A DNA stretch of 64,000 nucleotides from Botryllus schlosseri (taxonomy: Eukaryota): assembly GCA_051294905.1 (NCBI GenBank), contig CM119372.1, forward strand, positions 16,928,001-16,992,000, given 5' to 3'. The translations under genes and the position numbers were made by a program. This document shows, in pieces, positions 1 to 64,000 of this stretch (positions within the stretch are counted from its first letter, which is position 1; each line of letters opens with the position of its first letter). The notes under the pieces are model-generated. The model did no database searches and was not told where the DNA came from. It saw only the letters and a list, made by a program, of their open reading frames with translations.

Positions 1-3000
1 GGGCGTTTTTCCGTCATCGAGTTTCTGCTTTATTGTGGCCTGAAAAAATTGTGATCCGATATGCTTAGTTTTTAATTAAAACTATACGCAATCATTCTCA
101 CTTAACCACATTCACATTGTTGGTATTGTTCACAGAAAGGGGCCTTACGCTATAGCCAACAGTCGGAAATGTCAATAAAGTAAACGGAACATTGAAATTA
201 GTAAGACCCAAACAGCATCCTGTCGTGACAAAAAGGGAAAGTAACGGTTTTTATCAGTTTTCATTTGGAGTTGTGTACCTCACTCCTGTCATCTCATCAT
301 TGCGGAGCAGAGACACGGTTGTGTAGCACCGAATGTGTAAGCCAAGGGATTAAATTAATCAGTGGGATCATGTCATCCGTGTCCAATCTGCATAACAATA
401 ATGCTTACCAAGTTCGTGAATTTATCTTGGCACGCAACTCGAATACGTTCCGCGGTCGCGGGACTGTCCAGTCGGAATGGTCCGGTCACACCGGCGTCCA
501 ATCGGGCGCTTTTGATTCCATCTTTAATCGCGCAAAGCACGGCGGTTCCAAGTAGTAGTGGAGGCTCTCCAACAGCCTGAAAGTATTGTCCAATTAGATC
601 GATTCTGATTTCATGACCCTGATTTGTATCATTTGAAACTATATTGGTGCAGTTGCAACTGAGTCTCACGTCGATAGGTTCAGGTTCAAACATGTGTCTT
701 GATCTCACCACTGGGTTAGTATGTATTTGAGTCTAGGGTATGTTCAAAATTGTCTAGGACTCAGGTATCAGTTCTGTAGTATGACTGCGGTGCGTTCAAG
801 TTTGTCTAGCGCTCAGGGGTCGTGTGTGGGGTGTGCAAGGAGTTCGAAATTGAGACCACGTAATTTTGAAATGCCGATTCAATCTCCCATATCTATTATA
901 GTTCATTTGGAATTAGCCAATTGGTATATCTCGCTATTGTGTTTCGCACAAACAATAAGATGGTACTTTCGAGTTGAAGCCTCGCATTCTGGAACTGATC
1001 TCCGAAAGGGAACAGCAGTGTCACATTGGCTATAAACGTTAAAAAAACACTGGTGTCGAGGCTCCTCGCCGCGAATGCAGGGTATACATATGCCCACGCA
1101 AATCACAATGGGTAATCATGACGCCATGCACTCTTCACTAATTCCAATTTAAGACACATTCTAATAGTCAACTCCATGTACTTTGGGTAAAAGATTACCG
1201 CTGTAATTCGGTAGATGCATTAAATGTTTTGACTACAATTTCCGCGAAATAACTTGAAAACAATTAATATCGAGCCGCATTGTCAGTGGCACTGAATACA
1301 TTCTGGTACACGACCGTTCATGAGACATGCATTTAGCTTACGCGGGACGAGTAAACGGCCTTATCGTTTGGTGAGTTACGCAGGAAATGTATGTTGAATT
1401 GTCGCGGTGTGTCACTCAACCCGGGTATTTTGTAAGATCCCGGTCCCACGGTCCATAGCTGTCCGGACGATGAGTGTAACGGCTCTTCCATAGTCATCAT
1501 TCCGTAACCTTGAGTGAATGCTCCTTCGACCTAACAATTTTTGAATGGTGAATGAACCCAGCGAAACAGATCATATTGGAAACGATACATATAATGATTA
1601 GTGTAAGTCGGAAAAAGCAAATACCATATTTTCTCAATAAAAAATCTTTTGGCGACACACTTCTCAAATAACAAAATATTTCGACAATTCATAGTCAGCA
1701 TCACGGTTCCTTATTGTAATTGCATCATATAAATGCTCGTGTGAAATATAGACCACCTGTCCGATATCGATTGCTGGATTGAGACTTCTACCAAGATCGA
1801 CTACTATGTCGGTCCTCAAAATTGCATGGTGTCCTGTTAATACATCGATCTCCACCATACTTGTCGCCGCTCCGCTCGCTTGGTAGCTGCTCCATTCGCC
1901 GATGGATGTGCCGGTTTTGCGATCCCATTCGTTAACGAGGTTGGGTACCCTGGTTGTAAAGAAGGTTTAAATCGGATTGGCCTATCGCGACACTGTGAGT
2001 ATATTCTACAGTGTTTCTTTGTACCTTACCATGGAAATAATGTTGATTATTCTGAGTAAATATAAGGTAACACCCAATACATGACCATTAGCTTTTTTGC
2101 CAAGTTAGTGGCCTGGTTCTATCCGGGTAGCGGAAGAGAGTCGGTCAAGAATTACATGCACTGAATTTCGGCTGAACACAGTGTGAAGGGGCTGAATTAT
2201 ATAAGAAGTGGAAAAACCTACGATCAAGTTTCGTATGTACCCAACACCTCCAAATACAATTGACCCCTAACTATTGTACCGCAAGAGTAAGGCAAAAATA
2301 CAGAACTAATGCAATCCGAGTTAATACGGATTTCAATTGGTCTGGTATGTAAATGACGAACATATTACTGATTTGGATGAAAGCAGATATACTGTGAGGG
2401 TGAGGAGTAGAAGAAAATACACATTTACCTGTAGAAGCCAGTTGCAGCAAGGCTTATTCTTTCCTTGTATGCCTTATCCACCAATGATGTCCACACAAGG
2501 TCAGGATTCTCTTGTTTCAATGGTTTTAATCGCTTAACAATCTTTTCGCATGCTATCTAAAAGTACCACATAATTTACATATCCGCACACATAAATGATT
2601 TGCGCCATCAAACATATATAAGTATATATACCTTCACTGCCATGCCATTCAAATCACTCCCGACACTCGCAGCAGTTGCTGATGCATTTGGAACAGACGC
2701 CGTGGACGTTTCCGCTACGTGAATCAAGTCGGTCGAAATTCCAAGGACTTTACTGGCAATCTGAACAACAAAGTTCATGCTGAGTTTCAATCACCGTGAA
2801 GATTTGAACCTCGAGTTAGTCACAAATTAACCGACATTGTCCTCACATCGAACACATGACGTGCTACAGAGATGCAGGGAAATTGACGTAGGTCAAAAGA
2901 ACCCTTTTGCGCTTTGAATATTCTTTGACATTATCCAGCTCTAGTCTCGTGAACAACATGCGATTTTCCGTGATTAACCTCAAATTTCAATGAAAGTATC

Positions 3001-6000
3001 AGAGCATTCCAATCTCCCAAAGATCCGCCGCATTAATATGCAGTAAATCAGCAATATCAACTTAAACAATACGGATCGTTTATAAATCACCTGAATGGTT
3101 TTGGTGTGAAGACCTTGTCCCATCTCCGTGCCTCCATGTGATAGTAGCACCGATCCGTCGGCATAGACAAGCACCAGGGCACCGCCTTGGTTCAAAAATT
3201 TCAAACCGAAGGCAACGGTAAATTTAGACGACACGCATGATATCCCACGCTTCTTCCATCTGTATTAGTGTTAATATCCGAGTCACAAAAATGGTTATTC
3301 AAGCGGGTAAACACCGATCGGTGAATTTGAAAAAACCTCAGTTCAACGCATGTCAATCCTACATGTCATTCAGTTTATCCACACCTGTTCGCTTTGTTGA
3401 ACTCATCAACTTGCTCCCTGTGCATGTCGAATAAGCTTTTCCGATAACATTCGCCCCAGCACTCGCGTAGTTTCAATCCTTCCATTGGACACCCATAGAT
3501 AACGATGTCGCCATCTTTAAGCATGTTTACAGACCGCACCTGCGGATTAGTTAGCAACTCGCTGTAACGTTTAAATGTCGAAATACATAACTATCAAGCA
3601 TCAACCAAGTCAATCTGATCTTGGATCGAACTTGATCACTGTGTCAGTGTTTGAATCCCACGCCTACTCAAATTTATATTGGTTGAGGGCCGATAACTTA
3701 AACTGTAGGTGCGCTATATGCGAGATGTTGGTGCAAAACGTAGGTCTAACGGCTCTTCGGAATCGTAAAGATTCATTACATGAGACCCGCGTATCCGCCC
3801 GACACTTACTTGTATTTCAATGCTAGTCCCTCACCTTTTCAGGAGCTATGTTCAGGTGATAAGCCACCCGAGTGATCCAATCCTCGACGATAACATTGGA
3901 TTGCGGGGATCCGAATCCACGAAAAGCCGTGTTTGAAGCGATATGCGTCTGGCAAACGTAACCGGTGACTTCCATATGAGGTATTCTGCGTGAAAACTGA
4001 CGGGTAGTACAGGTTGCTAATATGCAACGTTTGGAGAAGCATACTCGAAACTGTTATCCGCCTGGCGCACCGCTTTCTCCATCACTGGGCTCGACAAATC
4101 GCTGGTGTTTCCGCCGTTGCAATAATATTGGATATCCAAAGCTAGAATCCGCCCATCGTCTCTGCAGCCGATCTAAAAATGTAGTTATTTTATCACCAGC
4201 ACGGAATGACATAAGTTTAGGAATTGTGTGATTGGGAACTACCTTGTACCGCGCCAGGAAAGGATGCCTTCCGCCCGTTATTTGCATGTCGTGCTGTCGT
4301 GTCAGGACACATCGGACTGGCTTGCCGTGTCTAAGCAAATGGGTGATAGTCTTGAGTAAATGTATGTATTTCAATCAATACACGTTAATTAGACTTGACT
4401 ACCACGGATTTTCGAACTTCGTCATCATGGTTGTATCGAATATAAAGGGTGGTACTAGGGATGGTGTGAACCTCTGAAACGTTCAGGTTCGTGTGAACGC
4501 GAACATTTTTGAAAGGTTCTGTGTGAACGCGAACGTGAACCTCATGGCGTCATGTGACGTCATATTGCTAAGTCCAACCCTACATTTCAGAGAAGTGATA
4601 GCCTGTATTAATGTGCACGATGCCTAGCGGCGACTCGGGCCACATAATGCCACAATGCTGACCTTTTAAACTTCGCCAAATGTATCAGCTGGGGCTATGA
4701 AATGATATAATAATCCCATAAAATCAGTATCTTCTGTCGCTTTGTTAAAAATTTCGACGAGGACTTGCAAGGGGATATAAGCTTACGCCTGGTCTATCCA
4801 AGACCGAACAATGCATTCGGAGTCTGAGTATTGCTACGTTGATATTGAGCATCAGAGTGTAAAACGGGTTTCTGCACTTGCTACCGATATTACCCCATTA
4901 ACGAGTTATACAGCAGTAGCCAACTCCCCAATTGCACGGATTTGGTTTTTATGATACAATAAACATATGAAGTCAATATTGACCGTGGCCCCGTATGCCT
5001 GCTAGATTTTTTAAAATATGACAACGATAACAATTTCATTGATTGGTTGAATCAGCATCATTCGCTGAGATTGTCAGGTGCATGTTCGTTTAGTGTTGAT
5101 TTTTTTATGCTGCTAGCGCCATGCATAGAGTGGCTGCAGTTGAAATACAATAAATTTCAACCAAAGATGTTATAATGAGGCAAAAAATGTTATATATTAA
5201 AAAGGTTCACAGTGCAGAACCTTCCAAGGTTCGTTTGTGAACGTGAACCTCTAAATTTTCGAGGTTCACGCACAGAACGCGAACGTGAACCTCACGTTCA
5301 CACCATCCCTACTGCTAACACACACTAATCTTATGATCTACATCCGGACAGGATCATATCTGTATCAAAATAGTGCACTCGAGTCTAAGGACGAGTGGGC
5401 TTAAAATGTTAAATTGAAAAACGCTGCTGTTGTTTCCCATTTCGAAATCATAAAGGTACGACGTGACGCGTTGGCGCAGAAGTTATGGAGTCATTGCGTG
5501 TGCTTCTTTCGTGAATGTCGTTTCTTCATCCAAATTTGTATAACAGTGTAAACCGTATAGTTTACCGCGACCATGAAACTATATACCCCTCATCATCATA
5601 ACTATAGAATTATTCACTTACTTTTTGGCCGCCACCGCGGCTGGGCTGGATACTTTGCAGAACCTGGTTTCTTTCCCCCCGAATCCTCCCCCGATTCTCT
5701 TAACCCTCGCCATAACTTTGTTCCTTGAGACGCCAAGACACGCGGCTGTCTGTAAAAGAGATAACTCTGGATTAAAGCCTATTTCCAGTACTGCGACAAT
5801 TTTTCATTCGCGGATACCATATTTTGGAGTGCCGTAGGATCCTGAGATGAGCACCATATCTCCATTTCGTTCTCTCCGTTTCTCGGAATCGCGATGCAGC
5901 CGTGAGTCTCCAAATAGAAATGTTCCTGCCCTCCAACCCTGGAACAGGTTTCCGATCACCATCAACGGCGAGATATTGAAAGAAAAAAAGTTTACCTGAC

Positions 6001-9000
6001 TTCTCCTTCTAGCACATGATCGCAATCTTTGAACCCTTCGCGAAGGTTACCCTTGGCCAATTTCATAATTTCGTAGTACGATTCATGTTCGATGGCATCC
6101 TATATTGCATAAGAAAGTCACCCACAATCCACGCGATATTCCATATTGTCCTCACGGACCATGTTACTAACTTATATGAAGATTACTTCGTTGGGCCGAT
6201 TGCAGAAGATGTAGATAAAATTAGGATCTTGGTAGCTTTCGCACTCTATTTAACAGCCAATTCTAAATTAAAGCTTTAGCACATGATGAAGTAGCTGCGC
6301 TGCGGAAGCTCATGTAACGAATAAAGTTATTAATTTGTAGGTGGGCGTTGATGGCGAGAAAGCTACCAAGATTGCTTATTAATTCACGAATCTTGTCCTT
6401 GTGGCTTATCGAATACGAAAAAATTATGGCTTCTTAAGTATAGGAGAGCGTAAATATTATACACATGGCGCCTACGCCCGTGCTACGAACCTCTATCGTA
6501 ATAATCTTCGGTTGCAAATCTTCGTATTCTATCTTCACGAGCCTTGCCGCTTTCATTGCGTGCTCATGGGTGTCTGCTAAAATGCTTCCAATCACGTGGC
6601 CAAAACATGTTACCTACGATGACATTTCAATGTTACACGTGACCGCTAGGCTTGGCTGCCAAAGTTATACTTCGCCATCCGCGAACACGTCTTCGTCAAA
6701 ATGTGTAATATTTTTTCCCATGACATCTCCAACATCAACATAGTCAACAACTCCAGGCGACTGCAAGGCGGCGGTTGTGTCTACTGATAATATTTTCGCA
6801 TGGGCTCTAGTGCTGTACACCAACACCATGTTCAGTTCGTCTGAAAGAAACGATCAGTGTTACGAGCTGTATCCATATTTATTAAACACCGCGCTATATG
6901 CATGCCTCGGAATGGCGGTATGTCATCCAAGTACTGCGCTTCTCCAGTGACTTGTTTCAAACTAGAAACGTGTGGCATGGGACGTCCCACCATATCGTCA
7001 GGATGCTGGTCTGACAGCACCTAAACGTGTAAAAATCAAAATAAATGTCGGGAAATGGAACGTCCCTTGTTGAACTGATACGCTACTAACATTTTCCCAG
7101 GTTTGTTCGCTTTCAAACGGTTGATCTTCCGCTGAAATATGTTGAAAGATCTGTCTGCTGAGTTTTACGTTGTTTTCCTGAAACGAAATGGTGGTTTACA
7201 AGTTAAATGTAATCGGTATCATAAATCCACAATTTAATCTTCGATTGCAATATAGCGGTGCAAAATCCAAAATAAATCAAATGCGATTTTAACCAGGGAT
7301 TATTCATATATTAAGACTCTCTGTTGATCCGTGCATTTATAGCCAAGATGACCTTCTCATAATCAACCTTATAAATGTGAGAAAAGAATGATGGTGATTC
7401 AAAATTCACATTCAGGCCCTTCGTTCATAAATATGCTATATTCGTGCTGACCTCAAGTACATTTCTTTCGACGAGGGACGCAAATGTACGGTGATAGAAC
7501 TTGAAGAAGAAGCTCGTCACCAAAGCGCGTCTGTATTCCGCCATACCACCGGGTGCATCGAGAGATAACTGCATTTCTTCGCTGAGCCACTGGCAAGTAT
7601 CTTCGAGTAATGCGTTATCCCAACGCCTGTATATTGAGATACGGCTCCGTGTTGGATGCTCTTAATTTGTATACGGTAACAAGGAATAGCGTATAACAGT
7701 GGTTCTTACCTGGTGTTCCAAGGAACACCAGAGGCTCCCTGAGCTGTATAGTCTCAGGAGTTCTCTGGAGGAGTAGACACATACTCAACTCATACGTATG
7801 ACTTGTTATGAATATGATACGCGCGTCCTGGCAATCATTGGTTGCAGGTAGTTAGGATAGTGGCGTACGCAGGGGTTTGGGTTTCAAAATCGATGCCCCG
7901 TCCTCTTGAAGTGCTTATTCTATATATCAATGGGCTTATGTATATATTAGATCCTCCCTTCTCTAACAAAGTCAAGACATGATGTTATTCTTCCCTTTGC
8001 ACATACTTTCGAATCGGTCTAGTTTTTAAATGGATTTTGAAAGAAGTTGAAATTTTGTGAAAATGAACTATATTGTAGCCTCGCATTTCTGAACTGGTAT
8101 CCGAAACGGAACAGCAGAAGTAACACTGATTTGCGATACATATTCATCATAACGTTTTTGTTTCGTGTAGAAATTATATTTTAATGGTTTTGTTCATTAG
8201 ATGTGTAGTTGATGTGTATTGTGGTATATTTTGGATCACGGACTCCGCGAATATTTGCGGTTCCGCGAAGGCTTTCTGATTAGCATAACTGTCCCGCAGG
8301 TTAATAAAGGTTAAGAAGCTCCGGCGTATAATATGTAGTCACTAATGAAGTAGGTACGTTTAATTTGAATTGTCAAGTATAGGTTGCCGCTACGTATCAC
8401 TTCATTCACATCACCTGCCGACGGCTCTTTGCATTGTTTTCGTCGCCATTTTGGTGACTGCTGCCATTCCTCCGAAAGCCATCGACAGTTTACTGACGGT
8501 GCTCGTGTTAGGTTCGAAAGTGACGGCCATCGCGGCATTCACGATCGCGATATCGTCATCTTTTCGTTTGGATTGCTTGTATGCTTCCATGACATCATTC
8601 TGAATCGACATTACCATAGCGTGTATGCATTTTTGATCATCTTAGCGCGGTCGTGATTTCGTAGAATTATAATTATATGACCCGTCCACCAGTGTAGTAG
8701 CAAACACTGCGGTTCCTCAGAGCAATATAGAAACAAAGTTAGAAATAGGATATGCTCCAGTAAATATCTGCAAATGGACATGATTACAAATACTGGCAGT
8801 TTTAAAGGTGGGGTGAAGTCTAAAAGCGGAATTAATGTCAAACTTGAGGTAAAGACATTGTCGAGGCTCGACTCTTCCTCGATCTTCGGGCATTATTCTC
8901 ACCTCTGAGAGAAAGGGAATGTCGATGCTGATCAACACTTCGTCAGGCGTCGTGTTTGTTCTTCTGTATCCGGTGAAAAAGCTGTCATCCATGATAACTT

Positions 9001-12000
9001 CTCGCCGTCCGCCTTTTGTTGATTCGAAGACCAGTTTTGCTCCGCATGTCATAAGTATGGGATTCAAGTCCGAGATTGGACTGCCGGTCATGATATTTCC
9101 ACCCAAGCACTGCCAAAAAGAGGATGTGCTATGCGTATTGGGCTATGAACTGGCCTAATCAGCATTCCACCGGTATCTTAGTTAGCCAGAAACTTTATAA
9201 TAAGGCAACAAGGCCCACCTCACTAAAATATTTCCCTCATTTTGAAATCAAAACGTCGGGATCGACTGAAAATGCATAACCGTGAAACTATGAAATGCAT
9301 TACCAATGAACAGAGCTTTTCAAGTTATGACCTTCTTTCCATTGCTCATTACGAATTGGTAATCGAACATCAAACCAAATCAGACCAAATTACATTGATT
9401 ATTCCGGAGACTCTAATTTAAATTGAAAACTATGAAGCACATTGCGTCGCAGTTTCGCACTGACACAGGGTCACTTTACACTCTACACTTTTCACATGGC
9501 CACTTTACACTTAACACTTTACAATCGGCGATTATTGTGTTCACCATCTCAAGACAGACAATCTACAAATTGATATACAGACGCAATTCGATGTAATGAA
9601 CAGATAGGAAGATGTCGCAGGGTCGATGTGCAGTATATATCGAGTTCATCGGATTCGTGGCCACGAGTGCATGAGCTAAATTGCTCAGCTGCTGATGGTG
9701 TTCGTTAGTATCCCGGAAACTCAGATTGTTATGCAACAATGGTGAGATTATAGCATCTCTAAATCAGTATGAGGAAAGATAGAGGCCAGCATAATATAGG
9801 TCATAGGACTATAATCGAATCATTCGAACGTACCAGTTGTGTGACTTGGCAGTGCCATAAACAATGACTGAAGTACATGTCGAGACAATCTGAAAGGTGA
9901 CCAAAGTCGAGTCGAATCATTTGTCATGATAAAAAATGAATCAGTCATGACTCGATGCAACCCTGATCTGTATGTACCATTGTACCCGTATCTCCAAAAT
10001 TGCATGGAGATGTTCAGTGTGGATTCAAATTCAACGACAGACTTCCGAAACTGATAGTCATTCCATATTTCTCATAAGGCGAGTCCGGATATTGTAAAAA
10101 CGTGACTCGTGTCAAGTCATTTTGTCGGTAGGGTTGGGATATATGTAAATAAACATATTTAGAGTGTCTGGCTATCATGACACTCGGTATTCTGAATGCC
10201 TCTCAATTATGATAGTCGTTATTTTGAACGCGTGCCAACCAAGGGTTTAAAATAGTGGTTCCCAACCTTTTCCGACTCATCGCGCCCTTATCAACTTCCA
10301 CACGAATTTTCACCTTCATATTTAAGTATCCGAAAAAAAGGACATATAATCGGGAAATTGATTCACCTAACTGAGGTCGCTGGTGAATTTACCAAAAAGG
10401 TCATTTTTTCGATGTGGTAGGTGCTCGGAAAACCGGTTTCCGCGTCTACTTTCTGTTGAGTTGACCAGCTTTTCGCGTCATTTTGAGAATAAGCCGTCTT
10501 TACGTGCATTTTTATCGTGGTAATTAAGTACTGGACGTTATAACATATTCGCCCCCGTTTTTCTCAAAATCACCCACGTTGGGAACCACTGGTTTAAGAT
10601 AAATCGACGGTGTAATTGCGTAACACGGAACAATGATGCATCGATTGGTTGATAACGAAGTGACTTACAGCTACATTCCTGATTTGGGATCCGGCAAACA
10701 GCTGGAGCATATTTAAAAACGCGTTGAAGACTTGTCCCTCGGCTTTCGACTTCTCAGTACAGACCTTGCGAAGAAAATATTCGACATGCGCCAAATTACA
10801 CGACGCGCCGATTCGTACACCTGAATAACACAAATATATTACATGGTGATATAACTGCAGTATATATTTGTAGAGATGTGTATACTATCCTAATCGACGT
10901 GGTCATACACTACGTGAGGACGGCATCACATGACTCGAACGGCGCCACGCGCCACGCTAAATTCACTATATTAATAGTAATAAGAAATAATAACATTATG
11001 CGTATCTGCTGATGGTGCAACAATCGTGAATCGGAACTATTTATTCTTATCCGCAAGGCGCATAGTTTAATCACCTTATTACTAGGGAAAGTGTTTGCTA
11101 CTTTTTACAGCTTTCGGCAGTTTCTTAAATACTCAGAATTTATGTAGTTTGCTGGTGTTATAAGCTGTTTCTCAAAATTTTATATCGCAGCTTTTTTATA
11201 TATTTCATGCAACTTTTACTGCAAATGTTATCAAGTATTGCGCAAAATGTAAAGGAGTGATTTAAAAGACAGGCTATAAAACAAGTTCCAGTATTATTCT
11301 ATTCTCTTTGATTTGCATAACAAAGAGCTGTGTGATGGATTAGCTGCAACTCAATGTTATCTATGATGCAGCAGTCGTCTTGCAAGCTCGAAGTTAAACA
11401 ACCCCAGCTCAGCACGACAGCTCCCGAACCTAGTTAGAAATGGATGTATGACTTCGCTTCTAACCAAAGATCGCACTAATGAAAAGAGGTTGTGCCTGGT
11501 CGTTCGCGAGGTCAACCTGCGGTCCGACGGAGGTTTTTTGTGCTACCCGCTACTCATTTTCACTTCAAGTAGTATTTTGAACTTTGAACCTGGGCCTAAT
11601 TAAGATTTACCAGTCCGCTTCTAGGGGCGCGGTAATAGTATAGTATGGGGAATGTTACCATCTCCGTTCTCCTTTTTCTTTCTCGTGCATGAGTGAAAAT
11701 GAAGAGAGATTGATGCGCAATAATGCCTCGGAGACTGACTGAATGGGGCTAGAGTGCTAGTTGCCAGTTAGGACGCTTGTTTGTATAGTGCAGTGTTGAT
11801 TGGCCGTTGGTAATTCGCAACTTATGCATAAATGCAACTTTTAACTGCAACTTCTGTTAAAATTAAGTGCAACTTTCTCACCATTTTAGTGCAACAAAAA
11901 CTTGCCCTACTTATTACCTAAACAGCTTCATTACACAGCTAAAACATCCGAACCGTTACGCGCAGGGGTCGGCAACCTTTTACTAGTCGCGGGCCAAATT

Positions 12001-15000
12001 TCGGGTGTGCAACTTTTTGGCGGGCCGGAATTTTTCTTAGTACTATATTTTACGCTCACTTCGGTATATTATCCTACATTGCTGCAATCTCAATCATACT
12101 AATCAGACACATGTATTTACACTTCCACAACACAGAATAAATGTGACAATTGACGTAGCTTGCTTTGTGAAAGGTTTTCAACTTCTGGTAACAAGTCAGA
12201 CGAAACAAAAATCAGACCCTATTCAAAATGGACGTCCGAAATACGTGATCGTAGCTTGCTCTTCGTGAATTTCATTGTTCAAAACTATTGTTCACATGCG
12301 TACGTGCTTCCAAAAATCGATGCAATTTCTTTTGCATTGTTGGTCAAGCTGGGATAAAGACCAATTTCAAGAACGTACTCTTTGTCAAAGTCATGCAGCA
12401 TATGCTCTTTGTATGAAATTTGTCATTCAATTCAACTGCATCGCATTTCAGAAAAGCCCATTTGAAATTTTCGGGCAATGGTTCCACATTAAACGGAGTA
12501 CTGAATAGTCAGAATTCATTTTGTAGAGAAGGAATGTCGGAAAAGCGGGTGAATATTCAGTAGTTAAATTTCGTATCACAGTTACAAATGTAGTGTTGGT
12601 ACTAGGTTTTCTCTCCTCCAGTATAGGAAAGTGAGCATAATTTTCTTAGTACTCTTGACATTTCCAGAGTCACAGATTTGTTTTGAATGCGCCTCAACAT
12701 CTCATGTATTTAGTTGTTTTCCCCCTGAAGTTGCAAATTCAATTTGTTCAGATGTGACGTTAAATGTACCAGGAAAGGAAGATGAGATACCCATTTTCGA
12801 TTACAAGATTATGAGTCAGCGATATTTTTATTTTCGAGGAAAGTTGCTATTTCATTTCTCAGTTCATACACTCGTGTAAGCATAGCTGCTCGACTTAATG
12901 CGCGAACATGACAGATATAGGCCTACATGATATCGCCATATTGATTCTCCGCTTCTAGTAATATCTGGCGTAACTGATTCAGATAATGAGACAAAAATCA
13001 TATTAACAGTTTTCACCATTGTGGCCAAAACACTATTCACACAATGCCTTCTGGAGAATTAAACTATAGATAGGCTAACTAACATACGGAGGCTAGTTAT
13101 CTATAATTGAACAGTTTCAGATTCTGTCATTGCGTCTGAGATGTTCCAAGCGTTTTTGAAGCAAAGGAAGGACACCTTTATCGTCACACCCCATTAGAGT
13201 GGTAAACCCTTTAAAAAGTATGGAACACCTTCGGTTGCGAGATACACCCGATTGATAAGTACTGATCCAGTCTAGTCTATCTTCCTCTCCTACTTCAACC
13301 ACCTTCGTTTTATGGCGTAAAAATAGACTAATACGATATAGGCTACTATTATATCGTAGCAATGCCGCATTTTTTTCATGCAGTGCTGCACTGCAGATTG
13401 AAACTCATTATGAAACGGCTGGCCGTATTCTTGTGATAACTAATTATTATGTCGCGGGCCGGACGATTTCGCTTGGCGGGCCGGATCCGGCCCGCGGGCC
13501 GTAGGTTGCCGACCCTTGCGTTACGGTATTGGACACTAATGGATGGAGAAAATACGTTTCGCAGATGAAATCGAAAATATATCTGTAATACGGCGAATTC
13601 CGCGTTTACTTTTATTACAGTAGTTTTTGTATAATTAACAAAAAAATTTAGTGCATATGGCCTGACAGCCCTTTGCAGCTCGGTCAATGAAAACTCACAT
13701 TGGAAGCCACAGAAGGAGGGTAGGCCTACATAAGTGACAAGACGGATAAAGCAGCGTCGTAACTTGCATTGACGTTGAAACATAGATCGATACAATCTTG
13801 CATTCAAAGAGGCATACGCTACCTGTAGCTCTTTCTTCAATCTCCCATAGTTCCGTTACATTTACCGGATATATCAGGTTCCCATAGCAATAACCTTTTA
13901 CGTTCATTTCGACTCCGACTTCCGTATTGCCCACAACTATTTTCGACTCCGGAAAGCGCGACTTCAAATCCAACAGTTCCTTCAGGTCTGCTGGTTCGTG
14001 CCAGGCCACGTTCTCCCCGACGAAAGTTAAAGACTCAGGGGCTTTTTGGCACTCCAACTGAAATAACGCGCATACGGTGCATCGGTCATCGCAAACTTGA
14101 CAACGCGCAATAAATGACTTCTGTGCAGCAATACCTTGAGCTCGGGTGGAAATATCGGTTCTTGGGTGGGCTCGTATGGATTCCATGCTGTTGCCGATTT
14201 GACTGAATGGAAGGTCGATTGATTATTTCTAACTTAATACGAACTGCAGCTGCAGGTTTGGTTTCTCACCATCACGACTGCCATTCTGCTTTTTGCAACA
14301 CTGATCCCCCTTGTCGCAGGTGAAGGTTTCGAAGGCTTTAACAAATAGGTCGGATTAATGTCCGTTGATATATTAGTTAGAGAGTTAACGAGGTGATCAC
14401 TCTTTGAAAATTAATTGTCGTACCGGATATGATCGACCTATATCCAGTACAGCGGCACAGATTTCCTTGAAGGCATGTTTCCACTTCTTTGAAAGACGGA
14501 CATTTGTTGTTGCGAAGAAGCGCGTACATGGACATTACGAATCCAGGCGTGCAGAATCCGCACTGCGATCCGTGATAAGCAGCCAAACGCTCCTGTACTT
14601 GATGCAACTTGGTTTTGGTGTTGCCGATGCCTTCCACGGTTGTCACCGCGCACATATGGGCAGAGGTGACAGGGGCAAGGCATGCGTTTACGGCAAAATG
14701 CCTGGAAGAAATGGAGCAATTATATCCAACTGTGTAATCCGAAACGCCTGTTTTATCGACTTCAACATAACCGGCCGGTATTAAAACATGCACCATCGTA
14801 TCCGATCATACAAAGTGGTAACTGAAGTCTTGAAGTCTGAGTAGCTTGAAGGAGAATTACTAGGGATGGTGTGAAGGTGAACGTCAGGTTCACGTTCGCG
14901 TTCTGTGTGTGGACCTCAGAAATTTTGAGGTTCACGTTCACAAACAAAACTTGGAAGGTTCTGGACTGTAAACCTTTTTCATATATTACAATTTTCACTT

Positions 15001-18000
15001 CATTGCAACATCTTTGATTGAAATTTATAGCATTTTAACTGCGGGCCACTCTTTACATGGTGCTGGCAGCATAAAAAATCAACACTAAACGAGCAATCGA
15101 GCATGCACCTTGACAATCTCGAAAATTTTACTTGCTCTGTTACAAAAGTTTGCTCGAAATATTCAGCTTTCCGTTTGTGAATATTTAGCGACTCTCTGCT
15201 CTGAGCTTGACCCGCAATCACACAACAAGAGCGCAATACACTACATGTGGTGAACGCAGGAGGCTGATTCAACCTAGGGTTACCATATTTTGGAAATCTG
15301 AAAAGAGGACACTTTTACAAAATTTTCAGACTTGCAATACCGGAAGAAAATCCTGAAAAAATGGTAAAGGTTTTACACTTCGTGGCCGAGTGACTAAAAA
15401 AAGGCCAACTTTCCGGCTCAGCTTCACCTACCCGCCGGAGCGTTACTTCAGTGCTGAATTACTCTATCTCAGTCGAATTTTGCCCTATATTTAACCAAAA
15501 ATCTCTAAACAGAAGACAAAATCTCAAAAAAGAGGACATTTAGGCGTCCTCCGAGGACACTTTCAAAAAAGTCAAAAAAGGGGACAAATCCTCTTAAAAG
15601 AGGACGTATGGTAACCCTAATTCAACCAATCAATGGAATTGATTTCGTTGTATGATGTGCAAAATCTAACATGTGTTCGGGGTCAATCTTGACTTCATAT
15701 GCTTATTGTATCATAAAAACAAAATCCGTGCGATTGGGGTGTTGGCTACTGCTGTATAACTTGTTATAGGGTAATATCGGTAGCAGGTAAAGAAACCCGT
15801 TTTACACTCTGCTCAATATCTACATCAACATCAACATCGCAATACTCAGACGCCGAATACATTGTCCGGTCTGGCCTAGACCGTTAATGCGTAAGGTTAT
15901 ATTCCCTTGCAAGTCCTTATCAAAATTGTAGGCAAAACGAAGGAAGATATTGATTTGATGAGATTATTATATCATATGATTGCCCCAGTTGATACAGTTG
16001 GCGACGTTTAGAACGTCAATATGTACTTCAGTATAGTGGCATTATGTGAATCGAGTCGTCGACGCTAGGCATCGTGTACCCGTACATCAATGTAGGCTAT
16101 CAGTTCAGAGAAATGTAGGGTTGGAATGAGCAATATGACGCCACGTGACGTCATGAGGTTCACGTTCGCGTTCACACAGAACCTTTCAAATAGGTTCGCG
16201 TTCACACGAACCTGAACCTTTCAGAGGTTCACACTATCCCTAGGAATTACTATAAAATCAATCCCCTTCAGACCGATAATTCTTCAATACGCTATTTTTA
16301 ACAGAACTTCATTCGAGTTGCTACCACAAAAGATCCTACACCGAAATTAATGGATTGATATTATAAACATTCCTATACGCTTTTAACATTATTGCAGGTT
16401 GAGTTGCTCAATGCCATTGCGTTTCCTTTTGACTTACCTAACAGATTGCGTCGTTCTGTCCCATTTTGAGATCATTACCGTACAAGCGCCGCATCCTCCT
16501 TCTCCACAACCAAGCTTGCTGCCAGTCAGTCGCACTGTTCGTACAAACGCAAAATGATAGAAAAGGGTGCGAAATACCGATAAGAAATCAGGTAGGCCTA
16601 CTTGTTCTTACGTTTGTTACGAATATAGGTCAGGAGAGTTGTCTCGGGGTCGGCATTGTCGTCTGTCACCTGTCATTCAAGGCAAAATATATCAGTCTTA
16701 CGCATGCAGCGCTTAATTGCCATCGTCTGGAAAGTTACCTACACGCACAACTGAAATTATTTCAAACAAGATTTTGCAAAGCCCATTGATTAGTTAGTCG
16801 GAGATATGAAATAGAAGTAACAACTTCTGAAATATTGCACAGGAAAAGCAAACCGTCCTTATTCGTTGACAACCAGCTATACTTTCATGTCCAAATTCGA
16901 ACAGCGTCTCCACTTTGGTAGTATTAGGAACCGGTATTTAAAATTCACGCAACAAATGTATCCAGGTATTGGTGAGATTCATTTTACGATTCACCTATGT
17001 CGCGCAAGATATGCATAAATTTTGTCTCGCAAATACACGAATAACAAAGATTCTGTATGTGTGTCAGCTAAACCTTCTGTCTTGTGATGCATGCATATAT
17101 ATTGTATATGTCCTACATCTCATGCACACAGCATACGTCCAGTAGGCCCACCGTTACCATATAAATGTAAATAAACATTGATGATAAAGCTTTTGGTGTC
17201 GGATAACAACAGAGACGTCACACGCTAGTTATGAATATAGTATAGAAGATCCTACATACTTGTCCTATGCGTCCATTGCCATGATGCATAAATAGACTGA
17301 TTTCTGAGGGACACACAGGTACTGCTTATGACGCATGTACGATAGCTATAGTGATGTTTTTATAAGTAGAGTCTTTGGTTTCATTATAAACCTTGCGAAC
17401 AATGAAACGAACGGATATCCAGTAATGGTGTTGGGTGATGACAACAATGTAACAATCTCATAGCGGATAGGATGGCATATAAACATTTAAACAAGTGATT
17501 TGTGGTACAGAACTTCAGAATAACGCGAAACAATAACTTCATATTGTTAATTTATTCGCTAAAAGCTTTTCGATTGACCCTCATCAGTAGCGAAACGTCA
17601 GTGATAGGGTGAATCAAATTCGAAATGTAAGAGCTGTTTTGTCCGTATGACGTAATAATAACAAAAACAAACAACTAGTAGACGGGCAAGATACGGTAAA
17701 TTAGAATAAATTAGATAAATTAGAATAACAATATAATAATAATAAATAATAAGAATAGATAAATAATAATAGATAAATTAGAATAACACAATGCGTGATT
17801 ATAATCAAGTTATGATTATGATCAAGTTACTGCTTGTAATTCGGCTATTGGACAGCATCTCTTATCCCATCCAGAATGTGCTGATCATTACAATGACAGT
17901 CAATTTTTCTATACTTGCTCGTGGCCGTTCTCCTTTTCATTTAAAGGTCCTGGAATCTACGGTCATAAAGCTACGAAAGCCGATTCTCTGTCGCCAGAAG

Positions 18001-19150
18001 GAACGCCTCTACACTCTTGGAATATTTCATTAATGTTATGTGTTGTGTTTTCGGTTATTAATAACAGAATATGTACTCGTTAACGTTTGTTTTGTACCGT
18101 TACTACCGTATCTTGCCCGTCTACTAGCTGTTTGTTTTTTGTTATTATTACGTCATACAGACAAAATAGTTCTTACATTTCGAATTTGATTCACCCTATC
18201 ACTGACGTTTCGCTACTGACGAGGGTCAATCGAAAAGCTTTTAGCGAATAAATTAACAATATGAAGCTATTGTTTCGCGTTATAAACGTTTAACAAACAT
18301 CATTTTTTTTACATAAGATCATTGTTATTGTGATGTCACATATGTTGTCAAAATTATAACTGAAGGCCGATGGCTGTCTCTTAAGTCTGAACCATAAGCG
18401 CAGTGAAGCTTTGAAGTTGTGATTCGTTTTACCGCCCTGGTCATATGACCGGGTATATCTATGCTTCGACCTTGTCTCAAATAAAGACATTGCGTCATTG
18501 TTGTCATGAGATCCATCAGACCTGCATAGCTACTCTACGTTAGGCGCAGTATGCGGCACCGGACGTGTGAAACGAATTGAAGTATTTCTATCACGAAAAT
18601 ACAAGCATACGGTGATATCGAAACCTCGCTTGCGTTCCAAATATACGATTATAGCTGTCCTTTGGTTCCTACCCTTTCTTCAAATTTCGTTAGATGAGTT
18701 CGGACACTGGATTCACCGATCAAAAGTGATATTATACGTATCGACTGTCTCGATGGGCCTATTCAAACCTTCGCTAACGTGATGCTTAGACAGATGAGCA
18801 TATGGAAGTACTGTCTGTGTACTAATAGACTCTTGATTATTATTCATACCTGGCCTGAGGCATGTACAATGTTATTGGCCGTGGCGCAAAAGGCCGTCAG
18901 GCGATAAGCGCCATTATTTATGTTTAATAAACAACAACAACAATGCCTGACCTGACCTTTTCGTCAGTAAATATATCCAATCCATCCATCCACCTGGCTA
19001 TCATCAACAAAACTTACTTAATGCAGAGTATAGCATGGTGGGACTTCGATGAAATAAGGCAACGACTAACGATACGATTTTATTGTGAGATTTCTTTGAA
19101 CATACCTTTCTTCCGTTGACAAAAAATGTTAGAGGAGCCCTTGCCGCCAT
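1..19150 (-). CDS. XDH: Xanthine dehydrogenase/oxidase-family gene, copy A (29 coding exons; last exon runs off the window start)
   Basis: Exons 5'->3': 19150-19106 ([15 protein letters not shown]), 16669-16612, 16534-16438 ([10 protein letters not shown]), 14701-14424 ([17 protein letters not shown]), 14335-14270, 14202-14135, 14057-13823 (IVVGNTEVG), 10820-10669 ([10 protein letters not shown]), 9109-8903 ([20 protein letters not shown]), 8599-8415 (RKDDDIA), 7626-7452, 7177-7091, 7020-6906, 6840-6671, 6613-6491, 6099-5996, 5938-5818 (GGQEHFYLE), 5749-5622 ([10 protein letters not shown]), 4330-4243, 4172-4045, 3985-3835 (AFRGFGSPQ), 3539-3385, 3259-3091 (HGGTEMGQG), 2760-2632, 2556-2429, 1949-1757, 1530-1342, 576-409 (AVGEPP), 39-<1 ([13 protein letters not shown]). 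Splice phases are consistent, introns are GT-AG except one GC-AG, and no in-frame stops were seen. The symbol marks family membership; orthology to XDH versus an XDH-derived paralog is not established. Confidence 0.93.
4456..5311. mobile_element. Non-autonomous hAT (Ac-like termini) element, family H1, in XDH-A intron 18
   Basis: TIRs TAGGGATGGTGTGAAC...GTTCACACCATCCCTA with subterminal (G)TGAAC repeats. The internal sequence matches copies at 14861, 40914 and 62177 in the opposite orientation. No TSD was recognisable. Confidence 0.85.
7697..8323. mobile_element. hAT-type MITE in XDH-A intron 10
   Basis: Termini CAGTGGTTCTTAcc...ggTTAAGAAgCtccG with a perfect 8-bp TSD GCGTATAA. Internal sequence is shared with 36890-37441 and partly with about 860-1030. 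Confidence 0.8.
10253..10591. mobile_element. hAT (Charlie-like) MITE
   Basis: TIRs TAGTGGTTCCCAAC...GTTGGGAACCACTG; TSD GTTTAAAA/GTTTAAGA (7/8). Confidence 0.8.
11083..11909. mobile_element. hAT-type MITE with GCAACTT subterminal repeats
   Basis: TIRs TAGGGAAAGTGTTT...AAAAACTTGCCCTA with a perfect TSD CTTATTAC (11075-11082 and 11910-11917). Confidence 0.82.
11963..13518 (-). mobile_element. Decayed hAT-Charlie DNA transposon
   Basis: TIRs CAGGGGTCGGCAACC...GGTTGCCGACCCTTG with GCGGGCC subterminal motifs and near-duplicated flanks (CGTTACG). It contains a transposase remnant. Confidence 0.85.
12200..12860 (-). pseudogene. hAT-Charlie (GTF2IRD2/EPM2AIP1-type) transposase remnant
   Basis: Minus-strand translations [40 protein letters not shown] and the dimerisation-domain segment [31 protein letters not shown], with stops and frameshifts. 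Confidence 0.8.
14861..16242. mobile_element. Family H1 hAT element in XDH-A intron 3, carrying a nested insertion
   Basis: TAGGGATGGTGTGAA...TTCACACTATCCCTA; TSD AGAATTAC/GGAATTAC (7/8). Confidence 0.87.
15275..15619. mobile_element. hAT MITE (GAGGAC subterminal repeats) nested in H1
   Basis: TIRs TAGGGTTACCATA...TATGGTAACCCTA with a perfect TSD ATTCAACC. A second copy lies at 32875-33270 in the reverse orientation. Confidence 0.88.
17555..17594 (-). ncRNA. Minimal type I hammerhead ribozyme motif (PLE pLTR)
   Basis: Minus strand reads UUCGCUA-CUGAUGA-GGGUCAAUC-GAAA-AGCU-UU-UAGCGAA: 7-bp helix I, canonical core, G-C closed loop II, palindromic AAGCUU in place of helix III. Confidence 0.78.
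18209..18248 (+). ncRNA. Minimal type I hammerhead ribozyme motif (PLE pLTR)
   Basis: UUCGCUA-CUGACGA-GGGUCAAUC-GAAA-AGCU-UU-UAGCGAA; predicted cleavage after 18241. Confidence 0.78.
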
Positions 19151-19567
19151 CGTACTTCGCAGTATGAACAACTGATATAAGGACGTCTAACCAACGGAAG
19201 TCTGAAAGAAATAGATCATAACCGCCTTTCATAGGTACTGTGCCGGTGTACCCATTTCCGCAATTATGATGAATACAGTCACGACGTTGGTTAGCTTGGC
19301 CTAATGCACACTGGAATATTCAGTTAAGATTCATGGAGGTTGGTTTAAGAGTTCGTCATTTTATGACGTCAGCCCACTGAGATACGCTCTTAGCTAACAT
19401 TCGCGGATGAGATAAACAGTGGGTTGTGGGTGTAACTACTGTAACGGAGTTATAGCATTCAATCGGCGGCGTTGATTACGTGTTCTTATTGTGACATGAT
19501 GAGGAGTATAAGCATGAGTATAAGCATTACGAATCGGGGCTATTGACTGTAATGATTCAAGTTCAGT

Positions 19568-19594
19568 AGAGAGAGAGAGAGAGAGAGAGAGAGA
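19568..19594. repeat. (AG)n microsatellite about 420 bp upstream of the XDH-A start codon
   Basis: Pure AG run. Confidence 0.9.
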
Positions 19595-20777
19595 AAGTGC
19601 AGATTTTCGAGAGCCGAAATTGTACTTCCTTTATGACCTGACCGTGACCCACACATATAGCACAGGCTACCCGCGTTCACGGCTCACAGAAATATCGTTT
19701 TAAAAAGATGGTGCGTTTCGTAAACCAATCAATGAGCTGTTCTTCTGCAAAAAGACTTTTTGATTCATTGCTTGCAACAAATCCTGAGAAGTAATATTTC
19801 AACGCAAGTTGGAGTCCAGGCAGATGTGCTCATGTTTTGCAAAGTACTTTTTTTGTTTGTTCATGAGTTGAGTCATCAGGAGCGTGAAACGAATTAAAGA
19901 CTATTTTCGTTACGTAAAATCCCAATTACGACGTGACAATCACTCAACTCATCGGAGATCGGTTCCATTGTAGTGGTCAGGTCACATGTGCTTATTCATC
20001 AGCTGATGAGCAGTTGGAGCGACTTCAAATCGCATAAGCTAGTATGTATTGTATATTGTATACGCCTCATTTAATACCTCTGAAAAGATCTGTGGCGGCA
20101 CACTATTGTACCACATTAAACAGTTTGGGAATCACTGGGTTATAGGATGCATGTAAAATTCGATAAATGGTGTCCGTAATTGAATATGCAATGCCACTGG
20201 TGCAATAGACATGTCGATGAAACAAACGCCGGAATATTTTCTGATTTAGCCAAACCATGTGGAGATCATTTACGAATACAGTCGGATCCGATTATTTCAG
20301 ACACCACATAAACCCGGACAACCACTTTATTCTGACTAAATGCTCGGTAACGGAACAATAGTATCAATTGCACGTAAAAAAACTCCCGTTAATTTGAACA
20401 ATTATTCACTTAATCTGGACACAGACTCGCAATTCCTATCGTTAGGCTATGTCACGATAAACAGTACATCTTTAATTTCCACACCTTATAAGTGATTATG
20501 GTGGAAGAGTGACGATCAATGCATTACCAATCGACAATATTAGGCCGTGCCAGCTATATCCGGCTCCGATACTTCTTAGAATATCGTCCATCTCAAGCAG
20601 ATGCAGATGAGTGTATCCACCGAACAATGCGACGTTGCTCTTTTTCTCCTATATTTTTGTCAGTGAAAACGAGAGTTATTTGCCCGCCGTTGACGCCCGT
20701 GACGTGAATATCGGATGGCCCGCGACGCAAGCACTATCCCTGTTCAATGTAATGCGACGATTATGATGCGTAATAGT

Positions 20778-21332
20778 TAGGGTTGCATTTAAAGCAAAAA
20801 TACACCTAAAATAAACATGTTTAAAGCATGACCCTTGTTTAAAACATGTTTTTGTTTTTTTAGTCATGACGTCATGAATCTTTAATTGGGACTTCACAGT
20901 GGATTTGCATTGACAAATGAAAATATAGGTCAATATGGCTATTTCGACGAAAAAGGCTTCCGATCACTGTCATAAACAGATCAAAAATATCTTTAACCAA
21001 GACTACATCGTTATGCAGCATTTTTGTGGCCGACTGTTTACATCCACAGAACACCCATTCCGTACCAATGATCTATATCTACACGCTGTAACTGCTGAAC
21101 CTACGACGATTTCGAGGGTTCCATACACCCCACATTGTATACGTCGACTATATCGGGTGCAAATCGTCCGTAGGCTCATACTACATATTTTTCAAAAGTA
21201 TTTTCACGATTATAGCATAATTAAAAACTAAAAAAAATGTTGTTTTAAAAAAAGATATTTGTTTAAAACACTGTTTAAAACATGTTTCATATAAAGTGTT
21301 TTAAAACACCGTTTATTTTAAATGCAACCCTA
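20778..21332. mobile_element. hAT MITE, TAGGGTTGCA family
   Basis: TIRs TAGGGTTGCATTTAAA...TTTAAATGCAACCCTA; TSD GTAATAGT/GTTATAGT. A related copy lies at 37918-38598, with partial ends at 30770 and 55074. Confidence 0.85.
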
Positions 21333-23397
21333 GTTATAGTTCTGGACAATGCGCAAGTATCACTTCTGCGCCGCAATTTCATTAAGGAATGCTTTTTTCG
21401 ATTGCTACTGTTATTGAAGATTGGATCGCACACGCTCAAAAGTTTATATAACGGAATGAAAAATTGTTACGAAAGGGATTGAATTGGGATTTTACGTGAA
21501 TAATTTAAAAACGTGCGAATATTAAAAGACAAGTGGGCGAAAAAAATCAGTTTGAAACCGTTCCGTAGAGCAAAAAAGGTTGCCGACCCTATTACATCTA
21601 TAAACTCTTTGCGCGACAATCAATTCTGTTAATGCAAGTTATTTGAGCTTTAAAAATTTCAGATATTTTCACTTCCTGATCTTGCTCTTTCATACTCGTT
21701 ATCACCTCGCCCTCGCTTTAACGTATGCGGCATCGTGCCACGCAACCCCTGAAGCAAGCATATCTTTGCTTTTTCTCGTAGAACGACTATTGGATGATAT
21801 TTGATCTCCTTTTCATGAATATATATAGCCTACGGGCTGTACAAGTACAGTGTACTTGGGTACTTAGGTCTACGCCATAGGCCCGTATGTCGACCTGTAC
21901 CCTTCGACTAGCGTTTGTCTGTCTTCCATTGATTCACAATCGTGCGAAAAGTTTGGGATCACCAGCTACACAGTCGAAAACAGTACTGGAAAGTCGAACT
22001 ACAGCCTGAATCAATGTCACCACGTAGAATGGAATACCGTTGACTAAAGTGCTGGTAAACGGCATGTTAATGGGAAGTTTCAAAGAAAGAAATGAGTAAT
22101 TTCGAAGGTGATCGTACATTGTGTAGGCCGATATTACCGGAAACGTAAAATAAATGACACGGTGTACACGATAATCAATATATTCGTCGCAATGAAAAGC
22201 GTTTGCGAAACCAGCTATATCATGGGTGGGCTTACCTGCTTCATGTGCGAGCCGCAACACAAAAATTGAAATATACGAATTTATCACGTCAAAATGAAAT
22301 GTAAGCCATCGAATGAAGTTTTTTTATGGTGTGGTGATACGGTACGTCTCCACTTGGGCTGCACTGCAAAGTGTTTTGAAATCAGGCTGGTATGACGTCG
22401 AAGCAGTGCGCAGCGCATGCAGCAGTTCCTTCAAGTGCTGATGAGAATCTAAGGGATATTTCAGCTCGGTAATCTCGACGACATTTTCTTGCCCAAACTC
22501 TGCAGTTATTGCCAGTATTTACAATACAAATGGAAATGATAGCCCGGAAATGATTGTGACATGCGCTGGCGAAATTCATTATCAAGATCAGTTTTGGGCA
22601 CAATGATTTTTCATTTATTGATGACCATAGAAACCAGCCATCCGTTGTTGCGGGTGAAACGTTTATGTGAACTCGATTGGTGAGTTCAATTGCAAGTTTC
22701 TAACCCGCTAGTGCTACCCTCCCCTAAATGCCACAATGTCACAATGTGACAAATGTCTTGCGTAAACCATAAGGAAAGATACAACACGAAAACATCACGC
22801 ATATTGTTGATACGCGATAAAATGCATCAATTTATAATCAGGTTAAACCTTCTAGCAAAATGGTGAAACGCATGTGCATGTGCATTGGGCAATCAATAAA
22901 GAGCCGCAGTTTGCCCACCACTGAGCTATATGGAATGGAGCCACAACGGAATGGAGCTACACTATGGCATGCTCCTCTCTATGCACTCGCACAGTGTGAC
23001 GTCATATTTTACTTATGTAACGTCATGTAATTTTTTAATTGATTCGCCTCACCCCATACAGCGCAAATATGGCATCTGTATAAGTGCAGTGTTTCTCAAC
23101 CTGTTTCTCAGGAAAGGCCTGGATAATTCCGCGAGCGCAGGGATTTTTGGTAAATTAATCGACACACCGCACGTTGAGAAATTGTCAACCTGGTATTTCC
23201 TCGTGTTTTTCAATTGTGGAAAGACGCTAGTCTCATTGTGACTTTGTTACATTTGGTGATTTGATATTCATAAAACCTTTAGGAACGACCATAGATCCTA
23301 ATTTGGAGGTTCGCGGGCATAGTTGAAAATCCACAAAAATGTCAAAATATCTTCCACTTTCGGATGATGATTCTTGAACATGTAATTTACAGACCTG

Positions 23398-23478
23398 CGG
23401 GGCTCGTGCACTTTCGGACCAAACTCAGTACAGCCTTACGGAGAAAATGTGTTTTGGTCCGAAAGTGCATGAGCCCCG
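23398..23478. repeat. Short hairpin element with CGGGGC termini
   Basis: CGGGGCTCGTGCACTTTCGGACCAAA ... TTTGGTCCGAAAGTGCATGAGCCCCG, a 26-bp arm with one G/A difference. Confidence 0.8.
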
Positions 23479-24433
23479 TTCTGGTCCGGTTTCGTTAAAT
23501 TCAGATTTGAGAATTAGGCTTCGGCCGTGATGCGTGATTTATAAAATACCACTTCTGAAATGTGAAATGAAAGTCACCTTAATAGCTGTCATATAAAATG
23601 CAAAGATACCTCAAATATGTGACTGGCGGTATTGAACTTAAATAGTGCTTTAAGAATTACATTCATTGCAGTCGAATTTATTACCTCGAAGACCTCAAGA
23701 GTTAACGGTACAATAAGAAGAAAGAGTTTCTATACAATCTTTAAATATTATATTAATATATACCGCTAATTGTATGTGTGTAACGTCTTCCGTGTATTGT
23801 ATAATTTGTTTTCTGTTGTCTCTTTGTTATGACTACCGGAGTACCGGTACAGCTGACTTTGGCCAACTAACGTTCCTTTTTATTATTGCATTGCACGTCA
23901 TATTTTGCTAATTTGGTTTTCGTTTGAATCTCTTTCCGTATGCTTCTTGTGCCGTTAACTCTTGATAAGGGGCATACGAAATGTCTTAAATTTAATATAT
24001 TATACTGCAATGAATGTAGTTTTGAAAGCAAAATTGGAGATACTTCAATGTTTCGCCACGTATATTTCAAACGCAAGAACAATGAAACACAGAGCACTAC
24101 AACTAATTATTCAGCATTCCAGACAATATTCGTTCTTCTGAAGTGTTCTGTGTTTTGGGCAAACCGGTTGGTAGGGAGTGTCACAGGCAAAATTTCTACT
24201 TCTACTTCTACTTCGGAATATTTTGCGAACTACTTACTTACTTCTCGCTACTTTCAGTTTGTCAAGAAGAAGTAGTTTAATCCCCCAATAAGAAAGATAG
24301 CCGAAGGAATTTCGGGGTTGTTTTCACGTAGTACCAACATTTAATATACATTTTAATATTATATTCATTGAACAGCTTCTTTGAGGTACAGAACTTCAAT
24401 ATACAATTGAATAGCATATTCATATTAAAATGA

Positions 24434-24467
24434 ACCCGAATATTTTCGGCTGACACTCGTCAGGGGT
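24434..24467 (-). ncRNA. Minimal type I hammerhead ribozyme motif
   Basis: Minus strand ACCC-CUGACGA-GUGUCAGCC-GAAA-AUAU-UC-GGGU, with palindromic AAUAUU and a UC cleavage site. Confidence 0.72.
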
Positions 24468-24543
24468 AATCGTCAGCAACTAGTAGAGAATTCGAAAGAA
24501 CAGCGTATATCAACATTGTATATTCATTGTAAAATATATTAAA

Positions 24544-24577
24544 ACCCGAAGCTTTTCGAGCTGACACTTTTCAAGGA
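24544..24577 (-). ncRNA. Minimal hammerhead motif with U3-A8 core variant
   Basis: Minus strand UCC-UUGAAAA-GUGUCAGCUC-GAAA-AGCU-UC-GGGU. Confidence 0.6.
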
Positions 24578-24720
24578 ATTTTTAGCGAATCTAAAAATTG
24601 GCCACTAGCTGCGCTCGCGGTTTGCCTGTATTTCATGTTGTTTGTTTCTATGACGCCATAATTGGTTGTAAGCAATGTAGCTAGATGCATGTTTTTGAAA
24701 TTCTCCATTTGCTGACGATT

Positions 24721-24755
24721 GCCCTTGAAAAGTGTCAGCTTAAAAAGCTTCGGGT
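24721..24755 (+). ncRNA. Degenerate hammerhead motif (G12 replaced by A, probably inactive)
   Basis: GCCC-UUGAAAA-GUGUCAGCUU-AAAA-AGCU-UC-GGGU; an inverted copy of 24544-24577. Confidence 0.45.
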
Positions 24756-25070
24756 TTTATTATATTTTACAATGAATATATTATTAAAATGTATACTGAA
24801 GTTCTGTACCCCAAAGAGTCTCGTTAAGAACATTTAATTTTCATAAAAGTCATGTAATACACTGAGTTTCCGTTGTGCTTCGCGTACAGTAGATATGGAG
24901 TGGAAAATATGTTTTAACGAAAGTATCGCTGAATATAATTTAGATAACGGGTTGCGTGGTTCGTTGACACCGCATTGTCACCTATACCAAATATTTCATC
25001 ACAGTAAGCATGGCCCCCATAACGTTAGAAACTACCGTTTCGCCATCTAGCAATTACCTATTATACCTAG

Positions 25071-25492
25071 CAGAGATGAGCATGGATTAGGATTAGGTTT
25101 TGAAAAAAACAGGATTTGTGAAATTTTGTCTGATTTGGATTGGATTTGGATTAGACATTTTTTTCAGAACAGATTAGGATTTGGATTGGATTTACATATT
25201 TTCTGGGAGATTGAAATGTCGTGTGGCGAATGGCGACAAAATTTATTCAGATCAGTTATTAATGTACTTATGGTTACTAGGTTATCTTGAATCAAGTGAA
25301 TCGTTGGTTGTGAAAGAAAATTTTCGAATCCCTCCATTGCATAAACTAGTATTTTTTCTGAATTTCCAGTTAGAATCGGATTAGGATTGGACATGGACTT
25401 GAATATGAAAGAGTCATGGATTAGGATTTGGATTTGAAGGTTCGGATTTGGATTGGATTAGGACATAGAAATTTCAAATCCGCTCATCTCTG
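25071..25492. mobile_element. hAT MITE with GGATT(A/T) subterminal repeats
   Basis: TIRs CAGAGATGAGC...GCTCATCTCTG with a perfect TSD ATACCTAG. Confidence 0.9.
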
Positions 25493-27134
25493 ATACCTAG
25501 CAGCCTATGACGTGTCCTAATCTGGAAAAGTGGACTTTGGAACGTTAAACCTGTTTTAGCAGAACATCATTGAAACTTTCTGGATAAAAGGCAGGAAATA
25601 TATTTTCCGCTTTTTAGAAGTAGTATTTGTATTTTTCTTTCAATTACGAGTATGATACGTTGAGTTCTAATTATAGTTTCAGTTCTTTTGTCTCGAGAAC
25701 ATACATGTTGAAGTATAAAAGCAAGTGTAGTAATGCCTTATATTTCCCGAAAATAAAGCTATACAGTGTATGACATTTTTACGGTCTGCCATATTTTTAA
25801 TTAACGTGTAACGCTCTGGTAATCACATTATGTTGTCATTGACCTGTTTTCTAGAAGGTTCGGTAGGAGTTCCACGTGGGAGTCTTGGGGAAGTGCAAGA
25901 ACTTTGGTCTGGCTGGGAGTGTGGCTGGAGGTGCTGGTTGTGAGCGAGTATGCCGGGGTCTGAAGTTGAAGTAGTAGTTCAAGTAGAGTAGTACAGTAGG
26001 AAGTGTCTAGGGTTGATAAGGCTACTGGGGTTTGTGCAGTGATTTATGTGTGTAACGTAGTTGGTGGGATTTTGTGCCAGTGTATGTTTTGCGGTGTAAT
26101 GTCTTTATGTGAATATATGCGTATGAAGCAATGAGGATTTGTGTTACTGGTGCGTGCGATCACGGAAAGGCGAGATCCCGAGCCCACGAACACGACGAAG
26201 TTCCTGATAGGTTTTTGCATGCCATATCAGGGACGCTACAAACGTTTACTAATCGCGCAAACCAGCATCCAACACAACTTCTCCGTAATGCTTTTCGACT
26301 GAACTGGGGGCCTTATAATATGGGGGAGGGTGCCATACCATGATATTCTCTAGGTTGAGTGTTCGAGTAAACAAAGCATGAGTATCGCATTTCCATATCA
26401 ATACTAACATTTACATCCCATGATGTGGACGATTGCTTATTCTGTCAAAAATTGACACCTCCTGGGATGCATCAATATGAAGCAAGCTCTCTGCACTTTC
26501 CGCATAGCTCAATTTGCAGCTTTTGACAGTCCATGCGAACGAATTACGATCGTTTTCACAACTACTTACTTACTTGAGTAGATTTAAAGCCAGTCAATTC
26601 TACTTCTACTTCAAGTAGTTCTAGGTTGCTCATGTAAGAAGTACTTCTACTCGCACTTGAGTAGATTTTTTCGTCACTACTTCTACTTCTACTTGAGTAG
26701 CTTTCTTGACTACTTTGACCGCCTCTGCTTTTCACATCTGTAGCATCTTCCTGGTTTGATATCAAACATGTCAGGTATGAACCCCTATTATCGCCAACTG
26801 GAATTTTTCAAAATACTCTACATTTATGTCCGAGGCAGCCTATTGTTAAAATTGCCATAAGCAATTCTATCCTGGTCATAAACTACAATTTTGGTCGGAT
26901 TGACTTGAATTTGGTACGCATGGACGGGGAATTTTGCGCTTAGTATTCACCCTATTCACCCCCTACCGATGATGCCAGATATAAACCCCTATGATAGCTC
27001 TTCATGCACATGTATGCGCACGTTTTCGGCGCGATATACGCTGAGTATTATGGTATTTATTGCGACTTGTAGACGTTATTTAGACGTTGCTTGAATTGAA
27101 AAGCCGACAAATGTGGAAAGACAAGTTTAAAAAC

Positions 27135-27446
27135 TTCTTTGACAATTTTGGGCAAATGTGCAGTCGATGAAGCATAGTTTATCAGATCTTTTCGAGCAAG
27201 CTGCAACAGCTCTTTTGCCATTTCCAACCACATACCTGTGAGAATCTGGCTTTTAAACTCTGACGATAACCAAAAGATGTATTGCAATAGACTTCAACCG
27301 TAAGATGACATCAGATGTAGGCCTTGACAACCATAATTCCGGAATTCGATAAACTTGTCAAGCAAGTTCAAGAACAAGGCTCTCTTTGAATGTGTGTTGA
27401 GTGAAAAAAGTGCTTGCCCGCGGGTCAAAAAGATTGAGAACCACTG
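27135..27446 (+). pseudogene. 3' fragment of a hAT-Charlie (ZBED5/SCAND3-type) transposase plus right TIR
   Basis: Reads FWANVQ...AATALLPFPTTYL/ESGF*TL...YCNRLQP*DDIRC/ALTTIIPEFDKLVKQVQEQGS with frameshifts, followed by TTGAGAACCACTG. Confidence 0.75.
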
Positions 27447-28106
27447 GATAGTGTGTGGTCCAGCCTTATTGTATTTGCGTTATTTGGCTCGCATATAAAG
27501 AAGTTGGGACACCCATGCTCCGGCCATAGTCATTGTCACGAAAAGCATCGACTGAGGGTCACGGGAAACACGACAGCAAGCTGGTTATTTCGAGCCGAAA
27601 TTCGTAAATATCAACCCGAAACCCGCACAACAGCAATAAAATATTACAATCATCATATCAAATGTCGTACTTGTCATATGTTGTACATGTCCTGTATGAT
27701 CACGATTGCGTCACATGCCGTTAGTGACTAACGAACACACCGGCAATAGGGCTCTTCAAAAATGACTTTTTTTCTCAAATCGTACTGGCTACTTGACAAA
27801 ATTGTTAGGTTACCTAATTTAAGCCTACGCACAAAATTTAGTTCAATTCCAGCCAGTAACCGCTTTGCTACAAGAGAAGAAAGTTTCTATTTATTATATA
27901 AAAATACATAATAAACAATTTACGAACATTTTCTGTTCACCCCATGAAAGTGTTAGGCTGTCTATAGAAACGATGCTCACCAAATTTGGTTCAATTCCAA
28001 CCAGTAGAAGCGGAGTTATTGCCGTCGAAAAATTGGGATTTGAGTAAAATAGTATTTACGGTGACTGATTCTTTGTTTATTTATTATAGTTGTGCTCACC
28101 GTAAAT

Positions 28107-28591
28107 CAGTGATGAGCATCGGAGCGGAGTCGGAGTGGATTCGGAGCGGAGTTTTGCCGATTTTGTGACAGTCGGAGCGGAGTCGGAGTTTACTACAGAT
28201 ATTTTTTCGGAGTATTGTAACTTTTGTCTCTGATATCTTTGGATAGCTCTGACCAGAATACATTATTGATTATGATTGCGAACCAAAACACAGACAGTTG
28301 ACACCTTATAAAGTTGTAATATGACGGGTAACACGCAAAAATGATGGCCAAGTGCGTAAAAATCAGCCATCTGCACTGCAATTGGGGACTGGAGAGTAAA
28401 CAATACTATGAGGCCATGTGTACCATGTGTACCATGTACCATGCTTGCCAATGTTTCGGATACTTGACGAGATTCTTCGGAGTATCTCGGAGTCTGTGAT
28501 TGAGCTCTTCGGAGTCGGAGGGAGTTTTCCTCAGACACTAAAGTTGTCGGAGGGATTCGCAGTCTCGAAAAGCACTATCCGCTCATCATTG
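28107..28591. mobile_element. hAT MITE with CGGAG subterminal repeats (nested)
   Basis: TIRs CAGTGATGAGC...GCTCATCATTG with a perfect TSD CCGTAAAT. Confidence 0.88.
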
Positions 28592-28669
28592 CCGTAAATA
28601 CTATTTTATTCAAATCCAAATTTTTCGACGGCAATAAATAAGCTTCCACTGGTTGGAATTGAACCAAAT

Positions 28670-29025
28670 CCCAGTCACAAGTATGGTGGCGGCGGGACAA
28701 GCCTCCGCAGACGCCCCCAGCCAAAGCCTGCTTGTGACAGCCGTTTGAACCCCTTAACCAGACGCAAAATAAAAGGGAAGTAAAATGGTAGAATGGTGTC
28801 GTGATGAGCTTTGCAACACGGAAGCCTGTTTACAGGTTACCACTATTATCTTGCCACGCAGTAAAGACACCGAGATGGGTGCTTTTGTGTACTTTGGACA
28901 CAAAAGGGCCCTATAACGGCGCTTGGGACTTTGCACTATGTGTAAAACATAGTCTGTAACAAGCGTAGCAGGGTGGAGGTCTTACTGCGGTTCCTCCAGG
29001 TTACCCTTTAAAAAAAAAAAGAAAA
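28670..29025 (+). mobile_element. A-tailed, hairpin-rich insertion (SINE-like or LINE 3' end)
   Basis: It interrupts the right arm of the foldback element, ends in an A-run and contains several stem-loops. Confidence 0.5.
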
Positions 29026-29110
29026 TGAGCATCATTTCCATAGACAGCCTAACACCTTCATGGGGTGAACAGAAAATTCTCAAATTTTTTATCATTTATT
29101 TTTATGGTTG

Positions 29111-29208
29111 CCGGTGAACTCGGACCTCGGTGAACCCGGCCTTACAAACTCGGCCCTCGGTGAACTCGGCCCTCAGTGAACTCGGCCCTCGGTGAATTCC
29201 GCCCTCGG
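29111..29208. repeat. Tandem 16-bp repeat GGTGAACTCGGCCCTC
   Basis: About six head-to-tail imperfect copies with no spacers. Confidence 0.85.
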
Positions 29209-29315
29209 GAAATTTTGTAATTAAGTGTATTAACAAGTATTAATATGAATTATTACACTAAGAATGTTATTATCAACTGATTTGTCAATCTTGTAAGGAG
29301 GTCAGGGCATGCGTA

Positions 29316-29378
29316 GATCACGCAGTCACGGCGTGATCAGATCACGCAGTCACGGCGTGATCAGATCACGTGATCACG
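29316..29378. repeat. Tandem 24-bp self-complementary repeat AGATCACGCAGTCACGGCGTGATC
   Basis: Two full copies plus a shortened AGATCACGTGATC. Confidence 0.8.
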
Positions 29379-30225
29379 GATTGCGCAAGCGCCAAGCGCG
29401 GGAAAGAACGCGACGGTCACATATCGATCACGGCTCATACCGCGGTCAAGGATACCGAACAATCACAATCAAGTTAGTGGTTTTCAACAGGACTTCGCTA
29501 GTTCCGCCTTGCAGAAACTTCAATAAAACCACATTTAAATATCTAATTCCAAAATTGGTCAAAAAGATTGAGAACCACTGGTATACTAATTTGATTATGT
29601 TTATAGACTTCGGTCACCAATTCTTCAGCAGTTCTGATGGACACTAGGTGCACTTGAAATAATGAAGTGTGGATTATCTGGCCGTTCGCCAACCTATGTC
29701 AGACGTCTGTTATCTGTACATCGTTACGACCTTGGTGCATAATTGCTCTCGGGCTAAATAGATTTCTCGGCCGTTTTAGTACCGGGGTTATGTAGACTTA
29801 ATTGTTGCCGCAATCGCAGCACCAATATAATACTGTAGGTTTTCGCAACTGTATGATTGCCACCTTGACAATCCTCGTGATACTATCTCAAATTGCACAG
29901 TCGCGTATAGTCGAAATCCTAGTCAGGTCTTGATTCGGATTTGTCATTGATCAAACCTGCATGTGTGCGCGACTGTGCTGCATGTTCTCAGTTCACCGCC
30001 AGTCCAGATGCGCTCACACAGTAGCAGGGCACAATCTTCCTCTCAAACGCTGAAGATTCGGTAATCCACCATCACGATGAATACCGCTGACTAACTGCTG
30101 ACTAAAGAATGGAAAAAGGTCAACACAATCACGCTGCCATCGCCATATAGCGTCATGGTTGCTGTAAATATTTCAATTCTGATCAATATTGCGCTGATCG
30201 CTGGCAATTTCTAGTGTGTGTGTAG

Positions 30226-30662
30226 TAGTGCGGAGCGGATCGACAAATTTTCTGGTCCGGCTCCGATCCGGTTGTTCAGTTATCTGGTCCGGCTCCGATC
30301 CGGCTCCGGACGTATCAGGAAAAAGTACTGATCCGGCTCCAATCCGGCTCAGGCCAAAAATGTAAAAGTCCGGCCAGAAATCCGGCCCTACACGGTACGG
30401 GGGTTGCGTGAATTTATAAATATACCTTATTTATTTTCGCACTGGCTTGGCGGTTACTTGTGTGTGGTTGGTTGGTAGTTATTTAGTTATAAAAGTCATG
30501 CTTATCCATAAAGATTCTGGCCTTATCAAAAAAGTAGTGATCCGGCTCCAATCCGGCTCCGGCCGTAACTGAAAAAATACTGATCCGGCTCCGATCCGGT
30601 CCGGCCAAAATTTAAAAATCCGGCCGGATATCCAATCCGGCTCCGGTCCATGCTCCGCACTA
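30226..30662. mobile_element. hAT MITE with TCCGG subterminal repeats
   Basis: TIRs TAGTGCGGAGC...GCTCCGCACTA with a perfect TSD GTGTGTAG. Confidence 0.9.
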
Positions 30663-32438
30663 GTGTGTAGAGTGTAGTGTGTAGATCTGGCTATACTTCC
30701 CGATCTCGCGAGTCTAACTTGCTATTTACCGGAAGCACATTCGCGATATGCCGGTATATCGATATACTACTAGGGTTGCATTTGAAACAAACGGTGTTTT
30801 AAAACATTTTGATTAAAACAGGGGTCGCCAACTCAAAACGGGTCGTGGGCCACTTTTCAAATGTCGTAGCGGCCGCGGTCCGCATGAATTCAAAATCGAT
30901 ATAAAATAGGCCATGCTGCTTAGCAACCACGTTTTAAAACTTCATGTCAGTACCACGGTGTGTTATCTAACATAGGCGATAGGCATAGTTACCACAAAAG
31001 AAGTAATGTTTTATCAAAGGAATACAAATGCAACAAAAAATCAAGATCATCGATTTAATTTTATTCTGCCCTCTGAGCTGTGTACGATACATGGCAACGA
31101 TTTTCCGCGACTAAAGAATCGATATTGGGGCTAGCGAGAGACGTAGCTGTAGCTGAAAGACCATCTTCACGTAAAGCTTGATTTTATCGTGAAGACCTAG
31201 GCCGTTTTCTTTGCGTCTCGGTCTTGGTAGTGTTTGAGCCATTGTATATACGTCGACGGCAATAAGCCCAATAGGGCTGTTCAAAAACTTTGTTTTTTCA
31301 AATTTCACTGGCTACGTGGTAAAATTATTATGTTGGCTGAAACAACGCTGCACACCAAATTTTGCCCTATTCCAACCATTAGAAGCGAGATTCTTACTGT
31401 AGAAAGTTTTAAATTCATCATTTCAAATTCTTTCTGCCAATCCCGTAAAATTGTTAGGCTGTCAGTAGAGACGATACACACCACATTTGGCTCAATTCCA
31501 ACCAGTAGAAGAGAAGTTATGGTAAACTTCATTTAACGCTGCCATTTTGATATTAGATATTTATACGTGATTCTACTGAAGTTCTGCAAGGTGGAACTAG
31601 CGAAGTCCAGTTGAAAACTACTAACTTGATTAAGACAGTTCGGTATCCTTTCAAATTAATGCGATTTTGCGGTTTCCTGTAGCCTCTGTTATGCTGTCGG
31701 GAGTCAGAATTTAACGAAGCTTGTTAAAAGTCTCCGCAGCGTTCGCATAAAACTTGTCCGAAACGAGTTGTAGGCGACTTTTAAATATTTTCGCACAACA
31801 CTTGCACCATTGTGACGAACGCCTAAAGTAGATGATGAATTCACCATTACGGCACCATGGAGAAAAATATACGTTCCAAACGACTAAATCAGCGCTTTTC
31901 GATCTTTCTAAGCACCATCCATACTTTTTTTTTGCAGAAAATTCATCCGCACAAACCAACCGAATATTGTTTTACAAAGAGAACATTGAGACACCTAACA
32001 ATATCTTTTCATATGTGCAACTAGTAGGCTACCGGTTTAAGCCATCAAGTGTCCCATTAAAAAGACAACTGTTTTCCCTCGTTTTGATTTTAACTATACT
32101 GCACTAAAACTCTTTTCGGCCAAATAAGTGTTAAGTTATGTACAAGAACTTCTGGTGCTTGGATAGCAAAGTCTTTATAAGAACCATCCAACAGTCCTAT
32201 CCAAAATATAGCGTATTTTCCCGGGGTGAAAAATGCTTGCAGGCAGGACTCGCGAGTATTATTATTCTTATTTGGATAGTGGCGCTTATGATCGATTAGG
32301 TCTTTTGCACCACGTGCGTAATGATTAACATACACAGGTTTTCTCACACGATAAAATTCCACAAGCGGGGTTACCAATTGGGGAGACGTGAGAACATTTT
32401 CTAGTCAAAATACGATGTCTTATATGTGCACGATTCAA

Positions 32439-32621
32439 CTAGAAACCGACGGTGAAATCAAATCGAGAACAACGTAATATAAAATGCGATCTTGTTTCGG
32501 GGGTGTCGTTTGTTCGACAATTGGGAGTCTCCGAGCATTTGATACGGTATAAATGTGAGTTCAAGCTATAAAGACCCGTCCTCAGACAAAATAATAGACG
32601 GTCGTAGCCTTGTAGGCCCAA
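32439..32621 (-). pseudogene. Non-LTR retrotransposon ORF2 C-terminal zinc-knuckle remnant
   Basis: LRTGLYSLNSHLYRIKCSETPNCRTNDTPETRSHFILRCSRF resembles the RLRTGH..LN.HL.RI....P.C..C...ET..H....C motif. Confidence 0.65.
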
Positions 32622-32874
32622 TTGTCTTACGAAGCCAATAATTTATCACATTTGGACGGTTGTGTTCGAGTTTCCTACTTCAGCTATTTGCGAATAGTAC
32701 TACCTGCAACGAGGCAACCTTACGCGGGTCACTGGAGCTGCTGGCACTCTGATCGTTCGGGGAGCGAGCGCCACCGATCATGTAAGTTCACGAATATGTG
32801 GTGCGCGACAGGGACGGTAGGGGGATTTAGCCCACGACATTGCGGTTGAGTATTTGCATCTATATTATATACTA

Positions 32875-33270
32875 TAGGATTACCATGCGTCCTATTCTAA
32901 GAGTATTTGTCCTCTCTTTCGACTTTTTTGAAAGTGTCCTCGGAGGACGCCCTCTTCTCCTCTTTTTTGAGAATTTTGGGCAAATTTACGGCCAAACTCG
33001 ATAGAGATGCCGTAAATCAGCACCGAAGAAACGCCCTGGTGGGTATTTCGGGAGCTGAGCCGGAGATTGTCATTTTTTTAGGCAACCACCTGATAATGTG
33101 AAGGAAAAAACTGTACTTTGGTCGTTGAGCGAGAAAGTTGACCTTTTTTTTAGTCAACCGACCACGAAGTAGGAAAAATTTGCCATTTTTCACGATTATC
33201 CTCCGGTTTTGCAGTCTGAAAATTCTGAAAAAGTGTCCTCTTTCCAGATTTCCAAAATACGGTAACCCTA
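32875..33270. mobile_element. Second copy of the TAGGGTTACC MITE family
   Basis: TAGGATTACCATGCGTCCT...TACGGTAACCCTA; reverse-complement similarity to 15275-15619. Confidence 0.78.
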
Positions 33271-34220
33271 ATCTATACTCCCCGCAACTTCATTCCCGGG
33301 TCTTGTATGGCTACTTCGTCCTGCTACGGCGTATGATTTCGCTGCCACTTTTGCTCGACCTCGTGAGTCATCACTACCATCACTATCTCGGATGAATTGA
33401 GAAATAAGTATAGTATGCTACGATTTTACGAGCATGTATGACATATAGAGAACGGGCAGACAACAATTGTACGCAACATAGCTCTACGTAACATGTCTGA
33501 CACACGCGATTTCAAATTCGGATAAATTATTTCCCTCTGCGCGTCGCATTTGTACCACTGCCCACTCAGATTGTGAGGACGGGACTATTCGGTGTCGACT
33601 GCCGACCATTTCGACGACCGAGCATTTCAATATCGAAAGTTTTGGTCAACCAGTTACGGTAATTTTGACAGGGTTTTGGTGGACGGTGAACAGTCAACTG
33701 GGTAGTGAAGTGATGATGTGAACGTTCGATTCACTTTCGCTATTCGTATGCCAACCTAAATAACTCAGAGGTTCGCATTCGCAAACGAAAAATGTTTTAC
33801 CCATAGATTTCAACTTGCTATCATTCGCCGCATCTCTGTTGTAACAAGAACTGAGAGAATCTTGCATTGCTACCATTCATTTTTCTATGTCAATGGTTCC
33901 CAACCTTTTATTTGCAGTCGTGCCGCAATCTCCGATTTCAATATGTTCCGCGACCCACCTCTAAATTTGGCAAACACCCTCGTCAAGACCTTATTTATGA
34001 AGCCGATTACTGAAAATAGAACGGTCAGCTCCTTCGACAAACATACGGAGGCTGGACAGCACCTTCTCGAAGCCCGGAAAAAATGCGAACGACCCCCAGG
34101 TTGCATACCACGCTGCTCGATGAGCAAGTAACTAGTCCAACAGTTATAAATACATTCCGATCTCTCTGCACAATTAACAAATTCCAGTATATTTCAAGCA
34201 TAAGATGAGCAATGATAAAT

Positions 34221-34226
34221 TTTATT
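34221..34226 (-). terminator. Candidate polyadenylation signal (AATAAA) for XDH copy B
   Basis: tttatt on the + strand about 500 nt downstream of the copy B stop codon. There is no transcript evidence. Confidence 0.3.
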
Positions 34227-34728
34227 TTTCAACAACAAATAAACGTGATGTCTAACAATGCGATTATTCTGGTGGAGTATTGCTATACACATTAGTTATC
34301 TTTTTTGTGGCGTCATCAGGGATGACCCTACAGAAGTTACCCCTGGAACTGTATGTGACATTCCGTTCTACATCATGTATGACTGACGTACTGCATAATG
34401 TAGGCCTACATAACACAATGGTATTGGCATTTGGGGCCAACATATTCTTCAGATGAGTATAGTACATAGTTACATCAGTCAGTCAAAACTGTCTATAGAT
34501 TAGATCTACAAAGGCCAATGTAAATCAGACGATTCATTTTGACGCTAATCATCATAGCTCCCAATGCGGTACAGGTAGACACTACACAATAAATTACAAG
34601 ACGCTAACACTGCCAGTGAAACGGCAATAATATTTGGAAGAGATCTGATCATTCCACAATGAAGCATACGTTTACACTGCACACAATCGATCGACCTTCT
34701 GACTATTTCAAGCTCCAGAGTCACGTAT

Positions 34729-37700
34729 TCAAGTCCGCACTGACCACGATCCTCTCCCTTGTGTCTGCTCATTTGTTATCCCAGCCTTGAAAGAATAAGA
34801 GCCTAGTTACAATGCGCTACGAAATAATCATGGTAAACACGATGATAACGATGTCATCGGTTTATCCGCTATTGTGGTCCATTACGCTAAGTTCATTTTT
34901 ATGAAATATTTACACCGGAAATTTCAAACAAATCAAGGCTTCTGGAGTGTAACACCTGCAATATAATCTACTGGCTGCAAGGCCAGGAAGTCGCGAGGTA
35001 CTTTATCGAGCACCGATGAAGACCTCGATCCTTTCCTGGCACGCAGCAGGCAATATTCAATTCAATATTCAATTTTCCCGTGTAGAATACGGCCATTAGG
35101 GTGGCGGTGAGACAACGTGAAGTTCCACAACTTCGACACCAATGGGTTTCAAGTTCTAGTCCGACCACGGTCGACCCAAAATTCCTACCGAAGTGTCGTA
35201 GACTTATCAGGTACCTCCTCGCAATCTGATTCGCGAAAGCGGTGTCTTACCGAAGCCTATAGATCGAAAGTGGGACGTGCTACAAGTAGTCAGATCAGGA
35301 GTATTAGTAAAGAATACCGGCCTGGCGTAATATGAATGTCCATGAATGTACCATGAATATAAAAAACACAAGCGACCATTATTGTAATGAAATAACCCAT
35401 TTCTCAAAGGTGGTGGTAAATGACTAAATGAGATAATCACGCGAGCTTATTCCAAATGTCCCTGCTTCTTCGACCAACGGGGAACGATCAGTTGGTGAAA
35501 CAGACAATAATATAAGAAAGGGATCATATCCCCATATGGAGTTACTCGCTCGTGCGCAATGCTTATGCTTACGCCGTCTGTGACTTTCTTACCAATTTTG
35601 TGAAATTATCTTGGCAGGCGTTTCGAATTCTCTCACACGTCGCTGGGCTGTCCAATCGGTAAGGTCCGCTGATTCCCGATTCCTCCCTTGCCGATTTTAT
35701 ACCATCTTTAATGGCACAAAATACGGAAGTTCCGAGTAGTAAAGGCGGCTCTCCAACGGCCTGCAGCAAACAAAGTTGTCAGGTTGATGATGTCCCTCAT
35801 CGAAAACCCAGTAACAGAGGCCACATCAGCAATTATTTCAGTTTTCTCATCCCCTACTGCCCCCGGATAATGGACTATCCGTTTCTGGGAAATCACAAAC
35901 CGAGACATATCAAGTTTTGCACAACATGTGACGCAACGTGGGTTTGAAAGTCCGACCCCAAATGAAATGACCTCTCCACGCACCACCTCCTCTACACACA
36001 TACATATACACACAACGCTACAGTAAATATGCATGAAAGTATTCAATTTCAGTCGAGCCCACTACGTCAGTGGTTCTCAAACTGGTGGGCGCCCACCTTC
36101 GGGGGAGTGAGAGCATAGGGGGCGTGAAGCTGCGGTCAACTGAAAAAAAATTCCCTCCCTGCGCGATTTACCTCTAATTCATAGCTATTGCTCGGTGTAT
36201 AGTCCGAATTTCATATTTGAGAATTCTCTCATCAACAGTCATAACCTTCCATGCCATCAAACTATCCGTTGGAATTGCTAGCATTCTGGTTGCCTTTTGT
36301 GATATGACGATAAGGGGCGCGCGAAATATTTCAGTATCATAAAGGGGGGCGTGTCTAAAATGTCTGAGAACCACTGCACTACATAGTTATTGAACCTACC
36401 CGAGCTGAGTACACTCCGACTTCGTTTGGTGAGTCTCGAAAGAAATGTATATTGAACTGGCGGGGAGTGTCACTGAGTGCCGGGATTTTGTAGGAACCAG
36501 GCCCCACTGTCAACAACCGACCCGATCCCGAATGTAATGGCTCTTCCATCGTCATCAAACCAACGCCTTGGGTGAAAGCACCTTCAACCTTGAAATTTCG
36601 GTCAATTTGTTTCGTTCTCATTTCGCATGGCGTCGACCTAAGTACCTGACCAATATCCAATGCTGGGTTGATACTTCTACCAACGTCGATTACGATATCT
36701 GCTCTGAGAATTGCATGGTGTCCGGTGAGGACATCTATTTCCACGATAGCCGCCGCAGACGCACACGTCTGGTACATGCTCCATTCACCGTAGTTTTTAC
36801 CGGTTTTACGATCCCATGTCGTTCCTAAATGTGCTGTCTCTGGTGACCTATTCATAAAACAATAGTTGAAGTAGTAAGCATCACATCTCATCTCAGGAGT
36901 TCTCTGGAGGTCACACACACACTCAACTCATACACATGATTTTTGATGACTCCCACGTCATGGCCATCATTGGTTGCAGAGAGTTATGCCCCATCAGTAT
37001 TCGAGTTATGACTGCTGTGGCGGTACGTCATGTGCAGTGACGTACGCAGGGGAGGTTAGAGTTCGAAATCGAAACCCCGTCCTTCCGAAATGTCAATTCT
37101 ATATCTCCAATATTTATTGGCTCAGTAGCAATTAAGAAATTGGTATCACTTTGCCACTTTGTAGGCCTCGCATTTCTGAACTAGTATATGAAAGAACACA
37201 GCAGAAGCACTGATTTGCGATAAATATCGACTATAATGGTGTCGCTTAGTCTGAAAATCATATATTAATGGCTCTATCCTTTTAAAATTCTGTTGATGCA
37301 CATTTTATTTTGTGCACCGGTGATCTATAGCAATGTAATCGATGTGAAGTTAGATGCGAAAGGTGGTAGTTTTTTGTTTATATGACCTGGGTTCCCCAGG
37401 TGTTAGGTATTCCCCCGGTTATTAATGGTTAAGAACCACTGTCTCAACACCATCTATATGCTTGATGGCTTCGGCTCCAAGAGATTGTGGATTCATTCAT
37501 AAACACGAAGTCGAAGCGGCATATTGAGATTTATTGTCATCAATATATTCATATGCGTATATAGAAGGATGAAAATTGCAGGGGGATGATTTTTTTGATA
37601 CTGGCAAAAGGCCTCATGAGATCATCAATATTCATCGTGAGTTCTTGACCTAATGAATACTGATGACATAACACTATACAAGTCAAACATTTGAAGAGGC

Positions 37701-40700
37701 ATTGGCGACTGGCGCTCACCTCTTTGGATGAGGTAACCGAGTGACTTACTTGTAATGCCCGAACGCTGATAAATTGATACGATTTTCGTACGCTTTCTCC
37801 ACGAGGCAGCGCCAGGTGATATTTGGATTCGCTATTCTCAGTGGTTTCAAGCGTTCCACGATTATTTCGCACGCATTCTGAAAAGTACAAGCTCCCTTCA
37901 TCGCAACGTTACAGGTATAGGGTTGCATTTTAAACAAATATTGTTGTAAAAAATGCATCTAAAAAAATTGTTTTTTTCTAACGCTGTATAATTATGCCGT
38001 TATTGTGTAAATTCTTTCGAAAAAACATGTAGTATGATCCTACGGACGATTTACAGCAGATATAGTCGGCGTATATGATATCAAATGGTTCGAACTATCA
38101 ATCAAGAGCAGATGCAATAAATTCTGCGCTCTGGAACATAACTTTTGGGTTGCCAGAAATCCTACCGTCGCTGCCGCAAAACAATTCTGAATTAAGCCTC
38201 AGCGTAGCGGAACGGAGCTGCAAAATCGGTCGTTGCCATTCCATGTTAACATTCGATATTGGAACCCTCGAAATAGTCGTCGGTTCAATAGTTGTAGCAC
38301 GTAGATATGGATTATTATAGGGTATGGGTGTTCTGATGATATGATCACCGACCGTAAAAATTCTGCATAACGATGTAGTCCTGCTTAAAGATATTTTTGA
38401 TCCGATTATGACAGGGGTCGGAAGCCTTTTTCGTCGAAGGAGCCATATTTACCCTACTTTTTCAATTTTCAATATCAATCTTTAATTGTGACCTCGTGAA
38501 TAAAAAAAAACATAAAAAACGATAAAAAACATGTTTTAAACAAGGTCCATGGTTAAACATTTTTGTTTTAAATTCATTTTGTTTCAAGTGTAACCTTACA
38601 TACAGGTATCTAACACAAATTTCAGTGTTGAGTTGGAAAAAACGGGGAAGGGGCAGGGGTACTTATAATGCGTCGTATGTATCATTTACTCGAGTTATTT
38701 CATATGCGATAGGGAGTCTTGATAAAAAGGAGTTTCGAGTTAATTAATCCCAAGTTGTTTAGGTCGGAATATTTGCTAAACAAAAGAAGCCTGAGTATAA
38801 AGACGTTCGGTACATCAGCCATCATTTCGACAGGCAGGCCACATTTAAATAAGGCGATGAGACCCCGGATCTTTCTAATAAGTTCCACGTCAATCATCTC
38901 CGATGGAATTGGTGACGCGAGACTAACAATTCGATAACGTACTACACATACGACGTATTATACGCATAGAGGTAAATTGCGCGAATCGCTAAAATGTCAT
39001 GTTATCAAATTACCTTGACAGCCATTCCGTTCAAATCCGTACCAAGACTTGCAGCAGTCGCACTGGTGTTTGGAACTGTTGCGGTTGACGTCTCCATGAT
39101 GTGTATCGAGTCTGTTGGAATGCCCAGAACCTTACTCGCTATCTGCAACAGGATGACAACTTGACAGAATCAGGGATGCCACTGGGATATCTCGGAAAAA
39201 CCCAGATGTGGAGGTCAAATAAACCAAGAAAAACCCGTAACCTATATTTCACTCAAATATCGATAAGATAGCTGTAAAACTGGAACCCGACAGTCATCAA
39301 TTACAGTAATAATGTCGTAGAAGCCTTTGATATTGAATCTCTAACAGTTCATACTATGCATTTTGCTCGGTTAACACTGCAATATGTTGTTTTCCTCTCG
39401 ACTCATTGCTATGAAGCAATTGGTGCGGGGCGTCGATACCTGTTGGTGTATCAAATATATCATCACACTGCGAACGTTCGTAACAGTGCCATCCATTCCC
39501 TATTTCTGGGGCTGATTTTCGTGCATTTTCATTGACCTGGCCAGATTGAAAGTAATAGCTTTCAATGGATCAATCAAGAGACAATCACTTTGATCTGGGA
39601 TAATTACACAGACCCATGTTTCGTCGAAAAAATAACTGCCAAATCATGAAATTCAGGGTATATTCGAATGCGCTGATAACCAAAGCCTCTGACGAAATTG
39701 CTGGGGGTGTCCAACTGTCTCTCCGAGTATCCATGTTGGAACTAAATATATTAACAATATGATATATTAGTCAGATCATCACCGGGTCTACCCATGTGCA
39801 ATGTGCAATGTGCATACTATACAGTTACATACTGTTTACAATACACAACGAATTCGTGAGTGTGTGAGTGATACTAGCATCCAAGTCTTACAAATTTACA
39901 AATTGTTAGACAAATTGTAAGACAACGTTTCCAATGAGTCGCCCTATGAACATGACTTTCTGCAACCTGAAGGTTTCGATTCAATGAAACTCCACCGCAT
40001 CACGCTGAGGCCCCTCATTTTAGTAATGAAACAGTCTCTCAATACTCGGCTGTTACAATAAAAGCGAAATCCATCGACAATGGCGAATACAAGTGCGTGC
40101 ATTTTACGACATTGTGATCGTACTATTCTAATAAGAAATGTTCGATGGTAAAACTGACCCGACGAACATGATGTTGAAATAAACACAAATTTCAAGGACA
40201 AAAACCCAAAATCCCAGGTGATGCTAAAAAAAACAGATCTGGGTGGAAAACCTCAGCAGTGGCATGTCTGGACAGAATGCACAAGACCACATATGTGTCT
40301 ATGAATACATTTGTTCACACGAATCGGTTTTCGCGATATTAATTCATAAATGTATACCTGTATCGTTTTTGTGTACAGTCCTTGACCCATTTCCATGCCA
40401 CCATGAGACAGTAAGACGGATCCATCTGTGTAGACCAGTACTAGTGCTCCACTTTGTTCTAGTTGCGGCAAACCAAAACCGACAGTGAATTTCGAAGCAA
40501 CGCAGGATATTCCACGCTTCTTCCACCTGTCGTCAATGGTTTCGATGTTAAAATATTTTGCAACGTCTTCCATCTGAGTACTGCACTGTATCTAGTCATT
40601 GCCAAACAATCAAACAGATAGCACAGGAGTACTATTCCGGCTTTCATTTTCATTTTACTTCATTGATTGTTTCATATCGATCACAGCCTGACCTGCACCG

Positions 40701-43700
40701 TTAAGTTTCTTGTTATCATTTCATTCGCCAATGTTATTTTCTTTTCTGTCGGACAAATCAATAAATATTTCTCTCTCCCCACTAAATATCAACGAGAACA
40801 TTTTGCATCTTCGCTGACATCACCTCCGTCCGTACTTCTTGTGCTTACAACTATAAAGTTTGAGGGACGGAGTCTGACCGGAAATTTAGTGTTGCATGGC
40901 GATAGGTAGATAGTAGAGAGGGTGCGAAAGTGAGGTTCACGTTCGCGTTCTGTGTGTGAACCTCAGAAATTTAGAGGTTCACGTTCACAAACGAACCTCG
41001 GTAGGTTCTGCACTGTAAACCTTTTTCATATATTACAATTTTCACTTCATTATAACATCTTTGGCTGAAATTTATTGCATTTCAACTGTGGGCCACTCTA
41101 TGCATGGCGTTGACAGCATAACAAAATCCACAATAAACGAGCATGCACCTTGACTTTCTCAAAAACTTTACTTGCTTTGTTGCAAAAGTTTGCTCGAAAT
41201 ATCCAGCTTTCCGTCTGTGAACATCTAGTGACTCTCTGCTGTGAGCTTGACCCGCAATCACACAACATCAAGAGCGAAATACACAACATGTAGTCATCGA
41301 ATGATGCTTATTCAACTAATCAATGAAATTGATATCGTTGTTTAATGTAAAAAAAAATCTAGCAGGCGTATGGGGTCAATCTTGACTTCATATGCTTATT
41401 GTATCATAAAACCCGAATCCGTGTGATTGGGGTGTTGGCTACTGCTGTATCATTTGTAAATGGGGTAATATCGGTAGCAAGCATAGAAACCCGTTTCACA
41501 CTCTGCTCAATATCAACGTAGCAGTACTCAGACGCCGACGCCGAATACATTGTCCGGTCTGGCCTAGACCGTTAAGGCGTAAGTTTATATTCCCTTGCAA
41601 GTCCTCGTCGAAATTGTTGGCAAAGCGACGGAAGATATTGATTCTATGGGATTATTCTATGATTTGGTTACCCCAGTTGATGCATTTGGCGACGTTTAAA
41701 TCGTCAATATGTACTGCAGTATTGTGGCATTATGTGGCCCGAGTCGTCGCTCGTTATCGTGTACAATAATGTTGGCTATCACTTCACTGAAATGTAGGGT
41801 GGGAATTAGCAATATGACGTCACGTGACGTCATGAGGTTGACGTTCGCGTTCCCACAGAACCTTTCAAAAAAGTTTCACGTTCACACGATCCTGAACCTT
41901 TCAGAGGTTCACACCACTACTAAAACTACTACTACTATAACATTTAATATCGGCTGTTAGGATAAAATGTAAACTAGGTTGAATAAAATAATAAAAATAA
42001 AATAAAAATGTCCAAATTCGGTCATATCTTCAAAAATAGAGCCAATCTGCAAAAACCAATGCCATTTTCGATCTCAGTGCCCTCGATTTACCCTAAAATC
42101 GTTCTCACCTACCATGATGAATTTTTTTGTTGTTGTCCAGTGTAATAATAGTCTGTAACACGTAGCTATACAGTTACTCACGCATTTCAGCATGTTCGTG
42201 AGCGATGGAAGGTCTTTTTTTCGTGTATATTTAACTTTATATTCGTTATTTGATTCATTCACGCAGCTAGCAAAATGTAATGACTTCGGGTCATCACTCA
42301 TACTTCGAAAGTTCGATGTGACTTGACTTGACTCGAGTCACCTTGGAAAATAGATTGACTTAACTTGACTCGAGTCAAAATTTGCAATGACTCGAGACGA
42401 CCCGTGTCTCGAAGGTAGTGACTTGATCTCAACACTGATAGGTACATTCATTAGATTATTGCATATTCCGTTAATGTTATGGTTGGGTTTGTTTTTGTGC
42501 CGACAATATCTTATTTATTTATTTTGTTATAGTGCAGTAGCCTTGAGATGATGATATATTTTTCATACCCCCCTGAAAAAGGCCCATGGCCCCGGGTTGG
42601 GAATCTCGTGGCATGAGTCAATGTATTTTTATCTCGGAACAACACTCGAGCAGCAAACGAAAGTCGCAGTAACGTTCATCCGGCACAAGTGATTACTGTA
42701 AATTGTGTGCAATAACTAACATAAGCTTAATCTTATCTTTTAAACAGCATCAGTATCACAGCGAGCTGATAGCATCAAAGCTTCCGTGTGTAGTGCAACC
42801 TGTGATGGTATTTCAGTAATGTTTCACGAGCTGTCGGGGTGGCACCAACAATTGTGAGGTTACACAGCTGAAATAACTTGGTATTTCCGGGTGATTTGAA
42901 GCAGTGGTGCCACTCCTAGTGTTTTTACACTAAATTTAATGTATTTTGACTTGACCTAGTGTTCAGCTGTATTTTTTATCAAAATTTTGCAAATCTAGTA
43001 TTTTTTCATGAAAAAATAGATTAAATGAAGACGTCATTCTGATGAGCTTTGCATAACATATGGTATCTGTCCAACACTTGCTCATTTAGCACAAGAACAA
43101 ACCCAGAAGGTAAATTGCTTTGCTATGGAGCTCATTTCTACTACTGACGGTGTGAAGATCTTGAGATTAAATACAGGATTTTTGACACCTTTTATAAATA
43201 TACAATGGCGATGCGGATACGTCCGGACTATATCATGTTCGCGAGTTCATGTTGAAGATTTTACCAAGCCATGACTGGCAGTTTGTTTATCTAATCGTCA
43301 TGTCCTAGTACAGGTAAAGTTTGTATGACAACTTGACAACGACTGAGACAAAGCGGATTAACCGGCAACCTGACCATTGTTTTTATCCAAGCCTGAGACC
43401 GGTTTCTAACTCCCAAAAGCGAACCGATGATAGAAGCGAATATGATACCTTGCTCGATTTGCCCGGGCCCATTCGTGAATGAATAAATATTATGAGTAGC
43501 CCTGCGATATACACTCAGTTTTATATCCCTGGTGTTGCCAAGAATATAAATTACTTTAAGTTGCAATATTTGAATTAAAAACGGGCATGACATCATAACG
43601 CTGAAATAATTTTGCATGGGACAGCCTACAGTGATTTGGCTTCGATAATTTTATTTGACTAAAATGTCGGCTTTCTTCGATCCTTTGACTGTGGAAAACT

Positions 43701-46700
43701 AGAAAACGACTCATTGATATGTGGTTTGTGATGACGGCTCACCAATTTTTATATCGCTCACTCTGATTGGATCGAATGTCGTGGATATTATTTATATTCG
43801 TGAGAATCTGTTTAGAGCCGAAAAAATTGTAACTTTACTGTCAGGAAATAAAAAGTTATCAATATTGTATGTGAAAAAGATTTTAGAAAACCTGATGAAT
43901 TTATCATTCAAGTCTTCTTGTAAATTCATTGGTGTTAATCAATGCACCCCGTCATATTTTTATGATTTATGCAATAGATTTGACCTAAATTTCAAAACTA
44001 GTGTATTTTTTGTCGATCCAGTGTTTTTAGTTGGTAAATCTAGTGTTTCATTTTTCACTGACCTTGAGTGCCAACACTGCTTTGAAGCATAGGCCAAATT
44101 GTGTAAAAACGCTCACATTTGGAATGAGGCTATCTGTTTCTACATCGCTAAATGCTCGTAATTATAGGCGATCTAGGTACATGGCAATGTTGGGATCAAG
44201 TCACTACCTTCGAGTCACGAGTCATTCCGAGTCATTGCACATTTTGACTCGAGTCAAGTCAAGTCAATCGATTTTCGAAGGTGACTCGAGTCAAGTCAAG
44301 TCACGAGTCAAGTCAAAATTCAAGTCAAGTTGCTTTTTTGAAGTATGAAGCATGATTACGTCATTGCATTTCGCTATGTGTCTGAATAACAGATTGATTG
44401 GTCATTGATTCTGAACCGATGAACGAATATAGAGTTAAATATACATGCAATAAGGGGCTATAGCACTCACTTATACGTAGAACTGTTAAACTACGTATGT
44501 AATTGCATAGCCTCATTTTATAGTTACCAGCCAAGATAGAGAATCGAGAAACGAATTGATAAAATGCAATACAGTACCCATGTATACATATTGATATGAT
44601 ATGCGCCAATGGTTGAGTAGTATATAAACTATATTCGATTTCAATTTCAGTAAAACAATAGGTTCAGTTAAGGTAAGAACAGAGAACAGAAATATATATT
44701 TTGCTATTAAATTACTTCACTACTAGTTTACGACAACGTAAGCTGTAGCTTCGATCACTTCGTTTGTGGTCATAGAAAATATTGGAGGCTCAGTAAAACG
44801 CACGATCATTGAATGATCGATCGCTCTCATGTGTTACACAAGTGTTTGGCGAACAATCCGAACATATGCAAGATAAGGTGATTTTTACTTGATGACTTGA
44901 AATTGACTCGTGAATTTTGCTCCGAGTCACGAGTCAATCCACGTTTCTGATACGCCGAGTCAAGTCAAGTCAAGTCATGTTAGCAAAGTGACCCGAGTCA
45001 AGTCAAGTCATACGAAAAAGGTGACTCGAGTCTGACTCGAGTCAAGTCATGACTCGAGTCATCCCAACACTGGTACATGGTATTCTGTGCAGATTCTGTA
45101 ACGCACCTGTTGATTGCATTGAATTCATTGACCTCCCGTCTGTGTCGTTCGAAGTCGCTCCGTCTGACGCATTCTTCCCAGCAGTCTCTCAGAGTTATGC
45201 CGAACATAGCAGCGCCATAGATGACTGTGTCACCGTTTTTAAGCATGTTTTGGTAACGGATCTGGAAATTGAAGATAGCCACTGGACTGGATTGCGGCAC
45301 AGCGAAGAAAAAGCGTTAAAAGCGAGCTTTCCGACGGTGTGGAAATGCAACGTCATCGGGTATATAGTATATAATTGGTTGTAAAATGATTGACTGTGAA
45401 GAAATTCAACCTGATGGATTGTAAATTGTAAGTCTAGTGGTTCGTGGAAATAACCTGTAGGGTGCAACAAGATACCTTTTCAGGTGACATGTCCAAGTGA
45501 TAAGCAACGCGTGTAATCCAATCTTCAACAATAACGTTGGATTGTGGAGATCCAAATCCACGGAATGCGGTGTTCGAGACTATGTGCGTTCGACAGACGT
45601 GTCCGGTAATTTCCATGTTTGGGATTCTGAACCGCAGAAGGCCACGTTGATGAGATGTAGCTAAATGTACTTTTGTATTTCTTACTCGTAGCTGTTGTCG
45701 GACTGCAATACGGCCTTTTCCATTACTGATTCTGAGAGATCTAACGTGTTTCCTGCATTGTTGTAGTACCGAATTTCCAAAGCCTTGATACGTCCATCGT
45801 TGTTGTAACCTATCTGCGTGTATATAGTCGGAATCATAAGTCATATTCGCCATTGAAGTTGTGTATTTGTGGAGTGCCATGTAAAACTGAAGAACAGAGC
45901 ACACTTTTACATAGATATAGATCAGTGGTTCTTGACCTTTACGAACATGGCGAACACTTATGCTATAATCTGCAAGCCTTCAGAATCACAAAAACCTACC
46001 AAATTACACATCTAATACATTACTATCGAATACTGGAGCACAGAATGAACTGTGCAGTGTGCACCAACAACAGTGTTCCAGGGACACCACCATTAGAACA
46101 TGATTTTCATACACCAACGAAGATTAGAATGGATATTCACTGCAAATCAGTGTGACTTTAGGCGCGTCTTCGTTTGAAGCCTGGTTAAGAACCACGGATC
46201 TGTATATTGTATACACACAACACATGTATATTGTATACACACAACACATGCATACAACACACACCCACAAACAAATACCATGCATACATTAAGAAATACG
46301 AATCCACCAACCTTGTAACGCCCTAAAAATGGATGCCTTCCTCCAGTACTCAGCATGTCATGCTGTCGCGTCAGCACACAGCGCACAGGTCTGCCAAGCC
46401 TGCAATGGTATAAAACACTACAGCAACAAGCTGATCTATCCCTCTATATATTTACGTATCCTCCTTTATTTGTATGTATGATTTACCCAGAGTATATTTG
46501 CGTTTCGTGTTTCCCTACCGCATTTGCATGTCATAGAACCATGTGACATATACCCAGGCCATATCTATTCTCCCTGCATCACAACATCCGGGACGTAGAA
46601 AGTGACGTAGCGAGAAAAAAATTGGAGGTGCTGTCATGTTGATGCGCCACTACACACACTGTACAATGCAACACACAATCCACAATGCGAGGTAATGCAC

Positions 46701-49700
46701 CAGTAATGCCTCTCAATATGCCATCATTTCCAACTTTATGTCCTATACAGCAGCGTAACAGATGTAACAGGAGTCAACATAAATCTACGACACTTCATTG
46801 CGTGCTGCGTTACTGCCAAGAATCGAACCGGGGATTCTGGCGTCGATGGCAGTGGATTTTACTATAACGCTAACCTTCCCACAATTGACCAATTTGTGAC
46901 CAATTTGTTTGTATTAACTATAGCTAACTGACTACGTAACAAGCCTCCGTAGTAGAGCGGATACGATTACACCATTAGAAGTGGCACAAGCACCGTCGTT
47001 AACGATGAGGTCATCAATGAGGATATCCCTTAGCATAAGAAACATGAAATTTGCGCTCATTATTTATATGCGAAGGTGAAACATCTGTTTACGACTGTGC
47101 ACACGAATGTGAAATTAGCTAATATCCTCTCAATTTCTCGTTAAAATTGCCATAACATGTTACTTTTTAGCGGCAATCGCAGCCGGACACGCTACTTTCG
47201 ACGCCCTCGACTCCTTTCCGCCGAATCCGCCTCCAATTCGCTTCACTTTCACCAATACCCGGTTTCTCGGCACACCAAGACAGGTGGAAATCTAATGGAA
47301 AGAAGTAGGAATCATTTACGGCATGGAGCTATACCAGCAACCCGTTTGTTACCGTTTTCTGCAATGCCGTGACGTCTTGCGTTGAGCTCCACACCTCCAT
47401 TTCGCTCTCGCCATCTCTCGGTATGGCAATGCAGCAATGGGTCTCCAAATAAAAATGATCCTGCCCGCCAACCCTGTGTATAATTCGTCACAGAGAAAGT
47501 ATTAAACATTTCGCAATTCTGGTATAGGGCCAAATTCCGAATACCTTACTTCTCCGTCTGTCACGTGATCACAATGCTTGAATCCGTCGCCGATGTCACC
47601 CTTGGCAAGTTTCATAATAGCATAGTAGGAATCATGTTCGATTGCGTCCTGCAATATAAATATAAGTATATGTTTAGAACTAATGATCCAAAGTAATTCA
47701 AAGATGAGCAACCTCGATGGTAATAATTGCCGGTTCCAAATCTTCATATTCAATTGACACCAGCCCAGTCGCCTTGAATGCATTTTCTTGCGTATCCGCA
47801 ACGATTCCCCCGATCACATGACCATAGCACGTGACCTATGAGCACATAATTTGCCAGCAACCAGTATATGTATGTTTAGATGCTGAGAAAGAAGTCTATT
47901 TACAATGCCATCGGCAAAAGTGTTCTCGTCTTCACCATCCATCACGTTTTCCCCCATCACGTCGTTGACACTTATGAAATCAACCACTCCCGGTAACTGT
48001 AAAGCAGCTTTCGCGTCCACGGATATAATTTTGGCATGCGCTCTCGTACTATATACCAACACCATGTTCAGCTCGCCTACAACGGTGGCGATCTTGATAA
48101 TATGTATTCAGCAAGCACAGGCGATTTCGGCAAATAGCCTACCTTCAATTGGTGTAATGTCATCTAGATACTCTGCTTCGCCAGTTACTTGCTTCAGTCC
48201 CGATGTATGCGGTACGCTGTGACCGACTGTATCGGTTCCTGCGTGGTCCGGCTGAGGCTGTAATAAAGGATTTCGTCGAACCATCACTGTTGAAAAGCAA
48301 CGTACAGCAAATGAACGCTGATCTAAACCTCTTGCCACGTCCGTTCACTCGTAAATGGCTGATCTTCGACTGAAAGATGTTGACAGATGGCTTTACTGAG
48401 GATAACGTTGTTTTCCTGTACAGTATTGTGATGTTAGTTACATATATTTCATTGACATTAACAGCTGTCGGATAAATTTTCAGGGGCACAGCTTTGAAGG
48501 AAGCAAAGCTAAGTTTAATTGATTCATGATCATGACCCACTGTACTGACAATGACTATGATTGGGTCTGTGCAGTACACAGAAATTGACAAAATTTGATG
48601 AAAAAAAAAACCATTTTGCAATCCTCTATTTAGTCTCTATGCACCTGTGAGGTGTCAAAAATATCGCGGTTCTGAGATACTTTGAACAGAAGACAATTTG
48701 AGCATATGCGATTTTACAGAACCGAGTTTCTGATTATCGATAGACAGAATATTTGAGGTAATGAATCAGTAAAACGCCACAAATATGTTGCTACTGTTTA
48801 CTACAGTTATTAACTGATTGGTATAACCTCCAGTTATACTTACCCCAACCACATTGCGCTCCACCAGGCGAGCAAAAGTATGGTGATAGAATTTGAAGAA
48901 GAAGCTAGTCACCAAGGTTCTTCTATACTCCACCATGCCTCCCGGAGCAGAAAGTGCTAATTCCATCTCGTCGTTTAGCCATTGACACACGTTGTTGAGC
49001 AATGTCTTATCCCACATTCTGAAGAAAAATTATATTGCCTGGGTTTATGCCAAATGGCCCCGATGCAAGAAATTGCTATATGACGGATCTGTATACTTTT
49101 GTACTGTTACCGTGGTTGTAATGACTCGATTTGACTCCAGTTATATCCTTGAATATGGAAAGTGACTTGTTGTTGATATCGGCAGTCACCATGTATTGCA
49201 CGGCAATTCCAGTTCCGGGATACTAACCCACGCCACGACCAGTTGAACACTGTGCCACTATAGTGCCATTGTGCAAGCCGCAGCCGCGACACAGTATGGT
49301 CCACAGTTTTATCGATTTAAATCAAGTCGCTGGGTGCAACGTTGTTGAATGATGATTCACTGATTTGATAATAATTAACCCGTAGCTCATCGAATATCAC
49401 ATGATATCCCTGATAACTATCGAATCAGAACGTAAATGACTACTATGGAGTCCGACTACGGAGTTTACTGTTCACTTCGCACTAGAGGATATCGTCTTCC
49501 AGTACAATTGATGGCATGGGTACATGAGCGGAAAACGGGTCATATACGGACACCTGTTTCTAAGCAGCTTCATATTTCAAAGTGCTATCGAAAATCACTT
49601 GGACTCGGGCTCGAAATTGACCTCTCATATTATGACTTCGACTCGCACAGTTACTTGATGACAAAACCAAAATGACTCGACTTGACCCAGTCAGAAGTTG

Positions 49701-52700
49701 AATTTATCGAACGACTTATGACGCTAAACCTCTTGACTTGGTTACAGCCAGCATGTTTCACACATCCATATTGTTGATGACACGAAATATCTATTCGAGT
49801 AAGCCTGCTATATATGCGATGATCATACTCACTAACTATGCAAATTCAGTGACGGTATACCTGCCCACTGCTTTGTCCATCGTCTTCTTTGCCATTTTCG
49901 TTACAGCGGCCATTCCCCCGAACGCCATTGACATTTTCTTCACAACGCTGGTTCCCGGATTGAACGTGACCAGCATGGCGGAATTGACGATGGCAATGTC
50001 GTCTTCTTTCCGCTTAGATTGTTTGTACGCCTCCATGATGTCATCCTGGTGACAGGGAGATCAGATCATCAGGCCAACTATATCTTCTAATCTGCTCAAA
50101 TTTGAGGTAAACTATTGGCAATCAATTTGAAGACTTGATTGTCAAAGTCAATACTTTTGGAGAGGAGACGGGACAGGGCAATTTTCTTTTACAATCAATC
50201 CAATACTTTTTAAAATATCTCATACAGTTGAAAGAGTTGAAGTGGGTGATGCTAGTTGCATAAATACTGCAACTGCGATAGTCGTCAAGTGCAATTGAGG
50301 ATATCGATATATGATCTGTTTTATAGGCTTCATATTTCGAAATGTTACCGGAAACACTCATCAAATAGATTGAGACTGTTTCATTAATTATTAATAGGAC
50401 TACCGGGGCCTACGATACTAAGTATCGTAGGCCCCGGGACTACATTGTAACGATACACGATTTATCACCTATAACTCCGTATAGCAGTGGTCGGGAACCT
50501 ATGGCTCGCGAGCCATATATGGCTCTTTTGGGTATAAGATATGGCTCTTTGCCAAATATATATTTTTGTGTTGAATTGATCAATATTGCAAAGAGTAGTT
50601 GGTAAATGTTAATCTCGGCCAAAATAATTATTCTCGTGGCAGTACAAACATGTCTTTGAGAGGTAAAGACAATGTTGTCTTCAAGTTTAGGGGCTCTCTT
50701 TAGGACCCTCTCTTTTCAAAATCATCAAATTTAAGTTACTGTCACGCCGGCGACCAATATCACTCGCGAATTCTATGTACCCGACTCGAACTCTTGAATT
50801 GTGCGATACGTTGATTAATCAAGGAGCATAGCAGACACGGCAGCGCCCATTTCAAAACGCAGTTTTCAAATACGCATTGTCTTCCTGATCTAAGTCGCAA
50901 AATGAACTGTTGTGAATGTGACAATTACAAACTCGAATTACACACAACGTCATAGCTATCCACGTTCTTGATCGGTAAGTATAGCTCTGTGTAGTACCGG
51001 CGATAAAATGTAGGCGTGTTTCTCAACGTTATGTTACCGCCGAATACTTTAAGAAGTCGATAAATATATAGATTTTCGTAATCAGTGTGACAGTCACATT
51101 CGATTAATATCAGTTGAAATAAATTCTAATCTACATATGAATTGCGTTATCAAGGGTGAGACTTGGCCCGTCTTTTCTATATCTCTCGTTTTGACCTTTA
51201 TTTCCGAACAATAAATACCAGATTTTACTCAGAAAATATGTCGCACACGAGGAATCCCATGTAGTGAGTTCGAATAAGTGCTACCATGACGTCACGAATT
51301 TTCAATTGTGACGTAACAGTTGATTGGCATGTATGACTCTTTGGGAGTTGAGGTGGAAAATATAGGGCCATTATGGCTCTTCGGACAAAAAAGGTTCCCG
51401 ATCACTGCCGTATAGGGTGATATATTCTTGTGCAGATTGTTACGAATTATGAAATTTTGTTCGTATCAACAATTCATTGAAAAAATGGCGTCACTCCATC
51501 GCCGTGCCGAGATCTTTCACCATCGCCAATAATTTGTTTTGTGGTCAGACAACTCTGACAACAATACTTCGTATGCAGATCAGAGCCATCAACTGACCTG
51601 CGATAGAAAGGGAAGGGAGATACTGATCAACACTTCTTCCGGTTTGGCGATCGTCCTTCTATATCCGCTGAAGAACGTATCGTCCATCACAATTTCTCGA
51701 CGCCCGCCGTTTAGGGATTCAAAGGTCAGCTTCGCTCCACAAGCCATTAGTATCGGATTCAAATCGGAAATTGGACTTCCAGTCATTATATTTCCACCAA
51801 GACACTGAAAGAATGGTGTTTCTAAGCAGTAGCCAAAGTCATACATAGTACATATCATTTACTGCGACATTTCGGATTTGAGCTCCAGCAAACACCTTGA
51901 GCATCTTCAAAATGGCCTCAAAAGTCTGTACCGACTCTTGTGACTTCTTCGCACAAAGTTTCAGAAGGCAATTCTCTAGTTTGGATAAACTGCATGATGC
52001 GCCGATCATAATGCCTGCATAAATAAATTATCCCTGCTGTTTAAAGATTTCCAATAGAACGCTAAATCCTGAGCGGGGTGTCACAGCACATTTGTAACAG
52101 GCACTGAGACTCTTCTCAATGCAGTAGCGTCACACTGAAGTTGACCGCGGAATGCATAGTCATGAGGGTTAGTTTCAACTGGCCAAATATCGTGCAGGTG
52201 TACAGTTTAATGTAACCATGTCGACATATGACAATATCTCATGAACATTATACATGTTTTAGAGCACTCCTCATACCATTAGCCTCATTTGAAACCGATA
52301 AATTTTTTTGGTGGTATTGAGACCTACAGTTGAGAAGCCATTTCCTATATGAGATATACCCTATTCTTTTGGTTCTGGTATAAATGATCGATTGTTATAG
52401 CAGAGTTTTAGCGAGCGAGAACGTTTTGAGTGGCCCGTGCGGTCATTCTCGAAATCAGGTATATTATCAAAAATTAAATTACCCAGGTAATTATTATGAA
52501 CTTGCAAGGCCAACCAAAAATTTGATTAGCCTGACCGCGAAATTTGGGATGTTGGTGACTACGATATACGCCCCGACGCATTTACGTAGCCAGGGGCCAA
52601 CCACATTTTCGTAGATCATCTTATACGACAATAAAGTAGAATATTTCATGGCAGATTCATTCGAGTTGAAATTTTCGCGCTTCGCGCGGCTAGGACATGT

Positions 52701-55700
52701 ATGCACACTGAGTTTTCATGACATAATTGTTATCAATTTTGATGCGTATGGTAAGATAAGTGCTGGTCACCACTGCCGTGTATAGTAACCATAATAACAC
52801 CAAAGTGGCTAACATGCGATTCATTCCTACCACTTAGATATAGTCGATCCTTTCAGGGTCGTTATTCTAACAACGGCAGAGTGGACTCGTGATATTTCAT
52901 TACTCAATAATTCAGTTGCATCAGATTTATCATTATTTATCGAATTCGTGCGAATTTGCTAAAGAGCTTCATTCAATGTATACCGATAGCTGTTTCCGTT
53001 ATCTCAAATAGCTCTCGAACGTTGACAGGATGGATTAGGTGTGCGTAAGATCTTCCAATCACATTCATCTCAATCCCAATCTCCGTGTTACCAACAACGA
53101 TTTTTGCATCTGGCTTGCTTGTCTTCAGAAATAGTAACTCGCGAAGATCTGCGGGCTGATACCACGTGACATTTTTTCCCGCGAATGTTACAGAGTCGGG
53201 AATTCCATCGTGATCAACCTGCGAATATCACTCTTTCAAAATTTAAATTTACACATTGTAAACGACGTTTTGTCCAGAATAGTGTCCATTTCCAAAATAG
53301 CCAGAGAATGACTCTCGATTTGTTCGAAATTACATTTTCGATTTTTTTTCTGACCATTTACTGAAAATAATATAAACGAGCGACTATTTAGTTGGTAAGG
53401 CGCTTCACTCTTGAAAATGAAGACATGGACTATTCCAAAATTCTACTTCATATTAATCATCTTCTACAATTGCGTGCTTAATTATAGTTGTAACGAAATC
53501 TGTGCTGGAATGCTCGATTCCACTGGCAGTCCGTTCCGATAAACCTACCCGCAGCGTCGGCGGAAAAATTGGCTCCTGAGTAGTATCGTACGGGTTCAAT
53601 GTCGGCGAGCAGTTCCCTGCGAAGTGTGATACCAGTAAGGAAGTGTTTGAAATGCATTTAAAACACGGATGTTTAAAACAGTGCCTCTATTTAAAGCATG
53701 TAATTTTTCGTTGTTTTTATTTTATCAGTGACCTCCTATATATACCAAAAAACATAAAATGATAATATATGCTTGTATTTAAGAAATATTTACACTTGAA
53801 AGATTTACCAAGAGCTATCTATGCTCGGCAGACTGAGCTGCGTTGAACAGCAATTGTTTGACTTCCGTACAGACCCTTCACTGCTATCCATAAACACGTT
53901 ATCTTACAACTTGACCGGATTTACAAAATCAATAATAGTGTAGGCTCTATTCAAAATTTGTCGTGTGGACGATTTTATGAGAACGAAGGTGCATCAGCAT
54001 GCGGTGAGGGTAATTCCATGAACTGGTATCGAAAATAGGTACGCTTCGCTGGTTTTAGTTATCGAGAAGCAGGATTATTTTTGGCATACGCCTACACTAC
54101 TAAAAGTAGCATATTTTTGATATTTGTCGGATTTTATTTTTGGCAGTTTTGGCATCGCTCGCATTCTCTAATATACAACAAAAATCATCTTCAAGACGTA
54201 AGACGTTCTCAAAGACATAACGGTTCGATTACGCTGCATTTGAATTAGATGTCTTCGAGATATTTCTTGAGAAGCTGATAACACGACAAAGCATTTCTAA
54301 TTTAAAACCGCCGAAGATATTTACACCTCGTCATACTCCTGCTGGGAACAGAACTAATTTAAAGACAATTTGGATCGGTATGAAGATTTTTTCATCGTTG
54401 TTTTTCCTCGCTTTAGACTTGACGGTGTAACTTCATAGCAGTGGTTATTATGAACCTTTGACCGCGACCCAAGTATGAGTATCATTGGCATCTCGCGACC
54501 CGAGCCTCACACATCGAAATGAAAGCATTTTGTCTGCTAGCATGCTACGTTTTAAGGGCATGTATGAAACATAAGAGAAGCTGCGGACAACTGGTGAACG
54601 CAACGAAGTTTTATGGAACATGTGTGAAGCAGGGGATTTCAAATCAGGTTGATGAATTATTTTCCTCTGCGGATCGATGTGCACATTTGCACGCATATTT
54701 GGAGGACGGGGCTATTTGGTGCCGACCATTTCGAGAACCTGGCCTGGCCAACCAGCGACGGTCGGTATGTGCCAAGGTTTCATCGCCCACGATCTTTTGG
54801 GCAACGACCCAGCCGTATGTTGGCCAAACATTCATGTCTTCAGGTGTCCCAGGGCGGAAAAGCGATCTAGTGGGATCAAACCAATTTGTGCAATACAAGG
54901 TTATGATGCACATTTTCGTGATCAAGCCATATTGTCGTAACCAGTTTTCGGACTCATTGATTATTATAGAACCCAGCACAGTGACTTTGGATAACATTTT
55001 GAGAAACACTGGTTTAAAACATTGTTCAAAACACCTCTAAAACATTAATGCAATTAGTTTTGAATGCAACCCTAGGCACAAGGCTACAAAGGCGACAAGT
55101 AAATCTACGATTCGAACAACTCACAACAACTCACCGTTACTGATTTCCTTGGACTGCTGGTTCTTGCAACACTGCTCCCCCCTATCACACGTGAATGTCT
55201 GGAAGGCTGCAGTAAGTCAAAAAGTAACGATCGATTGCAATTTGACAATACCCAGCAGACATGCGCAGAGCCTACAAACCTGATATTATCGACCTATATC
55301 CAGTGCACCGGCACAAATTCCCTTGCAAGCAAGTCTCCATTTCTTTGAATGTTGGGGCCATGTTATTGCGCAAAAGGGTGTACATTGACATCACGAATCC
55401 TGGAGTGCAAAAACCGCACTGCGACCCGTGGTGAGCGGCGAGGCGTTCTTGAACTTGGTGCAACTTTGTCTTTGTGCTTCCGATTCCTTCTACTGTTGTG
55501 ACAGCGCACTTGTGGACCGACACGACGGACGCGAGGCATGCATTTACAGCAAAGTGCCTTTTGAAGTGTAAATGTTTGAGATAAAGTCATGGTGTAAGCC
55601 AGTAAATAGCGTCAATGAACAGGGAGATTTTATTTACTGTCATAGGCGAAGGCAATATAAATGCTGGTTTTATTCAATATATAATTTCGGCCACCAACAA

Positions 55701-56712
55701 AGCATCATAATCTTTGTTTTCATAAATTCACCATTGCTTTATTTTCTGTCGCATTCTACAACTGCACGATTTGATGCCAGTTCAAAAGTCATACAGGTAT
55801 ATTCGTTTACAGGTATTTCTAGAACTGACGCAGATTTCCACATATCTATGTTCATTGCGCGCTATTCTGCACATTATGCAAATTTGAAATTCGCGAGGTC
55901 GTTACGCTGAATTTTATGGGATTAAATACGCGAGACTTGTTGCAGATTTCCGAGTAATATTGCAGCAATGCAGTGCAAACTAGCCGAGTATGAAATCAAA
56001 TTGATTCATGGGATTGCTCGCAGTAACACGCTTTTGTATCTATAGATGACGTTCGACCACAAACCCAACCTCACAGACTTTGCGTTTTTGTCCCATTTCG
56101 AAACCATGACCGTACATGCTCCGCATCCTCCTTCGCCACAGCCGAGTTTGCTTCCAGTTAGTCTTACTAAACATGACAACGTGAACGCAACAATGTCAAA
56201 TCTCGATAGAACACAGGCTCTCAATCAGCAACTTACGTTTCTTTCGAATATAAGTCAGAAGAGTAGTTTCTGGGTCTGGGCTTTCTTCAACCACCTGTTG
56301 CCAGAATACACATAGATTGACGGTAAATACTTCGTATGTGGAACGTACTCGAGATTCAGAAGCGATGCCGCATGTATTGTGGCGCAACACAGGGAAGACT
56401 ACAGTAGACACGTATCCAATTACCGGGATTAGCACCAGGTGGGCGTTTGCGAGCGCAAGTGTATGCGAGAGTGTGCGCGACGCGTCAAATGTGAGAATGC
56501 ATACGCGTCAAATATGCGGGCAAAGGCTTCAGCGAAGAACTCAGACTTTCAGACGAATTCTTGAATTTGGGAAGCGAGTAATAACTTGGAGCGATAGTTA
56601 TGGGTCTGTTTTTGTTAAATGGACTGTTCCTTCATAGCAAAATCTTCGACAATTTGTCCTTACTAACCTTTCGTCCATTGATGAAAAATGTAAGAGCCAC
56701 ACGATCTTTCAT
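34729..56712 (-). CDS. XDH: Xanthine dehydrogenase/oxidase-family gene, copy B (29 coding exons, complete, 1328 aa by exon join)
   Basis: Exons 5'->3': 56712-56668 ([15 protein letters not shown]), 56294-56237, 56166-56070, 55557-55280, 55206-55135, 53616-53549, 53218-52984, 52014-51863, 51804-51598 (FFSGYRRT), 50045-49861 (RKEDDIA), 49018-48844, 48415-48329, 48257-48143, 48076-47904, 47835-47713, 47648-47545, 47473-47353, 47291-47164 ([10 protein letters not shown]), 46399-46312, 45813-45686, 45626-45476, 45261-45107, 40526-40358, 39142-39014, 37877-37750, 36847-36646, 36588-36400, 35760-35593 (AVGEPP), 34785-34729 ([22 protein letters not shown]). The sum is 3987 nt and in frame. 2Fe-2S, FAD and Moco domains are all present. 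Confidence 0.94.
36068..36376. mobile_element. hAT (Charlie-like) MITE in XDH-B intron 27
   Basis: TIRs CAGTGGTTCTCA...TGAGAACCACTG; TSD CACTACGT/CACTACAT. Confidence 0.82.
36890..37441. mobile_element. Left-truncated copy of the 7697-8323 MITE family
   Basis: Shares TCTCAGGAGTTCTCTGGAGG and GCCTCGCATTTCTGAACT blocks, and ends GGTTAAGAACCACTG. Confidence 0.72.
37918..38598. mobile_element. TAGGGTTGCA family MITE in XDH-B intron 24
   Basis: Left end TAGGGTTGCATTT, degenerate right end, and internal match (reverse) to 20778-21332. TACAGGTA occurs on both sides. Confidence 0.75.
39171..40270. mobile_element. 1.1-kb hAT-type element in XDH-B intron 23
   Basis: TIRs CAGGGATGCCACTG...CAGTGGCATGTCTG with a perfect TSD GACAGAAT and AAACCC subterminal motifs. 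Confidence 0.88.
40914..41922. mobile_element. Family H1 hAT element in XDH-B intron 22
   Basis: Colinear with 14861-16242 minus its nested insert; TIRs are degenerate. Confidence 0.85.
42902..44079. mobile_element. hAT-type element with TAGTG(T) subterminal motifs
   Basis: Ends CAGTGGTGCCACTC...GAGTGCCAACACTG; TSD ATTTGAAG/CTTTGAAG. Confidence 0.78.
44185..45072. mobile_element. hAT MITE with GAGTC/CAAGT subterminal repeats
   Basis: TIRs CAATGTTGGGAT...ATCCCAACACTG with a perfect TSD GTACATGG. A partial reverse copy lies at about 42295-42438. Confidence 0.88.
45923..46197. mobile_element. Short hAT-like MITE
   Basis: CAGTGGTTCTTGACC...GGTTAAGAACCACGG; the TSD is poorly preserved. Confidence 0.6.
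50404..50436. repeat. 33-bp perfect palindrome flanked by a 7-bp direct repeat
   Basis: GGACTAC-CGGGGCCTACGATACT-A-AGTATCGTAGGCCCCG-GGACTAC. Confidence 0.85.
50485..51407. mobile_element. hAT-Charlie-type non-autonomous element in XDH-B intron 9
   Basis: TIRs CAGTGGTCGGGAACC...GGTTCCCGATCACTG with a perfect TSD CCGTATAG. Same family as 57229-59786. Confidence 0.9.
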
Positions 56713-58329
56713 CTTTGCAGCAGGTTGCCTAATCGCCAACTGGAACCGCAATAGCCCTACAGTAAAGTTACTTTCCCGGAGTGACCTATAATGAAAATAA
56801 TATTATACCATGTCCATGGTGAATATATAAGTCGCCTGCACAGACTTGTATATAGAATGGCTAGTGGTAATATAGAACAAGCGCTTCAATATCTAACATA
56901 AAGTAATAATTGATCTTTCCCGTGGAATTCTATATAAGAATCCGGAAGTTATATATATAAATGGCCCTGCGGGAAAATAACCCTGTTATCACTAGTGGAT
57001 ATTGCAGGAACCAGGACCCCTATCACATTCAAAACAATCCAATTCGAATATGAAAAAGCCGATGAAATCCCTGGTACATATACAGTACATCGATTCCAGA
57101 ATCCTACGCAAATTACACATTTTATGTTTATGTTTAGGTATATTAGAACATGCATTACAAAGGGCATGAGGGTCTCCACCTAGGGTCCGTGTATACTCCA
57201 GCATAGTCATATTTATACATATACATAGCAGGGGTCGGGAACCTATGGCTCTTTTGGGTAAAAGATATTGCTCTTCGCCAAATCGTCATTTGTTTACTTA
57301 ATTTATCAATAACTTGGTGGTAAATTTTCATTCTCGTGCCAGTATAAACCTGTCTGTGCGAGGTCAATACAGTGGCGTATACAGGTTACGGGTCGCACCA
57401 CGCCCTTTGCAAAATCCTCAAATTCAAGTTGCTGACGCGCCGGCTACCAATATCATTCGCGAATTCGATGCACCCGCCTCGAAATCTTGGATCGTACGAT
57501 ACGTTGATTGATCAAAGAGAATAGCAGACAAGGTGATGCCTGTATGACAATGCAGTTTTCAAATACACATTGCGTTCCTGATCTACGGCGAGAAAAGAAC
57601 TGCCAGGGAAGTGAATGTCACAATTACGAATTCAAATTACATAAAACGCTATATCTATCCACGTTCTTGATTGGTAAGTAGCTTTTGTAGTACCGCCGTT
57701 AAAATGTAGGCGTAAAACGCAACGATATGTTACCGCAGAATACTTTGAAAATTGAGAAGTCGATCAATATGCAGATTTCCGGAGTAAGTGCGACAATCAC
57801 ATTCGAATGATATCATTTGTTAGAAATTGTAAACTATTTACAGTGAATTGCGCTACAATAGTAGAGGCTTGGCCCGGCTGTAGCTTACCTACGCCTTGGC
57901 TCTCCTTTCGCGTTTTTTTCGAACAAACGACATGCGATTGCGTGATTTTGAGAGTAAAAATGCTTAGAATCTATAGTCATTCATAAACATCGATAGAAAT
58001 ACGAATAATCATTGAAGGTTACACAATTTCATTCAATTCACTCATCGTGGCGACAGGTGAAGCACTGCCTCACTTTCACACCTTACAGTGGGTATGTACT
58101 GCTGAAGTGATCATGTTTGGCTCCACTTATACGCATGTGACCATGGGTATTCGCATTTAAACAATTATCAACCAGACTACACAGCCATCGGTAATACCAT
58201 GCAACACCAAAAGACGCAATAACTGTAAGGAGCGTGTAAATATTAGATTCGTGCCTTACTCTTGTCTACATCTGTTGGAATTCTATATGTTATTTGTCTT
58301 GGGCCTCGAAAAATCATATGCTTGTCACT

Positions 58330-59500
58330 CAGACTAGAACAGGGCTGGCCAACCTTTTCGACCAAAGGGCCACATTCGATTGACGAACTTTTGCGCGGGC
58401 CACTATCCGCGCGAAGCGCGAAAATTTTTTGAAGTTCATAGGTCAATAATATTGTCATCTGACTATATTGCGGGCCTGCTGTATATCGCTGGGCTATGTT
58501 TGCGAGGACTTGGCTATTCGGCGCATGGACATATCGATATCGAAAGCTGCGACCAACATGCGTAAATCATTTCGTGCCTATAGGTTTCATAGTCGACGGT
58601 CTTACTGCGAGCGCAAACGCAAGGTCGCATATGTTGAACGACACTTTGTCTCGTAATCGCGAATATAGCTAGACTCAATCTGATACATTAGGTGCTCTTA
58701 CATTTTCACAAAAGGGCAGCAATATTAAAAACAAGAAATCGAGTGACAACATTTTGCGCTAAACTTGTAGAAAATTTTTACCTTTGATAAATCAATCGCA
58801 AATTATTCTGCTTTATTGTAGTGTACGAAGATATACCAATATGTGAATGGCTGATGGATCTGTCAATGCGTCGGAACTGATATTTTAGTCATCACATCTC
58901 AAGTGTTGCGGCCAGACTAATCAAAATTTTCGCAATCAAAGTTCGCAATCTGTGCAATCCATTTTTGATGATATTAGAAATTTCGGAAATTATCTCGCGG
59001 GCCACTCAAAACCTTCTCGCGGGCCACATGTGGCCCGCGGGCCACGGGTTGGCCGGCCCTGGACTAGAACAAATTATACTGGATTTTCCTAAAGCTCAAC
59101 TAGAATCGATTCTGCATTTTTACTGTGAATTTAGCTGATTTATTTATCAGTCGTCTCAACACTACACAGCAGTTGCCTTCTAAACCTACACCGCCCCATT
59201 TGCTCTCAGCGCCCCCCCCCCCCCCCTACCGCCCAATCTTATAGCCAACGCCCACCAATCGCCCGTTTCATGGCCAGCGCCCCCTTCACGCTCGCGAACT
59301 CTCCCAGGGGGCGCTGGCGCCCACTTGGTGAACCACTGAACTAGAACTAGAACTACTCACTTTTCAAAATCCGCAACTAGAACTAGAACTAAAACTCCTC
59401 AATTTTCAAAATCCGCAACTAGAATTGGAACTAAAACTATTCAAAAAACCGTTATTTAGTTGACCGTCAACTAACTAAATAGGTAGTTTGTACCAGTCTG
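58330..59500. mobile_element. Nested MITE with AACTAG repeats
   Basis: Ends CAGACTAGAAC...GTACCAGTCTG; flanks TTGTCACT/CTGTCATT (6/8). Confidence 0.6.
58340..59061. mobile_element. Charlie-like MITE inserted in the left TIR of the AACTAG element
   Basis: TIRs CAGGGCTGGCCAACC...GGTTGGCCGGCCCTG with a perfect TSD GACTAGAA. Confidence 0.88.
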
Positions 59501-62176
59501 CTGTCATTGTAATAGTTCTGAAATACAATTAAAAAGATGTACCTTGCAAATGTAACCCAAGTTTCGCATGCTCAAATAAGGCAGCCAGCATGATCATAGT
59601 ACGAGTTTTTACAGATAAAATATAGCGCACGCGACGAATCCCATGTAGTGAGTTCGAATTAGTGCTACAATGATATTACGAATTTTCAATTGTGACGTAG
59701 CAGTTAATTGATGCTCAGTCCGGGAGTTAAAATGGAAAATATAGGGCCTATATGGTTCTTCGCAGGAAAAAGGTTCCTGACCCCTGATATATAGCCTTAT
59801 GGCATGCACAATTGCACATAGATGCATTTGAATGAAATGAAACAAATCACTAAAGAAATTATTATAATATATAGATAAAAAGCGGAATCACGAAACAAAG
59901 GTAGTTGTAACTTTGTCCATTTGATATATAACAAGACAGCTAGATGAGCTGCTGGGATGTTAGGTAGTCTGCTTATTAACGCGAACGAAACAATTACATA
60001 CTTAACCCAGCTCGTCGTCTCAACTATATGGGAAAATTGAATGCCAATGCATTTCAATATCCAATACTCATCTTAAAATTTCGAAGCTCATCCTTACCAC
60101 CAAGCCGTGTGCACTATTATGCAACATGGGCAAATTGGCTCATCGAAATGGCAATAGTTTTGATCGGGACGGTCTCTTTCGGATATGTTTTATGCTTCCT
60201 ACGAATCGAGGAGCCTAATCCACCGCAAGCACTTGCGTTAATGAATTGTGCAGACTTTCAAAACAGTTTGACATGAATGATGCAATTAAGCCTTTCAGCT
60301 GCTGTCGATTTGGTAACAATGGACAATGTGAATGACTATCAATATTGGAAGAGGAAGTACCATTGACAATGTCGTCTACTTGCAGTGCTTTGCACCAATC
60401 AACAGCGAAGTTGCACCCTCAAATTCTTATAGTACGGCATTCTTTGCAGCAACATTATTCCCCTTGCTACCATATGAACCTGTTTATAATTCGTTTAACT
60501 TCAATATAGGCAAAAAGCGCTATTTAATCACTGCGGAAATCATCATGAAATTTATAAATAACATGATGTAGGCTACGTGTGTTGCCTGTCATAGTATTAC
60601 TGAGTGTGGATCATATAGGCTTTCGATTTCCAACAACGTTCAGATGCATTAGTACGTGATATGACAGCTTCAACGAAGTTTCTTGGCGTCGTGTACTGTA
60701 CAACGTCAACAGTCCCATATATTTATCATAGAAGTTGCTTCAATTGCTGGTATTGCATGAGATTCAAAAGTCGTATAGCAGGGACACGGGCTAGACACTA
60801 ATTTAGCGGCTTTTTGCGGAAAATGGCTGCTTCCAAAATATTTTTCAATTTTACAACTTTAACGTGAGACCATATCGTATTCACAATCACGCTCCACAAT
60901 TGTCTACAATTGTGTCGACTATACTTATCTAATTTCATGAGCGGAGCTCTAGTTCCATACACTCACCTACCGGTTGCAGCTTCTCGCTAGGAAGCTATCT
61001 TTTTAGTGCGGTTCGAGCAGATGCCATAGACCTCATATATTTCTTATACGCTGTATTAGATATATCCACATCGTGTATACACTGTACTCAGCTGCATCAC
61101 GATTCACGCCACATATATTCATATTGCATCGCTGGCGTACCCTAAATAACATTGTGTTTAAAATAAAAAAATTTACAACACAGATGTTTAAAACAGGGCC
61201 ATTGTTTGAGTAATTTGGACAAATAGTCTCGTGTCGTCAAACACGTAACAGCTACAGAACGACATAAGAGATTGGTGAGTGACATGGCACTAGCACAGTG
61301 TTTCTTAATCTGGTCTCAAGCGCCCCCCCCCCCAAGGGGGCGGAAACTCTTAGGGGGCGATATGGGGGCGCTGAAGAAAAATGGCGTCGCAATAGAGGGT
61401 GAAGTAGGGACATATGATTATATAGTAGAGCAATAGTTCTATACATACCTGAGTTCTCATAGCATATTAATATTCGACAAAATCTGTCAAATGTCGAAAT
61501 TTTTCGTCGCACTACGCGCGAAATATATGCCGACTATGTTTGCAACATATTTCCATGTATGCAGTGGCTTATTATAATTCATTCAAAATTGATTGCGCGT
61601 ACTTTTACTCCGCCAATTCCCCGTTAAAACACTCCCGTCACACTAGCTAGGGTTATTGTCCACAACTAGGTATTTTATCCGACAGCGAACAGCGTGTAGA
61701 AATCTAAGAAAGAGGCACTGTACCACTTAAGAGTGAGAGCCCTTTGTACATTAAAGATGCTTTGAAGCTTTTTGCTCAGAATGATTAAATAACTATATTT
61801 GTATTTGAGAGCTACAAAATTAAATCTTCATAACATTTCCTCCTCGGATCATAAAGGATGATACTGTTTATCGCGTTGTGAGACGCATCCTCACATGAAC
61901 GTTACATAACGTGGGTTGCTTTGTTTTGGAATACATTCATGTTAAAGTTGATACCTGGGTGCAGTACTAAATTCAATGCGAGCAATTCAATTTTTTCAAT
62001 TCAATGTATTGCTAAAAGTTTCATCATTTCAATACACCACAAGAATGCGATACAATGAAATATATAGGAAGGTGTCGATACGACTTGGAGATCAGACACC
62101 CACCTGGCCTATAGACGATGTAACAAAGGAAGCATGCAAATATCTCTACCACTTTCTCAGTTGACTTACTAGTCAT

Positions 62177-64000
62177 TAGGGATGTTGTGAACGCGAAGTT
62201 CACGATCGCGTTCTGTGTGTGAACCTCAGAAATTTAGAGGTTCTCGTTCACAAACGAATCTTGGTAGGTTCTGCACTGTGAACCTTTTTCATATGTTACA
62301 ATTTTCGCTTTATTATAACATCTTTGGTTGAAATTTATTGCATTTCAACTGCTGGCCACGCTATGCATGACGCTGGCAGCGTAAAAAAATCAACACTAAA
62401 TGAGCATGCACCTTGACAATCTCCAAAATTTTACTTGCTTCGTTACAAAAGTTTGCTCGAAGTATCCAACTTTCCGTTTGTGAATATTTAGTGACTTCTA
62501 TCTCTGATGTGAGCTTGACTCGCAATCACACAACATCAAGAGCGAAATACACTACATGTAGTCAGGGAATGATGCTTGTTCAGCCAATCAATGAGATTGA
62601 TATCGTTGTCTGATGTAAAAAATCTGGCAGGAGTACGTTGTCAATCTTGACTTCATATGTTTACTGTATCGTGAAAACGAAATCCGTGCGATTGGGGTGT
62701 TGGCTACTGCTGTGTAACTTGTTAATGGGGTAATATTGGTAGCAAATACAGAAACCCGTTTTACACTCTACTCAGTACCAACGTAGCAATACTCAGCGTG
62801 CCAAAATGTCAACAATGTGAAATTATTACCAACTGGCGTGCCAAGCATTTTTAATATGTCTTACTTAGCGTTTCGAGCAAGGAATCCCACCAACCGGTTA
62901 TCTGTACCTGGCAACGGCCTCGGTTACGACAGTGATTCTTAAATTATTGATTGCTACCGCACTAGACATATCGCTTTACGTACTATTTGAACCTTTTGTT
63001 TTCAGTTGCGCAATTATTCTGTGGTTGCTTTGGTCATTTCCAAGCAAACTGCGTTCGCTACCATATCCTATAAGTGACAGGCCAATCAATGTTGTTACGA
63101 TGATATGTCCTAATGATGAAAAATGTTCCTGCCCACTGTAGCAGTGTACCATACAAGTTTGATGTCACATTGAGGTTGGTCTGGCACTAGATTTGACTGC
63201 TAAGCTCCAAAGGTCGCGGTAAAGCGGTAAAGGTTGCCGTTGCTCCAGATATATTGGAATCACTTACACGTATTGGACGAAACTAAAATAATATCTACTT
63301 TTGTGAGATGAGCACGATTCCAAATCCGCATTTAGACACAGGGCTCATTATATTTTCCTCGGTGGGTCTCATTTGATACAATGTGGAACGTTTTGGTTAT
63401 TTTTTTTTTCTTCAAGGTTTTATTGCCGCTAATCATTTAGCAGTGCACACACCGCACGGAGTCGCATGCTGCCCGAAACGCAACGTCGATGTCGTGTCTT
63501 CTATAGCGTGGAAATATCAAGCGCCGAAATGCCGGCTCATTTCATCGTCGCGCTCCCGCAGGCTGCACATTGCACAAGCACACTCTCAGACTAAAGCACC
63601 AAAACGGTTTCATACGATGTCAAGTTGCGGTTCTTGCATAATTGATAATACGATTGGACTCATTTCTGTACCTTATACATATTCGTGGGGGGCTACCACA
63701 TTATAATCATGAAATCAGGTCCCAATAAATTCCGCGAAGCGCGGAAAACAATTTCAAGATAATTAAAATCTGCCCCAAAAGACTCTCTTTGATGTTGATT
63801 TACGAAATATTTGTGGGTCGCCTACGAGCTTTGTACATTTTAAAAACTTCTATTTCACTTTTTACTAAAACATGGTTGTAATACGTCGTTTGCGTCAAAT
63901 CATTTGGCGTGGCATGAAAAATCAGCTCGCGTGCCACAAATGGCACGCGTGCCGGGGTTTGCCGACCCCTGACTTACATTGTCCGGTCTGGCCTAGACCG
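62177..64000. mobile_element. Family H1 hAT element, interrupted and running off the window end
   Basis: It follows the H1 sequence from TAGGGATGTTGTGAAC to about 62796, then resumes at about 63975 (TACATTGTCCGGTCTGGCCTAGACCG) after a 1.2-kb insert ending TTTGCCGACCCCTG. Confidence 0.82.

Follow-up and report, generated by a model that had tools for sequence, protein, structure and literature searches.

Here we show that the unit at positions 17478-18293 of the analysed stretch (the window, 64,000 nucleotides of Botryllus schlosseri DNA) is most probably a dead head-to-head insertion left by a young Penelope/Poseidon-type element; it is polymorphic, was likely dual-primed at a staggered cut of 12-13 nt, and carries a hammerhead that is predicted to be masked and likely does not cut the transcript of the surrounding gene, XDH-A. 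We put the probability of this reading at roughly 80%. The layout of the insertion is already in print; the loop II pseudoknot of its hammerheads and the near-strict pairing of a short with a long element end were not found in our literature search.

The unit, first noticed from its inverted arms and flanking near-duplication, is real, and repeat comparison recovered the arms of about 180 bp, the one-sided tail and the 13-bp near-duplication that the original prediction had described. The arms align in two segments, 17520-17667 with 18136-18283 (148 nt, 97%) and 17663-17698 with 18104-18139 (36 nt, 97%), and differ by five substitutions and one indel over the summed length of about 180 nt. As a whole the unit has the features of a 5'-truncated head-to-head Penelope/Poseidon-type insertion within a 13-bp target duplication, the two copies of which (17478-17490 and 18281-18293, both on the + strand, by repeat comparison) form a direct repeat of 13 nt with one mismatch. 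The final 6 bases of the left copy coincide with the tail end of the element and the initial 3 bases of the right copy with the element end; in contigs of the empty allele the target sequence is present once.

The left arm (17485-17698, - strand) is an inverted 5'-truncated copy of the element from -155 to +58, counted from the ORF ATG at 17542, and it reaches 35 nt deeper into the element ORF than the right arm (+58 versus +23). Present on this arm only, the tail (17485-17519, - strand) consists of ORF-start sequence between a short (~+22) and a long (~+53) end site, and tails of this kind are a described feature of PLE insertions (PMC11167929; PMC8557442). The right arm (17813-18283, + strand) is 97% identical to the closest family copies and covers -445 to +23, with the end of the ORF, the pLTR and the next ATG at 18261. 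At the head-to-head joint lies a single-copy filler of 114 nt (17699-17812, + strand, 86% AT) built of repeated 10-13-nt pieces. Their matches lie in the element, some 45-60 nt upstream of where the right arm is truncated, and not in the local flanks. The ORF remnant (17813-18033, + strand) comprises the last 72 codons of the RT-GIY-YIG ORF and aligns to residues 779-850 of the intact family ORF, read in two frames with a single extra T near 17904-17908. The predicted frameshifted endonuclease-like tail therefore stands as a match to the family ORF, but the fragment begins past the GIY-YIG motif and carries neither the GIY nor the YIG motif, and the window copy contains no RT.

The parent is a young family with a 2778-bp tandem unit and an 850-aa ORF that combines RT and GIY-YIG, and intact tandem units are present in the genome. 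A 34-mer of the hammerhead motif has 312 exact genome matches against 0 for the reversed control, and chance can therefore be set aside. In Pfam the parent ORF matches RVT_1 (E 7e-10) and GIY-YIG (E 0.008, below the curated gathering cut-off), so the expected endonuclease similarity was obtained, but from the parent ORF only; a Pfam search of the two window peptides returned nothing relevant. The ORF carries the motif IIY..C.C...YVG, the CCHH residues (C, C, H99 and H137, invariant in an alignment of 11 sequences), DKG at 279 and GLDF at 184, and a Cx2-5CxxC zinc finger was not matched anywhere in its 850 aa. Such a finger lies between RT and EN in Neptune and is reduced in Nematis; Naiad and Chlamys have no C-terminal EN, and Hydra has no CCHH. 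By motifs and domain order we assign the family as a probable Penelope/Poseidon-type EN+ PLE: the single ORF with RT and C-terminal GIY-YIG, the tandem pLTRs, the inverted truncated copy and the 30-40-bp tail agree with EN+ PLEs, and the C-terminal EN, the CCHH and the lack of Cx2-5CxxC agree with Penelope/Poseidon. CCHH with two cysteines between GIY and YIG, DKG, and GxKF/Y before the RT are EN+ PLE features (PMC8557442), and the family resembles the EN+ PLEs of this clade as described in PMC8557442 and PMC3846280 in ORF architecture, in a pLTR that includes the ORF start, and in tandem arrays, inverted arm, one-end tail, duplication and AT-rich targets. The parent ORF, the arm boundaries and the target duplication thus bear out the earlier reading of a truncated PLE insertion with an inverted pLTR. 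Homologues of the parent ORF were found almost entirely without element names, and NCBIfam and PDB sequence searches with it gave generic RT matches only, with no solved PLE protein.

The evidence for how such units arise comes from the family at large. In the subset of the 312 motif sites that was examined there were 48 inverted pairs, one of which was dropped as cut by a locus edge, and 46 of the 47 assessable pairs combine one short (~+22) with one long (~+53) ORF end; the exception (C6:14416305) is long/long and has no duplication. The difference in tail is 22-37 nt, mostly 28-35, and five pairs of a sister family show the same short/long pattern. Duplications of 12-14 nt flank 33 of the 47 pairs, with a 12-nt repeat in three more after re-inspection. 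Duplication and element overlap by 1.6 and 2.3 nt, against 0.6-0.9 nt in a simulation that allows chance extension of the duplication, and none of 3000 simulations reached the observed values, although the simulated background (73% AT versus 80% in the duplications) may slightly understate the null. The end pattern, the 12-14-bp duplications and the short primer homology fit priming of cDNA by both cut strands. Single-arm copies have no duplication within 60 nt in 44 of 59 cases, and other insertion outcomes therefore exist.

According to the model that we favour, the RT-endonuclease of the element, which is a predicted dimer (PMC11167929), would introduce two nicks into AT-rich DNA, one per strand and some 12-13 nt from each other. 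Copying would start near +22 of the ORF from one of the 3' ends and near +53 from the other, in many cases once 1-6 bases had paired with the RNA. Both cDNAs would stop early and be joined head to head, for the window unit across a filler assembled from short templated pieces that recur. Both window arms would derive from one source, because the sequence change that they share occurs nowhere else in the genome. It is possible, but unlikely, that the inverted arm has another origin: self-priming on a single cDNA or antisense template that folded back on itself, the route proposed in PMC3846280, or gene conversion at a later time. That would account for the shared private variant, for the older insertions, in which the two arms are often nearer to each other than to other copies, and for the many central joints that overlap by a few bases. 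However, shared variants also follow if one long tandem RNA served as template two times. A copy made by folding back is not expected to outrun the end of its template by 30-35 nt, yet the tail sits on the shorter arm in 15 of 46 pairs, the window unit among them; in addition, the window arms are separated by 114 nt of non-palindromic filler. We give next to no credence to the idea that the unit is mobile as such, as a non-autonomous retrozyme or MITE-like element. It is short, has terminal inverted arms and hammerheads, and retrozymes are described as derivatives of PLE pLTRs (10.64898/2026.07.22.740005), but each of the 46 listed pairs has its own arm lengths and joints, the window variant and filler are single-copy, and there is no tandem hammerhead unit. 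A non-LTR retrozyme in the sense of tandem non-coding hammerhead units is largely refuted by a single-copy inverted pair with an ORF remnant.

The family resembles the anole Poseidon element PAc as studied in vitro (PMC11167929), which likewise has two internal RT start sites that bound the tail, nicking and extension on both strands, a hammerhead near the start codon and AT-rich targets. The start sites here lie at ~+22 and +53, whereas the PAc site is at +111-118, and the predicted hammerhead cut falls 19 nt ahead of the ATG, against 26 nt after it in PAc. As reported for PAc, the start site is the same on both strands and there is no homology to the cut DNA; in the genomic copies studied here, two sites are paired on opposite ends, with a small excess of homology. 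Relative to the EN+ PLEs of PMC8557442 and PMC3846280, the duplications are longer (12-14 bp versus 8-10 bp in rotifers) and the tail, there optional or 'often' one-sided, is one-sided in 46 of 47 pairs. Our literature search retrieved no paper stating an obligatory pairing of the two start sites.

The hammerhead motif occurs in both arms exactly as originally written. The left one (17555-17594, or 17555-17602 with the pseudoknot strand; - strand) has its knot strand at 17602-17597, helix I formed by 17594-17588 with 17561-17555, the core from 17587, and a loop II hexamer at 17578-17573 with a private G-to-A change at 17574; the palindrome is present, and hammerhead numbering predicts a cut between 17562 and 17561 (U17). 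The right one (18209-18248, or 18201-18248 with the knot strand; + strand, antisense in the XDH-A pre-mRNA) has its knot strand at 18201-18206, helix I at 18209-18215 with 18242-18248, a loop II hexamer at 18225-18230 with the identical change at 18229, and a predicted cut at 18241/18242. This private loop II variant has two matches in the genome, both in the window unit. Across the family alignment the core is invariant and helix I shows both-sided changes in 5 of 7 pairs, with a covariation score reached by none of 500 shuffles; position 17 is U, and the loop III palindromes are AGCU or AUAU, with a predicted palindrome duplex energy of -6.7 kcal/mol. The predicted class of minimal type I PLE hammerheads with a palindromic loop III is thus supported by core, covarying helix I and palindrome, although an Rfam scan of 17000-18800 at E<=10 found no hammerhead, only one chance snoRNA match.

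What the original prediction overlooked, along with the private mismatch in it and the insertion polymorphism, is a pseudoknot of 6 bp in which loop II pairs with the 5' flank. Both-sided changes occur in 3 of its 6 pairs, 92.9% of alignment cells are paired against 20-39% in slid controls, and all six pairs are kept in 179 of 204 cores. The window copies keep five, with contiguous pairs reduced to 4 and a computed duplex energy of -3.1 kcal/mol, compared with -6.4 for their own subfamily and -4.1 for the youngest family; the window knot thus appears weakened, far below its own subfamily but only 1 kcal/mol below the youngest family. A 2-bp helix II without the knot fits the alignment less well (its second pair is one-sided in 8 and unpaired in 3 of 21).

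The motifs match the metazoan PLE hammerheads of PMC4209133 in the CUGANGA and GAAA core, G10.1-C11.1, the palindromic loop III positions, the pLTR location and opposite-strand pairs 100-700 bp apart, and differ in having a helix II of 1-2 bp rather than a long one, the covarying 6-bp pseudoknot and U17. The word 'pseudoknot' is absent from the main text of that paper, and our literature search, made on main texts, turned up no report of such a knot in PLE hammerheads, although an earlier description may exist. In the 1-bp helix II and the 6-bp knot to sequence attached to helix I, which arises from a loop closed by G10.1-C11.1 (5 of 6 pairs in the window copies), the motifs resemble pseudoknot-braced hammerheads (PMC3088659; PDB 8YDC, PMC11300833). 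They differ from these in having no helix IV around the knot strand, which stands only 1-2 nt from helix I with no conserved upstream hairpin in the six copies folded, in a monomer that has no helix III and must obtain it from a dimer, and in their animal retroelement host. With helix IV, an A-rich triplex linker and a stable helix III all lacking, the motif would work like an 8YDC-type hammerhead but is not one.

In its native setting, two copies in a tandem transcript would pair through the AAGCUU palindrome to give helix III, the knot would brace the 1-bp helix II, and a cut 19 nt before the ATG would follow, probably slowly or with protein assistance. A broader proposal remains tentative, at slightly below even odds in our judgement: that the clade combines two-handed insertion (one strand always at the short site, the other always at the tail site, with 1-6 bases of primer pairing) with a hybrid hammerhead of this design (6-bp knot bracing a 1-bp helix II, helix III from a dimer), and that the low activity reported earlier for PLE motifs may reflect constructs without the 5' knot strand. 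The pseudoknot changes where these ribozymes begin on their 5' side, and it could explain, in a way open to test, why PLE hammerheads looked weak; the window copy is a natural knot mutant. Likewise, with its dozens of recent insertions and numerous intact tandem units of identical sequence, the family can serve as a genomic read-out of Penelope integration: the near-strict combination of one short with one long end, the small spread of duplication lengths and the homology to the primer all lead to definite predictions that can be examined in vitro.

The locus itself is an ordinary stump and likely inert. XDH-A lies on the - strand, with a Fer2_2 match further down, and its structure is predicted from the sequence: coding exon 1 at 19150-19106, exon 2 beginning at 16669, and between them the first coding intron (16670-19105, GT at 19105 and AG ending at 16670), called intron 1 here although an extra 5' UTR intron is possible. 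Because the gene is on the - strand, its pre-mRNA carries the left motif in sense orientation, as predicted, with the cut site about 890 nt before exon 2. Joints without the insertion were found in contigs from two DNA-type runs; the insertion is therefore polymorphic, being absent from other copies of the same chromosome, i.e. not fixed.

The original prediction also held that the left hammerhead could cut intron 1 co-transcriptionally, or that the arms might zip into a stem that masks it; folding points to the latter. The antisense arm would be transcribed first and close up with the sense arm, giving a stem some 180 bp long, around which the intron is likely spliced. In context, pairing of the sense motif with the upstream arm is predicted at 99.9% and forcing the hammerhead costs 70.7 kcal/mol, in equilibrium calculations that leave out co-transcriptional kinetics, RNA-binding proteins and stem editing. 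Cutting of the pre-mRNA is judged unlikely on three grounds: the intron holds a single sense copy of a dimer-type motif (no second was found), this copy is predicted to pair with the antisense arm, which is transcribed ahead of it, and U occupies position 17. Monomers of such motifs are reported without cleavage in PMC4209133, the anole motif required protein (PMC11167929), and slow intronic ribozymes left splicing unaffected (Fong et al., 2009, via PMC10919898). That cleavage nonetheless lowers the output of the insertion allele, with the motif acting alone through its pseudoknot or in trans with family transcripts, seems very improbable. Core and helix I are intact in the sense motif, family RNA is present as a possible partner, pseudoknotted hammerheads can be fast (16 per min in PMC11300833; PMC3088659), and splicing is tunable by an intronic ribozyme (PMC10919898). 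However, apart from the masking, helix I is not predicted in context even without the antisense arm (mean probability <1e-6), a knot shortened from 6 to 4 bp, as are the contiguous pairs here, slowed the rate about 20-fold in PMC3088659, U17 and a distance of only about 890 nt to exon 2 are unfavourable, and the insertion is not fixed. Nor, as a weak test, did sampled raw RNA reads (about 6% of run X23 and 3% of run X21) show any site at the locus where many molecules start or end.

An effect on XDH-A through the stem rather than through cleavage, by A-to-I editing, small RNAs, heterochromatin or altered splicing, we consider quite improbable. The stem is near perfect and highly stable, and Penelope copies yield small RNAs in a rotifer (PMC3846280), but the arm differences are transitions in both directions plus an indel, for which editing is not required, an allele that segregates with empty alleles is no argument for function, and reads from the locus were lacking. 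In the same partial sample, exon 1 had a depth of at most 0.56, exons 2-3 had zero reads, and no spliced joint was seen, exons 2-3 being uncovered. With the empty alleles, any effect on XDH-A can be tested allele by allele. Family RNA was detected in these runs, and the reads that lie over the arms carry the alleles of other copies.

The unit at 17478-18293 is a 5'-truncated, head-to-head insertion of a Penelope-like element (PLE), with its left arm at 17485-17698 on the minus strand and its right arm at 17813-18283 on the plus strand. Self-comparison of the window confirmed the original prediction of inverted arms of about 180 nt, which differ by five substitutions and one indel, and of a flanking near-duplication, a 13-nt direct repeat at 17478 and 18281 with one mismatch between its copies. 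Relative to the ATG of the element open reading frame (ORF), the left arm extends from -155 to +58, whereas the right arm starts at -445 and reaches +23. The 114-nt joint between them is 86% AT and consists of repeated 10-13-nt pieces that match element sequence immediately upstream of the truncation point; the flanks do not match. A contig from the DNA-type run X6 bypasses the unit by joining 17477 to 18281, and contigs from X6 and a second such run, X1, join 17487 to 18307 with 13 other letters. Other haplotypes therefore lack the insertion, and the 13-mer represents a genuine target duplication.

The host is XDH-A, a xanthine-dehydrogenase-like gene on the minus strand, in which XDH-type N-terminal motifs identified coding exon 1 (19150-19106) and exon 2 (from 16669), with an intron that opens with GT at 19105 and closes with an AG whose last base is 16670, and a Fer2_2 match in an exon downstream. 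The first coding intron thus contains the unit. Of the hammerhead motifs found by sequence match at 17555-17594 (minus strand) and 18209-18248 (plus strand), the left alone is sense in the pre-mRNA, as had been proposed. Two XDH-like genes lie in tandem on the minus strand (window 1-19150 and 36000-56700) with matching exon layouts, XDH-A overrunning the low end. The same XDH-A intron holds a fragment of an unrelated high-copy repeat (18825-19018); contig depth over it is high, and the RNA reads there come from other copies.

Published work already describes the unit's architecture, its tail and duplication, and the hammerheads; the unit is an ordinary, likely inert stump of a known class. Its family carries a variant of the ribozyme design and is well suited to testing how these elements insert; near-strict end pairing, primer homology and a PLE-hammerhead pseudoknot were not found in the literature searched.

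A first-look search with the right arm gives over a thousand candidates genome-wide, the best at 95-97%, and many sit in 2778-bp tandems facing each other. An intact unit at locus L032 codes for 850 aa, with an RVT_1 match (E = 7e-10), a sub-threshold GIY-YIG match, DKG, YVDD and two cysteines between GIY and YIG; a Cx2-5CxxC linker was not found in this ORF. On these sequence features, the parent element is classed as Penelope/Poseidon-type by diagnostics in PMC8557442. The right arm carries the final 72 of these codons, their frame broken by one extra T. The proposed truncated PLE insertion is supported. Of the 7999 candidates scored in a homologue search, 615 were relatives, almost all of them unnamed. 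One protein, P0001, is identical to the family ORF, and its contig measures 2808 nt, 30 more than the unit, as expected when a tandem or circular unit collapses in a 31-mer assembly. The right arm's nearest relatives among fetched copies (97% identity) fall in an older subfamily whose loop II has 65 exact matches; the loop II change common to both window arms has no further occurrence genome-wide.

Tandem arrays that face each other and consist of identical 2778-bp units also occur as single insertions of 15-17 kb (G000:C13:6123619-6139899, C11:890432-905705 and C10:6485910-6502718), the first two flanked by a 12-nt duplication. Such arrays imply that concatemeric or circular RNA was copied into very long cDNAs. 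At L128, L129 and L131-L134 the same -264 to +29 fragment, with hammerhead, is embedded in a repeat that is at least 3 kb long; copies of this repeat on different contigs are 98-99% identical, so the stump is being carried along by another multiplied element or duplication. A -49 to +31 fragment lies within a ~1.8-kb element with ~200-bp terminal inverted repeats and 98-99% identical copies (L064, L087, L093, L100). Copies of different PLE families are often close neighbours, separated by a few hundred bases to a few kb (L055, L015, L033, L195), which suggests shared insertion hot spots.

A 34-mer covering both motif and ATG matches the genome exactly at 312 sites (reversed control, 0). The first 100 of these, with DNA, protein and subfamily searches, gave 116 clusters and 48 head-to-head pairs, a sample selected irrespective of ends yet non-random; one pair was cut by the locus edge. 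In 46 of the remaining 47, one end lies at ~+16 to +30 and the other at ~+41 to +63; the sole exception is long/long and lacks a duplication. Single-arm copies have 35 short and 24 long ends, so that about half of pairs would be expected to be short/long if ends were chosen independently. The tail, the stretch between the two ends, belongs to the longer arm in 31 of 46 pairs and to the shorter in 15. Among the 47, duplications measure 12-14 nt in 33, 9 nt in two and 15-18 nt in five; the automatic search returned none in seven, in three of which a 12-nt repeat was seen by eye. Target duplications are 80% AT without a clear consensus. In the 33 pairs with 12-14-nt duplications, these share 1.6 nt with the element at short ends and 2.3 nt at long ends, compared with 0.6-0.9 nt simulated without priming homology (observed level reached in 0/3000). 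In a sister family (75-82% protein identity), five pairs repeat this two-end pattern with duplications of 12-13 nt; one end is unusually short in a sixth related pair.

According to PMC11167929, a PLE protein nicks and extends both strands from two internal start sites bounding the tail, and a dimer is predicted. For the Botryllus family we infer two-strand priming, in which each strand of a staggered cut would prime one cDNA, one per start site, both copied from one source transcript, and the two truncated cDNAs would subsequently be joined head to head. Whereas the PLE in that paper shows neither a strand difference nor homology at the start, the Botryllus genomic copies suggest paired start sites and slight homology. 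Fold-back priming, as described in PMC3846280, remains a rival to two-strand priming.

The hammerhead core is invariant over 13, then 21, distinct copies from several families, and five of seven helix I pairs vary on both sides, bearing out the anticipated covariation. A hexamer 1-2 nt 5' of helix I pairs with loop II in a pseudoknot, in which three of six pairs vary on both sides and 92.9% of cells are paired (20-39% in slid controls). Of 204 distinct cores from fetched loci, 179 form all six pairs, and the knot occurs there in at least five sequence versions; the two window copies each form five, with a C-A mismatch adjoining the end pair. In PMC3088659, pseudoknots are described in all three hammerhead types; one such hammerhead has a helix II of 1 bp, and reducing its knot from 6 to 4 bp lowered the rate ~20-fold. 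The solved PK hammerhead (PMC11300833) has a helix IV that the Botryllus motif lacks; the latter therefore works like a PK hammerhead but is not a member. Helix III is possible solely between two copies, via the palindrome (predicted -6.7 kcal/mol). Position 17 is U in the unit's family and mostly C in sister families. U17 is slow in hammerheads, for which PMC1636495 gives partial support. Right after the predicted cut, a predicted hairpin (L032:8033-8078) encloses the start codon, ends near the short start site (+25) and overlaps part of the helix I 3' strand; its inner stem is retained, by eye, in sister families (L197, L199, L195). It could link cleavage, translation and priming.

Co-transcriptional cutting of intron 1 by the left hammerhead, as the original prediction had envisaged, is unlikely. 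The antisense arm precedes the sense arm in the pre-mRNA, and in the predicted fold of 18330-17440 the motif is 99.9% within the long two-arm stem, the masking foreseen as the alternative; forcing the hammerhead costs 70.7 kcal/mol. An alignment-based model search found no second sense copy in the XDH-A intron. As a counterpoint, the window knot and the knot of the youngest family are predicted to differ by just ~1 kcal/mol, the window's being the weaker. In published work, single minimal motifs did not cleave (PMC4209133), an anole motif required protein (PMC11167929) and slow intronic ribozymes, as cited in PMC10919898, had no effect on splicing; here exon 2 lies ~890 nt from the motif. XDH-A coverage in the RNA runs was unusable. 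Family RNA is present, and reads from the RNA run X21 over 17952-18145 are mostly of one strand (43 and 143 vs 3 and 6), which we read as sense.

The nearest other hammerhead copies lie 5 kb upstream of the XDH-A ATG and belong to another family. Remnants of this hammerhead-bearing PLE family at 24330-24830 include an intact-looking motif (24431-24484, minus strand), in which the GCUGAC/GUCAGC knot is complete and the palindrome is AUAU, and a decayed inverted pair (24539-24593, minus; 24704-24759, plus).

What the first reader, a model, noticed from the sequence alone, without database searches (positions are those of the whole stretch)
24336..24838. Second, non-coding hammerhead cluster including a compensatory U3-A8 core variant
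Seen: three related motifs within 330 bp. These are ACCC-CUGACGA-GUGUCAGCC-GAAA-AUAU-UC-GGGU (minus), UCC-UUGAAAA-GUGUCAGCUC-GAAA-AGCU-UC-GGGU (minus, in tandem with the first) and an inverted copy with G12 replaced by A. The palindrome switches between AAUAUU and AAGCUU but stays palindromic, and C3-G8 changes to U3-A8 together. Established: positions 3 and 8 form a Watson-Crick tertiary pair in hammerheads, so the double change preserves pairing. Inference: the two covariations indicate selection for ribozyme function in a small non-autonomous, PLE-derived (retrozyme-like) family that may be undescribed in this genome.
Basis: partly seen in the sequence, partly recalled or inferred. Interest (0 to 1): 0.75.

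Follow-up and report, generated by a model that had tools for sequence, protein, structure and literature searches.

The report
Nested Penelope ends with knotted hammerheads
The three hammerhead-type RNA motifs are real, but they are the cut-off ends of two Penelope-like jumping genes, one inserted inside the other, and their U-A core pair is already known; only a likely pseudoknot that appears to replace the second stem is unusual, and self-cutting is untested.

Summary
The three motifs are real (4 strict matches in the window against 0.02 expected). They are not one small retrozyme family. 24336-24838 is a 493-bp insertion with a 10-bp target-site duplication, and the empty site exists in DNA contigs and reads. 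It is a head-to-head pair of 5'-truncated Penelope-like (PLE) ends (copies B and C, U3-A8) with a one-sided 34-nt tail. A 148-nt end of a second, far more abundant PLE family (copy A, C3-G8) later inserted into the left arm, with its own 11-bp duplication, so the 'tandem' is accidental. Arms A and C encode the first 17-19 codons of a PLE RT-GIY-YIG protein. G12A in C is private CpG-type decay; B has lost its 5' part. U3-A8, palindromic loop III, inverted pairs and tails are all published for PLEs. Unusual: stem II is about one pair, and a leader/loop II helix is kept in 29 of 30 cells over five rows, three of six pairs changing on both sides: a likely pseudoknot. Cleavage is untested, and the parent ORFs of A and C were not found. 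This scan noted the same kind of motif earlier on other DNA of this genome.

The parts
24336..24345 (.). Left copy of the 10-bp target-site duplication of the outer insertion
   Evidence: 10/10 identical to 24829-24838; empty-site joint 24335->24829 with 10 letters fitting both sides
24346..24370 (-). Distal half of arm B (3' part of the inverted, tail-less PLE end); 24360-24370 is the left copy of the inner 11-bp duplication
   Evidence: With 24530-24576 it matches arm C (24723 onward) at 68 of 72 positions
24371..24518 (-). Copy A: later, nested 148-nt 3' end (pLTR piece plus tail) of a second, very abundant PLE family
   Evidence: Flanked by an 11/11 duplication; 75% identical to arm C over 149 columns; far higher depth than B or C in DNA contigs and RNA reads
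24372..24423 (-). ORF start in A: first 17 codons of a PLE RT-GIY-YIG protein, ATG 14 nt behind the predicted cleavage site
   Evidence: Aligns to columns 4-20 of a 25-protein PLE profile, E=1.1e-6; distance
24434..24467 (-). Hammerhead A: helix I 4 bp, C3-G8, 1-bp stem II, loop III AAUAUU, predicted cleavage after 24438; core intact
24472..24477 (-). Leader hexamer of A, complementary to loop II (24454-24449): likely pseudoknot
24519..24529 (.). Right copy of the inner 11-bp target-site duplication; the target includes the start codon of arm B
   Evidence: 11/11 identical to 24360-24370
24530..24576 (-). Proximal half of arm B with hammerhead B (U3-A8, G12 intact, loop III AAGCUU), 5'-truncated inside helix I, no leader
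   Evidence: best leader pairing only 3 bp
24577..24599 (.). Head-to-head junction: perfect 9-bp fold-back palindrome with a 5-nt loop
   Evidence: family contigs begin to match at 24588 (table 8)
24588..24794 (+). Arm C: longer 5'-truncated pLTR with leader (24711-24716), hammerhead C (24721-24755; U3-A8; G12A) and ATG at 24772
   Evidence: in DNA run X1 the family reads C at 24741 (depth 1837 of 2045) and G at 24742 (1755 of 2014); ORF start E=3e-7 against the PLE profile
24795..24828 (+). One-sided 34-nt PLE tail (ORF codons 8/9-19), absent from arm B
24829..24838 (.). Right copy of the outer 10-bp target-site duplication

Best explanation
The region is a nest of two truncated Penelope-like retrotransposon ends, each carrying its family's minimal type I hammerhead motif, likely left by target-primed reverse transcription in two separate events, and the motif likely folds with a leader/loop II pseudoknot in place of a normal stem II. 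Shown: boundaries, both duplications, the empty site, arm identity, the one-sided tail, the ORF starts, private loss of G12 in C. Inferred mechanism: a PLE protein (RT plus GIY-YIG) nicked an AT-rich site and primed cDNA at two internal sites of its RNA near codons 8 and 19 of the ORF, giving a long arm with tail (C) and a short inverted arm without it (B). Later a related family did the same at the AT-rich start-codon region of arm B and left A. In full-length tandem elements of these families the hammerhead lies 14-22 nt before the AUG and would cut as a dimer through the palindromic loop III, probably with help from the element's protein. At this locus only A retains all parts; C is predicted dead (G12A) and B crippled.
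For: Outer duplication 10/10, inner 11/11, rejoined B = C at 68/72. Empty-site joint in 7 contigs of DNA run X1, 2 reads of X24 and 4 of X22. ORF starts of A and C match the N-terminus of a 25-protein PLE profile. The neighbouring insertion at 17490-18283 has the same build, and its frame is the N-terminus, its spacer the C-terminus, of an intact 850-aa RT-GIY-YIG protein, P0003. Literature gives the same anatomy: inverted 5'-truncated copy and 30-40-bp one-sided tail (PMC8557442); 9-10-bp duplications, pLTR plus tail covering the first 12-22 codons, junction palindromes, one Penelope inserted in another (PMC3846280); tail = stretch between two internal RT starts, AT-rich nicking, protein-assisted hammerhead (PMC11167929). 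Pseudoknot: 29 of 30 cells paired, 3 of 6 pairs changed on both sides, 1 of 500 shuffles as high, slid controls 23-43% paired; two of the five rows (L050, family D) were found without using the pairing.
Against: No full-length ORF of family A or C was found among 266 PLE-like proteins (best 10-12 identities in 17-19 residues), and no genome is held, so their autonomy is inferred. The pseudoknot test rests on five related rows; the helix was first read from A and C; per sequence the pairing is weak against shuffles (p 0.02-0.05 for A, C, L050; 0.36 for D; 0.98 for cluster 1, which has a mismatch and only 4 contiguous pairs). Single-strand folding does not give the hammerhead fold (z -1.6 to +0.6), and in A the core itself can pair with loop II (-6.8 against -9.8 kcal/mol for the leader). 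No read pile-up of ends at the cleavage site (table 6).
Confidence: 0.85

Rival explanations
1. Family A (and perhaps C) is a short non-autonomous PLE derivative, SINE- or retrozyme-like, that keeps the hammerhead and the ORF start as cis signals and is copied in trans, possibly through circular RNA.
For: A is extremely abundant and present in RNA on both strands; no parent ORF found; a non-autonomous derivative would need the ORF start, where RT primes (PMC11167929); non-LTR retrozymes derive from pLTRs (10.64898/2026.07.22.740005).
Against: A is a single 5'-truncated unit with its own duplication, not a head-to-tail array of like units; reads continue upstream of its 5' end and many copies stop at different places (table 7); the ORF starts keep residues while synonymous sites differ; the sister family in this window has an intact ORF; classical retrozymes carry canonical hammerheads in 150-450-bp tandem repeats (PMC7229834).
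Confidence: 0.1
2. The anatomy is as in the best explanation, but the motif no longer cuts in these families; it is kept as a folded protein-binding or regulatory element, and the leader/loop II helix is an alternative hairpin that blocks the core.
For: PLE hammerheads cleave poorly in vitro (PMC4209133); cleavage was dispensable for insertion and no reads ended at the site in the anole element (PMC11167929); 1-bp helix II type I hammerheads of chrysoviruses are slow (PMC13725137); no end pile-up here.
Against: All catalytic positions, helix I pairs, the 3-8 pair and the loop III palindrome are kept across divergent families; the leader helix can coexist with helix I as an H-type pseudoknot, and a natural 1-bp stem II hammerhead with a 6-bp pseudoknot is fast (PMC3088659, a type II example).
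Confidence: 0.2
3. The cluster has been co-opted by the host as a ribozyme or promoter element for the xanthine dehydrogenase/aldehyde oxidase paralog whose ATG lies 5.2 kb downstream on the same strand as A and B.
For: A and B are sense to the two minus-strand paralogs; the locus lies between the 3' end of one (35590) and the ATG of the other (19150).
Against: Empty-site forms exist; the copies carry private decay, including G12A; only 97 of 3560 and 217 of 11936 laid RNA reads are 99% alike or better, and depth over B and C is 1-7 in bulk RNA.
Confidence: 0.02
4. The motifs are chance matches inside the terminal inverted repeats of a MITE.
For: No Rfam match; the window is rich in inverted repeats.
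Against: 4 matches against 0.02 expected; arms unequal with a one-sided tail; ORF starts of PLE type; a homologous motif with compensatory changes in another organism's DNA (L050).
Confidence: 0.01

Closest known systems
Minimal and palindromic-loop type I hammerheads in PLE pseudo-LTRs (Cervera & De la Pena 2014, PMC4209133)
   Same: Type I topology, short helix I, G10.1-C11.1, palindromic loop III, U3-A8 variant (about 1,300 hits in Schistosoma; Fig. S3 lists the same UUGAAAA core, and a U3/G8 core in Saccoglossus), pairs on opposite strands 100-700 bp apart, mostly truncated copies.
   Different: All 56 representatives in Fig. S3 have helix II of 3 bp or more; here it is 1-2 bp, without the usual extra base after A9, and a leader/loop II helix is conserved.
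Canonical C-terminal-endonuclease PLEs, Penelope/Poseidon type (Arkhipova 2013 PMC3846280; Craig 2021 PMC8557442; Frangieh 2024 PMC11167929)
   Same: Head-to-head 5'-truncated arms, 10-11-bp duplications, one-sided tail, ORF start inside pLTR plus tail, junction palindrome, AT-rich targets, insertion into another PLE; P0003 has RT, DKG, C-terminal GIY-YIG and no CX2-5CxxC linker motif.
   Different: Here the hammerhead lies wholly before the AUG (in the anole element the ORF starts at stem II). Clade placement is by architecture only; no tree with named references was built.
Pseudoknotted hammerheads (Perreault et al. 2011, PMC3088659)
   Same: Stem I/stem II alignment by a base-paired pseudoknot occurs in all three types; a natural example has a 1-bp stem II and 6-bp pseudoknot and is fast.
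   Different: That tested example is a type II motif from a metagenome; none seen in the passages read combines the pseudoknot with a dimer-dependent loop III in a PLE.
Non-LTR retrozymes of animals (Cervera & De la Pena 2020 PMC7229834; bioRxiv 10.64898/2026.07.22.740005)
   Same: Type I hammerhead, short AT-rich repeat, PLE-related.
   Different: Retrozymes are head-to-tail repeats of like units with a complete hammerhead in each; this locus has inverted arms, a nested unlike unit and ORF starts.

Membership tests
Type I hammerhead (PLE minimal form) | Core CUGANGA...GAAA...UH with a 3-8 Watson-Crick pair | tested here: met
   A and B complete; C fails at G12, a private change
Type I hammerhead (PLE minimal form) | Helix I closing the motif, with compensatory changes | tested here: met
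   3 of 4 helix I pairs change on both sides, 100% of cells paired in 6 rows; B keeps only 2-3 bp; family D has lost its 3' strand
Type I hammerhead (PLE minimal form) | A15.1-U16.1 with palindromic loop III (dimer-type) | tested here: met
   AAUAUU in A, AAGCUU in B, C, cluster 1 and L050; not palindromic in decayed D or in L033
Type I hammerhead (PLE minimal form) | Helix II of 3 bp or more, as in the 56 published representatives | tested here: not met
   1-2 bp in A, B, C, cluster 1, D, L050; 4-6 bp in the six other PLE-type motifs found. This marks a variant; 1-bp stems II are known in other hammerheads
Type I hammerhead (PLE minimal form) | Self-cleavage after position 17 | not testable with these tools
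   No end pile-up in fragmented RNA libraries, which cannot show it
Canonical endonuclease-positive PLE | pLTR plus tail containing the ORF start | tested here: met
   cluster-1 frame = N-terminus of P0003
Canonical endonuclease-positive PLE | Inverted 5'-truncated copy, one-sided 30-40-nt tail, short target-site duplication | tested here: met
   68/72 arm identity, 34-nt tail, 10- and 11-bp duplications; empty site
Canonical endonuclease-positive PLE | RT plus C-terminal GIY-YIG ORF in full-length family members | tested here: inconclusive
   Met for the sister family of cluster 1 (P0003; RT E=1.6e-9, GIY-YIG E=0.0068, below Pfam's cut-off); not found for A or C among 266 proteins
Non-LTR retrozyme | Two or more consecutive like units, each with a complete hammerhead | tested here: not met
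   A and B are different families, A nested in B; B truncated
Non-LTR retrozyme | No coding sequence | tested here: not met
   ORF starts in A and C; a derivative could still keep these
Non-LTR retrozyme | Unit-length circular RNA | tested here: inconclusive
   No back-joint in RNA among the 15 joints shown; 161 more were not shown
Pseudoknotted hammerhead | Conserved base pairing between the strand before helix I and loop II, with compensatory changes | tested here: met
   29 of 30 cells paired, 3 of 6 pairs changed on both sides, spacing 8-9 nt; only five related rows
Pseudoknotted hammerhead | The pseudoknot raises the cleavage rate | not testable with these tools
   needs mutant-rescue kinetics

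The most novel reading that the evidence does not exclude
A lineage of Penelope-like elements has rebuilt its hammerhead: stem II has shrunk to one pair and a 6-bp leader/loop II pseudoknot, kept by compensatory changes in at least four families of this genome and one of another organism, supplies the tertiary contact that PLE hammerheads are said to lack. The result would be a faster, dimer-gated ribozyme that cuts 14-22 nt before the AUG and releases a nearly leaderless mRNA for the RT-endonuclease.
Probability: 0.35. Interest if true: 0.5.

Novelty: new variant of a known kind. Interest (0 to 1): 0.27.

Why it matters
As proposed (a new retrozyme-like family with a new core variant) it does not hold: the locus is ordinary PLE debris and U3-A8 is in print. 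What remains is a structural variant. The role of PLE hammerheads is an open question because the tested ones cut poorly. A form with a predicted pseudoknot, placed just before the start codon, offers a simple mutant-rescue test of whether some PLE ribozymes are efficient and whether cutting serves translation.

Tried and rejected
Rfam, E<=1: 0 matches in the window. No whole genome is held, so genome-wide covariation could not be run. Run search: no RNA holder listed; 20 of 24 rows hold part of the stretch; not used as evidence on expression or habitat. Read laying shows 40 of 175 difference rows, without phase, so it cannot test 3-8 covariation; no shown row falls on core positions 3 or 8. 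Metagenome pattern scan: 115 loci (scan stopped at 37 of 64 parts); 4 had a core upstream, of which L050 and L067 are one real relative, L033 is a PLE-type motif with a normal stem II, L038 was dropped as chance; the other 111 are chance. Viral contigs: no PLE protein relative in two scans; leader-plus-core pattern gave 104 loci, 2 with GAAA, neither with a palindromic loop III, dropped. Prokaryote-genome contigs: 13 PLE-like ORF loci, 5 with a hammerhead behind the ORF, none of the short-stem type. Parent ORFs of A and C: not found. Idea that the 14-nt stretch shared by A, C and cluster 1 is a non-coding signal: rejected as sole reading, it encodes LKFCT. Idea that the leader is a second core: rejected, no helix I is available. 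One search was run one base out of frame and replaced. The 3-8 pair alone in five rows is not above shuffles (129 of 500).

Full report
OBSERVATION. The three motifs are present as written: A (minus, 24467-24434, C3-G8, loop III AAUAUU), B (minus, 24577-24545, U3-A8, AAGCUU) and C (plus, 24721-24755, U3-A8, AAGCUU, G12A). The window holds two more, at 17594-17555 and 18209-18248 (cluster 1). A strict descriptor finds 4 in the window against 0.02 on average and at most 1 in 200 dinucleotide shuffles; leaving positions 3 and 8 free finds the same five. Rfam gives no match at E<=1. The window is animal-type DNA with two intron-rich xanthine dehydrogenase/aldehyde oxidase paralogs on the minus strand; the finding lies between the 3' end of one (35590) and the ATG of the other (19150), and cluster 1 lies in the first coding intron of the latter. 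None of 128 plus-strand frames of 62 residues or more has a Pfam match.

ANATOMY. The flanks are themselves repetitive, so the empty form may be an allele or a paralogous repeat copy. Inside, 24360-24370 and 24519-24529 are 11/11 identical and enclose A (24371-24518). Without A, the left arm B (72 nt) matches arm C at 68 of 72 positions. So B and C are the two arms of one head-to-head insertion and A is a later insertion into B; A and C are only 75% alike. Joints that skip A also appear in X1 (24368->24531/24532, 1 and 7 contigs), though those listed carry 4-5 other letters and are probably other family copies. Arm C runs 34 nt further than B (24795-24828), a one-sided tail, and the junction 24577-24599 is a perfect 9-bp fold-back. 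Cluster 1 is built the same way: 180-nt arms 96% alike, tail on the left only, 11-bp duplication with one mismatch.

THE ARMS ARE PLE ORF STARTS. A 14-nt stretch occurs exactly three times in the window, each behind a hammerhead (0.42 expected even with two mismatches). It encodes LKFCT in a frame opened by an ATG eight codons earlier in A, C and cluster 1. The spacer of cluster 1 encodes a frameshifted GIY-YIG C-terminus, which retrieves an intact 850-aa protein, P0003 (95% identical over 42 residues), whose N-terminus equals the cluster-1 arm frame. P0003 has an RT domain (E=1.6e-9), a weak C-terminal GIY-YIG match (E=0.0068, below cut-off), DKG and no linker zinc-finger motif, and 611 relatives at E<=1e-20. 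Against a profile of 25 of them the 17 codons of A and 19 of C align to the N-terminus with E=1.1e-6 and 3e-7. No protein identical to the A or C start was among 266 examined, so autonomy of these two families is inferred from kinship.

THIS IS THE PUBLISHED PLE PATTERN. Craig 2021 (PMC8557442, passages): inverted 5'-truncated copy and a 30-40-bp tail at one end. Arkhipova 2013 (PMC3846280, passages): 9-10-bp duplications, 31-bp tail, pLTR plus tail covering the first 12-22 residues, junction palindromes, one Penelope inserted in another. Frangieh 2024 (PMC11167929, parts 1-2 of 4): AT-rich nicking, RT primed at two internal sites that delimit the tail, hammerhead cleavage needing the protein and dispensable for insertion in vitro. 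A review (PMC6765202, passages) states that PLEs tend to insert in or next to earlier PLE copies.

THE TWO COVARIATIONS. U3-A8 was reported in natural hammerheads by Perreault 2011 (PMC3088659, passages) and in about 1,300 PLE motifs by Cervera and De la Pena 2014 (PMC4209133, parts 1-2 of 4 and supplement parts 1-2 of 3), whose Fig. S3 lists the same UUGAAAA core; palindromic loop III and opposite-strand pairs 100-700 bp apart are in the same paper. Here, 5 of 13 PLE-ORF loci carry a hammerhead behind the ORF, 4 of them U3-A8. Over 11 lineages seen here the 3-8 states are 4 C-G, 6 U-A, 1 U-G, 0 C-A (Fisher p=0.015; 0.04 with one row per source; no correction for relatedness), but in the five short-stem rows alone the pair is not above shuffles (129 of 500). 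The pair is real and known. It reflects selection on active ancestral families, not on these copies. In C the family reads C at 24741 (1837 of 2045) and G at 24742 (1755 of 2014) in X1: G12A is one half of a CG-to-TA change private to this copy, and G12 is the general base (PMC6155905, passages). B is cut inside helix I. The loop III hexamers of A and B cannot pair with each other (+3.3 kcal/mol; self-duplex -0.2 for A, -4.3 for B/C), so the accidental tandem would not form the dimer.

EXPRESSION AND ABUNDANCE. Summed contig depth in X1 is 2.8 million over hammerhead A against 46,000 over B and 34,000 over C (not copy numbers). Bulk RNA depth is about 1,000 per strand over A and 1-7 over B and C. 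Only 97 of 3560 and 217 of 11936 laid reads are 99% alike or better, and most run on into unlike sequence, so they come from dispersed copies. No place where many molecules begin or end was found; a second organism gave 17 reads, all under 90% alike.

WHAT IS UNUSUAL. Between A9 and G12 there are only 9-10 nt and stem II is 1-2 bp, whereas all 56 representatives in Cervera's Fig. S3 have 3 bp or more and the six other PLE-type motifs found here have 4-6. A hexamer 8-9 nt before the core is complementary to loop II. Two further relatives were found without using this pairing: L050/L067 in metagenome contigs of another organism and an older head-to-head relic 300 bp to the left, family D (about 23600-24035). 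In five rows (A, C, cluster 1 right arm, L050, D; B, the cluster-1 left arm, the deleted D left arm and L067 left out as truncated or duplicate) 29 of 30 cells pair, 3 of 6 pairs change on both sides (outer pair G-C, U-A, A-U; an inner A-U becomes C-G), 1 of 500 shuffles reaches this and slid controls pair 23-43%. With B included and the whole motif counted, 94.7% of 76 cells pair. Against: few, related rows; weak per-sequence significance (p 0.02-0.05 for A, C, L050; 0.36 for D; 0.98 for cluster 1); energy folding does not yield the hammerhead. Pseudoknots of this purpose are known in all three hammerhead types, and a 1-bp stem II example is fast (PMC3088659); type I motifs with 1-bp helix II in fungal virus UTRs are slow (PMC13725137, passages). 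A 2017 review says PLE hammerheads usually lack tertiary contacts. I did not find the combination in print: searches (0 papers). Lunse et al. 2017, the largest PLE hammerhead survey, was not available; I know it only from recall and from the review, and it and its supplements may already list this form.

MECHANISM. Shown: structure, order of insertion, ORF starts, decay. Inferred from the cited work: priming at two internal sites, AT-rich targeting, dimer-type and protein-assisted cleavage. Inferred here: the pseudoknot, and cleavage 14, 20, 19 and 22 nt before the AUG in A, C, cluster 1 and D, which in a tandem or read-through transcript would free the ORF. Retrozyme membership fails on like tandem units and on absence of coding sequence (PMC7229834, passages; 10.64898/2026.07.22.740005, parts 1-2 of 5), though a non-autonomous family A cannot be excluded.

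EARLIER NOTES. Nothing near this place or by sequence. Five notes on other DNA of this genome describe PLE hammerheads with a UUGAAAA core or possible loop II pseudoknot and head-to-head insertions with one duplication and a tail. I had noted the pseudoknot before seeing them; they prompted the duplication-and-tail reading, which I then tested. They are not independent support.

VERDICT. Real motifs, ordinary PLE insertion, known core variant, modest structural variant. Interest 0.27.

Noticed in passing
window 23600-24035: A third, older head-to-head PLE relic (family D): right arm with a U3-A8 core at 23962, short stem II and a different but pairing leader/loop II; left arm has lost 16 nt of the core and carries a 27-nt tail; its frame matches the PLE N-terminus (E=1.2e-4).
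   Followed up: partly
window 17490-18283: Cluster 1 is a head-to-head PLE insertion in the first coding intron of an XDH/AOX paralog; 180-nt arms, left-only tail, AT-rich filler at the junction, frameshifted GIY-YIG C-terminus; parent protein P0003. The left-arm hammerhead is intact and sense to the host gene.
   Followed up: yes
window 24385-24398, 24797-24810, 17504-17517: The first 14 nt of the tail are identical in three families; A versus cluster 1 differ at 4 of 4 same-residue codons just upstream and 0 of 4 in this stretch (p=0.014), hinting at an RNA- or DNA-level constraint at the RT start site on top of coding. In both head-to-head insertions the short arm stops at codon 8.
   Followed up: partly
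window 24472-24477 and 24711-24716: The leader repeats the core sequence itself, so in C3-G8 family A the core competes with the leader for loop II (-6.8 kcal/mol) whereas in the U3 cores of C and L050 it does not (-1.3, -1.6). U3-A8 might remove a misfold in this lineage; speculation.
   Followed up: partly
L050 1790-1901 (same as L067): Homologous short-stem hammerhead with a U3-G8 wobble core and pairing leader in metagenome contigs; the ORF start behind it is disrupted and no PLE ORF lies nearby.
   Followed up: partly
L033 2880-2990 (minus): A PLE-type hammerhead with a normal stem II followed 52 nt later by the same 14-nt stretch; could be homologous or chance, since the search selected for it.
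   Followed up: no
L116-L128: Thirteen contigs in prokaryotic genome assemblies encode PLE-like RT proteins, five with a hammerhead behind the ORF; probably eukaryotic DNA binned into these assemblies.
   Followed up: partly
window 24588-24710, 17640-17660, 23880-23910: CCAAT-like and TGACG-type motifs in the upstream pLTR parts of several families, a possible internal promoter; motif names recalled, not tested.
   Followed up: no
window 400-19150 and 35590-56712: Two tandem, intron-rich xanthine dehydrogenase/aldehyde oxidase paralogs on the minus strand (88% identical over the Fer2_2 exon).
   Followed up: partly
window 4455-5314, 14860-16243, 40907-41929, 62170-62796: Four copies of another dispersed repeat of about 1 kb, and several inverted-repeat elements (for example arms 42318-42445/44177-44304, 27984-28061/28592-28669).
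   Followed up: no
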